Assembly: GCA_004172865.1 (NCBI GenBank)
Contig: SEBV01000008.1
Location: 85,933 to 149,932, forward strand
Source: Gammaproteobacteria bacterium
Lineage (GTDB): Bacteria > Pseudomonadota > Gammaproteobacteria > Pseudomonadales > Cellvibrionaceae
Length of the DNA stretch: 64,000 bases
Reading direction: 5' to 3'
The notes beneath the pieces are model-generated. The model was not told where the DNA came from and did no database searches. It saw nothing but the letters and a program-made list of their open reading frames with translations. Below are positions 1 to 64,000 of the stretch, in pieces. The translations under genes and the position numbers were made by a program. Within the stretch, counting starts at the first letter, position 1. Each line of letters starts with the position of its first letter.

Positions 1-1476
1 GTGGCAGGCAGAAATAATCGTAAACGTTTGGCCGATGCACTTTTACTCCGCGAAAACGAACTCAGAGCGCATCATGTGCAAGAGCTGCATCAATCTGCCT
101 TGCGCGAAGCCAGCTTGCAACAGGAATTAGCACAAGCAAAATTTCAGGTACAAGAGACAAAACAGGAATGGATTCAATTGAAAACTGTGCACCAACAATT
201 GCAAGAGCAAGCAAATATTCATCTACAGGATCTGGCTGCCGCGAGACAAGAATTACAGCAACTTACCGATACCCAAGTGCGTTTACAGCAAAAAGATACA
301 GCATTAATGAAAGTCACGGCGGAAGCGACTGAGCTGAGCACGCGCCTCGATCAGGAGCGCAAAAATTTTACTGAACAGCTCGCGATCTTACAAAATGCAA
401 AAGTTGAGCTATCGAAAGAGTTTGAAAATATCGCCAATAAGATTTTCGACAACAAGCAGCAACAATTTTCGCAATCCAGCAAAAGTCTGCTTGAAACAAC
501 ACTCGATCCGTTTAAATTACAATTGAACGACTTCCGTAAAAAAGTGGAAGATGTATACGAAAAGGAAAATGCAGATCGTAATCGTTTATCCGGTCAAGTA
601 TTGGAGTTGCAAAAGCAAGCGCAAAAAATTGGTGAGGATGCAGTCAATCTTGCGCAAGCATTAAAAGGTAATAATAAAGCGCAAGGCAATTGGGGCGAAG
701 TTGTTCTTGAGCGTTTGCTGGAAGAGTCTGGCTTACAAAAAGGGCGTGAATACGATACGCAACTGAGTTTCACCAGTGATGAGGGTTCGCGCCGCATGCC
801 GGATGTGATTATTCATTTGCCAGAACAGAAAGATATTATTATCGATTCAAAAGTATCGCTTATCGACTACGAAAAATTCTGCACTACGGATGATGATCAA
901 GAACGTAAATATCATTTAAACGCTCATGTGAATTCCCTGCGCGGACATATCAAAGGTTTAAATATTAAAGACTACGAAAAGCTTGAAGGTGTTAAATCTT
1001 TGGATTTTGTTTTTATTTTTATTCCAATCGAAGCCGCTTTTATGCTTGCCCTGCAGCACGAACCGAATCTATACCGCGAAGCTTATGACAAACACATTAT
1101 TCTTGTTAGTCCGACAACTTTGCTGGCGACTTTGCGTACTGTAGAGAATATCTGGCGTTACGAAAAACAAAATAAAAATGCTGAGCGTATCGCAAAAGAA
1201 GCAGGCGCTTTGCATGATCAATTCGTGTTGCTGTTGGATGCAATGGATAATATTCAAAATTATCTCGGTAAATCACAAGAAGCTTACAATACAGCGCGCA
1301 GCCGTCTACAAACTGGCCGTGGTAATTTAGTTAAACGTGTGGATGATCTTCGTCGCTTGGGCGCAAAAACAAAAAAGCGTATCGACGGTAATTTGGTGGA
1401 AGCGGACAATGAGCTTGATGAAACTACTTTGTTGATTGAATCAAATGAAAATGATGTGGTGGATTCGAACGAATGA
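1..1476 (+). CDS. rmuC: DNA recombination protein RmuC, 5'-partial because the window starts inside the gene
   Basis: Long N-terminal coiled coil, then the conserved RmuC nuclease-like core (PDVIIHLPEQKDIIIDSKVSL, IFIPIEAAF, ILVSPTTLLATL). The N-terminal membrane anchor is missing and the frame is open from base 1. Confidence 0.85.
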   Translation: MAGRNNRKRLADALLLRENELRAHHVQELHQSALREASLQQELAQAKFQVQETKQEWIQLKTVHQQLQEQANIHLQDLAAARQELQQLTDTQVRLQQKDTALMKVTAEATELSTRLDQERKNFTEQLAILQNAKVELSKEFENIANKIFDNKQQQFSQSSKSLLETTLDPFKLQLNDFRKKVEDVYEKENADRNRLSGQVLELQKQAQKIGEDAVNLAQALKGNNKAQGNWGEVVLERLLEESGLQKGREYDTQLSFTSDEGSRRMPDVIIHLPEQKDIIIDSKVSLIDYEKFCTTDDDQERKYHLNAHVNSLRGHIKGLNIKDYEKLEGVKSLDFVFIFIPIEAAFMLALQHEPNLYREAYDKHIILVSPTTLLATLRTVENIWRYEKQNKNAERIAKEAGALHDQFVLLLDAMDNIQNYLGKSQEAYNTARSRLQTGRGNLVKRVDDLRRLGAKTKKRIDGNLVEADNELDETTLLIESNENDVVDSNE

Positions 1477-1982
1477 GTTTTAACGTACGCTTAATGAAAC
1501 TAAATGATTTAATCGCTATCGAACATATTCAAGCAGAAGCCTACGCTGGTTATTTTTTGGAATCTGCCGAAGTTATCTCCCAGCGTTTTGAATTAAGCCC
1601 AACAACCGCATGGGTTGCTGAACGAGAAGGACATGTGTGTGCTTATTTAGTTTGCTATTGGTCGAGGGTAGGGAAAATAAATTCACTCAATGCGCCTTTT
1701 ACGTTTGTGGAAAATGCAAATTGTTTATATCTACATGACTTGGCGTTGTTAAAAATTGCGCAAGGTTTTGGTGTGGGTAAAAAATTGATCCATGCCGCAA
1801 TGGAGCACGCGTTAAGTAAATCTGCGCAAGCACTAGCACTTTTATCGGTACAAAATTCAAAAGAGTTTTGGAAAGGATTTGGTTTTTCTGAGTTTACTAA
1901 CTTGGAAAAAATGCAGCATGAAAATTTACACACTTATTTGGGAGGTGATGATTCTGCATTCTATATGGTCAAAGAGCTGTAG
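1473..1982 (+). CDS. GNAT-family N-acetyltransferase
   Basis: 169 aa with a GNAT-like core (LHDLALLKIAQGFGVGKKLI). Its start overlaps the rmuC stop by 4 nt (ATGA). Confidence 0.6.
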   Translation: MSFNVRLMKLNDLIAIEHIQAEAYAGYFLESAEVISQRFELSPTTAWVAEREGHVCAYLVCYWSRVGKINSLNAPFTFVENANCLYLHDLALLKIAQGFGVGKKLIHAAMEHALSKSAQALALLSVQNSKEFWKGFGFSEFTNLEKMQHENLHTYLGGDDSAFYMVKEL

Positions 1983-2065
1983 CATCATGCACCTGCAAGA
2001 ATGTTGTAATCCTAAAAATATTTTCAACATTCATTGCATGAGTGGCGGACAAAAAACTTCGAATT

Positions 2066-3154
2066 TTATTTCTTGCGTAGAGTTACACCAACTTCCAAAT
2101 GATGCGTATAGGGAAATTGATCAAACAAGGCGACATTAGTAATGTCGTGAGTTTGTGTAATGGTTTTTAAATTTTCACGCAAGGTCACCGGGTTACAAGA
2201 AATATACATGATGTTGTCGTAGCGCTGTGTAATGGATGTTGTGTGGGGGTCCATTCCTGAGCGCGGTGGGTCTACAAAAATACTTGTGAAGTTGTAACTA
2301 TCTAAATCAATTCCATCCAGGCGATTAAAGCTGCGTATTTTATCCATCGCTTGCGAAAAATCTTCGCTTGATAAGCGCGCAATAGCTACGTTGTTGATCT
2401 GATTTAATTCCATATTATAAAGCGCAGACTTTACAGACGGTTTGGCTAATTCTGTAGCCAGCACGCGTTTAAAGTTTTGCGATAACGGCAGTGTAAAATT
2501 TCCGTTGCCGCAATAAAGTTCAATTAAATCACCACTCCAGCCTTGGCTTTTATCAACCGCCCAAGTTAGCATTTTTTCGCATACACGCGCATTGGGTTGC
2601 GTGAAGCCGGATTCGATTTGTTGATAGTGAAATTGTTTATTGCCAACCGTTAATTGTTCAATGACGAAATCTTGCTCTACAACAATTTTTTGACCTTTGC
2701 TTCGGCCAATCACAAAAATGTTTAGTTTTGTTTGTAGCTCACGTGCAACTAAAATCCATTCTTCATCGAGTTTACGGTGATAAATGAGCGAAATTAACGC
2801 TTGCCCGCTCAGAGTAGTTAAGAAATCGATTTGAAATAACTTGGTGCGCAAAATTTCATTAGCGTTAATTTCCTCCATTAATTCAGTCATTAAGTGATTC
2901 ATTAACTCAGAACCAATGGGAAACTCAGTAATATCGTAGGCACGTTTAAATTCATCATCACTAAACATGCAATAGGTCGACACTGGGCCCTTATGCCAAA
3001 TGCGAAATTCCGCGCGCATGCGGAAATTTTTTTCGGTTGATTCAAATACTACAGGTTCGGGAAATAAAAATTCGGAAAAATCTTGTTTGAAGTTAGCGAG
3101 TTTTTCGGCGAGTTGCGCTTGGTACTCTGCCGGAGTGTACGATGTTTGTGTCAT
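2066..3154 (-). CDS. trmA: tRNA (uracil54-C5)-methyltransferase TrmA
   Basis: Colinear with E. coli TrmA along the full length (YRMRAEFRIWH, LFQIDFLTT, ELYCGNGNF, FVDPPRSG, ISCNP, LFDQFPYTHH). Confidence 0.93.
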   Translation of the reverse strand: MTQTSYTPAEYQAQLAEKLANFKQDFSEFLFPEPVVFESTEKNFRMRAEFRIWHKGPVSTYCMFSDDEFKRAYDITEFPIGSELMNHLMTELMEEINANEILRTKLFQIDFLTTLSGQALISLIYHRKLDEEWILVARELQTKLNIFVIGRSKGQKIVVEQDFVIEQLTVGNKQFHYQQIESGFTQPNARVCEKMLTWAVDKSQGWSGDLIELYCGNGNFTLPLSQNFKRVLATELAKPSVKSALYNMELNQINNVAIARLSSEDFSQAMDKIRSFNRLDGIDLDSYNFTSIFVDPPRSGMDPHTTSITQRYDNIMYISCNPVTLRENLKTITQTHDITNVALFDQFPYTHHLEVGVTLRKK

Positions 3155-3183
3155 AAGTTACTTATATAGGTGAAGGAATAACA

Positions 3184-4710
3184 TTAAATATCAAGCGAAA
3201 ATTGGCGTTCACCGGTTAAGGGCAAACGAATTTTGAAGGTGGCGCCTTTACCGTATTGAGAGCTTAGGCTGATTTTACCTTTATGATGTTCGGTAATAAT
3301 AAAATAGCTGACCGATAGGCCCAATCCTGTGCCTTTGCCAACCTCTTTGGTGGTGAAAAAGGGTTCAAAGATATGGGTTTTATGACTATCTTTAATACCT
3401 GGGCCATTATCACTGAATTCAATAATAATTTCGGATTTTTTCAGTTGCGCCGAAATTTCTATACGCATTTCTCTTGGTTGTTCATACTCATCAGAAACCA
3501 ATGCCTGATAAGAATTTCGTAACAAATTTAAGAAAACTTGTTGCAATTCAGCGGAGGATGCGAAAATTAAAGGAATATCAGCGCCGATATTGGTAACAAC
3601 TTTAATGTCTGCCATTTTGCTATTTTCGGTGAAACCTGTGTTGCGATTGAACTCGACTGATTGCGTTATTATTTTACCTAGATCTAGCCAATTTTTTTCA
3701 GCATGATTGTTATGCGAAAATTCCAGCATGTTAGTGATAATTTTCCCAGCGCGTTCGCCAGCTTCTTTGATGTTATCTAAAAACTGTGGAATATCTCGTT
3801 CGTTTAAGTAGCTAGTAATCTGATCAAACTCTAGTTTATGTTTGCCCGCGGCGGTTAAGTTACCCGTTAAATCTGGTGATGTCCGCCGAGTAATATTTTG
3901 TACATTATGCAAAATAATTCCTAATGGATTATTCATCTCGTGAGCAATACCCGCAGCAAGCTCTCCGAGGGAAGACATTTTTTCATTTTGGATCATCATG
4001 TTTTCAAGTTGAATGCGCTTGGTAACATCTTTTAATTGAATCACCGCGCCGGATGTCTGCCCGCTTGCGATTTGTCCGCTAATGAGAGGGTAAATTCTCA
4101 AGTCGTAAAAGCGCTGTTCATCTTCTTCCAATTGCTGAAGTTGTCGATTAATAAAAGGTTGCTGACCTTTAATGATATTGGTTAGCTGCTCACTTGATAC
4201 AGGAAGCTGCGGTAGGGCGGTTAATATATAGGTCCCCAAAGCTTTATCGAACGAGGTTCCTGTGCGCTCAAATGCAGCTATGTTCCAGTAGGTGACTTTT
4301 CCATCTGCATCGACACCGACTAAAATATCGGGCACTGAATTAATCATGGTTTGCAGGTGGCGTTTGGTGTCTTGCAATTGTACTGCGATAGTTTTGTGAT
4401 TTTGAATCACCGTTTCCAATTCATCATTTTTTTGATGAATACTTTGGGTGCGTTCCTGAATTTTTTGTTCAAGATCTTTTTGATGCAATTTTAATAAATT
4501 TTTGGCGGCTTTATTTTTTAAACGGCTGTGTTGTAAACCGGCAATAAGTGCAGTTTGGATTATCAACAATCCTGCAATGATAATTAGCAAGGTCAAGCTC
4601 GTGACTATTTCTTTGCCTGCTGCAAAGCATGGATTCACCGCGCACAATAATACAGCCGTGGTCACGGCTTTCAGGAAGTTAAGATCCTTGTATTGGCGGG
4701 TGTAGGTCAT
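3184..4710 (-). CDS. Membrane-bound PAS-domain sensor histidine kinase with no adjacent response regulator
   Basis: Signal/TM segment plus a second TM, a coiled coil, a PAS-like region, an H-box (AAGIAHEMNNPL) and N/G boxes (NLLRNS, DNGPGI, GTGLGL). It ends 29 nt before trmA on the same strand. Confidence 0.85.
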   Translation of the reverse strand: MTYTRQYKDLNFLKAVTTAVLLCAVNPCFAAGKEIVTSLTLLIIIAGLLIIQTALIAGLQHSRLKNKAAKNLLKLHQKDLEQKIQERTQSIHQKNDELETVIQNHKTIAVQLQDTKRHLQTMINSVPDILVGVDADGKVTYWNIAAFERTGTSFDKALGTYILTALPQLPVSSEQLTNIIKGQQPFINRQLQQLEEDEQRFYDLRIYPLISGQIASGQTSGAVIQLKDVTKRIQLENMMIQNEKMSSLGELAAGIAHEMNNPLGIILHNVQNITRRTSPDLTGNLTAAGKHKLEFDQITSYLNERDIPQFLDNIKEAGERAGKIITNMLEFSHNNHAEKNWLDLGKIITQSVEFNRNTGFTENSKMADIKVVTNIGADIPLIFASSAELQQVFLNLLRNSYQALVSDEYEQPREMRIEISAQLKKSEIIIEFSDNGPGIKDSHKTHIFEPFFTTKEVGKGTGLGLSVSYFIITEHHKGKISLSSQYGKGATFKIRLPLTGERQFSLDI

Positions 4711-4893
4711 CGGTAATCATTACTTGAGAAAAGATTGGCTATTGTCGCACCGACTGCGCCAACTCAAAAGTCAAAAGCTGTGTTTTTGTTCGTTTATCCT
4801 AAGTAGTTTTATTTTCGCTTTATACCTTACCTGTGATTTATTGGACGACACTTGAGCGCTTTTTAAGCACTCAATAAGTTGATGAAAAAAGGT

Positions 4894-4921
4894 TTGACAG
4901 CCCCTCAAAATTAGGTAGAAT
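4894..4921 (+). promoter_or_regulatory. Sigma70-type promoter for the tRNA-Val/tRNA-Asp pair
   Basis: TTGACA (4894-4899), a 16-nt spacer, then TAGAAT (4916-4921). A GC-rich discriminator (GCGCACC) follows, about 10-15 nt before tRNA-Val. Confidence 0.6.
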
Positions 4922-4937
4922 GCGCACCTCTCAGCAA

Positions 4938-5013
4938 GGGCGGTTAGCTCAGTTGGTAGAGCAATGCCCTTACAAGGCATGGGTCACAAGTTCGAGTCTT
5001 GTACCGCCCACCA
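4938..5013 (+). tRNA. tRNA-Val (anticodon UAC)
   Basis: Cloverleaf folded by hand. Acceptor GGGCGGT/ACCGCCC, D arm GCTC/GAGC, anticodon stem ATGCC/GGCAT with loop CTTACAA, T arm ACAAG-TTCGAGT-CTTGT, and an encoded CCA. Confidence 0.95.
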
Positions 5014-5045
5014 CTTAAATGTGTTGTTTAGTTGAGATGTTTTGC

Positions 5046-5122
5046 GGACCGGTAGTTCAGCCGGTTAGAATGCCGGCCTGTCACGCCGGAGGTCGCGGGT
5101 TCGAGCCCCGTCCGGTCCGCCA
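5046..5122 (+). tRNA. tRNA-Asp (anticodon GUC)
   Basis: Acceptor GGACCGG/CCGGTCC, anticodon stem CCGGC/GCCGG with loop CTGTCAC, T arm GCGGG-TTCGAGC-CCCGT, discriminator G and CCA. Nearly colinear with E. coli tRNA-Asp. Confidence 0.95.
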
Positions 5123-5131
5123 CTAATTTTT

Positions 5132-5160
5132 AAAAAGCTGCCTTAGGGCGGCTTTTTTTT
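5132..5160 (+). terminator. Rho-independent terminator after the tRNA pair
   Basis: Stem AGCTGCC / GGCGGCT with a 4-nt loop, followed by a run of eight T. Confidence 0.75.
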
Positions 5161-5326
5161 GTTCTTTGGTTTACCTTTTGGCGTTGAGTGTCTCGTAGTA
5201 TTACAAAAGGGAATTGAATTATATTTGAGCTACCGGCTTGTCAAAGTATTATCGTAATTTAATCGTAGGCTCCGCTTCGCAAATAGTTATTCAGAAAAGT
5301 GCAGAGGCAACAAAAAGGATCGTCCA

Positions 5327-6481
5327 ATGACACATCATCGCATTCTGCTCATATTAGAAACCATCCATGGACAAATTGGAGGGACAGAGCAGAATACTCT
5401 ACGCTTTGCGCAAGCCCTGTTAGAGCGGGGTCACCATCCTACAATCGTGGAAGTAGGATCAAAAATTCTTTCAAAAAGTGATGATGCTAGGGGATTGGAG
5501 TTGTTCAATGTGCCCGCCACTAAGTTTGAGGATGTCACAATTAAGGAGTGGCGTAATCTAATCAAGGAGACTCGGCCTCAAATAATTATTCGATCAAAAA
5601 CTTGGGTTGGCTGTGTAAACTGGAAATTAGATTTGGTTGCTTATTTAGCTGATGCTCAATATCTGGGCTGGGAACATCATCCTGCCAATGAGCCAGTTAA
5701 CGATAATGTTAAAATCAAAACGCAAATAAAAAGGTTTATTCGTAAATGGTTGCATGCACGTGCAGTGAAGCGTTCGGTTGCTGTAAGTAATGCAGTGCGT
5801 GATCCATTGATTGAGTTCTTCCCAGTACCCGCTTCCAAAATTGACTTAATCTATCCTGGCGTGGACTTTGCAATTTTTAAGCATACAGGTAGAGCACGTG
5901 AAGAGCTAAGGGCAGTGTGGGGTATTCCGCAATCCGCATTTGTTATTGGTTCGCTCGGTCGTTTAGTAGCTCACAAAGGTAATGATTTTACATTGCGTGT
6001 GATGGCGGAGTTGCTTAAAAAAAATCCTGAATTAGACGTTTGGTGCGTTCTGGCAGGTAGAGGCCCAGATCTAGCTCGCCTCCAAAAACTTGCCGAAGAA
6101 TTTGGAATAATTGAGCGAGTTTGTTTCCCAGGCTGGCAAGAAAGTGCACCTAAAGCTTGGAACGCTCTAGATTTATTTCTCATGCCCTCGTCTGATGAAG
6201 GGTTAGGAATGACTTTAATTGAGGCTGCGGCCTGCGGTTGCATGCCGCTTGGTGCTGCGGTAGGAGGTATGAAAGAGATTCTGAGCGGCCCTTTGATAAC
6301 CTACAGTTTACCGCCCGTCGATACCGATGCGTGGGCAACTGCCGTTGCTAGAGTAATTTCACTGACTTCATTGCAACGAAAACAAGAGCATGAGATTGTC
6401 TATGATGATCTGCGAAGAAGATTTGATGCGTCAATCCAATGGAATCTAATGGTGGATTGGGTGGAGGCACAAGTCAGTTAA
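5327..6481 (+). CDS. Glycosyltransferase, GT4 / GT-B fold family
   Basis: 384 aa with a C-terminal GT1/GT4 signature (LFLMPSSDEGLGMTLIEAAACGCMPLG). AAGGA lies 8 nt before the ATG. Confidence 0.8.
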   Translation: MTHHRILLILETIHGQIGGTEQNTLRFAQALLERGHHPTIVEVGSKILSKSDDARGLELFNVPATKFEDVTIKEWRNLIKETRPQIIIRSKTWVGCVNWKLDLVAYLADAQYLGWEHHPANEPVNDNVKIKTQIKRFIRKWLHARAVKRSVAVSNAVRDPLIEFFPVPASKIDLIYPGVDFAIFKHTGRAREELRAVWGIPQSAFVIGSLGRLVAHKGNDFTLRVMAELLKKNPELDVWCVLAGRGPDLARLQKLAEEFGIIERVCFPGWQESAPKAWNALDLFLMPSSDEGLGMTLIEAAACGCMPLGAAVGGMKEILSGPLITYSLPPVDTDAWATAVARVISLTSLQRKQEHEIVYDDLRRRFDASIQWNLMVDWVEAQVS

Positions 6482-6620
6482 ATCAATGGATATTAAAATG
6501 TGTTTTTAATTCACTGATTTGTCATTTTAGATTGTTAATCTAAGGTTGATGGAACTGATAGGCTAAAGCAAAGGTCTGTTAGTTATCATAAAACTAGCGA
6601 AACAACTAAAAAGGGTTTTT

Positions 6621-6701
6621 ATGGACGACTATATTGAAGATTTACTAGAGGATGTTGAAGATTTTGATGATGATATCGCCGACGATTATTCCGATATCTA
6701 A
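6621..6701 (+). CDS. Candidate mini-ORF encoding a 26-aa hyper-acidic peptide (MDDYIEDLLEDVEDFDDDIADDYSDI)
   Basis: ATG preceded by AAGGG with a 5-nt spacer. 14 of 26 residues are D/E and none are basic. It sits in a 512-bp gap with no track ORFs (60 aa or more) apart from one overlapping antisense ORF at its 3' edge. Confidence 0.25.
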   Translation: MDDYIEDLLEDVEDFDDDIADDYSDI

Positions 6702-6993
6702 ATTACAAGTTTCTCCGCAAACGCTTTTCCCGCAGTTCAGCTTCTCGATTATCTCACCTGATTTTTCCTGCAACGCTGGCTAAGCCAGTGTTTGACGCTT
6801 CCATTCGCCGTAAAATGCCAGGGCAATCACATCGGTTTTTGTGAGCAATACCAATAATATTCGTCGAGTAGACCGCAAATCTGGCTTAAATAATGATTTT
6901 GCGGCAGCTATCAATTAGATAAAAAATAACCTGACTTATACTCAAGGGTAATTCTGGCAGCGCCGGCTGTCGCATATCTCGCTCCATGGAATT

Positions 6994-8343
6994 ATGCTTA
7001 TGACTTTAGAAAGCACGGACACAATAGAGGCGGTAGTCTTGTTCGCTGAAGATGTGATTACTCGTGAACTTTTATATCCTGAGTTTGAAGCTATTCTTGA
7101 TGGCTTTGTTCCCGTGCCTGATTTTAAAGGCGCCACGGCCAAGGCGGTTTATCTCGCTATTAATTCCAATCTTTGTATTACTTCAGCTGTTTTCTTCCTT
7201 ATGGACTTTGACGGCAAAGGTATGATTGATCGTCGTTGGAATATTCCCTTGCAACAACTTGCTGAGGCCTCAGGTAAAGGCCCGAATATGGGGGCGGGGC
7301 CAATTCGTCTAGCCTGCTTCAGCCAATGTGGTATTGGTTGGCACCAGAAAAAACTTTGGGATCCGGTAATGGACCCAGCTAAATCAAGCTTCGCGCAACT
7401 AAAAAAGTCGGTTGCCAATAATCGCATGGGTCTGATTTTTAAGAAGCCTTTGCAGGAGCGCGAGGCAACTGTGTCTTCGGAGCCACAGCAAAGTACCGTG
7501 GCTATCCAACAAATCCATGAACATTATTCGCAAGAATTGCGCAATCAGATGGCAGCCTTGATCAAGGAGCAGCGTTTCCACGTTGCGACGCTACATTCAA
7601 AACAGCAAGAGACACTGCAAAAACTTCAGCACGAGCATCAGCATCGATTACAGGCTTATCAGGAGAAAGTGAAAGAACTTAAAGCCCAAAATGCAGAGTT
7701 GGAGGGACGCAATCAATCGCTTAAAGAGAGTTTTAATGTTCAAACAAGCAAAGTTGAAGGCATGCGCGAATATTTTTCCCATAAGCTAAAAGCAGCCCAA
7801 AGCGATGAAAATAGCCAGATTCAAGCACTGCAAGAAAATTTCGCGATTGAAATGGATTTAAAGCTGCAAACGGCGACTGCCGAGTTACATGAAATGCTAG
7901 AGATGCGCGAAGTAGAATTGTTTTATCGCCATCAAAATGAAACGACGCTAAAAGAAGAAATTGTAAAAATTAAGCAGGATTACCAGGAGCTGCTTAATAA
8001 TAGCGGTGAACAAGTGCTGACGCGTTTGGATCGCGCCGGAATTAACTTTGTTGTTTATCATCCCGGAGCTGGTCAATTTACTATTCCGCTCGCTGATTTG
8101 AGTCGATACATGCAAAACCCAACGGCTTACGTCGCGAAAAATTCCGGTGTGGGCGAGCGGCTTTATTCAACCTGGTTTGAGCATTATCAAAACCCTATTT
8201 GTAATGGTACGGATGTAAATGGCCATAAATGTGGTGAAGCTTTAGTTCGCATAGGTTCTCCTGTGGAGTTTCATGAGGGTGAAAGCGACCATTGTGAGCA
8301 TCATCAACTCATTTCTTATAAACTGGTCTCAGAAAAGCGATGA
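6994..8343 (+). CDS. Hypothetical protein: globular N-domain, long coiled coil, C-terminal Cys/His-rich domain
   Basis: 449-aa ORF. Residues about 170-330 are heptad-like and Q/E/K-rich. The C-terminus carries CNGTDVNGHKCGE...HEGESDHCEHH. The start is ambiguous (ATG at 6994 or 7000) and the SD is weak. Confidence 0.6.
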   Translation: MLMTLESTDTIEAVVLFAEDVITRELLYPEFEAILDGFVPVPDFKGATAKAVYLAINSNLCITSAVFFLMDFDGKGMIDRRWNIPLQQLAEASGKGPNMGAGPIRLACFSQCGIGWHQKKLWDPVMDPAKSSFAQLKKSVANNRMGLIFKKPLQEREATVSSEPQQSTVAIQQIHEHYSQELRNQMAALIKEQRFHVATLHSKQQETLQKLQHEHQHRLQAYQEKVKELKAQNAELEGRNQSLKESFNVQTSKVEGMREYFSHKLKAAQSDENSQIQALQENFAIEMDLKLQTATAELHEMLEMREVELFYRHQNETTLKEEIVKIKQDYQELLNNSGEQVLTRLDRAGINFVVYHPGAGQFTIPLADLSRYMQNPTAYVAKNSGVGERLYSTWFEHYQNPICNGTDVNGHKCGEALVRIGSPVEFHEGESDHCEHHQLISYKLVSEKR

Positions 8344-8389
8344 TGTCGTATTGATGTTGAGTTGAATCCGTATTGAGAGTTAATGAGAG

Positions 8390-9352
8390 TTGATTAATTT
8401 ACTATCTGAAGATGAGTTTTTAGAGCGGACGGCAAATGTTCCGTTGCAACGAGTGCCGTGGGATTTAGCGAAACAGAAAGGTGTGGATGTATTCATAAGA
8501 CGTGACGATCTTATCGATACTCATTTAAGTGGAAATAAATTTTACAAATTATTTTATAACTTACATGCCGCTAAAGATTCGGGGTATCAACAATTACTAA
8601 GTTTTGGCGGCGCTCATTCCAACCATATTTATGCTTTGGCAATGGCGGCGAAATTTTCTGGATTTAAGTGCATAGGTGTTATTCGTGGTGAACGGTCACG
8701 ACAATTAAGTGCAACATTGTTAGATGCAGAATCTGCTGGCATGAAATTGCATTTTGTTTCGCGCACAGATTATCGAGAGAAAAATTCGCAAGAGTTAAGG
8801 GGTAGTTTAAACCGTTTGTATGGTGATTTTTTTGAGATTCCTGAGGGCGGTGCTAACAATTACGGCGTCATAGGTACTACAGCTTTAGGTACAGCAATAT
8901 CTCAACAAGTGAAAGGCGACTATACTTCGATTTGCATCGCCGCTGGTACCGCTAGCACGCTCGCGGGAGTTGCTTCAGGTGTAGCGATGGGTGACCAAAA
9001 TCTTAACACTGATGACAAAAAAGTTATAGGTTTTTCGGTGTTAAAAGGCGATGGTGATTTAGGTTCAGATCTTATCAATCACCAGCATGCTATTAATAGT
9101 GAAACAAATAACTGGCGGTTAATTAGTGGTTATCATTGCGGTGGCTACGCAAAAAAATTACCGAATTATTTGCGTCAGTTTATGAGTGAGTTTGAAGCCA
9201 CTGCAAATTTACAGCTTGATCCCGTTTATACCGTAAAAATGTGTTGGGGCGTCGCGCAGTTACTGGTGCAGAATTATTGGCCTCGTGGTAGCAAGATTAT
9301 TTTGATACACACGGGTGGTTTACAAGGTCGGCGTGGTTTTGGGCTGTTCTAA
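8390..9352 (+). CDS. PLP-dependent 1-aminocyclopropane-1-carboxylate deaminase / D-cysteine desulfhydrase family protein
   Basis: Motif SGNKFYKL matches the PLP-lysine motif GNKxRKL. A Gly-rich loop (AAGTASTLAG) and C-terminal HTGG are present. The predicted start is TTG, so the start is uncertain. Confidence 0.7.
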   Translation: MINLLSEDEFLERTANVPLQRVPWDLAKQKGVDVFIRRDDLIDTHLSGNKFYKLFYNLHAAKDSGYQQLLSFGGAHSNHIYALAMAAKFSGFKCIGVIRGERSRQLSATLLDAESAGMKLHFVSRTDYREKNSQELRGSLNRLYGDFFEIPEGGANNYGVIGTTALGTAISQQVKGDYTSICIAAGTASTLAGVASGVAMGDQNLNTDDKKVIGFSVLKGDGDLGSDLINHQHAINSETNNWRLISGYHCGGYAKKLPNYLRQFMSEFEATANLQLDPVYTVKMCWGVAQLLVQNYWPRGSKIILIHTGGLQGRRGFGLF

Positions 9353-9421
9353 ACAGTCAAACTTTTTCGATTAAATATTTTTTATAATTGACCTTACTGC
9401 TGTAGAGAGAAGGAATATTTT

Positions 9422-10555
9422 ATGCAACCGCAAAAAAATATAACGCCTGTTCGTGTTGAGTTTGATTTGTCTTTAACTCGCACGTTAATTCCGCTAAAAG
9501 ATATGAGCGAAGCTCATCTGCTGGAATTATTAAGCGACGCTAATTCTGAAGTGATCTGCGCCGGGCAAACTCTATTTTCGCGCGGTAGCTACGATGCTCA
9601 ACACGTTTATTTGTTACATGGCAATGTAAGCCTTGTCGATGAAAATAATGTGACAACGATTATTAAAGGTCGATCTACTTTACTGCCAATCGGTCACCAT
9701 CAGCCGCGTTTGGTCACAGCGGTAGCCGAATCTGATTGCAGTGTTTTACGTCTTGATAGCGAGCGTTTGGATAAGCTTTTAGCCTGGAGTCAGGTTGCGG
9801 ATTACTTGCAGTTAAATATTTCTCGTCAGCGCGATTTTGATGAAGATATTGATTGGATGATGACGGTCTTAAAATCCAATTTATTTTTTAAAGTTCCTCC
9901 CATCAACGTTGAAGAAATATTCTCTCGATTAATCCCTCAAGTTGTCTACGCGGGCGATGTGGTTATTCGTCAGGGCGAAATAGGGGATCAATGTTATTTT
10001 CTAAAAGAAGGTGAGGCCGAAGTTTGGCGGCACAATGATTCAAATCGTCAATTACTTGCGACTGTAGGCATTGGCCGCTGCTTTGGTGAGGATGCGCTAG
10101 TAAATGAAACCGCTCGAAATGCTTCTGTCATCATGCTTACAGACGGCGTGTTAATGCGTTTGGACAAACAAGATTTTTTCCGATTGCTTAAAGAGCCAGT
10201 AGTGGCTTCGATATCATTAGAATCTTTTGCAGGAAAAATTGCAGACGGCGCAGTTGCGGTGGATGTTCGTAGTGAAGAAGAATATGCCGAATTACATTTG
10301 CATTCAGCGGTTAACGTACCGTTGAATTTATTGGGCATTAAATCGCGCATGTTAGATAAAAGCCGGGCCTATATTTTTTACTGTAATACCGGTCGTCGCA
10401 GTCGCGCCGCTGCGCATCTATTAACGCAGCAAGGTTTCAAAGCTTTTGCGCTTGATGATTGCAGTAGTCTTTTCACGCAATCTCGTTGGAGCGATTTGCT
10501 GGATAATCGTTTTAATTATGTGTTGCGCGATGGAGTTGCTCACCAAGGATTGTAA
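9422..10555 (+). CDS. Protein with two cyclic-nucleotide-binding domains and a C-terminal rhodanese domain
   Basis: The second cNMP domain has the typical FGEDALV...RNASV phosphate-binding cassette. The C-terminus has a rhodanese active-site loop (YCNTGRRS). Confidence 0.75.
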   Translation: MQPQKNITPVRVEFDLSLTRTLIPLKDMSEAHLLELLSDANSEVICAGQTLFSRGSYDAQHVYLLHGNVSLVDENNVTTIIKGRSTLLPIGHHQPRLVTAVAESDCSVLRLDSERLDKLLAWSQVADYLQLNISRQRDFDEDIDWMMTVLKSNLFFKVPPINVEEIFSRLIPQVVYAGDVVIRQGEIGDQCYFLKEGEAEVWRHNDSNRQLLATVGIGRCFGEDALVNETARNASVIMLTDGVLMRLDKQDFFRLLKEPVVASISLESFAGKIADGAVAVDVRSEEEYAELHLHSAVNVPLNLLGIKSRMLDKSRAYIFYCNTGRRSRAAAHLLTQQGFKAFALDDCSSLFTQSRWSDLLDNRFNYVLRDGVAHQGL

Positions 10556-10578
10556 TTTTTTTTTGAGTGAGTACATAT

Positions 10579-10610
10579 AAAAAAAGGCTGCAATGCAGCC
10601 TTTTTTATTT
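10579..10610. terminator. Bidirectional rho-independent terminator
   Basis: A-run, then GGCTGCA-AT-TGCAGCC, then a T-run, between convergent genes. Confidence 0.75.
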
Positions 10611-10955
10611 TTATTCGCTTTGGGTTTCGACCCGGTCCCCATATTTCATCTCGCGTAGTCTTCCTTGTGAGAAATAGAGGTTTGTCCAAAACTGGCCTTT
10701 GCCTGGGTTGTAAGTCCATATATCGATATTGTCGCAGTGTTCGATTACCGTGTAGGTCCCGTCGCGCTGCTTAACGTTGAAGGGCGTTCTTTCGCAAAAA
10801 GTATCTTTAAACGATGGCTCACCACATTTGCGAAAAACATCCACTTTACTGTCGCCGACTTCGATGATGTCACCTTTACATCTCAGTGACTCAGCTCCAG
10901 CTGAATGAGTTAATAACAGGCCAGAAAATATCGCCAGGCCGGCAATTGCTTTCAT
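10611..10955 (-). CDS. Secreted DUF2845-like small protein
   Basis: The internal ATG at 10955 has AAGGA 7-8 nt upstream and gives a signal peptide (MKAIAGLAIFSGLLLTHSAGA). The pattern LRCKGDIIEVGDSK...CGEP is typical of DUF2845. Confidence 0.6.
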   Translation of the reverse strand: MKAIAGLAIFSGLLLTHSAGAESLRCKGDIIEVGDSKVDVFRKCGEPSFKDTFCERTPFNVKQRDGTYTVIEHCDNIDIWTYNPGKGQFWTNLYFSQGRLREMKYGDRVETQSE

Positions 10956-11054
10956 AATACGTCCTTTGTTTTGGTAGGTATGAAAGGCTCTTATCATAAA
11001 CCTGAATTCCAGTTTTGCTATTCCTTCTTCGAAATAAATTTGTGTTCAAAATGT

Positions 11055-11081
11055 TAAAGAAAATGAGCCTTATGCCGTTAA
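11055..11081 (+). promoter_or_regulatory. Sigma28 (FliA)-type promoter upstream of fliS
   Basis: TAAAGAAA-N11-GCCGTTAA compared with the consensus TAAAGTTT-N11-GCCGATAA. It lies about 60 nt before the fliS ATG. Confidence 0.5.
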
Positions 11082-11139
11082 GTTTATAGGCGAATAACTT
11101 CGCCGAACACTTACATGCCCATTGATGAGAGACAGTTTT

Positions 11140-11529
11140 ATGAACGCATACCAGGCAGCGCAGCATTACTCATCTGTTAAGACTCAAACAAATGTGTTGG
11201 ATGCATCTCCCCACCGCTTAATTCAGATGTTATTCGAAGGTGCTTTGGAGCGTATTGCTCAGGCAAAGGGCGCAATGAAACAGAATCAAATTACCCGAAA
11301 AGGTGAGCTGATCGGTAAGGCCATTAACATAGTGGGCGGCTTACAAGGCAGCTTGAATGATAAAGAGGGTGGTCAATTAGCTGCAAATTTAGAAGGTCTG
11401 TACGACTACATAATACGCCGCTTAACAAAAGCCAATATTGACAACGATCCGTCTGTTTTAGATGAATGTGGCCGTTTATTAGGTGAGCTTAAATCCGGTT
11501 GGGATGCTATTGCCAGCGAGGTAAATTGA
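11140..11529 (+). CDS. fliS: Flagellar export chaperone FliS
   Basis: MNAYQAAQHY...ASPHRLIQMLFEGALERI is the conserved FliS N-terminus. The ATG at 11140 with GAGAG upstream is preferred over the upstream TTG/ATG of the track ORF. Confidence 0.88.
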   Translation: MNAYQAAQHYSSVKTQTNVLDASPHRLIQMLFEGALERIAQAKGAMKQNQITRKGELIGKAINIVGGLQGSLNDKEGGQLAANLEGLYDYIIRRLTKANIDNDPSVLDECGRLLGELKSGWDAIASEVN

Positions 11530-11530
11530 A

Positions 11531-11806
11531 ATGAATTTGTGCCTGGTTCAACCCGTTGATTATTCCGGTCAGTCCGGTGTTATGCAGGTTCGTCATCTAC
11601 AGCAAGCATTAACTAATGCATTAGTGTTAGAGGATTGGGACCAGGTGCGTAAGCTTGATCAAACCTGTGCAGCGCTGATTGATAAGGTCATCGACGCAAA
11701 TCAAAACGATGCAGGCGCACTTTCAAAAGCCTTAAATGAGTTAAAAGGAGTGTACGCAAGTCTTATTGTGCAATGTAAACGTGAAGTTGCTTCAATGGCG
11801 CATTGA
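11531..11806 (+). CDS. Small flagellar-locus protein, FliT-like by position
   Basis: 91 aa and helical. It starts 2 nt after the fliS stop and occupies the fliS-to-fleQ slot that holds a small FliT-like gene in Pseudomonas. I recognised no strong motif. Confidence 0.4.
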   Translation: MNLCLVQPVDYSGQSGVMQVRHLQQALTNALVLEDWDQVRKLDQTCAALIDKVIDANQNDAGALSKALNELKGVYASLIVQCKREVASMAH

Positions 11807-11863
11807 TTTAATGCTAGGCTTAGCGGTATAACTAGCAGCTGAGCCAGTATAGGAGCGCCAACA

Positions 11864-12274
11864 TTGTCTAATTACAACTCGCAAGAAGCCCTTAAGCAAT
11901 ATCGCCAACTGGGGTTGGAGACCCATGTCAACAATGCGAGCCCGCATCGTTTGATTCAGCTTTTGTTGGATGGTGCCTTGGAACGACTTAATGGGGCAAA
12001 AGCTGCTATCGAGCGTGGCGATACCGCTACCAAAGGTGCGTTAATTGGCAAGTCCATGGGTATTATCTCTGGCCTGCGCAGCTCATTAAATATGGAAGTT
12101 GAAGGTAGCGATCTACCCGAGCGTCTCGACGATCTTTACGATTATATGGGCCGCCGTTTATTGGAGGCATCCAGCCAGAACAAGATTGAAATAGTCGTCG
12201 AAGTGATTGATCTTTTAAAGACTATAAAATCCGGTTGGGATGGAATAGAACCGCAACAACTAGCACAGCCTTAA
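11864..12274 (+). CDS. fliS: Second FliS-family flagellar chaperone (paralog)
   Basis: ASPHRLIQLLLDGALERL plus the LDDLYDYMGRRL and GW motifs run parallel to the first FliS. TTG start with AGGAG 8 nt upstream. Confidence 0.8.
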   Translation: MSNYNSQEALKQYRQLGLETHVNNASPHRLIQLLLDGALERLNGAKAAIERGDTATKGALIGKSMGIISGLRSSLNMEVEGSDLPERLDDLYDYMGRRLLEASSQNKIEIVVEVIDLLKTIKSGWDGIEPQQLAQP

Positions 12275-12528
12275 TCTGAATAAACTATCAGTGCTTATCA
12301 ATGATAGGCACTTGTTAAATCCTACTGTTGTATTTTCCGTAAACAATCCAGTCAAAAAATCACCGCATTTATCCTGCCCGAATAAAATATTTTGCTTATT
12401 CATGCCATTAATTTGACTCGCTTCATATCCTCGTCTAAACCTAAGCATTAATAGTCATAGCTCCGGCGTTATTCCGGATAAATATCGCAAAATGCAAATT
12501 ACTTGCAATTTACAAAGGTTGATAGAGC

Positions 12529-13971
12529 ATGTGGCGTAACAATAAGGTTTTAGTCATTGATGACAACGAATCGCGCCGGCACGATTTAAAAGTGTTATTA
12601 GAGTTTTTAAGCGAAACCACCTTCACCTCAGCCTCAAAAAGCTGGCAAGATTTGGTTCAGAGTGAAAATAAAGGTGAAGATTATATTGCGGTTTTTATTG
12701 GCGATTTTTCACAATCCAAACAATCTTTCGAACAATTATTAAAAAGTATTCGCGATTGGAATGATGAGCTTGCTGTTATTTTAACGGGTGATAATGCGCC
12801 TAGTGAAGATGGCTTGGAAGAAGTATTACGACACATGATTATCGCAACACTGCCAATTCCTCCTAGCTACAATAAACTTATCGATACATTGCACCGTGCC
12901 CAACTTTATCGTGAAGCGCAATCAAGCAGTAAGCGGCAGCCGCAACGTCGTCCTGTGCATTTATTTCGTAGTTTGGTCGGCACTAGTCGCGAAATTCAAA
13001 ACGTTCGCGAAATGATGGCGCAAGTGGCAGAAAAAGATGTGTCGGTTTTAATTACCGGCGAATCTGGTACGGGTAAAGAAGTTGTTGCGCGAAATCTTCA
13101 CTACAACTCACCACGCCGGGACAAACCTTTTGTTCCCGTTAATTGCGGTGCAATTCCTGCGGAGTTATTGGAGAGCGAATTATTTGGCCACGAGAAGGGC
13201 GCGTTTACTGGCGCTATTAATTCACGTGCGGGTCGTTTTGAACTAGCCGAAGGCGGCACTTTATTTTTAGATGAAATTGGCGATATGCCGCTCAATATGC
13301 AAGTAAAGATTTTACGCGTATTGCAAGAGCGCTGTTATGAACGTGTTGGTAGCAATAAAACGCAAAGTGTTGATGTTCGTATTATTGCTGCGACTCATCG
13401 TAATCTAGATTCAATGATTAGTAGCAATACATTCCGTGAAGATTTATTTTATCGCTTAAATGTTTTTCCTATCGAGCTGCCCTCATTAAAAGATCGCTCT
13501 GAAGATATTCCACTGCTTATTAACGAGTTAGTAACGCGGATGGAGAATGAGCAACGCGGTTCAATTCGTTTTAATTCCGCGGCAATTATGTCTCTGTGTC
13601 AGCATGAATGGAGCGGTAACGTGCGCGAGCTTGCTAACCTTGTAGAGCGCATGGCGATCATTCATCCCTACGGTGTCATTGGCGTTCAGGATTTACCCGC
13701 TAAATATCGACATGTGGATGTGAGTGACGAAGATTTTGCACCAACGACTCCTGCAGCTAACGCTAATACTGGCTACGTAAATATGAATGACAATCCCTTG
13801 CTTCCAGATCAGGGGATCGATTTGCGTGAATACATTACCAATCTTGAAATGAGTTTGATTCAGCAAGCGCTTAACGATTGCGGTGGCGTTGTAGCTCGCG
13901 CTGCAGATAAGTTGTGTATTCGTCGTACGACGCTGGTGGAAAAAATGCGGAAGTATGAATTGCAGCGTTAA
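12529..13971 (+). CDS. fleQ: Sigma54-dependent flagellar master regulator FleQ
   Basis: FleQ-type N-domain ([27 protein letters not shown]). AAA+ core with [14 protein letters not shown] and LFLDEIGDM, plus a C-terminal Fis-type HTH. Confidence 0.92.
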
Positions 13972-14002
13972 CTATCTTTGTGGATTTACCAAAAAAAATT
14001 AT

Positions 14003-14035
14003 AAAAAAACCGCTGAGAAATCAGCGGTTTTTTTA
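14003..14035. terminator. Bidirectional rho-independent terminator between fleQ and rhlE
   Basis: A-run, then CCGCTGA-GAAA-TCAGCGG, then a T-run. Confidence 0.8.
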
Positions 14036-14058
14036 TTGCGATTAAATACCTCTAATAC

Positions 14059-15426
14059 TTAGCCGAGTTTAATTACAGGCTTTTTAGGCTTGCTTCTACG
14101 AGTCGCGCCTTGAGGTTTGCCGCCGGAAGGTTTTGCATTGCCATTATTATTTCCAGCGTTGCCGGATGTTTTTGGCTTCGGCTTTGCGCCTAGTGCAGGT
14201 CTGCGTGCGCCACTATTATTTCCGCCGCCGTTATTGCGACCAATAGTCATGCTGCGGCCCAATACAATTGGCTCTGGGCGAATGCTTGGGTCTGGCTCAA
14301 AACCGGGAAGAACTTGTTTGGGAATATCACGCTTAATTAATTTTTCAATATCACGCAAAAATTTCTCTTCATCCACACACACCAATGAAATCGCAATACC
14401 TTCGCTTTCCGCGCGGCCAGTACGACCAATTCGGTGAACATAATCCTCTGGCACGTTTGGCAATTCATAGTTTACAACATGCGGAAGTTGGTCGATATCA
14501 ATACCGCGCGCTGCGATATCAGTTGCAACGAGTGCGCGAATCGCGCCGCGTTTAAAATCTTCCAATGCTTTAGTGCGAGCGCCCTGGCTTTTATTACCGT
14601 GGATTGCCGCGGCGCTAATACCATCGTCAGCTAATTGTTCGGTTAATTTATTCGCGCCGTGTTTAGTGCGGGTAAAAATTAACACTTGTTGCCAATCGCC
14701 ATCTTTAATTAAGTGCGACAGCAATTCGCGTTTACGATTACGATCAACCGGGTGAACAGTCTGCTCGATTCTTTCGCTGGCGGTGTTACGGCGAGCCACT
14801 TCGATCAACGTTGGTTTGTTTAATAACTTATCCGCAAGATCTTTAATTTCATTTGAAAAAGTTGCAGAGAATAATAAGTTTTGACGTTGCTTTGGCAATA
14901 AAGCTAATACGCGTTTGATGTCATGAATAAATCCCATATCGAGCATGCGGTCAGCTTCATCGAGCACAAGTACTTCAACTTCTTTTAGGCTCACGGCATT
15001 TTGTTGAACCAAATCGAGCAAGCGGCCTGGCGTTGCTACCAGAATGTCTACGCCACCGCGTAGTTTCATCATTTGTGGGTTTGCACTTACACCGCCGAAT
15101 ACAACGGTTGAGCGCAACTGTAAATATTTTCCGTAGGTGCGAACGCTTTCAAATACTTGCGCGGCGAGTTCACGAGTTGGAGTAAGAATAAGTGCGCGCA
15201 CTGGGCGGCGGCCTGCAACCACTTTGGTGCTGGCGCTAAGTTTTTGTAGAAGGGGCAGGGTAAAGCCTGCGGTTTTGCCGGTGCCGGTTTGTGCGCCGGC
15301 TAAAATATCGCCACCGTTCAGTACGGCTGGAATGGCTTGGGCTTGAATTGGAGTTGGCGTGCTGTAGCCTTCTTCTGCAATAGCACGAAGAATTTCGGCG
15401 TTTAAGCCGAGAGTAGCAAATGACAT
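14059..15426 (-). CDS. rhlE: ATP-dependent DEAD-box RNA helicase, RhlE-like, with a basic G/N/K-rich tail
   Basis: Q-motif, [15 protein letters not shown] and HRIGRTGR motifs. The ATG at 15426 (MSFATLGL) is chosen over the longer track ORF, whose extra 38 aa look non-coding. Confidence 0.92.
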
Positions 15427-15623
15427 AGTGTTTTCCTGTAGCTCGGCCTCCCGCAGTGGGGATAGGTCTGGCGAGCAAGAGAGTCTAGTTTGGGCGTTGC
15501 CCGCAGCTAGAAGAGAGAGGCGATGCTGACCTAGTAGCATCGGATGCGCATGGTACAGAAATTGGCTGCCCTTAGCTAGCAGCCATTTCTATTAGGCTCT
15601 ATTCATGATGACGGTTGGGCTTT

Positions 15624-16202
15624 TTAACTCGCGCCATAATACGCATGCAATATGGTCACAATCGCTAAAACAATAAACAAAACAAAAGCTGCTTTTCTCG
15701 CCAAATTCAGGGGTATGCGCTCCATCAACCATTTGCCAGCGAAGATAACCGGCACATTTGCCAGCAACATGCCGAATGTAGTGCCCGCAACAACCCAGAG
15801 GGTTTCAGTTTGGTATTTGGCGGCAAGGATCACAGTCGCTATTTGCGTTTTATCGCCAATTTCAGCCAGAAAAAAAAGCACACATGTCGCAACCAGCGGT
15901 CCGTATTGGCCGAATTTTCCGAGGTCGTCGTCTTCTTTATCGGGTACCAATAACCAGATGGCTACAGCGATAAAGCTCGCACTAATAATCCAGGGAATGT
16001 ACTCAGTGGGAATTTTATCCCCTAACCAAGCACCGGCCCAAGCCGATAACGCATGATTGATTAGCGTGGATAAAAGCACTCCCAAACTAATAACGTAGGG
16101 GCGACCGTATTTGGTGACGAGGAACAGAGCAAGGAGTTGGGTTTTATCACCGATTTCGGCAATGGCAACAGCGAGGGTAGAGCTTAGGAAGGCTTCCATC
16201 AT
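15624..16202 (-). CDS. UPF0016 (GDT1/TMEM165/MneA-like) membrane protein, a putative Mn2+/Ca2+ exporter
   Basis: Two internal repeats each carry the E-x-G-D-K-T motif (EIGDKTQ twice). About six TM segments. Confidence 0.85.
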   Translation of the reverse strand: MMEAFLSSTLAVAIAEIGDKTQLLALFLVTKYGRPYVISLGVLLSTLINHALSAWAGAWLGDKIPTEYIPWIISASFIAVAIWLLVPDKEDDDLGKFGQYGPLVATCVLFFLAEIGDKTQIATVILAAKYQTETLWVVAGTTFGMLLANVPVIFAGKWLMERIPLNLARKAAFVLFIVLAIVTILHAYYGAS

Positions 16203-16227
16203 AATAACCGGGCGGGATTTTAAACCA

Positions 16228-16386
16228 GAGATATAGCAACCGTCCCGCCAGTGGCGGTCGCTATATCTCAGGTCTCATCGATTCAATCACACGATTGAAC
16301 ACCATTGCCATGCTATATGAGCAAGTTTGTTGACAATGGCACTGGTAATTTTTACAAATTAACCAGCAGATTACTCCCCCGAGAGA
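16228..16386 (-). promoter_or_regulatory. yybP-ykoY (Mn2+) riboswitch-like leader of the UPF0016 gene
   Basis: On the minus strand, UCUCGGG-GGAGUAA ... three hairpins ... AUGAGA-CCUGAGA. The P1 arms UCUCGGG/CCUGAGA pair over 7 bp and flank the conserved GGGGAGUA and GAGACC elements. The 3' P1 arm overlaps a 10-bp-plus-5-bp hairpin (16228-16269), which gives mutually exclusive folds. Confidence 0.55.
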
Positions 16387-16439
16387 AGTGCGCGCATTCT
16401 ATCTAGGTCATTGCCATTACTCAACAGCAATGTTTTCAC

Positions 16440-17585
16440 TCAGTAGCCTTGTGAAACCAAATCGTCAAATTGTTGCTGCATATCGTCGGAAGATCGAGGT
16501 TGGTCGAGTTCTCGGTAAATAGTGCTCGCCAATTGGTAAAACCGTTTTTCTTTGTTTTCGATATTAATCGCCTGTTGAATATGCACGAGCGCCTGTTTCG
16601 GATCGCCCGCTGTTAGCGCTGAAGTTGCAAGCGAATATTCGTTGTACGGATTCGATTTGCGATAATTTTTTGCAGCAGCGGCGTAACGTTGAGCTTTATC
16701 GTTGTTGCCCATATCTCGATAAAGCACAGACAAATTATTCATAATAGTTAAATCGTCAGGCTTAAGTTCAAGGCCTTTTAAGTAGGCAAGTTCAGTTTCT
16801 GGCAATAAATTATAGCGACGATAAACAACGGCTAGGTTGTTCCAAAGGTAGCTTTGGCTTTGCTCTGATTGCATCGCCCTGGATATATAAAGGAAAGCTT
16901 TTTCCTTATCTCCTTCCGCTAACGCTTCGGTTGATCTGTTGCTGTAATATTGTGAATCTACTTGTTCATTTGAAAGCATACGTTGGTGATAACTTGGACG
17001 GTATTGATCAAGTTGCAAATCAACTACGACATAATCTGTTTTGCCAAAACCTCTGGATTCACTGGGAAATTTTACAAGCGCATTCACGTGCAGCATGAAG
17101 AAAACTGAGCTGTCGGAAAACATATTCCAGCTTGGCGGAATATCGACTGTATTAATGTAAGCTTCAAGATTTAAGTATCGCGCCAAGGCGACGTAAAGGA
17201 TTGAGAAGCTTAAGCAGTTAGCATGTTTGTGAGCGAATGTATCAGGTGCAGCTTCCGTAATTTTTGCGTCAAATTTAACGCCTTGGCCGCCTTCTTTTTC
17301 AGATGTAATTAATGCCTTGTGAAGTGCGACAGCTTTGGTTAATGGAGTGTTTGCATTTCGTGTTGCATCGTTTGCAAATTTCGCCATTTCAGCAGTTACT
17401 TCGAAAAGATCACCATTGGGAAGTTCGCTAGCAGCGAAGTCGCGCCCCAAAATTAATCTGCCCGACAAAAGCCGTTCAGTTCCCGTGAGTTGACTGGTTT
17501 TTGTTTTTGGGGGAACGGAAGAGCAGCTATTTAATAAAATGGCCGCGATGAGAGGAATCAAGCTACTTAATATTATTTTGTTCAT
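16440..17585 (-). CDS. Lipoprotein with a transglutaminase-like cysteine-protease-fold region and C-terminal TPR repeats
   Basis: The ATG at 17585 gives a lipobox (LLNSC). The segment HANCLSFSILYVALARYL...HVNA resembles a transglutaminase-like core. Several TPR-like repeats follow. Confidence 0.65.
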   Translation of the reverse strand: MNKIILSSLIPLIAAILLNSCSSVPPKTKTSQLTGTERLLSGRLILGRDFAASELPNGDLFEVTAEMAKFANDATRNANTPLTKAVALHKALITSEKEGGQGVKFDAKITEAAPDTFAHKHANCLSFSILYVALARYLNLEAYINTVDIPPSWNMFSDSSVFFMLHVNALVKFPSESRGFGKTDYVVVDLQLDQYRPSYHQRMLSNEQVDSQYYSNRSTEALAEGDKEKAFLYISRAMQSEQSQSYLWNNLAVVYRRYNLLPETELAYLKGLELKPDDLTIMNNLSVLYRDMGNNDKAQRYAAAAKNYRKSNPYNEYSLATSALTAGDPKQALVHIQQAINIENKEKRFYQLASTIYRELDQPRSSDDMQQQFDDLVSQGY

Positions 17586-18506
17586 GGGACACCTCTTTGA
17601 GTTGACTCTCAAAGTATAGAAGTCCCGCATAGATTATTAGCTGATAAGTATATAATATTTAGGAATATAAGGATTTTTCTAAATCTTCTTCACGCTTGAA
17701 TTGTTTGCAAATCACCTAAAAACATTTTTACGTATGTTGATTTTTAATCAGTTCAGTTAAATCAAATACTTATTTATAAAATTGTTTAACGTTAACCTTA
17801 ATAATTTTTCGAATGGTATTAATGCTGCCAGCGGTAGGAGTTAGGTTTGCTGTATCTGCAATTTGCGATAGATATGATGAGCTTTAGCGAATTGCGGGGT
17901 TTATCTTAATAACGTTGATGGCGTATCAAAAATGTTAAGTGGAAGTCTCACTAGTATTTATAACCATGATGGAAATTGTTTGGGTTCTTAACCACCTTTG
18001 TTTCGAAGTAAGTTTCCGCATCTTATTATTTCTTTCCGTTTTTCGTTGTTCTTCATTCGCCCGATTTTTAATCTACATTTTGATTAATTAAATTTCACTC
18101 TATTAATATCAATAATACATCTTGTTGATGTACTACTTGATAGTGTTGATATCTAACCAAAAATATTTCCTGGCGATCTATTTTCATGGTTAATAGGTGT
18201 AATTACCTAAAATTTATTTAGTTGTATAAAATTTATTAAATTAAATTTTTAGAAAAAAGGCGCTGCTAGATATAAAGCATATTGCTCTAAATTGATCATT
18301 TCTCAACTGTTGATATTTAATGCTTTATTTTTTGGTGAGGAAATATTAAGCGGTTTTTATAATTCACGGAAATAAACTTATATTTTATTGATGTGGATAA
18401 AATTCATATTAAAATTTTTTTAATCTTCGCTTAGTAATATTTAATCTTTATTAATCATGAGGTTATGTTTTCCAAATATTTTAGAAGAGTTGGTTTTTGT
18501 TTTTCG

Positions 18507-18522
18507 TGGCATACAAGTTGCT
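18507..18522 (+). promoter_or_regulatory. Sigma54 (-24/-12) promoter of the TonB-dependent receptor gene
   Basis: TGGCATACAAGTTGCT matches TGGCAC-N5-TTGCW with exact GG-N10-GC spacing. It lies 40 nt before the ATG, and AAGGA is the SD. Confidence 0.7.
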
Positions 18523-18561
18523 CTTGCTGAGACTCAAACAAAAATTATTTAAGGATTTAAT

Positions 18562-21510
18562 ATGAGTCTCCTCGAAATAAATAGTTCCGATAAAAAAGTT
18601 AGACAGTTTAATTTGCCGAAAAAACTACCTTTTAATTTAACTTTGTTGGCCACTCTTGTTGCTGGCTTATCAGTAATTCCCAGTTCGTTTGCACAAGCTG
18701 TTGCTGAATCTGAAACACCTCAGAAAGTTATTGAAACACAACCTCCCGCAGCTGGTGATGCTAATTTTGAAACGCCAGATGAAATTCTAATTCGTGTGGA
18801 GCGGCAGAAAACGTTGAAAGCTGTACACGACGAACCGAGTTCAATTTCTATTGTTACGGGTTCAGATTTGTCCGCTGAGATTGCGACAGATTATCAAGCT
18901 ATTACCAAGCGTTTGGCGAATATCACTTTTAACCATTCAAATACTCGCGGCGCTTCATTATCTGTGCGCGGTATTGGTAAACGCGGCTTTGCGGAAGTAC
19001 AAGACCCAAGCGTTCTAGTAAATTTAGATGGTGTTAGTTTTGGTTTAACGGCACTGGGAAATTTTGATTTTTTTGATATAGAAACTGTTGAAGGTCAGCG
19101 TGGCGCAACAGGTACTAAAGGCGGTAAGGGCGGTAGTGCTGGTGAAGTAAATTTCAACACCAAACGTCCATCTTTTACTCCAGGCACTGAGTTTTCTGTT
19201 ACCTACGGTCAACGCAATACGCAAATTTTACAAGTGGCAACTGGTGGTCCGGTTGTGGATGATTTGCTCGCGTGGCGCGGGGCTTTAATTATTAATAAGG
19301 CAGATGGCTATTATCAAAATGGTTACGGCTATGACGACAACAAATCTTTTTACAATCGTGATCGTGTTGCCAGCCGCATACAATTATTGTTAACACCATC
19401 CGACGGTTTTAGTGCGCGTCTTAGTTACGATCGTCAACCAAGAGCTTCGCAATTGGAGAACGGAATTAGTTTCCGTCACGATAACCAGCCAGCAGAATTT
19501 GCGGATGTTCCATCGTCTTTGCTCAATAATCTGACTGATCCTAACGGCACGGGTGCTAAAGCGAAATTAGTTGGTTTCTATGGGCCAGCTACAGCATTTA
19601 ATGCTGATGGTTCAAGACCTGCAGGAACCTGGACCGGCCCACGCGAATGGTTTACCGGACGCTCTAGCCCAGAAACTCCCGGACGTACTTTTACGTATCA
19701 GGATTATTTGGTGGATGATAAATCCGGCATAGTAGTATCAAACGAGTATCAAGGCCAATATTTGGGCACTGGCGGAACGTCGCTTGAATTAATTTGGAAT
19801 TTTGAGAATTTTGATATCACATCGTTAACCGCTGAGCGTGATCTTTACTTTGATGCTCACAACGATGACGCAACGTCTTTTGATATCAACAAACAAGGCG
19901 GTGGTGGTGTCGACTACGAGCAATATAGTCAGGAATTTAAAATCGTTTCAAAACCTGGTGAAGTGATTGATTACGTCGCTGGACTTTACTTTATTAAAAC
20001 GGAAGACACCGTAAGTAGTAAAACTGGTTACGGAACTGACTACGGCGCATGGAATGCGAGTACTGCGCAATACAACACTTTGTATCGAAATGCCGGGGTT
20101 AACCGAGGTGCTGGTATAGCCTTGCTCAAGGAGTCACTTGCTGATGGATATAAAGATGGCAGAATTCTTGTCGATACCAAAAGTGCGGCTATTTATGGAT
20201 CATTGGACTGGCATGAAACTGAAGCGGCTACGCTAACAGCTGGTTTGCGTGTTGGAAGTGAAGACCGCGTTACGACGGATGTTATTCGCTGGAAAAATGA
20301 TGGCGCTGAGCAAGGTCTTAACCCTGTATTTGTAAATCCACTTGCACCTGTTTATTTAAACGGAGGCTTTAATTCCGTTGCAGCAAGCACAACTGTTACA
20401 GGTGGAACAGTCATCGCAGCAGGGACATTGGGTCGAATAGAAACTACCGTTTCAAATGGCGTTAAAACCACAGCGTTTATAAACGATAATAATGCGGCAC
20501 AACTTTCAGTCGCCGATAGAATTGCCAATAAATATTACGGTGCTGCCGTTACTGCAACGCCGGGCGCAGCTTATAACTCTCTTACTGCTGCACAGAAAAA
20601 CCAAATTGCTGCTGCAAAAGCTATACGTCTTACGGGCATTGGCTTCTTAACAGATCCGGTTGATAGTAAATACGATGACACACTCACGACTGTTAACCTG
20701 AGTCAGAGTTATAAGTTCAACGATGAAATTACTGTATACGGCACGCTGCAACACAGTGAAAAATCTGGAACAGGTTTCAACATCAACGGCATTTCTACAC
20801 CGGTTGGTAAAGAAACTACGGAAGGTATCGAACTGGGTTTAAAAACTTTCCTGTTTGATAATACCTTGACCTTCAACATCGACGTGTATCGCTTGAACAT
20901 TAGTGATTATCAGCAAGCTATCCGCGTGTTAGATGAATACACCACAGCAGTAAATAACGACGGCACTTTGGTTTACACCACTGCGCAAGGAAATCTGGAT
21001 AGTGTTGTGGCAAAAGGTATTGAATTCGATGGCACCTATACAGGCATTGAACATTTTACGTTCCGTTTTGGTGGCGCCTATAACAAAGCTACTTACGATA
21101 AATATCCGAACGCTCCGATACCAAATGAATTGGCGTATTTAACACGTGCGCCTTACAACGAGGCATATATTGATCGTTCGGGCGAAGAGCTTCCAGGTGC
21201 TCCAAAAATTACTTTTAACGTGGGCGCTACTTATCGCCAACCGTTTAATTTTGGTGAGCTGCATTCGAGTATCAATGTGGGTTATGTAGGCAAACAAAAT
21301 AATGGCGACGACTTTTCAACTTACACCGAGCAAGAAGGCTATTATCTTGTTGATGCATCTCTTGGTCTAGCATCACTCAATAGTAAATTTGACCTGACGT
21401 TGGTTGGTAAAAACCTGTTTGATGCTGCACCGCATGAAGATGGTTGGAACAGCTACGCACCTTATATTTATCGTCGGTGGATTGGGATTGAGTTCAGCAG
21501 TAAGTTTTAA
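18562..21510 (+). CDS. TonB-dependent outer-membrane receptor (982 aa)
   Basis: Signal peptide ending SSFAQA. Plug-domain motifs (SISIVTG, ...SVRGIG). A long beta-barrel with aromatic-rich strands and a terminal ...SSKF. Confidence 0.9.
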   Translation: MSLLEINSSDKKVRQFNLPKKLPFNLTLLATLVAGLSVIPSSFAQAVAESETPQKVIETQPPAAGDANFETPDEILIRVERQKTLKAVHDEPSSISIVTGSDLSAEIATDYQAITKRLANITFNHSNTRGASLSVRGIGKRGFAEVQDPSVLVNLDGVSFGLTALGNFDFFDIETVEGQRGATGTKGGKGGSAGEVNFNTKRPSFTPGTEFSVTYGQRNTQILQVATGGPVVDDLLAWRGALIINKADGYYQNGYGYDDNKSFYNRDRVASRIQLLLTPSDGFSARLSYDRQPRASQLENGISFRHDNQPAEFADVPSSLLNNLTDPNGTGAKAKLVGFYGPATAFNADGSRPAGTWTGPREWFTGRSSPETPGRTFTYQDYLVDDKSGIVVSNEYQGQYLGTGGTSLELIWNFENFDITSLTAERDLYFDAHNDDATSFDINKQGGGGVDYEQYSQEFKIVSKPGEVIDYVAGLYFIKTEDTVSSKTGYGTDYGAWNASTAQYNTLYRNAGVNRGAGIALLKESLADGYKDGRILVDTKSAAIYGSLDWHETEAATLTAGLRVGSEDRVTTDVIRWKNDGAEQGLNPVFVNPLAPVYLNGGFNSVAASTTVTGGTVIAAGTLGRIETTVSNGVKTTAFINDNNAAQLSVADRIANKYYGAAVTATPGAAYNSLTAAQKNQIAAAKAIRLTGIGFLTDPVDSKYDDTLTTVNLSQSYKFNDEITVYGTLQHSEKSGTGFNINGISTPVGKETTEGIELGLKTFLFDNTLTFNIDVYRLNISDYQQAIRVLDEYTTAVNNDGTLVYTTAQGNLDSVVAKGIEFDGTYTGIEHFTFRFGGAYNKATYDKYPNAPIPNELAYLTRAPYNEAYIDRSGEELPGAPKITFNVGATYRQPFNFGELHSSINVGYVGKQNNGDDFSTYTEQEGYYLVDASLGLASLNSKFDLTLVGKNLFDAAPHEDGWNSYAPYIYRRWIGIEFSSKF

Positions 21511-21516
21511 TGTGTA

Positions 21517-21561
21517 AATACATCTCGCCTTGGGAGAGGTTTTAGCAAGGCGATATGTATT
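21517..21561 (+). repeat. 16-bp inverted repeat (one mismatch) immediately after the receptor stop codon
   Basis: AATACATCTCGCCTTG, a 13-nt loop, then CAAGGCGATATGTATT. Confidence 0.7.
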
Positions 21562-21598
21562 AAAGATAGTTGAAAATTTATTGTAAAAATTACGTACG

Positions 21599-21627
21599 AA
21601 AAAAGCCGCTTACAAAGCGGCTTTTTA
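21599..21627 (+). terminator. Rho-independent terminator of the receptor gene
   Basis: A-run, then AAGCCGCT-TACAA-AGCGGCTT, then a T-run. Confidence 0.8.
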
Positions 21628-21994
21628 ACGTGAGTTATTAATGATTATTTTCAGAGTATAAATGCACGAAAAATATTCGATGTAAATTCGCTCTTCCGAA
21701 AATATTTCTTATTCAAGCCAATAGTGAATTGATGTATCTTTTCTGCCACGCGTTTTTTTTCATTCACATCTAAGCCAAATAGATTGCAATTTTCCGTGAA
21801 TATCTAAAGCAGCCTGAAATTTTATCTTTATACGTTGATTAAATTTTCAGAGGTATTACGATTTTTTCGAAATAAATTTCGTTGAATATCTGAAGGGTGG
21901 GCCAAAAATTTTAATAGATTTTAGGTTAATAAGCAGAGTATTTAAGCTGCGTATGAGGGTAAAACGATAAAGCAGATTTTGAAATGAAGCAAAT

Positions 21995-22027
21995 GCTAGC
22001 CATTGGATCTAAAATTCAATGGCTAGC
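21995..22027 (-). terminator. Hairpin terminator downstream of the DUF1501 gene
   Basis: Perfect 11-bp stem GCTAGCCATTG / CAATGGCTAGC, 7 nt after the stop, with a T-rich tail on the minus strand. Confidence 0.55.
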
Positions 22028-22034
22028 AAACGTT

Positions 22035-23477
22035 TTACGCGAGGATTTCTTTCACAACTCTACCGTACACAACGGTTGGGCGCTCAGAGCGGCCTTTGTT
22101 GAGGAAGGTAGTTTTTAAGTGATCGAGCCCCAATAAATTCAACACAGTTGCCTGTAAATCGTAAGTATCAACAGCCTTGTCTTTATCGGCAGTTTGCAGG
22201 CCTATAGCATCAGTCTCACCGTAAGTGAAACCAGCTTTCAAGCCGCCACCCGCCAACCATTGAGTGTAACCCCAAGGGTTGTGGTCGCGACCATTGCCGC
22301 TTTGGCCGTATGAAGTGCGCGCAAATTCAGAGGTCCAGACTACAAGAGTGGTTTCCAATAATCCGCGTGATTTCAAATCTTCCAGCAAACCAGCGATTGG
22401 TTTATCAACCATTTTTGACATAACGCCGTGGTTCTTCTCAAGGTCGCTATGCGCATCCCAACTAGTGACTTCCGTTTCACCTTGAGGTGCGCCGGTGACC
22501 ACTTGAATAAAGCGCACTCCGCGTTCAACCAAACGGCGAGCGCGAAGTAGAGTCGTGCCATAGCTCTCACTTACCTTGTCATTCAAACCGTAAAGTTCTT
22601 TAGTTGCGTCAGTTTCTTTGGTCAAATCAACGGCTTCAGGTGCTGCAGTTTGCATACGATCTGCAAGATCATAAGAGCGTAAACGCGCTTGTAATTCAGT
22701 ATCGGTAGGGCGTTCAGCCGAGCCAATATTGTTTAGCTTTTTCAGCAAATCTAACGAGCTACGTTGTTGAACTTCTGCACGCAACTCGGGGCGTTCCAAA
22801 TACAAAATGGGCGATGGGCCTGGACGGAAAGCAGTACCTTGATAAATCGCAGGCAGGAAGCCGGAGTTCCAGTTTACTGAACCTGCAGCTGGCTCTCTGT
22901 CGCCGTTATAAAGAACTACATAGGATGGTAAATCTGGGTTCGCACTACCCAGTGCGTAGGAAATCCACGCACCTAATGATGGACGACCTGGGCTCAAATC
23001 ACCGGTGTTTAATTTCAAAATTGAAATGTCGTGAGTTGCGCCCACCGTTACGCTGGATTTGATAAACGTAAGTTTGTCAGCTTGCTGTGCAAGGTTAGGT
23101 AGCAAGTCAGAAAACCACGCACCGCTTTCACCGTATTGTTTCCAGGTACGCTTGGAAGCGAACAAGTTGCCAACACCACCTTGAGTACTGGTTTTAATAC
23201 CTTTCAAAAATGATGGGGCTGGCACTGTACCTGCCAATTTAACCAATTCAGGTTTGTAGTCATACAGATCCAATGTACTTGGAGCGCCGTTTTGGTGAAG
23301 CCAAATCACCGATTTAATTTTGGCAGGAAAGTGCGGCTGCTTTGGCGCTAATGGATCAATCAGCTCCGCTGCGGTTGCAGCTGAAATAGTACCCAGGCCA
23401 GGAATTACGCCTGCCAAAGATGCTGCACCTAGACCAAGACCGGTATTTTTAATAAAATCGCGACGTGAACTGCTCAT
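22035..23477 (-). CDS. Tat-exported DUF1501 protein (sulfatase / alkaline-phosphatase-like fold)
   Basis: Twin-arginine signal (SSRRDFIK). Characteristic DUF1501 blocks (WLHQNGAPSTLDLYDYKP, SWDAHSD, GRDHNPWGYTQWLAGGGLKAG). Confidence 0.85.
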   Translation of the reverse strand: MSSSRRDFIKNTGLGLGAASLAGVIPGLGTISAATAAELIDPLAPKQPHFPAKIKSVIWLHQNGAPSTLDLYDYKPELVKLAGTVPAPSFLKGIKTSTQGGVGNLFASKRTWKQYGESGAWFSDLLPNLAQQADKLTFIKSSVTVGATHDISILKLNTGDLSPGRPSLGAWISYALGSANPDLPSYVVLYNGDREPAAGSVNWNSGFLPAIYQGTAFRPGPSPILYLERPELRAEVQQRSSLDLLKKLNNIGSAERPTDTELQARLRSYDLADRMQTAAPEAVDLTKETDATKELYGLNDKVSESYGTTLLRARRLVERGVRFIQVVTGAPQGETEVTSWDAHSDLEKNHGVMSKMVDKPIAGLLEDLKSRGLLETTLVVWTSEFARTSYGQSGNGRDHNPWGYTQWLAGGGLKAGFTYGETDAIGLQTADKDKAVDTYDLQATVLNLLGLDHLKTTFLNKGRSERPTVVYGRVVKEILA

Positions 23478-23516
23478 TATGAAATCCTCTTAGTTTTAAT
23501 TTGTTAAATCAAATGT

Positions 23517-25862
23517 TTAAAATCTGTATGCAAAATCATTCGAGTTTGCCACGGCGTGTACAAGGTCAACCAAGGCTGCTGCCTTAAGTGGATTCAGCTT
23601 TTTGGTATCTTCTTCTGTAAGGCCGGTTGGCACTGCGAGAGAATAATTTTTATCCCATCCTCTCTGAGCAATAAGCTTGTCCTGATTTTTTAAGAAATCT
23701 TTCAATGCGGATTTCTCGGCACTGCTAGGTTTACGAGCAAACAGGATTTCATAGAGTTTATTAATTTGTGCTTCAGGGTTATCACCGGCTTCTTTAATTA
23801 CACGACCTGCAAGCGCTTGCGACCAACCAAATACAACATCACTGTTGAACAAGGTGAGTGCTTGTAACGGCGTGGTGGTCACGTCACGTTTGTGATGTGG
23901 GTTCGAAGGGTTCGCCGGGTCAAATGAAACGGTTAATGGATAAGGCACACTGCGACGCACGAAGGTGTAAATACTGCGACGATTATCATCCTCTTTACCT
24001 TTTGATGCTTCCCATAATTGACCAGCATTAAAATTGTTAGGCACTTTAGGGAATACCGAAGGACCGCCTACTTGATCAACTAATTCGCCAGATGCGTACA
24101 ACAATGAATCACGAATTTCTTCCGCTTCAAGACGTTTACGTGGATAAACGGCGAGAAGTTTATTGTCAGGATCAATCTTAACGAGGTCTGCACGTTCATC
24201 TGATGATTGGCGATAAACATTCGATAACAAAATTTCGCGCACTAAAGTTTTAGTGCTCCAACCTTTATCAACGAAATTAGTAGCGAGATAATCCAACAAT
24301 TCTGGATTTGTTGGCTTCTCTCCGGCGCGACCGAAATCACCCACAGTTGCAGAAATACCATTGGAGAAATATTGCGCCCATACACGGTTAACATAAACCC
24401 GAGAGGTGAGCGGGTTAGCCGGGTCTACAATCCAATTTGCCAAGGCGGTACGGCGACCACTTGAATTTGCAGTCGGCGTAATTGCGGGTGAAGCAACGCC
24501 TGCTGCAATAGTCCACAATGCTGGAATACCAGGTTCTACAGCTTCGAGCGGACGCTCATGTACACCACCGAAACGCACAAATGTTTGCGGAGATTGAACA
24601 CCTGTTTCAGCCAACGTTGTAAAAGTTTTTGAACCGCGACCTGGTTTTTGCTTATCGAATTTTTTCAAATCTTCGGTAAGTTTTTGATAATCTTTCCATT
24701 TTTCAATATTTGCTGCGTCGAATACCGGCGTCCCTTTATCTTCAGCGCTTACTTTTAAATAGCCCGAAATATCCGCATCAGTAGCTACTGCTTTCAAACG
24801 CCAATTCACCCATTTGTCGAGCGGATTCCAATCTTTTTCCGCTTTAAAAATAGAGTCGCGGCTATCGGTTAGGTAGCGTTCGTTATGATATTGACGGCCT
24901 TTCTCGCGAACTGTATCCAGAATGGCTTTTTGCTTATCGCGAATTTCTTTTGTTGCTGCTTGATAAGCTGCTTGTTGAGTAGTGAAGGTTTTATCCCAAT
25001 CCAACTCAGTGCCTTTTGCTAAAGGTGTTTTTTCATTTACAACAGTGTTAGCAAAATAAGCTTGTAGCTGGAAATATTCCTTCTGACTAACTTTATCGAT
25101 TTTGTGATTGTGGCATCTTGCACAGCCGATACTTTGTGCAAGAAATGCTTCGCCTACCAAATCGGTGTAGTCAGTTTCAATTTGATATTTGCGTTGTACG
25201 AGATCGCGTGAGTTGCTGTTGTCAGGATAGCCTGCAAGGAAACCGGTTGCGATGCGCGCGGTTTGATTGTCTGGCCAGAGTTCATCACCTGCCAATTGTT
25301 CGCGAGCAAATTGGTTGTAAGGTTTATCTTCGTTAAAAGATGCAATTACATAGTCGCGGTAGCGCCAGTTATTAGGACGAGTTTGGTCGCCCTGGAAACC
25401 TGCGCTGTCAGCGTAGCGGGCGAGGTCTAACCAACGACGTGCATGACGTTCACCGAAATGATTTGATGCTAATAAACGATCCACCAGCTTTTCATAAGCA
25501 TCTGGTGATTTGTCTTTTTCAAAGGCTTCAATTTCTGTAGGGGATGGCAGTAAACCCCAAGTATCCAATGTTGCGCGGCGAATATAAGTGCCGCGATCTG
25601 TTTCGCGGGAGGGCTTAATGTTTTGCTTTTCCAGCTCAGCCAAAATAAAGGCATCGATTGGTGTGCGCACCCATTTCTGTTGTTTCACTACAGGAGCAGT
25701 TACGTGCTGTAACGGTTTAACAGCCCAATCCTTTGCTGCTGCATTGGCAGCAGCCGTTTGTTTTGTGGTATTAGCAGCCGACGACTTATCATCATCCGCG
25801 GCCCAAGTAGTACTGCTCGAAAAAACTAAAGCCATTGCTAAATATAAATATTTATTTTTCAT
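23517..25862 (-). CDS. Secreted DUF1549 (PSCyt2) / DUF1553 (PSD1) protein
   Basis: Sec signal peptide. PIDAFILAELEK...RRATLDTWGLLPSPTEI...FGERHARRWLDLARYADS marks DUF1549. The CARCHNHKIDKVSQKEYFQLQAYF block and a C-terminal PSD1-like region are present. AGGAG lies 8 nt before the ATG. Confidence 0.85.
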   Translation of the reverse strand: MKNKYLYLAMALVFSSSTTWAADDDKSSAANTTKQTAAANAAAKDWAVKPLQHVTAPVVKQQKWVRTPIDAFILAELEKQNIKPSRETDRGTYIRRATLDTWGLLPSPTEIEAFEKDKSPDAYEKLVDRLLASNHFGERHARRWLDLARYADSAGFQGDQTRPNNWRYRDYVIASFNEDKPYNQFAREQLAGDELWPDNQTARIATGFLAGYPDNSNSRDLVQRKYQIETDYTDLVGEAFLAQSIGCARCHNHKIDKVSQKEYFQLQAYFANTVVNEKTPLAKGTELDWDKTFTTQQAAYQAATKEIRDKQKAILDTVREKGRQYHNERYLTDSRDSIFKAEKDWNPLDKWVNWRLKAVATDADISGYLKVSAEDKGTPVFDAANIEKWKDYQKLTEDLKKFDKQKPGRGSKTFTTLAETGVQSPQTFVRFGGVHERPLEAVEPGIPALWTIAAGVASPAITPTANSSGRRTALANWIVDPANPLTSRVYVNRVWAQYFSNGISATVGDFGRAGEKPTNPELLDYLATNFVDKGWSTKTLVREILLSNVYRQSSDERADLVKIDPDNKLLAVYPRKRLEAEEIRDSLLYASGELVDQVGGPSVFPKVPNNFNAGQLWEASKGKEDDNRRSIYTFVRRSVPYPLTVSFDPANPSNPHHKRDVTTTPLQALTLFNSDVVFGWSQALAGRVIKEAGDNPEAQINKLYEILFARKPSSAEKSALKDFLKNQDKLIAQRGWDKNYSLAVPTGLTEEDTKKLNPLKAAALVDLVHAVANSNDFAYRF

Positions 25863-26010
25863 TAACTCACTCCTGAAACGGTGATCTTACGTGCAAACTT
25901 AATAGCAGATAAATACAGGTTTCCCTGAAACTTTTACTCGTTATAAGTACAAGAAAGGGCTTGAAATACAGTTGGTAATAGAACACTCATATGCGAACAA
26001 ATTTATAAGT

Positions 26011-26026
26011 TGCAGCTACTATGCCA
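26011..26026 (-). promoter_or_regulatory. Sigma54-type promoter of the DUF1549/1553-DUF1501 operon
   Basis: The minus strand reads TGGCATAGTAGCTGCA, with GG-N10-GC spacing exact. About 150 nt upstream of the ATG at 25862. Confidence 0.55.
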
Positions 26027-26855
26027 GTTTAAGAATTAGTCAAATTTGTGAGGGCAGTGTGAATTTACGGCTTTGATTTATATGGAGATTTTAAATTTTA
26101 TCTTTTTTTAAAATAAAAATTGGAGTTACACTTAGTTATTAAAATAGTTATTACTGAAACAATTGGAGTGATAATGTTATAAGTGCAGCAGCGAAATTTT
26201 CATCAATATTTTTTTTAATTTTGATTCCAAAAATCAAATGCAGAGAGATTGATAAAATGATTGTCGAGACAACGAAAACCAAAAAAGATATTTTTGATTT
26301 TTTCATTTTTAACACTTTTCGAAGCGAATGCTTCAATCGCTTTGCTTGATCAGCTGCTGGTTACCTGTTTGTTATCAAGCGCATTTTATTATGATCAAGA
26401 TTTTTGGTGCTTTTGCAGGTGTTTTAAAATAGGCAGAGGTTTCTGACCAATGTGTTTTAAAAGTAACACTTGTGCTTCAGGTTTCATGATTGATCCTACT
26501 TGATACCCGCTTCAAATTCGTATTGATCACAATTTTTCTCTCATAAATGCATAAAATTTTCTTTGCAGTCATAACGGCAGTCAACGCCTGATAAAAATTA
26601 AATTCAAAATAATCAATAAGTAAGAACCAAGCTAATTGCGAAAAATAGTAAATATCGGCTGTTTGAGCTGCATAAATAGCTATTAATAATCTTTTTTCGA
26701 ACTGTTGCGATGACTAATTAGCTTATTTCGATGAGTCGACTACGAAATTAAAATCACTAATTCAAAAATAACCCTCCTCAATGTTTTGCTGCTGATTTAT
26801 CTACAGAGCAAAAAATCGCATCCAGTTTTTAGCAAAATAATGATCTCTAAAAAGA

Positions 26856-26871
26856 TGGCATAGCTTGTGCT
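26856..26871 (+). promoter_or_regulatory. Sigma54-type promoter upstream of the enhancer-binding-protein gene
   Basis: TGGCATAGCTTGTGCT, with GG-N10-GC spacing exact. It shares the TGGCATAG head with the element at 26011-26026. About 195 nt before the ATG. Confidence 0.5.
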
Positions 26872-27065
26872 CAATGGTCTTTGAATATCGCAGCCAAGTG
26901 TACGTAAAGCTTCAGTGCTGTATGAAATGACTATTTGAAACTACCAATATCATTTTTATCGGCAGAAGACGTTTGGTAGGACAAGACTTGCGACAAAGCA
27001 CCCTGTATGAAGGTAATGAGTTTTAAACGCATCATGACTACAAATAATAATTTGAGGGTAGGTAG

Positions 27066-28235
27066 ATGAGCGATCCCATAATGCAGCCTGTTGTCTCGCT
27101 GGAGGTGGAATCCGCTCGCCCGTTAGCTGCAAAACCGAAAGAGAAAAACCTGGTTTTTTTCGATCCTCATTCTAAAAATTTACTTGAGTTGATAGAGCGT
27201 GTTGCGCCTAGTGACGCGCCTGTACTGATTACTGGAGATACGGGAACAGGGAAAGAGTTGATCGCCCGCCATATACATCATTTGAGCGGTCGGCAGGGCC
27301 CATTTCTAGTAGTTAATTGTGGGGCTATCAACGCCCAATTGGCCGAGAGTGAATTGTTTGGGCATGAGGCGGGGGCATTTACCGGCGCGTTTAGAAGAAG
27401 GGAAGGGTGGTTTGAAGCGGCCGAGGGAGGAACATTATTTATGGATGAAATTTGCGACCTTCCAATGTCCCTGCAAGTGAAGTTATTGCGAGTGCTGCAA
27501 GAAAAAGAAGTTATGCGTATTGGCTCGAGTGAAGCCACTCAGGTTAATGTGCGTTTGATAGCAGCGACCAACGTGGACATCGAATCTGCCGTGGCGGCTG
27601 GAAACTTTCGTCGCGATTTATTTTACCGGATTAACATTGCGCAAATTAAATTGCCATCGCTATGCGATAGACCTCAAGACATCATCCCTTTGGCTGAGCA
27701 TTTTCTAAAGTTTTACAGTAAAAAAATGAAACTCAAACAGCCAAAACTTTCCCGCGAAACAATCAATTTGCTTTTAAGTTATTCCTGGCCTGGCAATATT
27801 CGTGAACTGGAAAACGTTATTCATTTTGCGCTATTGGTTGCCGGCAAAGAAGTTATCAGCCCGAAACACTTAAGAATAATTGCAGATAGAAAAACAGCCG
27901 TTTTAAATTACGGCCAAGCGATATCTCACAGGCGACAAGTCAATGTAAGCAATATCAGCCCGAGGCAAGACACTCTGGGGGCGTGTGAGGAGCATGACGA
28001 TCCAATGGCAATCATAAGCAATCAGCTTATTCGCTTGTTCCAGGAAGCGGCTAACGGCCCAAACTTTGATACCTTGGAAGATCTGATTATCCACCAGGCA
28101 TTTTCACATTCCAGATCAAACCAGGTGCATTGTTCCGCGCTACTTGGAATATCCAGAAATGTCACACGGCGGCTTCTCAAACGCCACGGGTTACTCGCAA
28201 GTCACAAAGATGACGATGATAGTCAGGACGATTGA
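27066..28235 (+). CDS. Sigma54-dependent transcriptional activator (bEBP) lacking an N-terminal sensory or receiver domain
   Basis: The AAA+ core begins about 30 aa from the N-terminus ([28 protein letters not shown]). A C-terminal Fis-type HTH ([19 protein letters not shown]) and an acidic tail follow. Confidence 0.9.
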
Positions 28236-28448
28236 TCTACCTTCGCCAATTTCATGATGTCAGTGTTTATTAAAATGCGGCCCTTTCGTTTTATTTAACG
28301 ACTTACTGTATCGACTTCTCTGTCCAATTTTTTTCATTAAGCTAAGAGTGTGTTAACGCACGGAGGCCCTTCCAGTTTCCCCCTATTGTAATTCCCATAA
28401 TGCAATCCAGGCGATTGCAAAATTGCTATTTACCTTAGGAGACTCCTC

Positions 28449-28949
28449 ATGTCTGAGTTTATCAATGAATCCATTAAAAACCTGCGCTCTAAAATAAAAT
28501 CAATCCGTTTTGGTATGCTGACTACGTTGAATGATGATGAAACCCTGTCTAGTCGCCCAATGACTCAGCAAGAACTGGATGACAATGGAATTTTGTGGTT
28601 TTTTATTTCAGATACATCACAATTGGCACTAGACATTAATCGTCATCAAAAAATTAATGTAACTTTTGCTGAACCTGCGGATAGCGTTTACTTATCAACC
28701 TCGGGTAATGCAGAAGTTATTAAATTTAAGGAAAAAGCTGCTGAACTATGGAACCCTGCAGTTGCTGCGTGGTTTCCTGAAGGGCTTGATGATCCACATC
28801 TTTCGTTAATTAAATTTACAATTCACACGGCAGAGTATTGGGATTCCCACAGCAATAAAATGCTACAGCTATTTGCAATTGCGAAGGCGGCAATAAGCGG
28901 GAAACCGCCAACAGATATCGGCGAGCATGAAAAACTCGATTTAAAATAA
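28449..28949 (+). CDS. Pyridoxamine-5'-phosphate-oxidase-like / general stress protein 26 family protein
   Basis: 166 aa with the typical pattern FGMLTT...SRPM...LWFF...YLS.SG.AE...W....AAWFP.G..DP.L.LI...AEYWD. Confidence 0.7.
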   Translation: MSEFINESIKNLRSKIKSIRFGMLTTLNDDETLSSRPMTQQELDDNGILWFFISDTSQLALDINRHQKINVTFAEPADSVYLSTSGNAEVIKFKEKAAELWNPAVAAWFPEGLDDPHLSLIKFTIHTAEYWDSHSNKMLQLFAIAKAAISGKPPTDIGEHEKLDLK

Positions 28950-28990
28950 ACTTAAACTCAACGCGCAGTTTCCATTTATAGAGAATACTT

Positions 28991-29398
28991 ATGTTCAATT
29001 ATATTGTTGGTTACTTTGGGGCTGCGGTTGTGTTTTGCTTAATGGATTTTATATGGCTAGGATTTATTGCCAAAAATTTTTATAGAAGCCGGATGGGTTC
29101 GCTAATGTTGGCTGAACCTAAATTAATACCAGCGGCAGCATTTTATATTTTATATCTTTTAGGTTTATTGATATTTGCCATTCTTCCTGCTGCGCGCGCT
29201 CAGAATTTTTTAATTGCAGCGAGCCTTGGTGCCTTGGTAGGTTTAATTGCCTATTCTTGTTACGATCTCACCAATCTCGCAACCTTGAAAGGATGGTCTA
29301 CGTCCTTAAGTCTTGTAGATATCGCTTGGGGGATAATTGTTAGTGCATCAGCAAGTGCAGCTGGCTATTGGGTTATTAAAATACTGGCAAAAAATTAA
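28991..29398 (+). CDS. DUF2177-like integral membrane protein
   Basis: 135 aa with four TM segments. The N-terminal DFIWLGFIAKNFY motif is typical of this family. Confidence 0.55.
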   Translation: MFNYIVGYFGAAVVFCLMDFIWLGFIAKNFYRSRMGSLMLAEPKLIPAAAFYILYLLGLLIFAILPAARAQNFLIAASLGALVGLIAYSCYDLTNLATLKGWSTSLSLVDIAWGIIVSASASAAGYWVIKILAKN

Positions 29399-29604
29399 AG
29401 TCTTCATTTTTATATCCACGTTGTAAGAAGCAGCCATTAAAAATTAATTTATAATAACGAAATTTAATTTCATTGTATTTAGAATTCACACTCCAATTTT
29501 TTCTAAAGTCCATAAGCGCTAACTCCCTATAAAGTTCGTTATCGCACAGAGCGAGAGAATTTTCGGTGCCATTCTCAAACCTCATTAGTGATGAGGAAAT
29601 GTAA

Positions 29605-30642
29605 ATGACACCAGTATCAATTCTAGCTGCCTCAGGCGCTCACGCGCTTACTTCAGCACATGGCTCGGTATACGACACTGCCAAACATCCGCAACTTGAT
29701 CCCGCGATGCAACGAGTTTTAAATGTTCTGGAATCGCTTCATAGTCAACCCATTGAAAATTTGTCACCCAGCGATGCCCGCCTTCAGCCAACTCCTGCAG
29801 ATGCAGTGAAAAAGATATTGGAACATGACAACAATCTTTTAATTGTTGATAACAGTCTAATCGTTAGTGAGCAAAAAATTGATGGCCCCTTAGGGCAAAT
29901 TCCAATTCATATTTTTACTCCCCCAGGTGAAGGTCCATTCCCCGTATTAGTTTATTTTCACGGCGGCGGCTTTGTAATTGCTAATACTAAGACCTATGAA
30001 TCATCTGTGCGAGCGCTTGCTAAAGCCGCAAATGCAATTGTAGTTTCGGTTGATTATCACCAAGCGCCAGAGCATCCTTTTCCGGCACCAGTTAATGATG
30101 CTTTTACTGCTTATCAGTGGGTTTTGGATAATGCAAAAGAATTTAACGGCGACTCAAATCGCGTGGCCGTTGGTGGTGAAAGTGCAGGCGGTAATTTAGC
30201 TGCAGTAGTCTCACTTATGGCAAGAGACAATAAAGTGAAATTGCCGATTCATCAGTTGTTGATATATCCCGTCGTAAATGATGATTTAGATTCTGCATCT
30301 TACATCCGCAATGAAAATGCAAAGCCGCTCAACAAAAATATGATGAAATGGTTTTTCAAACATTACGCTGCAGACTCAAACAACGCATATGCGTTGCCAT
30401 TGAAGGCATCGACTCTGCGAGGTCTTCCATCTGCTACTGTTATTACTGCCGAAATGGATCCGCTTTTATGTGATGGTAAATTTTATGCAGATCGTTTGCG
30501 GTATGAAGGTGTAGAGGTTGCTTATCAAGAATTCACTGGAGTAACGCATGAATTCTTCGGTATGGGCGCTGTAATTCCTAAAGCGAAACAAGCTGAAATT
30601 TTTGCTGCTGATAATTTAATTAGAGCCTTCTCCAAAGAGTGA
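29605..30642 (+). CDS. Alpha/beta-hydrolase, family IV (HSL-like) carboxylesterase
   Basis: HGGGF oxyanion motif, nucleophile elbow GESAGG, and late D and H residues (EMDPL, GVTHEF). Confidence 0.85.
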   Translation: MTPVSILAASGAHALTSAHGSVYDTAKHPQLDPAMQRVLNVLESLHSQPIENLSPSDARLQPTPADAVKKILEHDNNLLIVDNSLIVSEQKIDGPLGQIPIHIFTPPGEGPFPVLVYFHGGGFVIANTKTYESSVRALAKAANAIVVSVDYHQAPEHPFPAPVNDAFTAYQWVLDNAKEFNGDSNRVAVGGESAGGNLAAVVSLMARDNKVKLPIHQLLIYPVVNDDLDSASYIRNENAKPLNKNMMKWFFKHYAADSNNAYALPLKASTLRGLPSATVITAEMDPLLCDGKFYADRLRYEGVEVAYQEFTGVTHEFFGMGAVIPKAKQAEIFAADNLIRAFSKE

Positions 30643-30647
30643 TTATA

Positions 30648-30684
30648 AAAGCCAATACCAGGCAATGGTGTTGGCTTTTTTTAT
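30648..30684 (+). terminator. Rho-independent terminator after the esterase gene
   Basis: AGCCAATACCA, a loop, then TGGTGTTGGCT, followed by a run of seven T. Confidence 0.75.
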
Positions 30685-30737
30685 TGATGCTGAATTTTTA
30701 CAGCATTATTAATTTAACTTCATAAAAAGGTTGGTAT

Positions 30738-32810
30738 ATGTCTCTTCAACATATTCGCCGCCATAAAATATTATCTGCCATTGGCGCTATCATCTTACTA
30801 TTGGCTTTGTTAGTCGTACTAATCGTGCTTTTTTCAGAGCCGATTATTAAATCGATGCTTGAGAAAAAAGGTGGTAAGGCTTTAGATCGAGAATTGGTTA
30901 TTGATGGTGATTTTAAAATCCATTGGCACTGGGGCTATACAGAGGTTCATGCCGATAAAATTCGCCTAAGTAATGCTCGTGGTTACCCCGAGCCAAACAT
31001 GGTAACGATTGATAACCTTGATTTTACATTTAAACCGCTGAAACTACTCGTTGCAAAGTTAGAGTTTGGTGACATCGTTATTGATAAGCCATACGTGATT
31101 TTAGATAAAAAATCCGCTACAGATTTCAATTGGAATTTTCCCGCATTTTCTCAAGCAAACGTTGCGACTGAAACTGCACTTGCAGATGATCGTCATGACT
31201 TTCCAATTATTCAAACGCTGCAATTGAAGGCTGGGCGTCTTATTTATCGCGATGCGGTAAAAGGAATGAATCTTGATGTGAAATTGGATTCTGTAAGCGG
31301 TGAGGGAAATAAAGAAACTGACAACTCTACAAAAAAATCTGCTAAAGAATTTTCAATGTCCGGCACTGGCTCGATGCAAAATCAAAAATTTACTATTTCG
31401 GCTGAAGGTGGTTCGCTGGATAGCTTGCGCGATTCAAGCAAACCTTATCCACTCAGTTTGAAACTTACGATGGGGCAAACAAAAGTCTCAGTAGATGGTA
31501 CCTTTAAAGATCCCGTTAAATTAACAGGTGTTGATGCATCGCTGAATATTACTGGACACAACTTGGCGGATTTGTTCTACCTTACTGCAATTCCTTTGCC
31601 TCCAACTCCACCTTATACATTAAATGGGCAGTTAACTAAAAATGGCGGAACTTGGGGTTACAATAATTTTAAAGGGAAGGTGGGCGGAAGTGATTTGTCA
31701 GGAAATTTGTCCTATGACACCAGTAAAGAGCATGGCTTTTTAAAAGCTGATGTAGTGTCTAATGTATTGGATAGCGCAGATCTTGGTGGATTTATCGGTT
31801 TATCACCCGCTGGCGAAAATGCGGCTCCCGAACAAAAGAAAGCTGCAGCAGAAAAGAAAGCTAGCCCAAAATTAATTCCCGATGTTCCGTTGAAACTCGA
31901 ACGTCTTCGCGCTACGGATTTAGACGTTACCCTCAAGGCCATCAAAATAGTTGCACCTAACCTGCCATTTAAAGGTATGGAAGTTAGATTTTACTTGAAG
32001 GATGGATTACTCAAATTAGATCCACTCAAAGTGGTTCTTGCAGACGGAACAATTGACGGTTCCATAGAAATTGATGCGAACAAAGATGTTCCTCCCATGA
32101 AGATGAATTTGAATTTACGCAAATTAAGTCTGGGCCAATTTTTTATTAATACTCGCTTTGAGAAAACGTCGGAAGGTTTTTTTGGAGGAAAAGTTAATCT
32201 GGCAGGCACAGGTTCATCGCTTGCCGATGTACTGGCCACTAGCAATGGTGAACTCACGTTAATTATGTCGGGCGGAAAAATCAGTCAGTTATTGATAGAA
32301 GCTTCTGATTTGGATATTGCCCAAGCTGTTCCTTTATTTTTAGGTAAAGATAAATCCACTAAAATTCGCTGCGGAGTTACTGATTTTGGTGTTGAGGATG
32401 GTCTGCTAACATCGAAAGTCGTATTGCTTGATACGAATGACTCCTTGTTGCTGGGTAACGTGAGCATCAATATGAAGCGCGAAACTATCAACGCCAAATT
32501 AGATGCTAAACCAAAAGACGCGAGTATATTTGCGGTGCAAGTTCCTATCGTTTTATCTGGGCAATTGAAATCTCCTTCAATTGGATTAGATGGAAAAAAA
32601 GTGGGAAATCGTGGTGTGGCAGCAGTTGTTCTTGGAAGTTTGCTAACTCCTTTTGCTGCTATCTTGCCCTTTATTGAACGTGGTGATGCAGAGAACGCTG
32701 ACTGCAGAACTTTAATCAAAAATGCCGAAGCGGGAAATTCAAAAGCTGCTGGAGCAAAAGCAGAGCCTGTTAAGGCGGAACCTGTTAAAACAAACAATGC
32801 GAAAAAATAA
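30738..32810 (+). CDS. AsmA-family outer-membrane biogenesis protein
   Basis: 690 aa with an N-terminal TM anchor. Long beta-rich repeats and an AsmA-type C-terminal region. K/A-rich tail. Confidence 0.75.
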   Translation: MSLQHIRRHKILSAIGAIILLLALLVVLIVLFSEPIIKSMLEKKGGKALDRELVIDGDFKIHWHWGYTEVHADKIRLSNARGYPEPNMVTIDNLDFTFKPLKLLVAKLEFGDIVIDKPYVILDKKSATDFNWNFPAFSQANVATETALADDRHDFPIIQTLQLKAGRLIYRDAVKGMNLDVKLDSVSGEGNKETDNSTKKSAKEFSMSGTGSMQNQKFTISAEGGSLDSLRDSSKPYPLSLKLTMGQTKVSVDGTFKDPVKLTGVDASLNITGHNLADLFYLTAIPLPPTPPYTLNGQLTKNGGTWGYNNFKGKVGGSDLSGNLSYDTSKEHGFLKADVVSNVLDSADLGGFIGLSPAGENAAPEQKKAAAEKKASPKLIPDVPLKLERLRATDLDVTLKAIKIVAPNLPFKGMEVRFYLKDGLLKLDPLKVVLADGTIDGSIEIDANKDVPPMKMNLNLRKLSLGQFFINTRFEKTSEGFFGGKVNLAGTGSSLADVLATSNGELTLIMSGGKISQLLIEASDLDIAQAVPLFLGKDKSTKIRCGVTDFGVEDGLLTSKVVLLDTNDSLLLGNVSINMKRETINAKLDAKPKDASIFAVQVPIVLSGQLKSPSIGLDGKKVGNRGVAAVVLGSLLTPFAAILPFIERGDAENADCRTLIKNAEAGNSKAAGAKAEPVKAEPVKTNNAKK

Positions 32811-32847
32811 GCTCAATAGTGATTAAATTTTTGAACAGGAATAAAAC

Positions 32848-33519
32848 CTATGTTTTATTCCTGCGATCACCAATAATCCGTGCCGGATTTCCCGCTACAA
32901 TATGATAAGCCTCTATATTGCGGGTAATTTGGCTTCCCATTCCTGCAACTGCATGGTCAGAAATTGTCACGCCATCCACCACGCCAACATTGGCTCCTAA
33001 CCAAACATCTTTTCCTATAAAAATTCCTTCAGATTTAATTGCCTGATCGCAAATTAATTGGTCGGCAAGCAACCCATGATTGAATGCGTATAAGTTGCAA
33101 TGCGCGGCGATGCGTGAGTGATCACCAATTATGATTCCTTTACGTCCACCATCTATAGTTACATGATGATTAATTGATACGCCGTTGCCTATAGTAATAG
33201 GCCCGTGAAGCACACAATCAGCAGCTATGTAGGAATCATCGCCAATAATGATAGGGCGGCCAGGTTCGGCAAATAACTTTGCCTCTGGCGCAATAAAACA
33301 GTTATTGCCAATGTGAATGGTTTCAACAGATTGTAAATAAATTTGTATCTCTTCTTGCCATGCACGAGCCCACAGCATATGCGCCGGCTTCAACTCAAAG
33401 TAAAGCCAGGGCATATAACTCAAGCGTAACTTGTGCTGAGAACGGTAAAATTCGGGAGACGGCTTTTGAGGATCTTTATTATTCGCATCGGTGGTTGCAA
33501 GCTCTGTCATAATATTCAC
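32848..33519 (-). CDS. Hexapeptide-repeat (left-handed beta-helix) acyltransferase
   Basis: Repeated [LIV]-G-x4 hexads (IGNNCFI, IGDDSYI, IGNGVSI, IGDHSRI, IGKDVWLGANVGV). Confidence 0.8.
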   Translation of the reverse strand: MNIMTELATTDANNKDPQKPSPEFYRSQHKLRLSYMPWLYFELKPAHMLWARAWQEEIQIYLQSVETIHIGNNCFIAPEAKLFAEPGRPIIIGDDSYIAADCVLHGPITIGNGVSINHHVTIDGGRKGIIIGDHSRIAAHCNLYAFNHGLLADQLICDQAIKSEGIFIGKDVWLGANVGVVDGVTISDHAVAGMGSQITRNIEAYHIVAGNPARIIGDRRNKT

Positions 33520-33785
33520 AGCTAAAAATAATACGCAGTATAAATTTTTAGTAGCGTTAGTTCAAAGCTGCTTTGATAAAGAGTATCCGCAGGTTGCAGT
33601 TGTTAGGTAAATCCTTGATTTTCACATCAGGATTTAAGGAGCGCTTAGATGGGCGCTCTTTGGGGTTAACCGTTACTGTGCAACACTGCGGACACTTATT
33701 TTCATTATAGTGAGTGCTTGCGCCTTCGCTAATATTTACATAGTTTTTAAAGCCGCAACAGATATCATCATTAGACGAATTTTAT

Positions 33786-34502
33786 ATGAGTGATTTTTAC
33801 GAAGTAATTGAGAGTAATGAGTTTTTTATAGTTATTTATAAAAAGCCAAATACCAACTTTCATAGCGAAAATAATCAGCTGGGATTATTTGAAACGGTCA
33901 AGCAAAATGAGGGGCTGCAAGAGCTGTACCCGGTTCATCGTCTGGATAAGGTGACTTCAGGTGTAATGATCATGGCAAAAACAGCGGAGGCCAATCAGGA
34001 GTTGGTGGATCAGTTCAGGTTACGGCAGGTAGAAAAATATTATCTTGCCATCAGTGCAAAAAAATCCAAAAAGAAACAAGGTCTAATCAAAGGTGATATG
34101 GAATCGGCGCGGCGCGGCGCCTGGAAGCTTTTAACAACTCAGCTTAATCCTGCCATCACACAATTTTTTAGCACATCGCTTGGAGAGGGACGGCGTTTAT
34201 TTATTGTGAAACCTCGCACAGGAAAAACTCACCAAATTCGAGTTGCGCTAAAAAGTATTGGTTCACCAATTATGGGGGATGTACTTTATGCAGATGCCGA
34301 GAGCTGTACAGGCATAGATAGAGTATATTTGCATGCTTACAGCTTGGCGTTTGTGATTAAGGGTAAGAGCTATCGTTTTACCGCGTTACCGCGCGAGGGA
34401 AGTTTCTACTTAAATAATCAATTTACTACTGCAATTCAAGAGTTTAGTTCGCCGTGGGATTTAGCTTGGCCAAAAGTTAATAAGCAAGAAATTAATAATT
34501 AA
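33786..34502 (+). CDS. RluA-family pseudouridine synthase
   Basis: Catalytic motif HRLDKVTSG and the later KTHQIRV block. Confidence 0.85.
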   Translation: MSDFYEVIESNEFFIVIYKKPNTNFHSENNQLGLFETVKQNEGLQELYPVHRLDKVTSGVMIMAKTAEANQELVDQFRLRQVEKYYLAISAKKSKKKQGLIKGDMESARRGAWKLLTTQLNPAITQFFSTSLGEGRRLFIVKPRTGKTHQIRVALKSIGSPIMGDVLYADAESCTGIDRVYLHAYSLAFVIKGKSYRFTALPREGSFYLNNQFTTAIQEFSSPWDLAWPKVNKQEINN

Positions 34503-34775
34503 AAATTTTAAAAAATGAAAAATTATAATAATTTTTTTCAGTCACCTCAAAAGCAATTCAATGGCATGAAAGTTGAACTTGTATATGAGTATCGTCTTAA
34601 AGCAGCTTAATCACTAATACGTGCACCATTACATCACGGACTGATTTTGATGTGTATCATTTCTGTGCTTAAGCTTTCGACAAACAACAGTCTCCCGCAG
34701 GAACATTTTTATTGGGGCAGGCGACCAAAATTCTTCATTAGCTCCATTGATTAACCTATGAGACGGGGTTGAAGT

Positions 34776-35579
34776 ATGAGTGTCCCTTTTGCATTTTTAT
34801 TTATATTCTTGGTGGTGCCCGGGTTTGCACTTTTTACCGCTATCTATGGAATTTTTAAACGAAAAAAATCCGAAGAAAAGTTATTCAGGCTTGGGATTGT
34901 TTATTTAAAGAAATTACGCATGTTGTTGACTTATATTCAGCAACACCGAGGTCTTACCAATAGTTTCTTAAACGGAAATTTGGCAGTTGAGCCGGAAATA
35001 CAAAAGCTTGAAATATTAATAAAAAATGAAGTGGTAGATGTACAGGATACGAAAGGCTGGATGCAAGACAACACCAAATGGGATAGCCTGGTCGATCACT
35101 GGTTTCGGATTAGCTCGCATTACCAAAATGTGGGCGCTGATATTAATTTAAAGCAACACAATAATTTAATTGCCAATCTTTTATATCTTATAGATGACTT
35201 GGCTTACATCCATCATTTAGGAAAGCTCGAAGATATAAATGCTACAGATTCCGATTGGCGAAAATTATTATTTATTGCCGAATATGTTGGTCAGGCGCGT
35301 GCGCTGGGAATGGGCGTTGTGAGTAAGGGATATTGCACGAGCGTGTTGCGTATTCAATTGAATCATTTGATTGTAAAGATTGAAGCCAGTATAAATCCCG
35401 CCTGGGCTGAGCCAATCAAAAGAGATTTCCGTGACCTCTTGAGTATTCTTGCACAGGTGATTACAGATAACGCAAAAATCACCCCCGCCGACTATTTTGC
35501 GTTAGCTACTCGCTGTATAGATCACGTGTTGCATGAATTTGATCGGCAAGTTGAAAAAATCCAATTACACCGAAACTAA
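34776..35579 (+). CDS. Membrane-anchored protein with a NIT-like (nitrate/nitrite-sensing) helical domain and no output domain
   Basis: One N-terminal TM. IQQHRGLTNSFLNGN resembles the NIT-domain motif (ERG-x-S/T-x-x-FL). Confidence 0.4.
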   Translation: MSVPFAFLFIFLVVPGFALFTAIYGIFKRKKSEEKLFRLGIVYLKKLRMLLTYIQQHRGLTNSFLNGNLAVEPEIQKLEILIKNEVVDVQDTKGWMQDNTKWDSLVDHWFRISSHYQNVGADINLKQHNNLIANLLYLIDDLAYIHHLGKLEDINATDSDWRKLLFIAEYVGQARALGMGVVSKGYCTSVLRIQLNHLIVKIEASINPAWAEPIKRDFRDLLSILAQVITDNAKITPADYFALATRCIDHVLHEFDRQVEKIQLHRN

Positions 35580-35603
35580 AAATATCGGTGCACAATGCTG
35601 ATA

Positions 35604-36077
35604 TTAATCCAGGACTTTAATTTCCATGATTGCAAAAAACATTTGCACATTTCGAGCAGATGAAAATGCACGATAACATCCCATCGCATTGAGATGTTTT
35701 ACCGCCATAGCCGCTAATTCCCATGCGAGATATTCATCTGCTTCCACGGGTTCTTTTTCACCGAAAATAACAAGATCAGTAACGTCTTCCAGCTCTTTAA
35801 TTCGCAGTGAATCATTTTTCAACACTGGATTTATAGACTCATAAGCCCATGCCCATTTCCAAGTGGATGCACTGGGTGAATAGCTGCCAATATCAATAAT
35901 GTCCGCTTCAATAACAAGCTTGTCGTCTTGATTAAAAAATTGCAGTTTGGCTTTATCATTTTCGAACATCCAACGTTTATGGCTGCCAAAGCCATAGGTC
36001 GCTGTTAAATGTGCCTGCTTTTCTTTCAGTTCATCATTGGCGCTGGTTAAAAATAGTTCAAAATCATCATCGTTCAT
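35604..36077 (-). CDS. Hypothetical cytoplasmic protein
   Basis: ORF with even composition. The ATG at 36077 (MNDDDFELF) is preferred over the TTG at 36152. No family recognised with confidence. Confidence 0.5.
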   Translation of the reverse strand: MNDDDFELFLTSANDELKEKQAHLTATYGFGSHKRWMFENDKAKLQFFNQDDKLVIEADIIDIGSYSPSASTWKWAWAYESINPVLKNDSLRIKELEDVTDLVIFGEKEPVEADEYLAWELAAMAVKHLNAMGCYRAFSSARNVQMFFAIMEIKVLD

Positions 36078-36232
36078 AAAGTCACCCGTGGTGCTGGTAT
36101 TAATGTCGCGACTATATAGATTTAGCCGGTTTTTTCCTACTGGAAATGCCAAGCATTGCCTTTCTTGAGACTTTCCAATAGTGCAGACTTGGTTCGTTTT
36201 TATGCTTTAACCTAAAGGTTTTAGGCCCACAT

Positions 36233-36263
36233 AAAAAATGGCGCTTTATAAGCGCCATTTTTT
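36233..36263. terminator. Bidirectional rho-independent terminator
   Basis: A-run, then ATGGCGC-TTTATAA-GCGCCAT, then a T-run. Lies between the tail of the Bat operon and the upstream side of the same-strand gene 35604-36077, so it would act mainly as the Bat operon terminator. Confidence 0.8.
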
Positions 36264-36271
36264 ACTGTTAA

Positions 36272-38053
36272 TTAATTGCTGTAAAGCGGCTTAAGTTCAG
36301 CGGATTTTTTCTTTACGTTCCTTTCCTTTCTCGACTCATTCAGTAGTTGTAGAAGTTGATTTGGCTCCCAATCATCTGATGGATGATTACTGTAGAGTAA
36401 TTCGTCCAGCTTTTTGAGTGCTTGCGTTAATTCAATTTTCCCACCAAGTTTTGCAACATCATCAAGTGAATGAATTGAGGCATTTGGCCATTGGAATTTA
36501 GCCCAGCTCAACACGTTTTTGCGTAGCGCTTGTGCATCTCTATTAGCTGCCGCGTGTTTTAATAAATCCCAAATATGTTTTTCTTTTTCGGATACCACAT
36601 CTTCAGAATCGTCCTGATTGTTTTGTAGTGCTTTTAATTTTAATTTCAAATGAATCGCGTAGAGCCCAAGTATCAAAGATAAAATTGCAAAGAAAATAGT
36701 GGCGCCCCACAACCAGGGGTTAATTTTTTCAACAACCACAGGATTACCCGTAGCAGTATTTTCCGTACTAGTTATTTGATTGCTTGCCGCTGTCGCAGCC
36801 GGGTTAACAACAGGTGCAGCATCGCCTAATACATTGATTGTTTTGGCGGGCAGGGTAGCGGTTTTAAGCGATTGAGAGTTTACATCCCACCATTCAACAA
36901 TAATTTCTGGCAGTGTAAATTCGCCACCGCGATTTGGAATAATTGCGATAGTCTCTACGAGAGTGCCTTGAATTCCCTTGGTTGTTTTTTTGTCATTATT
37001 TTGCGGCTGATCGGGATAAAAAGTTACGCCGTCTACGGCTTCTGCGGGCAAGGGCGGAATTTGTCCGCCGGTTAAACCATCGGCAGCAACAGTAATAGTG
37101 CGGGTGACAGGTTCGCCAACTTTTAAATGATCCAGACCCGTGCTCCAGGTTTCGCTGAGTGTGAGATTGCTAGCCGGCAGCCAAGATTTTCCAGCAGCTT
37201 GTGCCGGTACGGGTTTTACGGTGATGTGTTGCTCTTCAGTGGGCAAACGCAAAATATTGGAGCGATTGCGTCCAAAAGGATCGTTCCATAAATCACGCTC
37301 CACGCTCGGCACCACAGAATAAATTAAACTGGGTATGACCAACTCGCCACTTTCCTGCGGGAAAATGGCAAAGTTTTGTTCTTCAATTAAATGTTCCTTG
37401 CCATTTATCACGCTAATAAATTGCTTTGGTTTTTCTTCAAGCGGAATGACGATGGCATTTTTAATTTCGAGAGGCTGAAGCTGGGTTTGATTTAAATTAA
37501 CTTTAGAAACTATTTGAATTTTTACGTGAATTTGTTCCTGAACAAACACGTTATTCTTATTTACTTCTATAGCGACACGAACTGGTTCATCGCCGGTTGT
37601 AGTGGTCGTTTGCGTTTGTTTGCTGACTTTGATTTCAATTGCGTCACTTACGGATTTATCCACGGTAAATGATGGAATCAACAGTGAACCTGCGCGCTTC
37701 GGTGCAAGTGTCAGTTGCCATACTTTTTTAAATTCAGCACCGTTGTTTGAGATGGACGTAAACTGGCTTTCATTGTTGGACAATATTTCAAAATCATTTT
37801 TTAAAAGACTGAAGTCGGGTTTGTTGCTTACACGTGAATCTGCCGATACTGTAAGTGTAAAAGTTTCTTGAATGCTAAGAGTGTCGCGATCAACGCTTGC
37901 AGTGAGTTGATCGGCAAAAACGCTTGATGCAAGGAAGAGATTAGCCAGCAAAAATAGCGATAGAACGGATCTGAGTCTAAAAAAGCGCAGCGCTCCAGAT
38001 AAGCGTGCTGCCAATAAATAATTTGTAAAGTTAGTCATAGTCTTTATCGTCAT
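36272..38053 (-). CDS. batD: BatD-like (oxygen-tolerance family) membrane protein
   Basis: 593 aa with a signal peptide and a late TM. It is the last gene of the MoxR/VWA operon, and its domain order is typical of BatD. Confidence 0.7.
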   Translation of the reverse strand: MTIKTMTNFTNYLLAARLSGALRFFRLRSVLSLFLLANLFLASSVFADQLTASVDRDTLSIQETFTLTVSADSRVSNKPDFSLLKNDFEILSNNESQFTSISNNGAEFKKVWQLTLAPKRAGSLLIPSFTVDKSVSDAIEIKVSKQTQTTTTTGDEPVRVAIEVNKNNVFVQEQIHVKIQIVSKVNLNQTQLQPLEIKNAIVIPLEEKPKQFISVINGKEHLIEEQNFAIFPQESGELVIPSLIYSVVPSVERDLWNDPFGRNRSNILRLPTEEQHITVKPVPAQAAGKSWLPASNLTLSETWSTGLDHLKVGEPVTRTITVAADGLTGGQIPPLPAEAVDGVTFYPDQPQNNDKKTTKGIQGTLVETIAIIPNRGGEFTLPEIIVEWWDVNSQSLKTATLPAKTINVLGDAAPVVNPAATAASNQITSTENTATGNPVVVEKINPWLWGATIFFAILSLILGLYAIHLKLKLKALQNNQDDSEDVVSEKEKHIWDLLKHAAANRDAQALRKNVLSWAKFQWPNASIHSLDDVAKLGGKIELTQALKKLDELLYSNHPSDDWEPNQLLQLLNESRKERNVKKKSAELKPLYSN

Positions 38054-38059
38054 TGTTAA

Positions 38060-40042
38060 TTACAAACGTTGATCAGCGCCATTTGCGGGTGATTTCAATT
38101 CACCCTCGGCCTGTTTCTGGCGATTGAGTTGATACTGGTATTTAAATTTATTACGCAATAAACCACCCGGATCATCCGGTACGCGGCGCAGCCATTGTTC
38201 GAGCGCCTGCTTTTGCTCATTGCTTAAATTATCTTGTGCAGCCTGTTGCTCATTAATTTCTGAAGCCGTCGCAGAAGAAGCTTGGCTCGCAGATTGTTGC
38301 GCCGGTGTACTTGACGATTGACCTGCCTCTCCTTGATTTCCGGCTGAACTGTGTTGGCCAGACTCGTCACCGGATGAACTTTTGTTGCCACTCGCTGAGC
38401 TGTTGCTATTACCTTGCTGATCTTTTTGATCTTGCTTGTCTTTGTTACTTTGATCTTGTTTGTTTTCATCTTTGTTGTTGGGATCTTGCTTGCTATCTTT
38501 ATCCTGCTGATCGCTTTTGTCGCCATCTTTCTGTTGTTGGTTTTGTTGATCCTGGTCTTTTTGATCTTTGTTTTTATCGTCCTGATTTTTATCCTTATCA
38601 TCTTTGTTTTGATCCTTTTGCTGATCTTTATTCTTTTGTTGCTCTTTCTGTTGCTTCAAAAGTTTTTCAGCAAGGTCGCGATTTTTTTTGGCATCTTCCA
38701 AATTTGCATCGCGCTTTAAGGCTTCATCGTAAGCTCTGATTGCGTCTTCCAATTTTCCAGCTTTAGCCAAAGCGTTGCCGCGATTGTAATGACCATTGGC
38801 GGTATCGATTTTGGCAAAATTCTGCGCGGCGCCAACATAATCACCCGCGCGATATTGTGCAGATGCTTTCCATTCAGGTGATTCAAAATTTTCAGCAGCT
38901 TTTTTTGCATCGCCATTTTTGAGTTCACGTTCTGCCTGTTGGTTTTTGGTTAACCAAATGTCATCTAAACCAAATGCGTAGCTTTGTGACGGCGTGAAGC
39001 CAATTAATGGAATGAGTAGCAAGGTGAAAAGCAGGCCGCGCCTGAAACAAAATAAAACGATGGGCAGTAATAAAAATACCAGCCAGTGACCTTGATCTAT
39101 CCACTGATCAAAATCACGTTGGAGTTTTTGCTGATCTTTGTCGTCTTTGCTTTCGCGAGGTTTTAAAAACTCTATATCGCTATTGTTGTTGGCGATTTCG
39201 TGGTAGCGGCCATTCACACTTTCCGCTAACTGCGTTAATTCGGCGCTGTTTAATTGAGTGGTGAGAATTGCACCCGCATTATCGCGCAAGAATCCGCCGT
39301 TGGTGGTAGGAATAGGTGTGGGCTGAGTGGTGCCGACACCTAGAATATTCAATTCGACTTTTTGGCCTGCCAACAAGGTACGAATTTTTTCGAAAGCCTC
39401 TGGTACTACGCCATCGGTGACTAATAATAAATCGCCTTTGGTTGCGCCGGCATCGTGTAATAACTGGATTCCGCGTGCTACGGCATCTTCGGTATTGCTG
39501 CCTTGCAAGGGCATAATATTGGGATGCATTGACGACAATAAACTTACAATGGTGGCGCTGTCGTCGCTCAATGGTGTAACTGTGTGAGCTTCTCCGGCAT
39601 AAGCGACTAATGCAGTTTGTCCGTCTTTTCGTTCGCGCAATACATCGGCAATTTTCAAACGCGCGCGCGCAATGCGTGACGGTTTTATATCTTCGCTGAT
39701 CATTGAGTAGGAAAGGTCGAGCAAGATCACCAACGCATTTTGATTTTTTTCGACGGGAGTAGGGCGCTTAATCCAGGATGGACCCGCGATGGCGACGCTA
39801 CCAATAATCCATGCGAATAATAAAAACCAAATAAGCGATTTTTTGGTTTGTGTGGTTTTACCGTCGATAAGAAAGGGTAAAAGTTCAGGTGCAATTAATT
39901 GCTGCCATTGATGTGCGTGACGCTTTTTCTGCCAGAGAAAAATACTAAACAGCAAAGCTGGAATAATACCGATCAGCCACATAGGACGTAGCCAATGAAA
40001 TTGCGTAGTCATTAACTGTAATTGTTCGAGCAAGAAGTTCAT
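38060..40042 (-). CDS. batB: VWA-domain membrane protein fused to TPR repeats (BatB/BatC-like) with a K/D/Q/N/S low-complexity tail
   Basis: N-terminal TMs. VWA MIDAS (LLDLSYSM), a TPR block (YNRGNALAKAGKLEDAIRAYDEALK), then about 150 aa of low-complexity sequence. Confidence 0.8.
   Translation of the reverse strand: MNFLLEQLQLMTTQFHWLRPMWLIGIIPALLFSIFLWQKKRHAHQWQQLIAPELLPFLIDGKTTQTKKSLIWFLLFAWIIGSVAIAGPSWIKRPTPVEKNQNALVILLDLSYSMISEDIKPSRIARARLKIADVLRERKDGQTALVAYAGEAHTVTPLSDDSATIVSLLSSMHPNIMPLQGSNTEDAVARGIQLLHDAGATKGDLLLVTDGVVPEAFEKIRTLLAGQKVELNILGVGTTQPTPIPTTNGGFLRDNAGAILTTQLNSAELTQLAESVNGRYHEIANNNSDIEFLKPRESKDDKDQQKLQRDFDQWIDQGHWLVFLLLPIVLFCFRRGLLFTLLLIPLIGFTPSQSYAFGLDDIWLTKNQQAERELKNGDAKKAAENFESPEWKASAQYRAGDYVGAAQNFAKIDTANGHYNRGNALAKAGKLEDAIRAYDEALKRDANLEDAKKNRDLAEKLLKQQKEQQKNKDQQKDQNKDDKDKNQDDKNKDQKDQDQQNQQQKDGDKSDQQDKDSKQDPNNKDENKQDQSNKDKQDQKDQQGNSNSSASGNKSSSGDESGQHSSAGNQGEAGQSSSTPAQQSASQASSATASEINEQQAAQDNLSNEQKQALEQWLRRVPDDPGGLLRNKFKYQYQLNRQKQAEGELKSPANGADQRL
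38225..38665. repeat. Low-complexity, cryptically repetitive coding DNA (GATCTTT/TTGTT-type units) encoding the K/D/Q-rich BatB tail
   Basis: Several artefactual ORFs open on both strands here (38224-38601, 38305-38739, 38414-38719). This is the signature of simple-sequence DNA. Confidence 0.8.
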
Positions 40043-41058
40043 TATGCAACTCCTTGTGTGCGTTCGCTGTTTTTGGCGTTAGGCAAAATTGAAATTAATG
40101 CCCAAGTTAAACTTAATAAAAACGCTACAGCGAGCGGATAATAAAAAAGACTGTTTATGGGACGGAATTTTTCTTCTTCAGATTCAATCGGCTCCAACCG
40201 ATTTAGCATTTGGTGAACTTCACCAAGTTCTTCTAAATTACGCGCACGGAAATATTGTCCACCGGTTTTTTCGGCGATAGCTTTCATCGTGGGTTCATCT
40301 AAATCCGCTGAGGGATTTACAACTCGTGAACCAAAAAATCCATTGTTCACAAGCATTTCATCTGCGCCAAAACCAATAGTGTAAATTTTAACGTGCTCTT
40401 TTTCTGCAAGCTCCGCTGCTTTAACAGGTTCAAGTTCGCCAGCGGTATTGGCGCCGTCGGTTAACACAATGAGAACACGTTGGGCGTCGGGGCGAGCGCG
40501 TAATCTTTTTATGGAAAGGCCGATTGCATCGCCGATGGATGTTTGATCTCCCGCAAAACCAATTTCGGTTTCTTGCAATAAGGTATTTACGGTTTGGCGA
40601 TCATAAGTCAGTGGCGCTTGCAGATAAGCTTGTGTTCCAAATAACACCAAACCAAGCCGGTCGCTTTTGCGATTTTTCACAAAATCACCCACCACCATTT
40701 TTACGGCATCCAGCCGTCTTATGGCGTGATTCTGGTATTTCATATCTTCAATTTTCATACTGCCGGAAATATCCACAGCAATTAATAAATCACGGCCACT
40801 ATTGGGAATGCTAATCGGCTCACCAATCCATTGTGGATTCGCAGCGGCCAATACTAAGCCCGCCCAAATTAACCAAAGCAGTAAAGCGCTGGCACGTTTC
40901 TGTGAACGCAACGAGTTGGTCTTGGTTTCCAGTGTTTGTACCTGCGCAAAAAATGGAACACGCAATGCAGCATCTTCTTTTTTTTGCGCAGGCAATAAAA
41001 TAATTAATAGCGGTAAAGGTAAAAGGGCGAGTAGCCAGGGCCATTGCAATTCAAACAT
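40042..41058 (-). CDS. batA: VWA-domain membrane protein BatA-like
   Basis: The start at 41058 (MFELQWPWLLALLPLPLL) overlaps the upstream stop (ATGTTTGA). VWA MIDAS motif AVDISGSM. Its stop overlaps the batB start (TAATG). Confidence 0.8.
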   Translation of the reverse strand: MFELQWPWLLALLPLPLLIILLPAQKKEDAALRVPFFAQVQTLETKTNSLRSQKRASALLLWLIWAGLVLAAANPQWIGEPISIPNSGRDLLIAVDISGSMKIEDMKYQNHAIRRLDAVKMVVGDFVKNRKSDRLGLVLFGTQAYLQAPLTYDRQTVNTLLQETEIGFAGDQTSIGDAIGLSIKRLRARPDAQRVLIVLTDGANTAGELEPVKAAELAEKEHVKIYTIGFGADEMLVNNGFFGSRVVNPSADLDEPTMKAIAEKTGGQYFRARNLEELGEVHQMLNRLEPIESEEEKFRPINSLFYYPLAVAFLLSLTWALISILPNAKNSERTQGVA

Positions 41059-41638
41059 GAGTGGCAACCTCGCTGATCTTCTCTTCTTTTTTATTCTTCT
41101 GTTTGCGCGATTTTTGCCATTGATTACGATGCTCTTTGACCCACAACACACTAAGCGCTTGCAATTCATTGCGATTAAATTCCGGGCTTTTTTGGTAAGG
41201 CCCAATTAACAACGCAGTGCCTACGCCTTGGCTAAATTGGTGTTTGGTTTTTGGGCATTGATCGTCCAGCCATTCGAGCCATTCCCGTCCTTTTAAGCTC
41301 GCGTTGAATTGTGAACCAAAACCGCTTAATGCCGTGCGGCGTAAAATAATACTCACGGCCTGTAAATATTCAGAATTTTGCTCTTCGTTATATTTACTTT
41401 GCGTGTTATTTAATTCGGAAAGTGCTAGAGCGCGATAAGCATTACGCGATTTTTTTCGATTAATGAAAAATATCAGCGCGCTTACACTTGCAATAATGAT
41501 TATTGCTAATAACCACCAACCCCAAGCTGGCGGCCACAAGCCGATTTCTGCAGGCAGGTGAATATCTTGCAGCTCCGCAAGCGGATCTTGCGCTGCAGCG
41601 TTTTGTGGTGAAAGAGTGGATGGATCTTTCGGTGTCAT
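41051..41638 (-). CDS. DUF4381-like membrane protein
   Basis: LPAEIGLWPPAWGWWLL plus a single TM, at the conserved position between DUF58 and BatA. Confidence 0.65.
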   Translation of the reverse strand: MTPKDPSTLSPQNAAAQDPLAELQDIHLPAEIGLWPPAWGWWLLAIIIIASVSALIFFINRKKSRNAYRALALSELNNTQSKYNEEQNSEYLQAVSIILRRTALSGFGSQFNASLKGREWLEWLDDQCPKTKHQFSQGVGTALLIGPYQKSPEFNRNELQALSVLWVKEHRNQWQKSRKQKNKKEEKISEVATHV

Positions 41639-41643
41639 AGTCG

Positions 41644-42603
41644 TTATTTTTTCGCCGCAAATCGTTCGCGCAGCAATTGCTGCAAGTTATCGGTAGTTGA
41701 ATAAGACAATAATGGAATGCCTAAACGTTTCGCGCTGTTCGTTAAAAAATCCAGGCGTTGCATATAGGCATTTTGATAGGCTTGTTGAAAACGCGAGTCA
41801 TCGGTTGGCAACTGCAAGCGCGATACGCCATCACTGATGGTTAAGCGATTATTGCTGTGCAATTGTTTTTCGAGCGGATCAAGCACATGAATTAAAGTGA
41901 CATCGGTATGGCGCGCCAACTCAAATAATTGTTGCTCGCAACTTTCATCGTAATCGTGGAAATCGCTCACCATAAATAACGCGCAGCCAGGTTTAGCAAT
42001 ACGGCGTGCATCATTTAAAAGTGCGCTTAAAGGTTTGCTGTCTGCAGGCGAAATCGGCGATTGTAATTGCTGATTAAATTCTTGCAGCTGATGCAACAAT
42101 TCTAAAACTGCATGTTTGCTTCGACGCGGGCGAATATCTCGTTGCGATTTATCGCCAAAAATTAATCCGCCGATGCGATCACTATTATTCAGCGCAGCCC
42201 ACGCCAGATTTGCAGCGATGTGCGCGGCCAGCACAGATTTGAAACAACGTTGGCTGCCGAAAAACATAGGTGCACGCTGATCGACCAATACAAACACAGG
42301 GCGCTCGCGTTCTTCGCGATACAACTTGGTGTGTGGCACTTGCGTACGCGCTGTTACTCGCCAATCAATACTGCGTACATCGTCGCCGGCTTGGTAGAGG
42401 CGAACTTCTTCAAAGTCCATGCCGCGCCCGCGAAAACGAGTTCGCTCGGCACCGTTAAGCTGGCTTTTTACGGCGCGCTTAACAAAGAGTTTTAAATCCT
42501 GCGCGGCAAAACGCAATCGCAATAAATTGGCGAGATTGACGTAAGCGCCAGTAGGATTTAAGTGCGCGAGTTGATCGCTGATTTTTAGTCCATTCGCTTG
42601 CAT
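41644..42603 (-). CDS. DUF58 protein (VWA-like partner of MoxR)
   Basis: GRGMDFEEVRLYQAGDDVRSIDW is the hallmark DUF58 motif. Confidence 0.85.
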   Translation of the reverse strand: MQANGLKISDQLAHLNPTGAYVNLANLLRLRFAAQDLKLFVKRAVKSQLNGAERTRFRGRGMDFEEVRLYQAGDDVRSIDWRVTARTQVPHTKLYREERERPVFVLVDQRAPMFFGSQRCFKSVLAAHIAANLAWAALNNSDRIGGLIFGDKSQRDIRPRRSKHAVLELLHQLQEFNQQLQSPISPADSKPLSALLNDARRIAKPGCALFMVSDFHDYDESCEQQLFELARHTDVTLIHVLDPLEKQLHSNNRLTISDGVSRLQLPTDDSRFQQAYQNAYMQRLDFLTNSAKRLGIPLLSYSTTDNLQQLLRERFAAKK

Positions 42604-42608
42604 AAGTT

Positions 42609-43568
42609 TTACGCCAAAGGCACTGAGCTTAAAAGTTTATCTATAACTTTATCGCTATTGATGCCGCTTGCTTCGGCTTCAAAACTTAAAATCAAACGGT
42701 GACGCAAGCAGTCGTGAATAACCGCTTGAACATCATCGGGGCTGACAAAGTCTTTACCTTGCAACCAGGCGTAGGCACGAGCGCAACGGTCAAGTGCGAT
42801 AGTGCCGCGCGGGCTCGCGCCGTACTCAAGCATTTCACCTAAATCAGCGCTGTACTGCGTTGGCCGGCGAGTCGCGTTAATCAATTGCACGATATATTCT
42901 TCAACGCTGGCAGCCATGTGCAATTCAAGGATTTCTTTACGCGCCGCCATTAAGGTCGTTTGCGTTATAGTTGTTGGCGTTGCCGTGGGAATGAAAGCAG
43001 CTTCGTTGCGCACTAATTGCAGAATGCGGCGCTCGGCGGCTACGTCCGGGTAATCTACATTTACATGTAATAAGAAGCGGTCGAGTTGGGCTTCTGGAAG
43101 TGGGTATGTGCCTTCTTGTTCGATGGGGTTTTGGGTCGCCATCACCATAAATAATGCGGGTAGCGGATAAGTTTTACTGCCCACACTCACTTGCCGCTCG
43201 GCCATGGCTTCCAAAAGCGCAGACTGAACCTTGGCTGGTGCGCGGTTAATTTCATCGGCTAATACGAGATTATGGAATATCGGGCCGGGCTGGAATTCAA
43301 AAGTGCCTTGTTGTGGGCGATAAATATCTGTACCTGTGACATCGGCCGGTAGCAAATCTGGCGTAAATTGGATGCGGTGGAAGTCGCCTTCAATCGCTTG
43401 GGCCAAAGTTTTAATGGCTTTGGTTTTTGCCAAACCGGGAGCGCCTTCGACTAATAAGTGACCATCGGCCAGCAGTGCAATCAGTAAACGCTCAACCAAA
43501 TGTTCCTGGCCAATAATTTGATCATTCATCCAGAGCTTTAAGTTTTGGATTTGTTGGAAGTTACTCAT
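42609..43568 (-). CDS. moxR: MoxR-family AAA+ ATPase
   Basis: EGAPGLAKT Walker A, LADEINRA Walker B, and the MATQNPIEQEGTYPLPEAQLDRF block. Confidence 0.92.
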   Translation of the reverse strand: MSNFQQIQNLKLWMNDQIIGQEHLVERLLIALLADGHLLVEGAPGLAKTKAIKTLAQAIEGDFHRIQFTPDLLPADVTGTDIYRPQQGTFEFQPGPIFHNLVLADEINRAPAKVQSALLEAMAERQVSVGSKTYPLPALFMVMATQNPIEQEGTYPLPEAQLDRFLLHVNVDYPDVAAERRILQLVRNEAAFIPTATPTTITQTTLMAARKEILELHMAASVEEYIVQLINATRRPTQYSADLGEMLEYGASPRGTIALDRCARAYAWLQGKDFVSPDDVQAVIHDCLRHRLILSFEAEASGINSDKVIDKLLSSVPLA

Positions 43569-43881
43569 AAACAGGATTGCCTTAAAGTTGAAATCGAAAA
43601 GGTTAAATCGAACAATAAAATTTGTTAGTTAGTAGACCTGATTACCGCTAAGCGCGGCCCATAGACCGCAAGATTTTGAGCCAGTTCCTTTTGAATTCAA
43701 GACTAGAGCTATGTATTTCAATATAGGTTTGGCAGTTAAATGGAATCGAATTTAATTTTCTAGGTCTACCACGTTACGCGATTTTTACCCAGTTCGCCGT
43801 TATGAACTAGGATTAGTGCAAAGCTTTGAATAATACGCTGTTTTTACCATTTCCGGTTTCTAAGAAACGAAAGGAGTTTAT

Positions 43882-46800
43882 GTGAATAGTCAATTGGTTG
43901 CCTCGCAAGACCTGGACACATTTATACAAGATATCAGGCTCTTCGCCGGCGAAAAAATACCCGCCGCAGAACTCCAGGGCTTTATTAAATTTACTGAGTA
44001 CTACTTTTCGCGTTATCCATTGGACGAATTGGCTGGTCGTTATTTAGGCGATGTGTTCGGCAGCGTTTATCAATGGTGGCGATATATTCAACAATTTGAT
44101 GGCGTCCAGCCCAAGGTTAACCTGATTAATCCCAAGCTCGATGTTGAGGGCTGGGTTTGCCCGCATACTTTATTAGTTGTGCAACAAACGGATATGCCAT
44201 TTCTGGTTGATTCCATTCGCATTGAATTGAATCGTCGCAACATCGCCATTCACGCGGTCAAAAGTACAGTGTTGTATGTGGTGCGCGACAACAAGCACCA
44301 ACTGATTGATATCCTTGATGCCTCCGATGTTCAAACGCCTTCCCAAAAAGAAGCCTTCGTCTATTTAGAAATTAATTTGCTAACCCGCAAAGAAGAACTT
44401 GACGATATCACAGAAAGCATACAATCGGTTTTGGCTGAATTGACTATTGTTGTGCGCGACTTTAAACCCATGCTCGAAGCCGTCGCTGCGGCTGAAGAAA
44501 ATTTAAGTCATGCGGAAAAATCTGTCACTGTCGCAAATGTTGGTGAGAGTCGCGAATTTCTAGCGTGGCTGCAAAATAATAATTTTACTTTTTTAGGTTA
44601 CAGCGAATACGAATTCGGTGAAAACAACGGCAAGAAATTCCTGCAGGAAAAAGTTGATAAACGTTTAGGTTTATTTGCCCACAAAGGCGGTGAAGCAAAT
44701 TATTCAGACGCTGAAGATTTAAATTCAGGTATGGCTCGTTTTCACCTTGCGCCACAAGTATTAACTTTTTCAAAATCTTCAGTGCGCTCGCGCATTCACC
44801 GCCAAGCCTATTCCGATTATGTGGTGGTAAAACAATTTAATGATAAAGGCGATGTAATTGGTGAGGCGCGTTTTCTCGGCTTATATACCTCAAGCGTCTA
44901 CATAGTATCGCCCAGCACCATTCCGCTTATTCGCCATAAAGTCAGCAAAGTATTCGAGCGTACGGGTTTGAATCCCTACAGTCATGATGGAAAATCCCTG
45001 CAACAAATTTTGGATACTTTTCCACGTGACGAACTGTTTTTGAGTAATAGCTCAGAATTGTTTGAAATGTCTACCGCGATTGCGCGTATTAACGAACGTT
45101 ATATGGTTCGCTTGTTTATGCGGCGCGATCCTTTCGGAAAATTTGTCAGCTGTTTGGTCTACGTTCCAAGAGATGTTTTCACAACACAAATGCGCTTGAA
45201 GTTTCAAGCGATAATAGGGCAAGCCATTAATTCTACGGAATCTGAATTTAATACTTATTTTTCTGATTCCATTTTGGCGCGCGTGCATCTGGTATTTAAA
45301 TTAGATCAGAATTTGCCGTTGGATTACGATCAGGAAAAACTTGAACGGCAAATTCGTGAAATTACCCGCTCGTGGGAAGATCATTTGCAAGCGTCGTTGG
45401 TGGAATCCCACGGCGAAGAAAAAGCTATGCGGTTGTTGCAGGAATATCGCGATGCGTTTTCGTCATCTTATAAAGAATATTTTGAATCGCGCACCGCTGT
45501 TCACGATATTGCCTCTGTCGGTGAATTAAAAACCAGCGATGACATTGCAATGAGTTTCTATCAGCCAGTGGGCGCAGAAACCAATATTGTTCGCTTTAAG
45601 ATTTTTCGTAAAACACAGACCATTGAATTGTCGGATGCGATTCCGGTACTGGAAAATCTGGGCTTGCGAGTTTTATCTGAAAACCCATACGCAATCCACA
45701 CCAAAACAGAAGGCGTTATTTGGCTGCACGATTTTAAGTTAAGTTACAACCTACCCGGTGTGATCGATGTTTTAGCGGTTAAAGATATTTTTCAGGAAGC
45801 TTTTTCAGCCATTTGGCATAAGCACACCGTTAATGACTCCTTCAATAAGTTGGTTCTGAGCGCTGAACTTAATTGGCGAGAAGTTTTTGTATTGCGTGCT
45901 TATGCAGGCTACATGCATCAAACCTTGTTTCCATTCACTGAACATTACATTGCCAATGCATTGGTTAACCAACGTGAAATTGCGCGTTCATTAATCGATT
46001 TGTTCAAAACAAAATTCGATCCAGACAGTCCTCTCTCTATTGAAGAGCGTGCGGCAAAGGTTAATGAACAAAGTCAGCTGATTGTTAGCAGTCTCAACGC
46101 TGTAAGTAATCTCAACGAAGATCGTATCTTAAGAAGATTCCTGGCATTAATAGATGGCAGCTTGCGCACTAATTATTATCAAGCGTTACCAGATGGCAGC
46201 GCGAAAGATTATTTGTCGATTAAGCTCAGCCCGCGTTCGATTCCAGAAATTCCCGAGCCGCGCCCGCTTTACGAAATATTTGTGTATTCGTTGCGCGTAG
46301 AAGGCGTTCATTTACGTGGTGGCAAAGTGGCGCGCGGTGGTTTGCGCTGGTCAGATCGCTTGCAGGATTATCGCACTGAAGTTTTAGGTTTGGTAAAAGC
46401 CCAACAAGTAAAAAATGCGGTTATTGTTCCTAATGGCGCTAAAGGTGGTTTCGTTTGCAAGCAGCCGCCCCAAACAGGCGGACGTGAAGCGATTCAGCAG
46501 GAAGGCATCGCGTGCTACAAAATATTTATTCGCGGCTTGCTTGATCTCACTGACAATCTTGTCGAGGGCAAATTAGTTTCACCCAAAAATGTGTTGCGCT
46601 ATGACGAGGACGATCCCTATTTAGTAGTGGCTGCGGATAAAGGCACGGCAACTTTTTCAGATATCGCCAATAGCATCTCTGCAGAATACAAACATTGGTT
46701 GGGTGATGCTTTTGCCTCCGGTGGAAGCCAGGGTTACGATCATAAAGGTATGGGTATCACCGCGCGTGGTGCGTGGATTTCCGTAATGCGTCACTTCCGC

Positions 46801-48750
46801 GAAAAAAATATCAATATTCAGGAAGAAGATTTTACAGTTGTCGGCATTGGCGATATGGCGGGTGATGTATTTGGTAACGGCATGCTACTTTCACCGCATA
46901 TTTGCTTGGTCGCCACATTTAATCACATGCACATTTTTATTGACCCAACACCTGACGCTGCGAAAAGTTTTGTAGAGCGCCAGCGTTTATTCACTACACC
47001 AAAAACCAACTGGGCAGATTACGATAAATCGCTAATCAGTAACGGTGGTGGTGTTTTTAATCGCGATGCAAAAACCATAGCAATAACACCAGAAATGAAA
47101 ACTGCATTCGCAATTCATGAAGATAATTTAACGCCCACAGAATTAATTAATCGTTTGTTAAAAGCGCCGGTAGATTTAATTTGGAACGGCGGCATCGGTA
47201 CTTACGTTAAAGCATCAACGGAAACCAACGCCGAAGTAGGGGACAAGGCTAATGATAGCTTACGCGTTAATGGTGATGAGTTACGTTGCAAAGTGTTTGG
47301 CGAAGGCGGCAACTTAGGTGTGACCCAACGCGGACGCATTGAATATTCTTTAAATGGCGGCGCGTGCAATACTGATTTTATTGACAACGCAGGTGGTGTT
47401 GATTGCAGCGATCATGAAGTGAATATAAAAATTCTTTTGAATGAGGTTATCAGTAACGGTGATTTAACGGACAAGCAGCGCAACCAATTGCTTGCGAAAA
47501 TGACAGATAACGTTGCTGAGTTAGTGTTAAAAAATAATTATCGTCAGACTCTGGCAATAAGTATTGCTGAGACAGAAGCGCTTGCACGCGGAGCTGAATA
47601 TCGTCGTTTTATGACGGCGTTGGAAAGCCAAAAGCGTTTAAGTCGGAAATTGGAATTTTTACCTTCAGATGATATTTTGCTGGAGCGACAATCGCATAGC
47701 TTTGGTCTTACTCGCCCCGAATTAGCAATATTAATTTCATACGCTAAAGCTGTGCTGAAAGAAGATTTGGCTGCGGACAACATCGCTGAAAATACTTACG
47801 TTGCCAAAGCGATTGAAGGCGCATTCCCCGAAAAAATTGCAAAAGACTTTAGAGAACCACTTTATAACCATCGTCTGAAGCGCGAAATTGTCGCCACGCA
47901 AATTGCGAATGACATGGTTAATAATATGGGCATTAGCTTTGCCCAACGACTCTCTGAAGCCACTGGAGCCAGTGTGGGTAATGTTGCCAAAGCTTATATT
48001 GCAGCACGCGATGTTTATCAAATGGAAAAATTTATTCTGGATTTATCGGCGCTGGATTATAAAGTACCGGCTCAAATACAAAATGAATTGATGATCAGTA
48101 TGATGCGCCGTGTAAGACGTGCGACGCGTTGGTTTTTGCGTAACCGTCGTAGCAATATTGACCCAGCGGCTGAAATTGAATTTTTCGCGCCCGCAGTTAG
48201 TTTTGTTTCTGAAAAATTACCTTCATTGCTTTCAGGTACTCAACTTGAAGAGCTGCAAGCTCAACGTCAACGTTTGCAAGAAGCTGGTTTGCCGCAAGAG
48301 TTTATTGCACATGCTTCTTCGTCTTCCTATTTATATTCGGGTTTAAGTATTGCGGAAGCGGCGCGTCGCAGCGAAAGGTCAATGGAAGAAATTGCCGCGC
48401 TTTACTTCAGGTTAAGTGATTACTTAAGTTTGTCCTGGTTTGCTAATCAGATTGCACAAATTAAAGTGGATACCTTTTGGCAGGCCATGGCGCGCGAAAG
48501 TTATATGGATGATCTTGAATCGCAATTGCGTTCGCTCACGGTGTCATTGGTTAAATCCACTGGTAAGAAAATTGATATTCCAGAGTTAATTGAAAAATGG
48601 AGTAAACAACAATCCAGTTTAATTGGCAGATGGAAATTGATGGTAAATGAATTACAAGCGGCGAGCGGCACCGATTTTGCGGTCTTTTCGGTGGCTTTAC
48701 GTGAGCTTCTGGATTTGGCGCAAGCTACACAACACCGTGAAGCGAAATAA
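43882..48750 (+). CDS. gdhB: NAD-specific glutamate dehydrogenase, large (about 180 kDa) class
   Basis: 1622 aa. The central catalytic region (RGGLRWSDR, KNAVIVPNGAKGGF, ADKGTATFSD, GITARGAW, GDMAGDVFGNGML) is typical of Bac_GDH. GTG start with GGAG upstream. Confidence 0.93.
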   Translation: MNSQLVASQDLDTFIQDIRLFAGEKIPAAELQGFIKFTEYYFSRYPLDELAGRYLGDVFGSVYQWWRYIQQFDGVQPKVNLINPKLDVEGWVCPHTLLVVQQTDMPFLVDSIRIELNRRNIAIHAVKSTVLYVVRDNKHQLIDILDASDVQTPSQKEAFVYLEINLLTRKEELDDITESIQSVLAELTIVVRDFKPMLEAVAAAEENLSHAEKSVTVANVGESREFLAWLQNNNFTFLGYSEYEFGENNGKKFLQEKVDKRLGLFAHKGGEANYSDAEDLNSGMARFHLAPQVLTFSKSSVRSRIHRQAYSDYVVVKQFNDKGDVIGEARFLGLYTSSVYIVSPSTIPLIRHKVSKVFERTGLNPYSHDGKSLQQILDTFPRDELFLSNSSELFEMSTAIARINERYMVRLFMRRDPFGKFVSCLVYVPRDVFTTQMRLKFQAIIGQAINSTESEFNTYFSDSILARVHLVFKLDQNLPLDYDQEKLERQIREITRSWEDHLQASLVESHGEEKAMRLLQEYRDAFSSSYKEYFESRTAVHDIASVGELKTSDDIAMSFYQPVGAETNIVRFKIFRKTQTIELSDAIPVLENLGLRVLSENPYAIHTKTEGVIWLHDFKLSYNLPGVIDVLAVKDIFQEAFSAIWHKHTVNDSFNKLVLSAELNWREVFVLRAYAGYMHQTLFPFTEHYIANALVNQREIARSLIDLFKTKFDPDSPLSIEERAAKVNEQSQLIVSSLNAVSNLNEDRILRRFLALIDGSLRTNYYQALPDGSAKDYLSIKLSPRSIPEIPEPRPLYEIFVYSLRVEGVHLRGGKVARGGLRWSDRLQDYRTEVLGLVKAQQVKNAVIVPNGAKGGFVCKQPPQTGGREAIQQEGIACYKIFIRGLLDLTDNLVEGKLVSPKNVLRYDEDDPYLVVAADKGTATFSDIANSISAEYKHWLGDAFASGGSQGYDHKGMGITARGAWISVMRHFREKNINIQEEDFTVVGIGDMAGDVFGNGMLLSPHICLVATFNHMHIFIDPTPDAAKSFVERQRLFTTPKTNWADYDKSLISNGGGVFNRDAKTIAITPEMKTAFAIHEDNLTPTELINRLLKAPVDLIWNGGIGTYVKASTETNAEVGDKANDSLRVNGDELRCKVFGEGGNLGVTQRGRIEYSLNGGACNTDFIDNAGGVDCSDHEVNIKILLNEVISNGDLTDKQRNQLLAKMTDNVAELVLKNNYRQTLAISIAETEALARGAEYRRFMTALESQKRLSRKLEFLPSDDILLERQSHSFGLTRPELAILISYAKAVLKEDLAADNIAENTYVAKAIEGAFPEKIAKDFREPLYNHRLKREIVATQIANDMVNNMGISFAQRLSEATGASVGNVAKAYIAARDVYQMEKFILDLSALDYKVPAQIQNELMISMMRRVRRATRWFLRNRRSNIDPAAEIEFFAPAVSFVSEKLPSLLSGTQLEELQAQRQRLQEAGLPQEFIAHASSSSYLYSGLSIAEAARRSERSMEEIAALYFRLSDYLSLSWFANQIAQIKVDTFWQAMARESYMDDLESQLRSLTVSLVKSTGKKIDIPELIEKWSKQQSSLIGRWKLMVNELQAASGTDFAVFSVALRELLDLAQATQHREAK

Positions 48751-48873
48751 CTAATAATTTTTTTGAGTAAATTTTATTAGAGAATATTTTCGCGCAGGAG
48801 TAAGTTTTCCACAAGAAATTTATCTAGTTCGAAAATATCTTCAATTAAAAAACTCTTATTGTAGAGGTTTGTT

Positions 48874-49095
48874 TTGCGTTCAATTATTGTGCCCTTAAAA
48901 ATTTATCCGGAAGAATTTCAGCGTCTGTACGAGGGCAACGTGAAAGATGTGAGTGCGCGCAGTATTGATGGTTTGAGAGTGCGTTTTCCCGCTAATATTT
49001 TACGCCCGTACATAACTCATGCGGGCGTTATGGGTACCTTTGCAATACATTTTTCAGACGACAATAAATTCCAGGGCATAGAAAAAATCGACTAA
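48874..49095 (+). CDS. DUF2835-like small protein
   Basis: 73 aa. The pattern YEG...V.A.S.DG..V.FPA..LRP resembles DUF2835. TTG start with AGAGG upstream. Confidence 0.5.
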
Positions 49096-49159
49096 AAAGC
49101 CTGATTCCAGTATTCTGCACGCCAAATTTTATCTATATCACTTTGTTTTAGGGCTAAGC

Positions 49160-50194
49160 ATGTATACCCACCTTCGCGATTTACTCTTCAAGCTTGATGC
49201 TGAAACCTCTCACGAATTCAGTTTGGATCTTATCGGTGCCGCTGAACGGCTGCAGTTGCTTAAATTTTTCATGTCCGATATTCCGCCTAATCCCGTGGAA
49301 GTTATGGGAATCACCTTTCCTAATCCCGTGGGTTTGGCCGCTGGACTGGATAAAAATGGCGATTACTTTAATGCGCTGGGTTTAATGGGATTTGGCTTTG
49401 TAGAAATCGGAACCATCACGCCGAGACCGCAGGCGGGCAACCCCAAGCCGCGGTTATTTCGCATCCCAGAAGCGCAAGCCATCATCAATCGCATGGGTTT
49501 TAATAATAAAGGCGTTGACCACCTTATAGCGCAAGTTAAGCAGCGTCGTTATAAAGGTATTTTGGGAATTAATATCGGCAAGAACGCCACTACGCCCGTC
49601 GAAAAGGCGGCGGATGATTATGTGATTTGCATGCAAAAAGTTTATGCACACGCCGACTATATTACGGTGAATGTTTCATCGCCAAATACACAAGGCTTAC
49701 GCGATTTACAATTTGGCGATTCATTAAATCGACTCCTTGAAACTATTAAAATCGAACAAGCTAAATTACAAGTTTTGCATGGCCGCTACGTTCCTGTCGC
49801 TGTAAAAATCGCACCGGATATGGATAGCGAAGCAGTTTCGCACGTTGCGCAAACTTTATTAGCGCAAGACATTGATGGTGTTATTGCAACCAATACGACG
49901 ATTGGTCGCGAAGGTGTAGAAACTTTCCAAACCAGCGAAGAAACCGGTGGTTTAAGTGGATTTCCCGTTCGTGATAAAAGCACTCGTGTTATCAGGGCTC
50001 TCTACGCTGAACTTGGCGATAAGTTGCCGATTATTGGTGTGGGAGGAATCACTGATGGTGAAAGCGCCGCAGAAAAAATTAAAGCCGGCGCGAAATTGGT
50101 TCAAATTTACAGCGGATTTATTTATCGCGGTCCAGCCCTAATTGGTGAGGCGGCCAGGGCAATTGTGGATTTGAAAAATATAAATTCTTTATAA
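49160..50194 (+). CDS. pyrD: Dihydroorotate dehydrogenase (quinone), class 2
   Basis: [40 protein letters not shown] and GGI..G motifs. Confidence 0.95.
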
Positions 50195-50204
50195 ATCATA
50201 AAAG

Positions 50205-50232
50205 AAAAGGCCTCATTCAAGAGGCCTTTTTT
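50205..50232. terminator. Rho-independent terminator after pyrD
   Basis: AAAGGCCTC-ATTCAA-GAGGCCTTT followed by a T-run. Confidence 0.75.
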
Positions 50233-50320
50233 GGTAGCTCGATTTCGCCAATCAGCGAATTAATTTTTAAGTAAGAAGTAAATGTATTTGAATGTAGTTT
50301 TGCTGATGCAATCTGGTTGA

Positions 50321-50554
50321 TCAGCCTGACGATGCCAGCGCTGACATCGGTTGTAAATTGTTGAGTTTTTGAACTTGAGCCATTCGGTTCAGTCCGTCCC
50401 ATTGATCTACTCTTGATTCTCTCCATCCGCTAAGCCACTGCTGTCGAGCGAGGCCGGTTTCGTGGGGGCATAAGCTACGCGATCGACCGTCGATCCCGGC
50501 TTGGTAGCCTTTTGCAAAAGCGCGTTCTGTATGATCTCGTTTCTGACTTTTCAT
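50321..50554 (-). CDS. rmf: Ribosome modulation factor
   Basis: MKSQKRDHTERAFAKGYQAGIDGRSRSLCP...QQWLSGWRE matches the Rmf core. The ATG at 50554 is preferred over the upstream GTG at 50566. Confidence 0.85.
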   Translation of the reverse strand: MKSQKRDHTERAFAKGYQAGIDGRSRSLCPHETGLARQQWLSGWRESRVDQWDGLNRMAQVQKLNNLQPMSALASSG

Positions 50555-50867
50555 CCTATAAGACACCTCTTTATTAAATCTATTAGATTACAAAGAACTA
50601 AAGTTATATAGACATCTTCAACGACTTGGTACAATACCTCTCTTGGTTGCTTGACATGGTGGTGGAACAAACTTTTGAGCAAAACCTTAATTGGTTGAGT
50701 CAGTAAGTTCGACCAGTACACCAACAAAGGTTCCGCTTGTGAACGACTTTATTCTTCTAGATAAATCCTTGCATAGCACTCGAAGCTCTAGCGGACGGGT
50801 TTGACAACCCAGCCCAGCTGCACATTTGCACAAAATCTAGCCAAATCGGCTTTAACTGGCATTACTA

Positions 50868-53123
50868 ATGACACAATTTCAATTTTTCGCGACATGTCCT
50901 AAAAGTCTTGAGGGACTTTTATTTTCAGAATTAAATCAGCTGGGTGCTACCGAGCTGCGTGAAACGGTAGCAGGTGTGTACTTTAGTGGTAGCATCGAAA
51001 CGGCCTACCGCGTTTGCCTGTGGTCGCGACTCGCAAACAAAATTTTATTACCGCTCGCCAGTTTTGACGTGAGCAGTCAGGAAGATCTTTACGATGGCGT
51101 TCGTAAAATTGCCTGGCAGGATCATCTAAGTCCCACAGGTTCATTGCTCGTTGATTTCGTCGGCAGCAGCGATGCCATTCGCAACACTCAATTCGGCGCT
51201 GTAAAGGTTAAAGATGCAATTGTGGATTGCTTGCGTGATCACAGCGGCGAGCGTCCATCCGTCGCCAAGCACGACCCCGATTTACGCGTGAATGCTCGGC
51301 TGAGCCGCGATAAGGTTGTTATCAGCCTGGATCTATCGGGCGAGAGTTTGCATCGCCGTGGTTATCGCTTGAAACAGGGCAGTGCGCCCATGAAGGAAAA
51401 CCTTGCGGCTGGCATATTGTTGCGCGCCGGTTGGCCGGAAATTGCGGAGCAAGGCGGGGCTTTGTTAGACCCTATGTGCGGCTCAGGTACGATTTTAATT
51501 GAAGCTGCTTTAATCGCAGCGGATATTGCGCCTGGATTGGGACGCGTGAGTTTTGGCTTTGAACGTTGGCTCAAACATGACAACACTATTTGGCAGGCTT
51601 TACGTAATGAAGCGCATGAGCGACGCCGAATTGGTTTGGAAAAAGAACTGCCAGAAATTCGCGGTTACGATGCAGATTTAAAAGTTATACGCGCCGCTGA
51701 AGAAAATATTGTCACCGCAGAATTGGATCATTGGTTGCGCGTAAGTCGTAAAGAACTCGCCGAATTTAAAAAGCCAACGCATACCGATATTAAAAATGGT
51801 TTGGTATTAAGCAACCCACCTTATGGCGAGCGCCTCGGTGAAATTGAATCGTTAAAAATGCTATACGCGCATTTGGGTGAGCGGTTGCGTACTGAATTTC
51901 AAGGTTGGCGTGCCGGTGTTTTCACAGGCAATCCTGAACTTGGGAAACAAATGGGTTTACGCTCTGATAAAAAATATAAATTATTTAACGGTACTATTCC
52001 CAGCGAATTATTAATGTTCAATATCGCCAGCGAAGCTTTCGTACAAAGCCGTGTTGAACAAGATGGTCGTTTTAGTCGTGATAATGAAGAGCGCGCAGCC
52101 GCTGAAGAATTGGTGCGTGAAACTAATCGCCAAGAGCAAGCTGATGCGCTTTCAAACGGTGCGCAAATGCTGGTTAACCGTTTGCAAAAAAATCTCAAGC
52201 AATTGGAAAAATGGGCGCGCAAAAACGATATTAATGCCTACCGTTTATACGATGCCGATATGCCGGAATATTCCGCCGCGATTGATGTTTATTGTGGGCA
52301 GACTCAACCAGGCAAAGCCGAGCAATGGTATGCGAACGTACAGGAATACGCCGCTCCAAAATCGGTTGATGAAGATCGTGCAGCACAACGATTTGCTGAA
52401 ATAGAATTGGCTGTGCCTTTTGCATTAAATATTCCTGCACAACACATCAGCTACAAACAGCGCCGCCGCAACAAGGGCACAATGCAGTATGAAAAATTAA
52501 CTGAGTTGCCAACGGGCGATGTGTTCAGCGTGCAAGAAGGCGCGGCAAAATTACATATCAATATGTGGCAATATTTGGATACAGGTTTATTTCTAGATCA
52601 CCGCCCTGTGCGCAAACTTATTGCGCAAATGGCGAAAGATAAACGCTTCTTGAATTTATTTTGCTACACCGCAACCGCGAGTGTGCATGCGGCTATGGGC
52701 GGGGCGCGTTATACAGTGAGTGTGGATATGTCTAACACTTACTTGAATTGGGCACGCAAAAATTTTGCGCTCAATGGTTTGAGCGAATCCAAAAACCGTT
52801 TGGAACAAGCTGATTGTTTAAAGTGGCTGGAAGAAAACGAACAGCAATATGATTTGATTTTGTTGGACCCGCCAAGTTTTTCAAATTCCAAGCGTATGGA
52901 AGATGTTCTTGACGTTCAGCGCGATCACGTAGATATGATTCACAATGCCATGCGAGTGTTGGATGAAAAGGGCACTTTGATTTTCTCCAACAATTTGCGT
53001 ACCTTTAAATTGGACGCTGAAGCTTTAAGCTCTTACACCATAAAAGATATAAGTTCGCAGACCATTGATGAAGACTTTAAGCGCAATACTAAAATTCATC
53101 AGTGTTGGCTTGTAACGCATTGA
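50868..53123 (+). CDS. rlmL: Bifunctional 23S rRNA m2G2445 / m7G2069 methyltransferase RlmKL
   Basis: 751 aa with THUMP plus two SAM-methyltransferase domains (DPMCGSGT, NPPYGER, LDPPSFS). Confidence 0.92.
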   Translation: MTQFQFFATCPKSLEGLLFSELNQLGATELRETVAGVYFSGSIETAYRVCLWSRLANKILLPLASFDVSSQEDLYDGVRKIAWQDHLSPTGSLLVDFVGSSDAIRNTQFGAVKVKDAIVDCLRDHSGERPSVAKHDPDLRVNARLSRDKVVISLDLSGESLHRRGYRLKQGSAPMKENLAAGILLRAGWPEIAEQGGALLDPMCGSGTILIEAALIAADIAPGLGRVSFGFERWLKHDNTIWQALRNEAHERRRIGLEKELPEIRGYDADLKVIRAAEENIVTAELDHWLRVSRKELAEFKKPTHTDIKNGLVLSNPPYGERLGEIESLKMLYAHLGERLRTEFQGWRAGVFTGNPELGKQMGLRSDKKYKLFNGTIPSELLMFNIASEAFVQSRVEQDGRFSRDNEERAAAEELVRETNRQEQADALSNGAQMLVNRLQKNLKQLEKWARKNDINAYRLYDADMPEYSAAIDVYCGQTQPGKAEQWYANVQEYAAPKSVDEDRAAQRFAEIELAVPFALNIPAQHISYKQRRRNKGTMQYEKLTELPTGDVFSVQEGAAKLHINMWQYLDTGLFLDHRPVRKLIAQMAKDKRFLNLFCYTATASVHAAMGGARYTVSVDMSNTYLNWARKNFALNGLSESKNRLEQADCLKWLEENEQQYDLILLDPPSFSNSKRMEDVLDVQRDHVDMIHNAMRVLDEKGTLIFSNNLRTFKLDAEALSSYTIKDISSQTIDEDFKRNTKIHQCWLVTH

Positions 53124-53136
53124 TTTGTACGCGCAA

Positions 53137-53850
53137 TTAAAAACTCAATAACTCCTTAAGTTCCACCGCATTACGGCGAGACACTTCAAGTGTCTTGCCG
53201 TCGCTCATGGTTATTTCATAGCCATCGCCTATCGCTTCTTCAATACTGGTAATCGCATGTAAATTGACCACGTATTGCCGGTTAGCGCGAAAGAAATATT
53301 TTTTTGGTAAACGTTCTTCAATATTATTCAAAGATTTCTTCACAAAAGCATTTTCATTGTTGAAGAAAATACGAACATAATTTTTGCAGCTTTCAAAATA
53401 ACGGATTGATTCTAGCCCGATTAAAAAACATTTCTCACCATCTTTTACAAACATGCGGCTGTGAATATCCAGCGGAAGTTTGTTTAAGCTAGCAGCTTCG
53501 CTGTTGGAATTAGTAAGCTTGTTGATAGCTATGCCAAGTCGTTCATCACTCACCGGCTTTAATAAATAATCTATGGTATTAAAGTCGAATGAACGAATCG
53601 CGTATTCGGAATAGGCGGTCGTAAATATTATTTTTGGTAGATACTCAAGTTTTTCCAATAAATCAAATCCACTTTCACCGGGCATGTGAATATCTAAAAA
53701 AATAACATCAGGATGATGTTCATGTATAAGAGTTAATGCGCTGGAAGGATGCTCCGCCGCACCAACAACATCAATTTGCGGATGCGCTTGTAACATTCGA
53801 ACTAAACCTTCTCTCGCTAAGCGAGAATCCTCAACAACGATTGCTTTCAT
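53137..53850 (-). CDS. LytTR-family response regulator
   Basis: Receiver domain (IVVEDS, FLDIHMPG) plus a LytTR DNA-binding domain (FFRANRQYVVNL). Its start overlaps the kinase stop (ATGA). Confidence 0.9.
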   Translation of the reverse strand: MKAIVVEDSRLAREGLVRMLQAHPQIDVVGAAEHPSSALTLIHEHHPDVIFLDIHMPGESGFDLLEKLEYLPKIIFTTAYSEYAIRSFDFNTIDYLLKPVSDERLGIAINKLTNSNSEAASLNKLPLDIHSRMFVKDGEKCFLIGLESIRYFESCKNYVRIFFNNENAFVKKSLNNIEERLPKKYFFRANRQYVVNLHAITSIEEAIGDGYEITMSDGKTLEVSRRNAVELKELLSF

Positions 53851-54944
53851 TGTGGAATTTCCTTGGGTATTTTTAGCGTTACAGTGAACTCTGCGTGTGT
53901 TTTTGAAATAATGAAGTCGCTATCTGAACCGTAAAGCAGCTCAAGTCTTCTCGCTATGTTTTTTAAGCCAATGCCTGTTGTCGGCTGCTTTATCGGGTTG
54001 TGATTGGGTAGGTCATTAATAACGGTGAAATAAATATAATTATCGTCCGCAGCGGATTCAACTGTGAGTTTGCCACCTTCCTGAATATTTTCGATACCGT
54101 GTTTAATACTGTTTTCAACGAGTAACTGTAGGGACATTGGCGGAATCAAAAAGCGATAATGTTCCAGTGGTATTAGTATTTTAAAACTCAAGCGCTCTTC
54201 CAATTGCGATTTTATAATGTCGATGTAATTTTCAATAATCGCTACTTCTTCTCCCACTAAAACTTTTTCTTTACTGCTGCTTTCAAGGGAATAACGCAGA
54301 ATATCTGAAAGCGAAACAATCATTGCATCTGCATGTTGCTGGTTTTCATGAACCATAAAACGAATGTTATTTAGCGCATTGAATAAAAAATGTGGATTTA
54401 GCTGATTTGAGAGGCTGTTTAGTGTGGCTTCTTTTAAATTGTGTTGTGATCTCGCGTAGAGTAGTTCAGTTTCTCTAATTCGTTTGGTCGACGTAATACT
54501 GTTATAAAGAAAAATCCATGCTGAAATAAATACTGTAGTTTGTATCCAGTTTCCCGCTATTGATCCCATCACCAATTTCGCAAGGCTTAATTTATTGGTG
54601 CTATGAGGAATGATATCGCTAGTAAGTTCTTGATAAAAAAATGATGAAAATATAGCTGACATCATGACTGCGATGGTTAGGCCCGATGAAAGCGAGTAGA
54701 CGATACTGTATTCAACAAATTGTTTACTTGATAAATCTTTCCAGTTAAGTGTTTTATATAAGTTTCTAAATAAAAGTACAGCGATTGTAAAAAGCGGGAA
54801 CCAGAACATATCGCAAAAAAATATAAAACGCGCAATATCCTGCATTGGAACAATGATCACCATTTGCGTCGCAGCAAGGAAGAGCATGAACAGCCCATGA
54901 TCCAGCCAGAACTTTTGATCGTGTGGAAAAAATAATACCTTCAT
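53847..54944 (-). CDS. LytS/YehU-type sensor histidine kinase
   Basis: About five N-terminal TM segments. His_kinase motif QLNPHFLFNALNNI and a C-terminal HATPase region (GIGLKNI). Confidence 0.88.
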   Translation of the reverse strand: MKVLFFPHDQKFWLDHGLFMLFLAATQMVIIVPMQDIARFIFFCDMFWFPLFTIAVLLFRNLYKTLNWKDLSSKQFVEYSIVYSLSSGLTIAVMMSAIFSSFFYQELTSDIIPHSTNKLSLAKLVMGSIAGNWIQTTVFISAWIFLYNSITSTKRIRETELLYARSQHNLKEATLNSLSNQLNPHFLFNALNNIRFMVHENQQHADAMIVSLSDILRYSLESSSKEKVLVGEEVAIIENYIDIIKSQLEERLSFKILIPLEHYRFLIPPMSLQLLVENSIKHGIENIQEGGKLTVESAADDNYIYFTVINDLPNHNPIKQPTTGIGLKNIARRLELLYGSDSDFIISKTHAEFTVTLKIPKEIPQ

Positions 54945-55011
54945 AGGCGACAGACTAATAGTGATTAATGGTTACAAGCGAGCACCCAAAAGAGTGCTCA
55001 CATAAAACTTA

Positions 55012-56880
55012 TTATACGACCCAACCCATAAATCCGGTAATACCGAAATAAGTGAAATAAATTGCCAGAAGTGCGAGTAACACAGAAAGTATCGCCGCAT
55101 TGACATAGACAAACCTGTTCATTGGTTCGTTTCTGTATTTATAGACTGTTATTAGACTAATAATAGTGAATATCGGATAGATAACAGTGGTTATAAAAAT
55201 ACCAATTGATACCCAGCTTAGAATCCCCATCAAGACATTGCCACCATAAGCGGTGACCAAAATAAAAAACATAAAAAGCGCCAAGCTTGCCAGCAAAGGC
55301 CAGATACGAATTTTAATACTGGCAGAATTGGTAATTTTTCCTAATAACATGCGAGATAACCAAACCATTGCAAACAAAAAATTGGCGATGATGAACAGCG
55401 CTAATAAAAGAAAGAGCGCAATGCCACCGTAAAAAATTACGGCAGGAATACGCTTATAAAGATCACCTTCCACTTGAAGTGTTTCGCCTGCAAGAGGGTC
55501 GTTTACGACCGCGATGCTGGGAAGGCCGGTCCACGGGTTAACCAATAAATTTTCTCCAATCGCGTAATCGTTACTTTCCCACCCGCCAAATATTGGGCTG
55601 CGATGAATTTTGTTATCGCTTACGGAGATTTTTATTGCGCTTTCTATGTTGTCAGTGAATCTGGTAATTTCAATGCGAGGATTAAGGTGTATATAAATAC
55701 CAGCCAGAGTATTTAATTTGCTTGAAAGAGGAATTCCATTGACAACCTTTTTCTCATGACCTCTTAATAAATAGCTCATTACTAATTGGGTAATTTGCCA
55801 AGACGATCCGTTGTTGGTGTTAGTCATTACAACATAGCCTTCGCCTAAGCTTGGAGAATACATCATTTCTGAAAAACTACCGACGCTTCCACCGTCATGT
55901 CCGTGAAAATCGTATCCAAAATCTTCGTAGCCTTTAGTGAGATTATTTAAACCATGGCCCGCTGTAATTCCTTGTGCATTTCCTAAAGTAGATGTTGGTT
56001 TTTCCATTCTCTCTATCGATTTGCTGTCTAAAATATTTTTTCCTAAAAACTCCCCACGGTTAATAAAAAATTGAAGTAAGTTTGCCATTTCTTTTGTGGA
56101 GGAATGAAGTGAACCGGATGGTCTATATTTTGAGAATGCGTAGTTTTCAGGATTTCCGATAGCGTTGTAAGCTACAGCTCCATGTCTATCGTATTCGCTT
56201 GTTTTGTAGAAGCTGGTTGTATTCATGCCCAAAGGTGTAAAGAAGTTTTCCTTTACATAGTCTTCATATGTTTTACCACTAATTTTTTCGACGATATAAG
56301 CTGCTACTGCTGGCCCAGTTGAGTTATACGCGTAGCGTGTACCGGGTATCCAGCGCGATGTACGGGAGTCAGAGTGAAAATCCAGGGCATGCTTGAGACT
56401 TGTGGAATCTGATGCTTTAAAATTAATTTCCGCAAGGTGAACTTCATCCCAGCCAGTCGTGTGTTCCAATATATGTACTAGCAAAACTGGATTCGTTTTT
56501 TCCCATTTATTTTCATACGCAATTTCAGGTGCTAGATCCTGCAGTTTATCATCGAGAAGTAATTTTTTTTCTTCAACTAATTTTAGTACCGATAAAGATG
56601 CAAAAATTTTTGAAATTGAATCGAGAGCGAATAATGTATTTTCATCAACATTGACATGCTTCTCCGTATTTGCTTCTCCCAACCCTGCGATCCAATAAGG
56701 TCCGTCTTTATTAACCAATGCAATACCAACGCCTGGGGTGTTCGTGTCCTTGCGAATTTTTTCAATTGCACTTTTTAATTCTTCCAATGTTTGTGGTGGT
56801 TTAGGCTGATCGTTTGCGGATGAAACTTGTGTAAATAGTAGCAGCGTAATTAGTGCGAGAATTTTTGATAGCATCTTCAT
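55012..56880 (-). CDS. Beta-lactamase / PBP-fold serine hydrolase fused to a C-terminal multi-TM domain
   Basis: Signal peptide, an S-x-x-K motif (SISK) and a Y-x-N motif (YAYNSTG). The C-terminal 150 aa contain about five hydrophobic helices. AAAGGAG SD. Confidence 0.8.
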   Translation of the reverse strand: MKMLSKILALITLLLFTQVSSANDQPKPPQTLEELKSAIEKIRKDTNTPGVGIALVNKDGPYWIAGLGEANTEKHVNVDENTLFALDSISKIFASLSVLKLVEEKKLLLDDKLQDLAPEIAYENKWEKTNPVLLVHILEHTTGWDEVHLAEINFKASDSTSLKHALDFHSDSRTSRWIPGTRYAYNSTGPAVAAYIVEKISGKTYEDYVKENFFTPLGMNTTSFYKTSEYDRHGAVAYNAIGNPENYAFSKYRPSGSLHSSTKEMANLLQFFINRGEFLGKNILDSKSIERMEKPTSTLGNAQGITAGHGLNNLTKGYEDFGYDFHGHDGGSVGSFSEMMYSPSLGEGYVVMTNTNNGSSWQITQLVMSYLLRGHEKKVVNGIPLSSKLNTLAGIYIHLNPRIEITRFTDNIESAIKISVSDNKIHRSPIFGGWESNDYAIGENLLVNPWTGLPSIAVVNDPLAGETLQVEGDLYKRIPAVIFYGGIALFLLLALFIIANFLFAMVWLSRMLLGKITNSASIKIRIWPLLASLALFMFFILVTAYGGNVLMGILSWVSIGIFITTVIYPIFTIISLITVYKYRNEPMNRFVYVNAAILSVLLALLAIYFTYFGITGFMGWVV

Positions 56881-56900
56881 AGTTAGCTCCTTTAAATGTC

Positions 56901-57173
56901 TTATTGATTTATGGTTAGATAGAAAACACTCGTTGTAATTACCAGTAGGAGAATTTGATAGACAAAAAGCTCAACCAAGGTTGAGTCTCGCAATAGATTT
57001 TGGAGTTTTGTAACCGCGTAATATTTTTGTTTATGTGGTTTGCAACGAGTATGTGTGTTTTCTAGCGAAGAAAATTTAACTAGGGATTGTGTTTTCTTAG
57101 GCTCAGAGGAAATTGTTTGCGCCGAAAAAAACAAAAAGAGGCAAAGCAGATAAATAGATAGGCAGAACTTCAT
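56901..57173 (-). CDS. Possible small secreted or membrane protein (90 aa)
   Basis: N-terminal signal-like segment and a C-terminal hydrophobic helix. Its stop is 20 nt before the next gene start on the same strand. No family recognised. Confidence 0.3.
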   Translation of the reverse strand: MKFCLSIYLLCLFLFFSAQTISSEPKKTQSLVKFSSLENTHTRCKPHKQKYYAVTKLQNLLRDSTLVELFVYQILLLVITTSVFYLTINQ

Positions 57174-57334
57174 CCGATTCCCTCATTCAGTTTGTAGTTA
57201 AACTTCTGAGGTGGGAGATTAATTTGGTTGATGACTAGCGGGGAATTAAAGTGCCAAGTGGCGATAATCGATTATAAGCGGTCGGGACTTTTAAAATTTA
57301 TAGAAGGTAAAGTGGTGGTGTGGCAGAAAAGCGA

Positions 57335-57376
57335 GAGAAAAATTAACGGCTATCCACAATGTGGACTAGCCGTTAA
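57335..57376 (-). terminator. Rho-independent terminator of efp
   Basis: Hairpin of about 14 bp (AACGGCTAGTCCACA / TGTGGATAGCCGTT on the minus strand) followed by AATTTTTCT. Confidence 0.7.
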
Positions 57377-57389
57377 TGGTGAAGCGGTA

Positions 57390-57956
57390 TTAGTCTTTAG
57401 CGCGAGATTTGTATTCGTGAGTACGGGTATCGATAATAATTTTATCGCCGATTTCTACGAATGCAGATACTTGAATTTCAGTACCGTTGGTCAAGCGAGC
57501 AGGCTTCATAACTTTACCTGAAGTATCACCACGAACAGATGGTTCGGTGTAAACAACTTCACGTGTTACTGAGTTTGGTGGAGTAATTGAAATTACTTTG
57601 CCATCAAAAAATACAGCTTCACAAACATCATCGATACCGTCTTCGATGTAAGGACCCATATCGCCGAGCTCATCAGCAGTCAATTCGTATTGTTCGTAAT
57701 CGCTATCTACGAAAACGTACATTGGGTCTGCGTAGTAAGAGTAGGTTACGTCTTTACGATCAAGAACGATGTCTTCAAATTTGTCGTCTGCTTTGTAAGG
57801 AGTTTCGGTCAAATAACCGTTCAGCAGGTTTTTCAATTTGGTTTTAACAACAGCAGTGTTACGGCCTGAACGGCTGATTTCTGCTTTTTGAATTAACCAT
57901 GGTTGACCGTCGATGCTAATTACATGACCGGCGCGCAGTTCTTGACCTGTTTTCAT
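57390..57956 (-). CDS. efp: Elongation factor P, Arg32 (EarP-modified) type
   Basis: [13 protein letters not shown]...[19 protein letters not shown] carries the SGRN loop with Arg32 in place of the KPGKG loop. Colinear with Pseudomonas EF-P. Confidence 0.93.
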
Positions 57957-58010
57957 GATGACTCTCAATAAGTGTAAATGGTATTGATGATGGGATAAAT
58001 TCGGCGGCTA

Positions 58011-59156
58011 CTATAGCGTTTTTTGACAAAAATGCACCATGTTTGAAGCTAAATCCCCCAAAGAATTTAGGTGTTGGCGCCACTTTTGACCATGTTTTTG
58101 CCAGTTTTGCAGATTAGTGAGACATGTATTCCAAGCATCAAGGCAGTCTTGATTGCGGTTCCAGTGGTGCCATAGCCGTATGATTGCATCTTGAGTGATT
58201 GGGTCAAATCCGTCCAAGTAATGCTTAAGGAAGGCATCCAGCTTCACCATATGGAAGTCTTCATCTTGAGGATAAATATGCCAAACAAAGGGTTTCGCGG
58301 CCCATTGCGCTCGCACAAAGGAATCTTCTCCGCGAATAAAGTTGAAATCACAAGCCCACAATAAAATGTCATAGTCGGTTTGGCTTATAAAAGGAATGAC
58401 CTGTAAACGTAATGCGCCTTTGTTAAAGGTGTCACCCACTTTCAGATTTTGGCCCATAGCCGAGTTGATGCTTGGCAGGATTTTGCTGGCGGGCACCAGG
58501 CATAAAACGGGCGTGGATGATTGCGACCACGCGTCTATTAATGATCCAACAGCTTCATTTTCGTAGCCAAACAACGAAATGATTAATTCGCCACTCTTAG
58601 TTTCTACACCCAGCTTTTCCAGAAATTGCTCGCGGGCATCAGAATCCTGTGAAAAGGCTTCACCTTTATCCAGTAAATCTCTCTCTTTTAAAAGCCCGCC
58701 GGTTTTCGCCGTAACGCCTGGAAAGAAAAAGATTTTTTTCAGGCCGAGTTGCGGATGTGGGGATGCCAAACCATGACAGCCTTCTACCCAATCCTCCGCA
58801 CTCAGATATTCGAGATTAAACCAGTGCGGCGGGGTGGCACGTTGTTTCATTGCCGCGAGATAGCTATCCGGTAAATTGCAGGCAAAAGCTTCAATCACCA
58901 CATCCGCAGGCTGGATCGCAGGGTCAAAATCGTGATACCAAATTCTCACATCAACGTTTTCAAGTTGTTGATGCTCACAAACGCGTGCGCTCGGCCAAAT
59001 TTGCGTCAAGGCCGTCAATTCATCGACCCATAAGCGAACTTGAAACGGATATTCATTGGCCAGCTGGCGTGCTAAGCGCCAACACACACCTATATCGCCG
59101 TAGTTATCGATAACTCTACAAAAAATATCCCAAGTCTGGATTTCAATTTGTTTCAT
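58011..59156 (-). CDS. earP: EF-P arginine-32 rhamnosyltransferase EarP
   Basis: WDIFCRVIDNYGDIGVCWRLARQL is the EarP (DUF2331) signature. Lies directly upstream of efp. The start is uncertain (ATG at 59156, or 59210 as in the track). Confidence 0.85.
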   Translation of the reverse strand: MKQIEIQTWDIFCRVIDNYGDIGVCWRLARQLANEYPFQVRLWVDELTALTQIWPSARVCEHQQLENVDVRIWYHDFDPAIQPADVVIEAFACNLPDSYLAAMKQRATPPHWFNLEYLSAEDWVEGCHGLASPHPQLGLKKIFFFPGVTAKTGGLLKERDLLDKGEAFSQDSDAREQFLEKLGVETKSGELIISLFGYENEAVGSLIDAWSQSSTPVLCLVPASKILPSINSAMGQNLKVGDTFNKGALRLQVIPFISQTDYDILLWACDFNFIRGEDSFVRAQWAAKPFVWHIYPQDEDFHMVKLDAFLKHYLDGFDPITQDAIIRLWHHWNRNQDCLDAWNTCLTNLQNWQKHGQKWRQHLNSLGDLASNMVHFCQKTL

Positions 59157-59233
59157 TCGTTCAGGAGTTTCTTGCTGCCAGTAAAAAGAGGGCGCTATTA
59201 TGCGCAACATTCTATATAAGCGGGTAAGAATTC

Positions 59234-59779
59234 ATGGCATCCCTACAAGATCAACTCCTTAAAGCCGGTTTAATTGATACAAAAAAGGCAAAACAGGCTA
59301 ATAAAGAAAAGCGTAAAGAAACCAATGTTGCCCGTCGTGCGCCTGAGCCGGTGATCGATGAAGTTAAGCAATCCGCTGAGCAAGCGCGCTTGGAAAAAGT
59401 TGAACGCGACCGAGAGCTAAATCGCCAGCGCAATGCGGAACTTGAACAGCGCGCGCTTGCCGCTCAAATCAAACAGCTTATTGAAAATCACCGCCAATCG
59501 AAAGGCGCAGGTAATAACGACGTTGAATACAATTTCACCGACGGCAAGCTGATTAAAAAAATGCGCGTTTCGCCGCTGGTTCTTGAGCAAATCGCGCGCG
59601 GTGTTTTAGCGGTTGTTAAATTGGGTGATGGCTACGAAGTTGTACCGCGTATTGTGGCCGATAAAATTATATTGCGTGACGAAAAATCCGTATTGGTTGC
59701 GAACGTAAAAACCCAGCAGCAAGCCGATGAAGATGATCCTTATAAAGATTACGTAATTCCTGATGATTTGATGTGGTAA
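59234..59779 (+). CDS. DUF2058 (YaiL-like) protein
   Basis: MASLQDQLLKAGLIDTKKAKQ..., a K/E/R-rich middle and a conserved C-terminus ending DDLMW. Confidence 0.65.
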   Translation: MASLQDQLLKAGLIDTKKAKQANKEKRKETNVARRAPEPVIDEVKQSAEQARLEKVERDRELNRQRNAELEQRALAAQIKQLIENHRQSKGAGNNDVEYNFTDGKLIKKMRVSPLVLEQIARGVLAVVKLGDGYEVVPRIVADKIILRDEKSVLVANVKTQQQADEDDPYKDYVIPDDLMW

Positions 59780-59831
59780 TTTGATTTTATCTCAGGTGCT
59801 ATTTTGGTGCTTGAAGGTATTCCGCTCCATT

Positions 59832-59862
59832 AAAAGCTGCTCATTTGGGCAGCTTTTTTATT
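59832..59862 (+). terminator. Rho-independent terminator
   Basis: AAAAGCTGC, a loop, then GCAGCTTTT, followed by a T-run. Confidence 0.7.
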
Positions 59863-60023
59863 TCTCTTTTTATCCCGCATAAAACGCTCGATCTCACTGA
59901 ATAAACATATTTCTCAGAATTTATTTCTTTAGTCTTAGTAATCAGTAGCTTGCATATTTTCACAGACGCAATAATTTTGTAAATTTTAATCCTATCTTCT
60001 ACAAAAAAATGTGAAAACTCGAA

Positions 60024-60038
60024 TGGTACAAATGTTGC
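60024..60038 (+). promoter_or_regulatory. Sigma54-type promoter upstream of eat-eutBC
   Basis: TGGTACAAATGTTGC with exact GG-N10-GC spacing and TTGC at -12. About 55 nt before the eat ATG. Confidence 0.5.
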
Positions 60039-60092
60039 GGTGAGTGCCATGGTTTGAGAAAGCGAATTCACATTATTGCAGGGGATAGAGCT

Positions 60093-61457
60093 ATGAGTAC
60101 CACATTAAAATCATCACTAAATACATGGCATCTTTGGGGATTGGCAGTTGGATTGGTAATCTCGGGAGAATATTTTGGCTGGAGTTATGGCTGGGCAACT
60201 GCAGGCACTTTAGGTTTTCTCGTGACGACTATCGTCATCGCAATTATGTACACGACGTTTATTTTTAGTTTTACCGAGCTAACAACGGCAATTCCGCACG
60301 CAGGCGGCCCCTTCGCTTATGCTCGCCGCGCCTTTGGCCCGAAGATGGCGTTTGTCGCAGGTTTTGCAACGCTGATTGAATTTGTTTTTGCGCCGCCCGC
60401 GATTGCCATGGCGATTGGTGCTTATTTGAATGTGCAATTTCCTGAATTAAATCCTAAAGCATTTGCGATTGCGGCTTACGTAATTTTTGTCGGTTTAAAT
60501 ATTGTGGGTGTGCGCATCGCCGCGACTTTTGAACTGTTGGTAACTGTGTTGGCAATTATCGAATTGTTAGTATTTATGGGCGTAGTTTCGCCCGGTTTTA
60601 GCATGAGTAATTTCGTTGCCGGTGGTTGGGCGGGCGAGAATGAATTTAGCAGTACTGCGATCTCCGGCATAGTCGCGGCAATTCCTTTTGCGATTTGGTT
60701 TTTTCTCGCGATTGAAGGTGTTGCTATGGCCGCCGAAGAAGCTAAAGATCCGCGCAAAACAATTCCGCGTGCTTATATCGCCGGTATTTTAACTCTGGTT
60801 GTATTGGCAATCGGTGTAATGTTTTTCGCAGGCGGTGTAGGTGATTGGAAAACCTTATCGAATATTAATGACCCTCTACCACAAGCCATGAAAATGATTG
60901 TGGGTGAAAATAGTAATTGGTTACACATGCTGGTTTGGATTGGTTTGTTTGGATTAATTGCTTCTTTCCACGGAATCATTCTGGGTTATTCGCGGCAGAT
61001 TTTTGCGTTATCGCGCGCGGGTTACATGCCCACATTTTTCGGCAAAGTGAATGAAAAATTCCAAACGCCACATCGCGCAATTATAGCGGGTGCGCTAGTG
61101 GGGATTGCTGCAATCCTAAGTGACGATTTGCAATTTAACGGTATGACACTTACAGCAAACCTCATCACCATGGCAGTATTTGGCGCGATAGTGATGTACA
61201 TAGTGTCCATGTTAAGTTTATTTGCATTGCGAAAAAATGAACCGAATTTAGATCGTCCATTTAAGTCAGTTGCTTATCCATTATTTCCGGCGATTGCATT
61301 AGTGCTTGCCGCAATGAGTTTACTGACCATGATTTATTTTAATTTAAAGCTCTCATTAATATTTTTCGGTTTGATGATTCTTGCTTATGTTTATTTTTCG
61401 ATGACACAACATAACCGCGATGCGTCTTTGGATAACGTAATGAGCGCAACAGCTTGA
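60093..61457 (+). CDS. eat: Ethanolamine permease (APC superfamily)
   Basis: About 12 TM segments and an APC-type N-terminus (LNTWHLWGLAVGLVISGEYFGW). Lies directly upstream of eutBC. The ATG at 60093 with GGGGA upstream is preferred. Confidence 0.88.
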   Translation: MSTTLKSSLNTWHLWGLAVGLVISGEYFGWSYGWATAGTLGFLVTTIVIAIMYTTFIFSFTELTTAIPHAGGPFAYARRAFGPKMAFVAGFATLIEFVFAPPAIAMAIGAYLNVQFPELNPKAFAIAAYVIFVGLNIVGVRIAATFELLVTVLAIIELLVFMGVVSPGFSMSNFVAGGWAGENEFSSTAISGIVAAIPFAIWFFLAIEGVAMAAEEAKDPRKTIPRAYIAGILTLVVLAIGVMFFAGGVGDWKTLSNINDPLPQAMKMIVGENSNWLHMLVWIGLFGLIASFHGIILGYSRQIFALSRAGYMPTFFGKVNEKFQTPHRAIIAGALVGIAAILSDDLQFNGMTLTANLITMAVFGAIVMYIVSMLSLFALRKNEPNLDRPFKSVAYPLFPAIALVLAAMSLLTMIYFNLKLSLIFFGLMILAYVYFSMTQHNRDASLDNVMSATA

Positions 61458-61502
61458 CGATTTTTATCCGGATATTTTTAATAACGCCTGCTCGGAGGCA
61501 TA

Positions 61503-62900
61503 GTGGCTTATCAACATAGCGTTGGAACACATACCTATCAATTTCGAGATTTAAAAGATCTTATGGCTAAGGCGACGCCTGCGAGATCGGGCGATTATCT
61601 TGCGGGTGTTGCGGCGGATACTTACGCTGAACGTATGGCTGCACGCATGTGTTTGGCTGAGGTTCCATTAAAAATATTTCTGCAAGATCTTTTAATTCCT
61701 TACGAGAGCGATGAAGTTACACGTTTGATTATCGATAGCCACAACGCCGAATCGTTCAAACCCATTAGTCATTTAACCGTAGGTGATTTTCGTAACTGGT
61801 TATTGTTAGATACTACAGACACCGTATGTTTAACAGCGGTAGCGCCGGGAATAACGCCGGAAATGGCAGCGGCGGTGAGCAAATTAATGCGCAATCAGGA
61901 TTTAATTCTGGTCGCAAAAAAATGCTCTGTCGTTACGGCATTTCGAAATACGATTGGGCTACCGGATCGGCTTTCCAGTCGCTTGCAACCTAACCATCCC
62001 ACTGACGATGCGCGCGGTATCGCCGCCTCCATGTTGGATGGTTTACTTTACGGTTCAGGTGATGCTGTTATTGGAATTAATCCCGCTACCGATAGTTTGC
62101 CAGCGTTAATGGATTTGTATTATTTGGTGGATGAAGTTATCAACCAATACGAAATTCCAACACAATCGTGCATTCTCACGCACGTCACCAATCAAATTCA
62201 ATTAATTGAAAAAGGTGCGCCGATTGATTTGGTATTTCAATCTATCGCCGGAACCGAAGAAGCGAATAAAAGTTTTGGTATCGACATTAAATTATTGGAA
62301 GAAGCTCGCTCTGCAGCTCTGTCGTTGACGCGTGGCAGCGTTGGAAACAATGTCATGTATTTTGAAACAGGGCAGGGTTCTGCGTTGTCCGCAAATGCAA
62401 ATTTTGGTGTGGATCAGCAAACCTGCGAAGTTCGTGCTTATGCGGTTGCGCGGCATTTGTCGCCACTGCTTACTAATACGGTTGTAGGTTTTATTGGCCC
62501 AGAATATTTATACGATGGCAAACAAATTATTCGCGCGGGTTTGGAGGATCATTTCTGCGGAAAATTACTGGGCTTACCGATTGGCTGCGATGTTTGTTAC
62601 ACCAATCACGCCGAAGCGGATCAGGACGATATGGATACGCTCATGACCTTACTCGCTAACGCAGGCTTAACGTTTTTGATGGGCATTCCCGGTGCCGACG
62701 ACATAATGCTGAATTACCAAACCACGTCATTTCACGACACTTTGTATTTACGCAATTTATTAGATTTGAAACCCGCGCCGGAGTTTGAACAATGGCTGAT
62801 GAAAATGAACATCATGAATCACGGGGGCAAGGTTCAACCCATCACCAAAACTCACCCCATGTTGCAGAAAATGCCAAATCATTTACTGAAACAGCTTTAA
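61503..62900 (+). CDS. eutB: Ethanolamine ammonia-lyase large subunit
   Basis: Colinear with EutB along the full length (YQFRDLKDLMAKATP.RSGD, GINPATDS, ...LKPAPEFE.WL.KM). GTG start with GGAGG 6 nt upstream. Confidence 0.95.
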   Translation: MAYQHSVGTHTYQFRDLKDLMAKATPARSGDYLAGVAADTYAERMAARMCLAEVPLKIFLQDLLIPYESDEVTRLIIDSHNAESFKPISHLTVGDFRNWLLLDTTDTVCLTAVAPGITPEMAAAVSKLMRNQDLILVAKKCSVVTAFRNTIGLPDRLSSRLQPNHPTDDARGIAASMLDGLLYGSGDAVIGINPATDSLPALMDLYYLVDEVINQYEIPTQSCILTHVTNQIQLIEKGAPIDLVFQSIAGTEEANKSFGIDIKLLEEARSAALSLTRGSVGNNVMYFETGQGSALSANANFGVDQQTCEVRAYAVARHLSPLLTNTVVGFIGPEYLYDGKQIIRAGLEDHFCGKLLGLPIGCDVCYTNHAEADQDDMDTLMTLLANAGLTFLMGIPGADDIMLNYQTTSFHDTLYLRNLLDLKPAPEFEQWLMKMNIMNHGGKVQPITKTHPMLQKMPNHLLKQL

Positions 62901-63676
62901 CACTTGCAGACCCATGGCAGCAGTTAAAAAATTTTACCCGCGCCCGTATTGCCTTGGGGCGAGTGGGCAGCAGTTTACCGACAAAAGAAATTTTAGATTT
63001 CGGTTTATCCCACGCCATGGCACGCGATGCTGTTCATCTAGCGTTAGACGTCATTGAGCTGGAAAATAAATTACATGCGCAAGGCTTGGTGAGCATCCAC
63101 GTAACCAGTAAAGCGCCAGACCGTGCCAGCTATTTATTACGCCCCGATTGGGGTCGGCGTTTGAGTGACGCCAGCCGCGCTTATCTAGAACAACTTAATT
63201 CCAGACCAGTGGATTTTCTAATCGTGGTTGGCGACGGTTTATCGTCTCTTGCGGTGGATCGACATGCGGCACCGTTAATCGATGAAATCAAAAAAATCAT
63301 CCCAGCCGCTTGGCGCCTAGGCAATATTGTTATTGCAACTCAGGCGCGGGTTGCCATCGCCGATGAAATTGCAGAAATCCTCAATGCGCGCATGGTTGCC
63401 ATATTAATTGGCGAGCGCCCCGGTTTAAGTTCGCCGGATAGCTTGGGAATTTACCTAACTTTAAATCCTAAAACCGGCTGCAATGACGCAGACCGAAATT
63501 GCATTTCCAATGTTCGCCCGGAAGGATTGGGTTATGCAGCGGCAGCGAAAAAAATGGTATGGTTGGCGCAAGAAGCCCTGAGAATAGGCGCTTCCGGCGT
63601 TCTTCTTAAGGATGAAAGCGACCACATTGAGTTGCCGGTTTTTACCGCTGGATTAAAGCCCAAGCCGATTTTATAG
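62792..63676 (+). CDS. eutC: Ethanolamine ammonia-lyase small subunit
   Basis: DPWQQLKNFTRARIALGRVGSSLPT..., VVGDGLS and LIGERPGLSSPDSLG motifs. The only canonical start is the ATG at 62792, which overlaps eutB by 109 nt in another frame, so the start is uncertain. Confidence 0.85.
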   Translation: MADENEHHESRGQGSTHHQNSPHVAENAKSFTETALTLADPWQQLKNFTRARIALGRVGSSLPTKEILDFGLSHAMARDAVHLALDVIELENKLHAQGLVSIHVTSKAPDRASYLLRPDWGRRLSDASRAYLEQLNSRPVDFLIVVGDGLSSLAVDRHAAPLIDEIKKIIPAAWRLGNIVIATQARVAIADEIAEILNARMVAILIGERPGLSSPDSLGIYLTLNPKTGCNDADRNCISNVRPEGLGYAAAAKKMVWLAQEALRIGASGVLLKDESDHIELPVFTAGLKPKPIL

Positions 63677-63781
63677 CTCGCTTCAGAAGAGTGGCGTACC
63701 ACAATCCACCAAGATTAACCATTCTTAGCATCCTTGGTGGTCTGTGGCATAATGCCGCCAAATCATTACAGGCGACTACCT

Positions 63782-64000
63782 ATGTTAGATATGTTTACCG
63801 GACTGGATTTTCCTATCGGCCTAGCGCTGTTCTTGTCTCTAGCCTTCGTGCTCGCCTATGAGTTTATCAACGGTTTCCACGATACTGCTAACGCTGTAGC
63901 CACGGTTATTTACACCAAAGCTATGCCACCTTATACCGCGGTAATTGCGTCCGGCGTGTTCAATTTTCTGGGCGTTATGGCCGGTGGCTTGGGCGTTGCT
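63782..64000 (+). CDS. pitA: Inorganic phosphate transporter, PiT family, 3'-partial
   Basis: Hand translation from the ATG at 63782 gives [50 protein letters not shown]... This matches the PitA N-terminus. The frame stays open to the window end. Confidence 0.85.

Follow-up and report, generated by a model that had tools for sequence, protein, structure and literature searches.

The proteins that combine the DUF1549 (PSCyt2) and DUF1553 (PSD1) domains and their DUF1501 partners form, to our knowledge, one of the largest protein-pair families without an assigned function, and the published ideas on the pair that we know of are limited to 'electron transport' or 'carbohydrate metabolism'. The copies of the pair run to dozens or even hundreds in some Planctomycetes and Verrucomicrobia, and we counted 38,653 cluster representatives of the DUF family at E <= 1e-3. 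In the modules described from the PVC group and the Acidobacteria, as in the locus studied here, a PSCyt2-PSD1 gene is followed by that of a DUF1501 protein with a Tat signal (Kamneva et al. 2012, PMC3542564; He et al. 2017, PMC5615132). The pair had therefore not gone unnoticed, being already published as a conserved module of undefined function (PMC3542564). The proteobacterial clade to which our locus belongs differs from those modules in being single-copy, depleted in sulfur and linked to a TonB-dependent receptor, a sigma-54 activator and sulfur genes. It also lacks PSCyt1 and the carbohydrate-binding domains, and the intracellular-membrane link proposed for the PVC modules is irrelevant here.

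According to work cited in two studies (PMC8234197, PMC10932419), SfnR activates organosulfur genes together with sigma-54 and is itself under the control of CysB. By analogy, the hierarchical SfnR/CysB sulfate-starvation regulon of Pseudomonas (sfn, msu, ssu) may be compared with our locus, as it places organosulfur scavenging under a sigma-54 activator and as orthologues of our activator lie in ssu/sfn-like clusters; however, its targets are cytoplasmic flavin monooxygenases, whereas here they would be an outer-membrane receptor and two periplasmic DUF proteins. The ats-sft sulfate-ester cluster of Pseudomonas (atsA, atsK, atsRBC, sftR, sftP) includes a TonB-dependent receptor, SftP, which is dedicated to a sulfur source, paired with desulfating enzymes and controlled by sulfur limitation (PMC3596284). 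A similar arrangement was found in two related loci (L084 and L004), where the genes of an arylsulfotransferase and a sulfatase share an operon with that of a receptor homologue, adjoining the DUF operon and divergent from it. Unlike our locus, the ats-sft cluster is controlled by the LysR-type SftR and by CysB, not by sigma-54, and it brings its own ABC importer along with canonical sulfatases of types I and II, all of which are missing from the window (the whole 64-kb stretch of DNA that was analysed). Judging from gene context, amino-acid composition and promoters, we consider it fairly probable that the locus is a scavenging module for sulfur limitation, belonging to a regulon under an SfnR-like activator.

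Layout of the locus

The locus had been read as four genes in three transcription units, and we found all four open reading frames in place with the Pfam domains attributed to them. The features of the locus, other than its promoters, are as follows.

18562..21510, plus strand: TonB-dependent outer-membrane receptor, 982 aa (Pfam Plug, PF07715, and TonB_dep_Rec_b-barrel, PF00593)
21600..21627, bidirectional: intrinsic terminator hairpin with A and T runs on its flanks (-20.3 and -18.3 kcal/mol, z -4.9 and -4.7)
21993..22027, minus strand: stem-loop directly after the DUF1501 stop codon, likely the operon end (-19.7 kcal/mol, z -5.4; weak U tract)
22035..23477, minus strand: DUF1501 protein, 480 aa, Tat signal, 0 Cys and 3 Met (Pfam PF07394, E 1e-125)
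23517..25862, minus strand: DUF1549 (PSCyt2) and DUF1553 (PSD1) protein, 781 aa, Sec signal (Pfam 263 and 307 bits)
25863..26000, minus strand: leader of the DUF operon, ~125 nt, with a conserved box (ATTACCAACTGTATTT in the window, ATACCAAC(T/G)GCAT in relatives) and the ribosome-binding site CAGGAGTGAGTT
27066..28235, plus strand: sensor-less sigma-54 enhancer-binding protein (bEBP), 389 aa (Pfam Sigma54_activat and AAA_lid_14)

The gaps in the locus measure 931, 524 and 1203 bp and have a GC content of 24-35%. The long AT-rich gaps that had been described are therefore real, but the statement that they hold no open reading frame of at least 60 aa is not correct, since two of 61 aa, both with a TTG start, lie in the 1.2-kb gap; comparison with a sister genome showed the stretch that holds them to be poorly conserved. 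A repeat search of the gaps returned short repeats at chance level and nothing else, and scans for sigma-70 promoters and terminators stayed at background level. A riboswitch in the ~125-nt leader of the DUF operon was considered and rejected, as Rfam gave nothing there and RNAalifold 0 consensus pairs.

The nearest relatives of both the module and its activator are found in the Cellvibrionaceae. We looked through the gaps and the remainder of the window for traces of the cytochrome, peroxiredoxin and rhodanese genes that accompany the module in relatives, and found none; sulfur-assimilation genes are likewise absent from the module, and none was recognised beside it in the window. The window holds a minimal version of the module, in which the accessories of its relatives are missing.

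Sigma-54 promoters and the sensor-less activator

A -24/-12 element had been proposed before each of the three units. This stands firmly for the receptor gene and the DUF operon, where the evidence for the element is strong and the site is conserved, and less so for the activator gene, whose site has an atypical -12 element and is shared by close relatives only. The sites are listed below together with a candidate activator site.

18507..18522, plus strand: -24/-12 promoter of the receptor gene, TGGCATACAAGTTGCT, one mismatch, 55 nt before the ATG
26011..26026, minus strand: -24/-12 promoter of the DUF1549-DUF1501 operon, TGGCATAGTAGCTGCA, 164 nt before the DUF1549 ATG
26168..26196, minus strand: candidate upstream activator site, TTTCGCTGCTGCACTTATAACATTATCAC, ~165 nt upstream of the DUF operon promoter, marked by a conserved block and k-mer enrichment
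26856..26871, plus strand: sigma-54-like promoter of the activator gene, TGGCATAGCTTGTGCT, 210 nt before the ATG, with the -12 element TGTGCT

We scanned for the consensus TGGCAC-N5-TTGCW, which includes the core GG-N10-GC, with at most two mismatches. Across the whole window this loose consensus occurred 40 times against 41 expected, that is, at chance level, so that the significance of the sigma-54 sites was taken from their position and conservation. Correctly oriented sites precede all three units (P ~3e-4), and a -24/-12 site was found upstream of 16 of 39 DUF1549 homologues (P 8e-19) and of 12 of 35 receptor homologues (P 2e-13, with 0.0165 expected per upstream window). The predicted -24/-12 elements thus exceed chance, being enriched before homologues, and all three sites of the window are conserved in sister genomes. 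Indeed, the sister genome carries the receptor site as CGGTACAGCTATTGCA, 64 nt upstream, while the DUF-operon element sits within an island of conservation and stands 153-165 nt from the ATG in five related loci (L082, L086, L087, L084 and L004). The activator-gene site is nearly identical in L082 (TGGCATGGCTTGTGCT) and L086 (TGGCACAGCTTGTGCT); it is kept in three close relatives only and is absent before more distant orthologues. The alphaproteobacterial copies of the module have no sigma-54 sites, and sigma-54-like sites precede genes of the sulfur cluster of Cellvibrio japonicus. As for the candidate activator site, the block CTGCTG(C/A)-N2-TT(A/G)TAACA lies at -147 to -170 in the window and in L082, L086 and L087, and GCAGCAG-type k-mers are enriched upstream of the DUF-operon promoters.

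The activator had been described as a bEBP without a sensor, and our searches agree: its AAA+ core (residues 33-270; PF00158, E 3e-67), with Walker A and B motifs and GAFTGA in the translation, begins at residue 33, and no receiver, GAF, PAS or V4R domain was found. No sensor domain is hidden upstream, because 27066 is the first possible start after an in-frame stop. The 120 orthologues are of similar build, at 364-441 aa, and those with 59-71% identity all measure 380-430 aa. The C-terminus carries a Fis-type helix-turn-helix, NCBIfam alignments reaching the model ends (PspF 336/336, NorR 510/512, NtrC 461/463), although Pfam HTH_8 was not reached at E 1e-3. In having an AAA+ core and a C-terminal helix-turn-helix and no N-terminal regulatory domain the protein resembles PspF and HrpR/HrpS; the PspF model is wholly covered by residues 38-374, and PDB matches to the PspF AAA+ domain extend to E 3e-65. 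However, the NCBIfam score is far under the equivalog cut-off (274 vs 444 bits), and while PspF and HrpRS are checked by nearby-encoded trans-acting proteins, PspA and HrpV, no such partner adjoins our activator. SfnR itself was reportedly described by Endoh et al. in 2003 with sigma-54-interaction and DNA-binding domains only. SfnR did not appear among the 28 families matched in the NCBIfam search, and the likeness to SfnR proposed here is one of gene context.

The exported proteins and the gene context of relatives

The receptor has an N-terminal signal peptide and a C-terminal Phe (it ends in SSKF), and an STN signalling domain was sought in it and not found. Beyond the initiator, its 981 residues include neither Cys nor Met, for which P is ~7e-9; the Cys+Met contents of the E. 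coli controls FhuA and FepA are 2.0% and 1.7%, respectively. A receptor without Cys or Met also occurs in the sulfur cluster of C. japonicus. Since TonB-dependent receptors classically import metals, we weighed the acquisition of iron or another metal, with periplasmic haem proteins and reductase-like partners behind the receptor. Weak siderophore-receptor matches in NCBIfam and the PDB would fit such a role, as would the PepSY_TM and HbpS-like genes of some related loci and the frequency of the module among methanotrophs and iron oxidisers. But the matches, including those of the PDB sequence search, cover the plug region only, and the receptor is ~200-250 residues longer than siderophore receptors; a Fur box search in the gaps did not rise above shuffled controls, and the promoters are of the sigma-54 type, not Fur-repressed sigma-70 promoters. 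Metal acquisition would also leave the sulfur-poor composition and the sulfur-gene context unexplained, and we regard it as very unlikely.

The scarcity of sulfur amino acids extends to both DUF proteins, with Cys+Met at 0.38% in the DUF1549/1553 protein and 0.63% in the DUF1501 protein against a window mean of 2.66% (sd 1.07). Across the families, the means are 0.45% for the receptor, 0.67% for DUF1549/1553 and 1.02% for DUF1501, as compared with 2.53% for the other ORFs of the same loci; the Sbp homologues in these loci are likewise depleted (0.28%). Proteobacterial homologues stand apart from those of the Acidobacteria and PVC group both for DUF1501 (0.90% vs 3.90%) and for DUF1549/1553 (0.56% vs 2.72%), and among the nearest 150 representatives (50% identity clusters; mean 2.30%) values under 1% occur only in those closest to the window. 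Judged by these translations, the depletion is confined to the proteobacterial clade, the Acidobacteria and PVC homologues being normal. The three exported proteins therefore show the marked Cys/Met depletion, against other ORFs and against related proteins, that is expected of sulfate-starvation-induced (SSI) proteins. The BatD protein encoded in the window is also sulfur-poor.

The DUF1549/1553 protein and the DUF1501 protein had been assigned to Sec and Tat export, respectively, and we saw both signals in the translations, from which export is predicted. The Sec signal of the former ends TWA/ADDD. This protein carries GCARCHNHK, a CxxCH motif whose residues C247, C250 and H251 are invariant, and it is accordingly predicted to be of the haem-c type; both its Cys sit in this motif, it has 1 Met, and in the sulfur-depleted clade the CxxCH Cys alone are retained (mean 2.0 Cys). 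A PDB sequence search with it gave marginal matches at most, and its AF2 model, built on a shallow 20-sequence alignment, was too poor to use (pLDDT 51, pTM 0.35).

The DUF1501 protein matches PF07394 over its full length (420 bits vs a cut-off of 27), and in its Tat motif, SRRDFIK, R5-R6 are invariant. Its AF2 model (pLDDT 69, pTM 0.77) suggests a fold like that of the alkaline-phosphatase/sulfatase superfamily: at this model quality, the best Foldseek matches were sulfatases, LtaS and YejM (E ~1e-5, probability 1.0, TM-scores 0.3-0.4), and the matches include phosphotransferases such as LtaS as well as phosphonate monoester hydrolase. A PDB sequence search found marginal sulfatase matches and nothing better. 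With type I formylglycine sulfatases (PF00884) the protein would share this predicted superfamily fold, and it shows a local similarity to them around the strand with the second metal-ligand pair, the hhalign comparison of its profile with a true sulfatase aligning 40 columns (residues 351-390). It differs from them in that the C/S-x-P-x-R motif is absent, in none of 47 DUF1501 homologues being found as [CS]xPxR, in that the protein of the window lacks Cys altogether, and in that the D-N/H metal pair of sulfatases (D-N in the one compared) is E384-F385 in the same alignment. Its invariant set is also different, comprising S67, D70, D73, H149, D341, H343 and R397-D398-H399 as seen in the sequence alignment, not placed on a structure; T148, a first guess at the catalytic nucleophile, was rejected because the residue is not conserved. 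With no formylglycine motif, no Cys and the D-N pair replaced, the chemistry may not be sulfate-ester hydrolysis.

In relatives the four genes recur together, yet as a modular assembly and not as a fixed set. The DUF1549/1553 gene is followed by the DUF1501 gene in 74 of the 75 loci whose contig is long enough to show it, whereas a full-length receptor homologue lies within 10 kb in 16 of ~41 proteobacterial loci and the same sensor-less activator in 9; all four genes occur together in 5 of the ~41, and in two more loci from other look-ups. Activator orthologues at 59-71% identity lie in sulfur-uptake clusters or adjoin the DUF module: ssu-like, Sbp/CysTWA-like or DUF-module neighbours were found in all six further contexts of activator orthologues that we looked up and in three of the nine activator-bearing loci of the scan (L003, L021 and L063). 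In C. japonicus and L092 these neighbours are LLM (Bac_luciferase) monooxygenases, NMT1/SsuA-like binding proteins, ABC permeases and TonB-ExbBD; in C. zantedeschiae and L091 an Sbp-type binding protein is encoded immediately upstream of the activator orthologue, in L021 Sbp follows it, in the Gallionella locus L063 Sbp and CysT/W/A-like genes flank it, and in L086 and L087 it adjoins the DUF module. Beside the module itself, L003 has CysA and a LysR regulator, and a periplasmic rhodanese is encoded in 21 loci. It had been stated that no known substrate-binding protein, ABC or MFS importer or catabolic enzyme is attached to the module, which is true of the window but not of relatives, in which the module is accompanied by Sbp and CysTWA-like genes and by those of a sulfatase and an arylsulfotransferase. 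Moreover, the substrate class had been left open, while gene context together with amino-acid composition indicates sulfur scavenging.

That open reading, a generic sigma-54 utilisation locus for a nitrogen, carbon or phosphorus compound, could draw on the frequent role of sigma-54 regulons in scavenging nitrogen and carbon; DUF1501 might then be a phosphoesterase, given its predicted alkaline-phosphatase-superfamily fold and its matches to LtaS and phosphonate monoester hydrolase. We found no recurrent catabolic genes for N, C or P in ~45 related loci, in which sulfur genes do recur, and the Pho box search in the gaps was not above shuffled controls. As the clade-specific loss of Cys and Met would also go unexplained, we think this reading improbable. 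Even less credit is due to a degradation of sulfated or otherwise decorated glycans for carbon and growth, not for sulfur supply, although in the PVC group the PSCyt genes have sulfatases nearby and encode carbohydrate-binding modules (PMC5615132, PMC3542564), although Cellvibrio, to which the host is related, is a group of polysaccharide degraders, and although the receptor is large, as glycan receptors are. Pfam detected no carbohydrate-binding module in the DUF1549/1553 protein of the window, no glycoside hydrolase was found among the annotated recurrent neighbour families, and a selective purge of Cys and Met is not expected of carbon catabolic enzymes.

Relatives also carry small c-type cytochromes, with a dihaem cytochrome c, cytochrome c'-like proteins and cytochrome b561 encoded directly beside the DUF pair, a periplasmic AhpC/TSA peroxiredoxin likewise stands beside the module in 18 loci, and Ccm and DsbD genes lie near some loci. 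The cytochromes c and c', cytochrome b561 and peroxiredoxin suggest a redox chemistry that the sulfur model leaves out, and the low Cys/Met content might instead reflect selection against oxidisable residues. The whole could then be a periplasmic redox or oxidative-stress module, in which the haem-c-type DUF1549/1553 protein, with its invariant CxxCH, and DUF1501 detoxify or transform a reactive compound. Such a module would not account for a TonB-dependent importer devoid of Cys and Met, for the activator in ssu-like and Sbp/CysTWA clusters, or for the sulfatase, arylsulfotransferase and rhodanese neighbours, and the accessory cytochromes are not sulfur-poor. Antioxidant proteins are, besides, already part of the sulfur-starvation response (PMC12581299), a parallel being the peroxiredoxin LsfA of Pseudomonas sulfur starvation (PMC12581299, PMC3596284). 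We therefore judge the redox reading unlikely.

A proposed route for sulfur scavenging

The layout that had been recognised, an outer-membrane importer with two periplasmic proteins and a sigma-54 link, is supported by domains, signals and promoters. Under the sulfur-scavenging reading, we propose that sulfur limitation would lead to production of the activator, which, having no sensor, would probably be controlled by its amount, in the manner of Pseudomonas SfnR, which is subject to CysB. Positive feedback could come from the conserved sigma-54-like promoter of the activator gene itself. The activator would bind upstream sites, one candidate lying ~165 nt upstream of the DUF operon promoter, and would thereby drive sigma-54 transcription of the receptor gene and the DUF operon. 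The receptor would bring in an organosulfur compound, most plausibly one from the sulfate-ester class, for which porins do not suffice because it is too bulky or too rare, and the metallohydrolase-like DUF1501 enzyme and its haem-c-type partner would free inorganic sulfur in the periplasm. The freed sulfur, as sulfate or sulfite, could be taken up by the general sulfate/thiosulfate transporter of the cell, which may explain why a dedicated inner-membrane importer is missing.

The enzymatic step can be put more specifically, and here we are tentative: DUF1501 and PSCyt2-PSD1 may form a two-component periplasmic enzyme system, an alkaline-phosphatase-fold metallohydrolase and a haem-c partner, not recognised before, that frees inorganic sulfur from organosulfur compounds, for instance organic matter that is sulfated or bears sulfur in another form, by non-formylglycine chemistry, a proposal we hold to be doubtful. 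If it is true, the same chemistry would explain the hundreds of paralogues adjoining sulfatases in Planctomycetes and Verrucomicrobia, and the proteobacterial copy, linked to sigma-54 and the receptor and stripped of sulfur, would be a tractable entry point to it.

The proteobacterial clade gives the DUF pair a first testable role, with a defined regulator and promoters, in hosts that include culturable Cellvibrio, Duganella, Massilia, Methylotenera and Zoogloea. The receptor without Cys or Met is a clean example of elemental sparing, and the signature could serve to predict the regulon from genome sequences. If the sulfur-scavenging reading is true, the sulfur-starvation regulon would extend to an outer-membrane and periplasmic route under a sigma-54 activator, and this would explain how bacteria of fresh water and soil, methanotrophs and iron oxidisers among them, are supplied with sulfur where sulfate is scarce.

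Genes, transcription units and promoters

The four open reading frames of the 17631-28235 region were found at the coordinates proposed in the sequence-only reading, and the domains it had named gave Pfam matches in all four proteins.

Features of the module (window positions)
18562-21510, plus strand: TonB-dependent receptor, 982 aa (Pfam Plug and TonB_dep_Rec_b-barrel)
21600-21627, both strands: strong bidirectional terminator hairpin, 3' of the receptor gene
21993-22027: hairpin, 3' of DUF1501
22035-23477, minus strand: DUF1501 protein, 480 aa (Pfam, 420 bits)
23517-25862, minus strand: DUF1549/1553 protein, 781 aa (Pfam PSCyt2/DUF1549 and PSD1/DUF1553)
26151-26336, minus strand, and 26261-26446, plus strand: a pair of overlapping ORFs, each of 61 aa and starting with TTG, in the 1.2-kb region of the divergent promoters
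27066-28235, plus strand: sigma-54 activator, 389 aa (Pfam Sigma54_activat and AAA_lid_14)

When translated, the receptor has a signal peptide at its start and Phe as its last residue, the DUF1549/1553 protein carries a Sec signal and the motif GCARCHNHK, and DUF1501 carries a twin-arginine signal (SRRDFIK). The activator harbors both Walker motifs (A and B), the GAFTGA loop and, at its C-terminal end, a Fis-type helix-turn-helix. Its AAA+ core is preceded by only 32 residues and, as there is no start codon between 27066 and the stop codon before it, a sensor domain cannot lie hidden further upstream. The DUF1549/1553 and DUF1501 genes share a strand and are separated by 39 nt which, together with the hairpins after the receptor and DUF1501 genes, supports the three transcription units proposed earlier. 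The gaps between these units (931, 524 and 1203 bp, with a GC content as low as 24%) are long and AT-rich as described, but the 1.2-kb gap is not free of ORFs of at least 60 aa, as had been claimed, given the two 61-aa ORFs. The stretch that holds them is poorly conserved in the sister genome (L082). The minus-strand ORF (26151-26336) is hydrophobic with a transmembrane-like segment, and overlaps the candidate upstream activator site (26168-26196).

A loose -24/-12 consensus matched the whole window no more often than shuffled sequence, thus such sites cannot be judged alone. We scanned 185,579 reference genomes for the DUF1549/1553 family, retained 80 loci with 10-kb flanks, and looked for a -24/-12 site with an intact GG/GC and at most one mismatch within 350 nt upstream of every homologue. 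Such a site was found upstream of 16 of 39 DUF1549/1553 homologues (P = 8e-19) and 12 of 35 receptor homologues (P = 2e-13), the background rate being 0.0165 per equal-sized upstream window. All three window sites occur again at corresponding positions in the closest relatives, that is, the sister species L082 (DUF1549/1553 89% identical to the window protein) and the loci L086 and L087, identified by way of activator orthologues that share 71% and 66% identity with that of the window. The DUF operon promoter, TGGCAT(A/G)GTAG(C/A)TGCA in the window and relatives, lies 153-165 nt from the ATG inside a conserved island, the rest of the spacer having diverged. The activator's own site, TGGCA(T/C)(A/G)GCTTGTGCT, is near-identical in three genomes and missing upstream of more distant orthologues. 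Sigma-54 control, expected from a -24/-12 element before each unit, is therefore well supported by enrichment and conservation for the receptor and the DUF operon, while for the activator gene a sigma-54-like promoter confined to the window's lineage is plausible.

Some 147-170 nt upstream of the DUF promoter, four genomes have in common the block CTGCTG(C/A)-N2-TT(A/G)TAACA, a putative binding site of the activator. Searches of the gaps for Fur and Pho boxes gave no score above chance. About 20-45 nt into the DUF operon leader we observed a conserved box (25963-25978, minus strand), which reads ATTACCAACTGTATTT in the window and ATACCAAC(T/G)GCAT in relatives, with matching positions in L082, L086 and L087. 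Since no conserved structure was found in this leader of about 125 nt, the box may be a protein-binding site.

Two further regulatory features were observed elsewhere in the window. A second sigma-54 activator (12529-13971, plus strand), which is FleQ-like (FleQ N-domain, AAA+, HTH_8), is syntenic in the sister genome and has no relation to the module. A sub-threshold match to the yybP-ykoY manganese riboswitch (16280-16391, minus strand; 26.9 bits, the gathering score being 45; E 4e-4) spans the full model directly upstream of a GDT1/UPF0016 cation-transporter gene (15624-16202, minus strand), a plausible pairing of riboswitch and gene. In addition, some 8 kb from the module lie a gene for a PALP-fold protein (pyridoxal-phosphate enzyme) and, after it, one for a protein with cyclic-nucleotide-binding and rhodanese domains (8390-10555, plus strand).

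Conservation and variation of the locus

DUF1501 follows DUF1549/1553 in 74 of the 75 loci whose contig reaches far enough, and this order is held across Proteobacteria, Acidobacteria, Planctomycetes and Verrucomicrobia; the pair is a published conserved module whose function is not known (PMC3542564, PMC5615132). In the proteobacterial clade, of about 41 loci, the DUF1549/1553 proteins are 53-70% identical to that of the window. Within 10 kb, a full-length receptor homologue (34-49% identity) occurs in 16 of these and the same sensor-less activator (47-51% identity, full length) in nine, all four genes being found jointly in five, plus L082 and L087. Co-conservation of the four genes thus holds for the DUF pair and in part for the receptor and activator. 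Cultured carriers of the module include Cellvibrio fibrivorans, C. fontiphilus, Sapientia aquatica and members of Duganella, Massilia, Methylotenera and Zoogloea.

In the sister genome the flanks are identical and the receptor gene (14683-17550 of L082; 18562-21510 in the window) is inverted together with its promoter, so that its orientation to the DUF operon is the opposite one. Its place is taken in L086 by genes for AhpC and cytochrome c'. The AT-rich gaps flanking the receptor may be scars of such rearrangement. Between the sister genome and the window, the receptor shares 62% and the activator 69% identity, a divergence far above that of the DUF proteins.

Relatives usually carry a gene for a small CxxCH protein right behind DUF1501, followed by genes for a dihaem cytochrome c and for an AhpC/TSA peroxiredoxin of the periplasm; cytochrome b561, cytochrome c' and a periplasmic rhodanese occur frequently as well. 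None of these accessory genes was detected anywhere in the 64-kb window, which therefore holds a minimal version of the module.

Other variations were observed. A secreted protein of about 240 aa (cluster c9), relatively Cys-rich and without a Pfam match, is encoded near the module in 11 proteobacterial loci (for example at 16375-17100 of L003), often adjoining the cytochrome c' gene. Extra TatA/TatB-family genes just downstream of the module (L084, 17339-18068; L087, 1-481) are consistent with dedicated Tat export of DUF1501. The Zoogloea and Paucibacter loci (L015, L016, L025, L018) harbor two DUF1549/1553-DUF1501 pairs within a few kb of each other, the second of which has diverged (49-53% and 63% identity), and Methylosinus sporium (L033) carries a chromosomal copy and another on a 287-kb plasmid.

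Probable links to sulfur limitation

Three independent lines of comparative evidence, namely the activator family, the module's neighbours and amino-acid composition, point to sulfur scavenging as the function. The contexts of activator orthologues (59-71% identity, all 364-441 aa) are as follows. In Cellvibrio japonicus and in L092 the gene is part of a cluster that encodes LLM/Bac_luciferase monooxygenases, NMT1/SsuA-like binding proteins, ABC permeases and TonB-ExbBD; that of C. japonicus includes a TonB-dependent receptor as well and has sigma-54-like sites upstream of many genes. It is directly 3' of an Sbp-type sulfate-binding protein gene in C. zantedeschiae and in L091, flanked by Sbp and CysT/W/A-like genes in Gallionella (L063), adjacent to Sbp in Sapientia (L021), and adjacent to the DUF module in L086 and L087. 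By gene neighbourhood, these contexts are the genomic signature of SfnR, described in references cited in PMC8234197 and PMC10932419 as a CysB-controlled sigma-54 activator of organosulfur utilisation in Pseudomonas.

Regarding the neighbours, in two Cellvibrionaceae genomes the genes for a homologous receptor, an arylsulfotransferase and a sulfatase share one operon that diverges from the DUF operon; the module adjoins CysA and a LysR regulator in L003, and a periplasmic rhodanese accompanies it in 21 loci. The peroxiredoxin of relatives has a parallel in LsfA, whose production marks the response of Pseudomonas to sulfur starvation (PMC12581299, PMC3596284), and a TonB-dependent receptor that serves sulfate esters has its precedent in the ats-sft cluster (PMC3596284).

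The window receptor contains no Cys and no Met in 981 residues (P of about 7e-9); DUF1549/1553 has one Met and, as its only Cys, the two in CxxCH, and DUF1501 has no Cys and three Met. The remaining window proteins average 2.66% Cys plus Met (sd 1.07), and the E. coli controls FhuA and FepA contain 2.0% and 1.7%. Clade-wide, the module proteins have sulfur contents of 0.45, 0.67 and 1.02%, in contrast to 2.53% for other ORFs, and Sbp homologues in these loci 0.28%. Proteobacterial-clade DUF1501 contains 0.90% compared with 3.90% in Acidobacteria/PVC homologues, and DUF1549/1553 0.56% compared with 2.72%; the 150 nearest family representatives average 2.30%, values below 1% occurring only in those closest to the window. 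Such elemental sparing is a classical mark of proteins made under sulfur limitation. A Bat/MoxR-type operon (36272-43568, minus strand; MoxR AAA_3 ATPase, DUF58, two VWA proteins, one with TPR repeats, and BatD) also encodes a nearly sulfur-free protein, BatD (593 aa, no Cys, one Met), so that within the window the module is not alone in being poor in sulfur.

A rival reading, a redox or oxidative-stress module in which low Cys and Met would protect from oxidation, fits the cytochrome and peroxiredoxin neighbours but is at odds with the importer, the activator's context and the links to sulfatase, Sbp and rhodanese. Less is explained by metal uptake, by glycan catabolism or by generic scavenging of nitrogen, carbon or phosphorus, and none of these accounts for the clade-specific sulfur depletion.

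Chemistry of the DUF pair and a proposed pathway

The structure model of DUF1501 (pLDDT 69) suggests an alkaline-phosphatase/sulfatase-superfamily fold, with sulfatases, LtaS and YejM as top Foldseek matches at TM-scores of only 0.3-0.4. However, the C/S-x-P-x-R motif was found in none of the 47 DUF1501 homologues examined, the alignment with a true sulfatase is confined to around residues 351-390, E-F stands where the sulfatase has its D-N metal pair, and the invariant set is a different one (S67, D70, D73, H149, D341, H343 and R397-D398-H399). DUF1501 is thus not a type I sulfatase; it might act on another kind of ester or have some other activity. For DUF1549/1553, structure prediction gave no usable fold (pLDDT 51). 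That the CxxCH pair alone was kept in a Cys-purged clade speaks for an essential motif, serving either to attach haem c or as a metal site, and the frequent cytochrome partners suggest that electron transfer belongs to the reaction of the DUF pair.

If the module serves sulfur scavenging, sulfur limitation would raise the amount of sensor-less activator, which would have the receptor gene and the DUF operon transcribed with sigma-54; the receptor would take in an organosulfur substrate by TonB-dependent transport, the DUF pair would process it in the periplasm, and the inorganic sulfur released would enter through the general sulfate transporter. Comparative data lend support to the predicted promoters and the sulfur link, and do not support a particular substrate or chemistry for the DUF pair.

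What the sequence-only reading had found is real, and is now partly explained. The searched literature yielded nothing tying the DUF1549/1553-DUF1501 family to sulfur limitation, coupling it to a sulfur-free TonB-dependent receptor, or describing a sigma-54 regulon for it in Beta-/Gammaproteobacteria. The gene pair itself is already known, though uncharacterised, and both the predicted SfnR-type sigma-54 regulatory logic and receptor-mediated organosulfur uptake have precedents. With this finding, a very large family of uncharacterised proteins becomes tractable by experiment.
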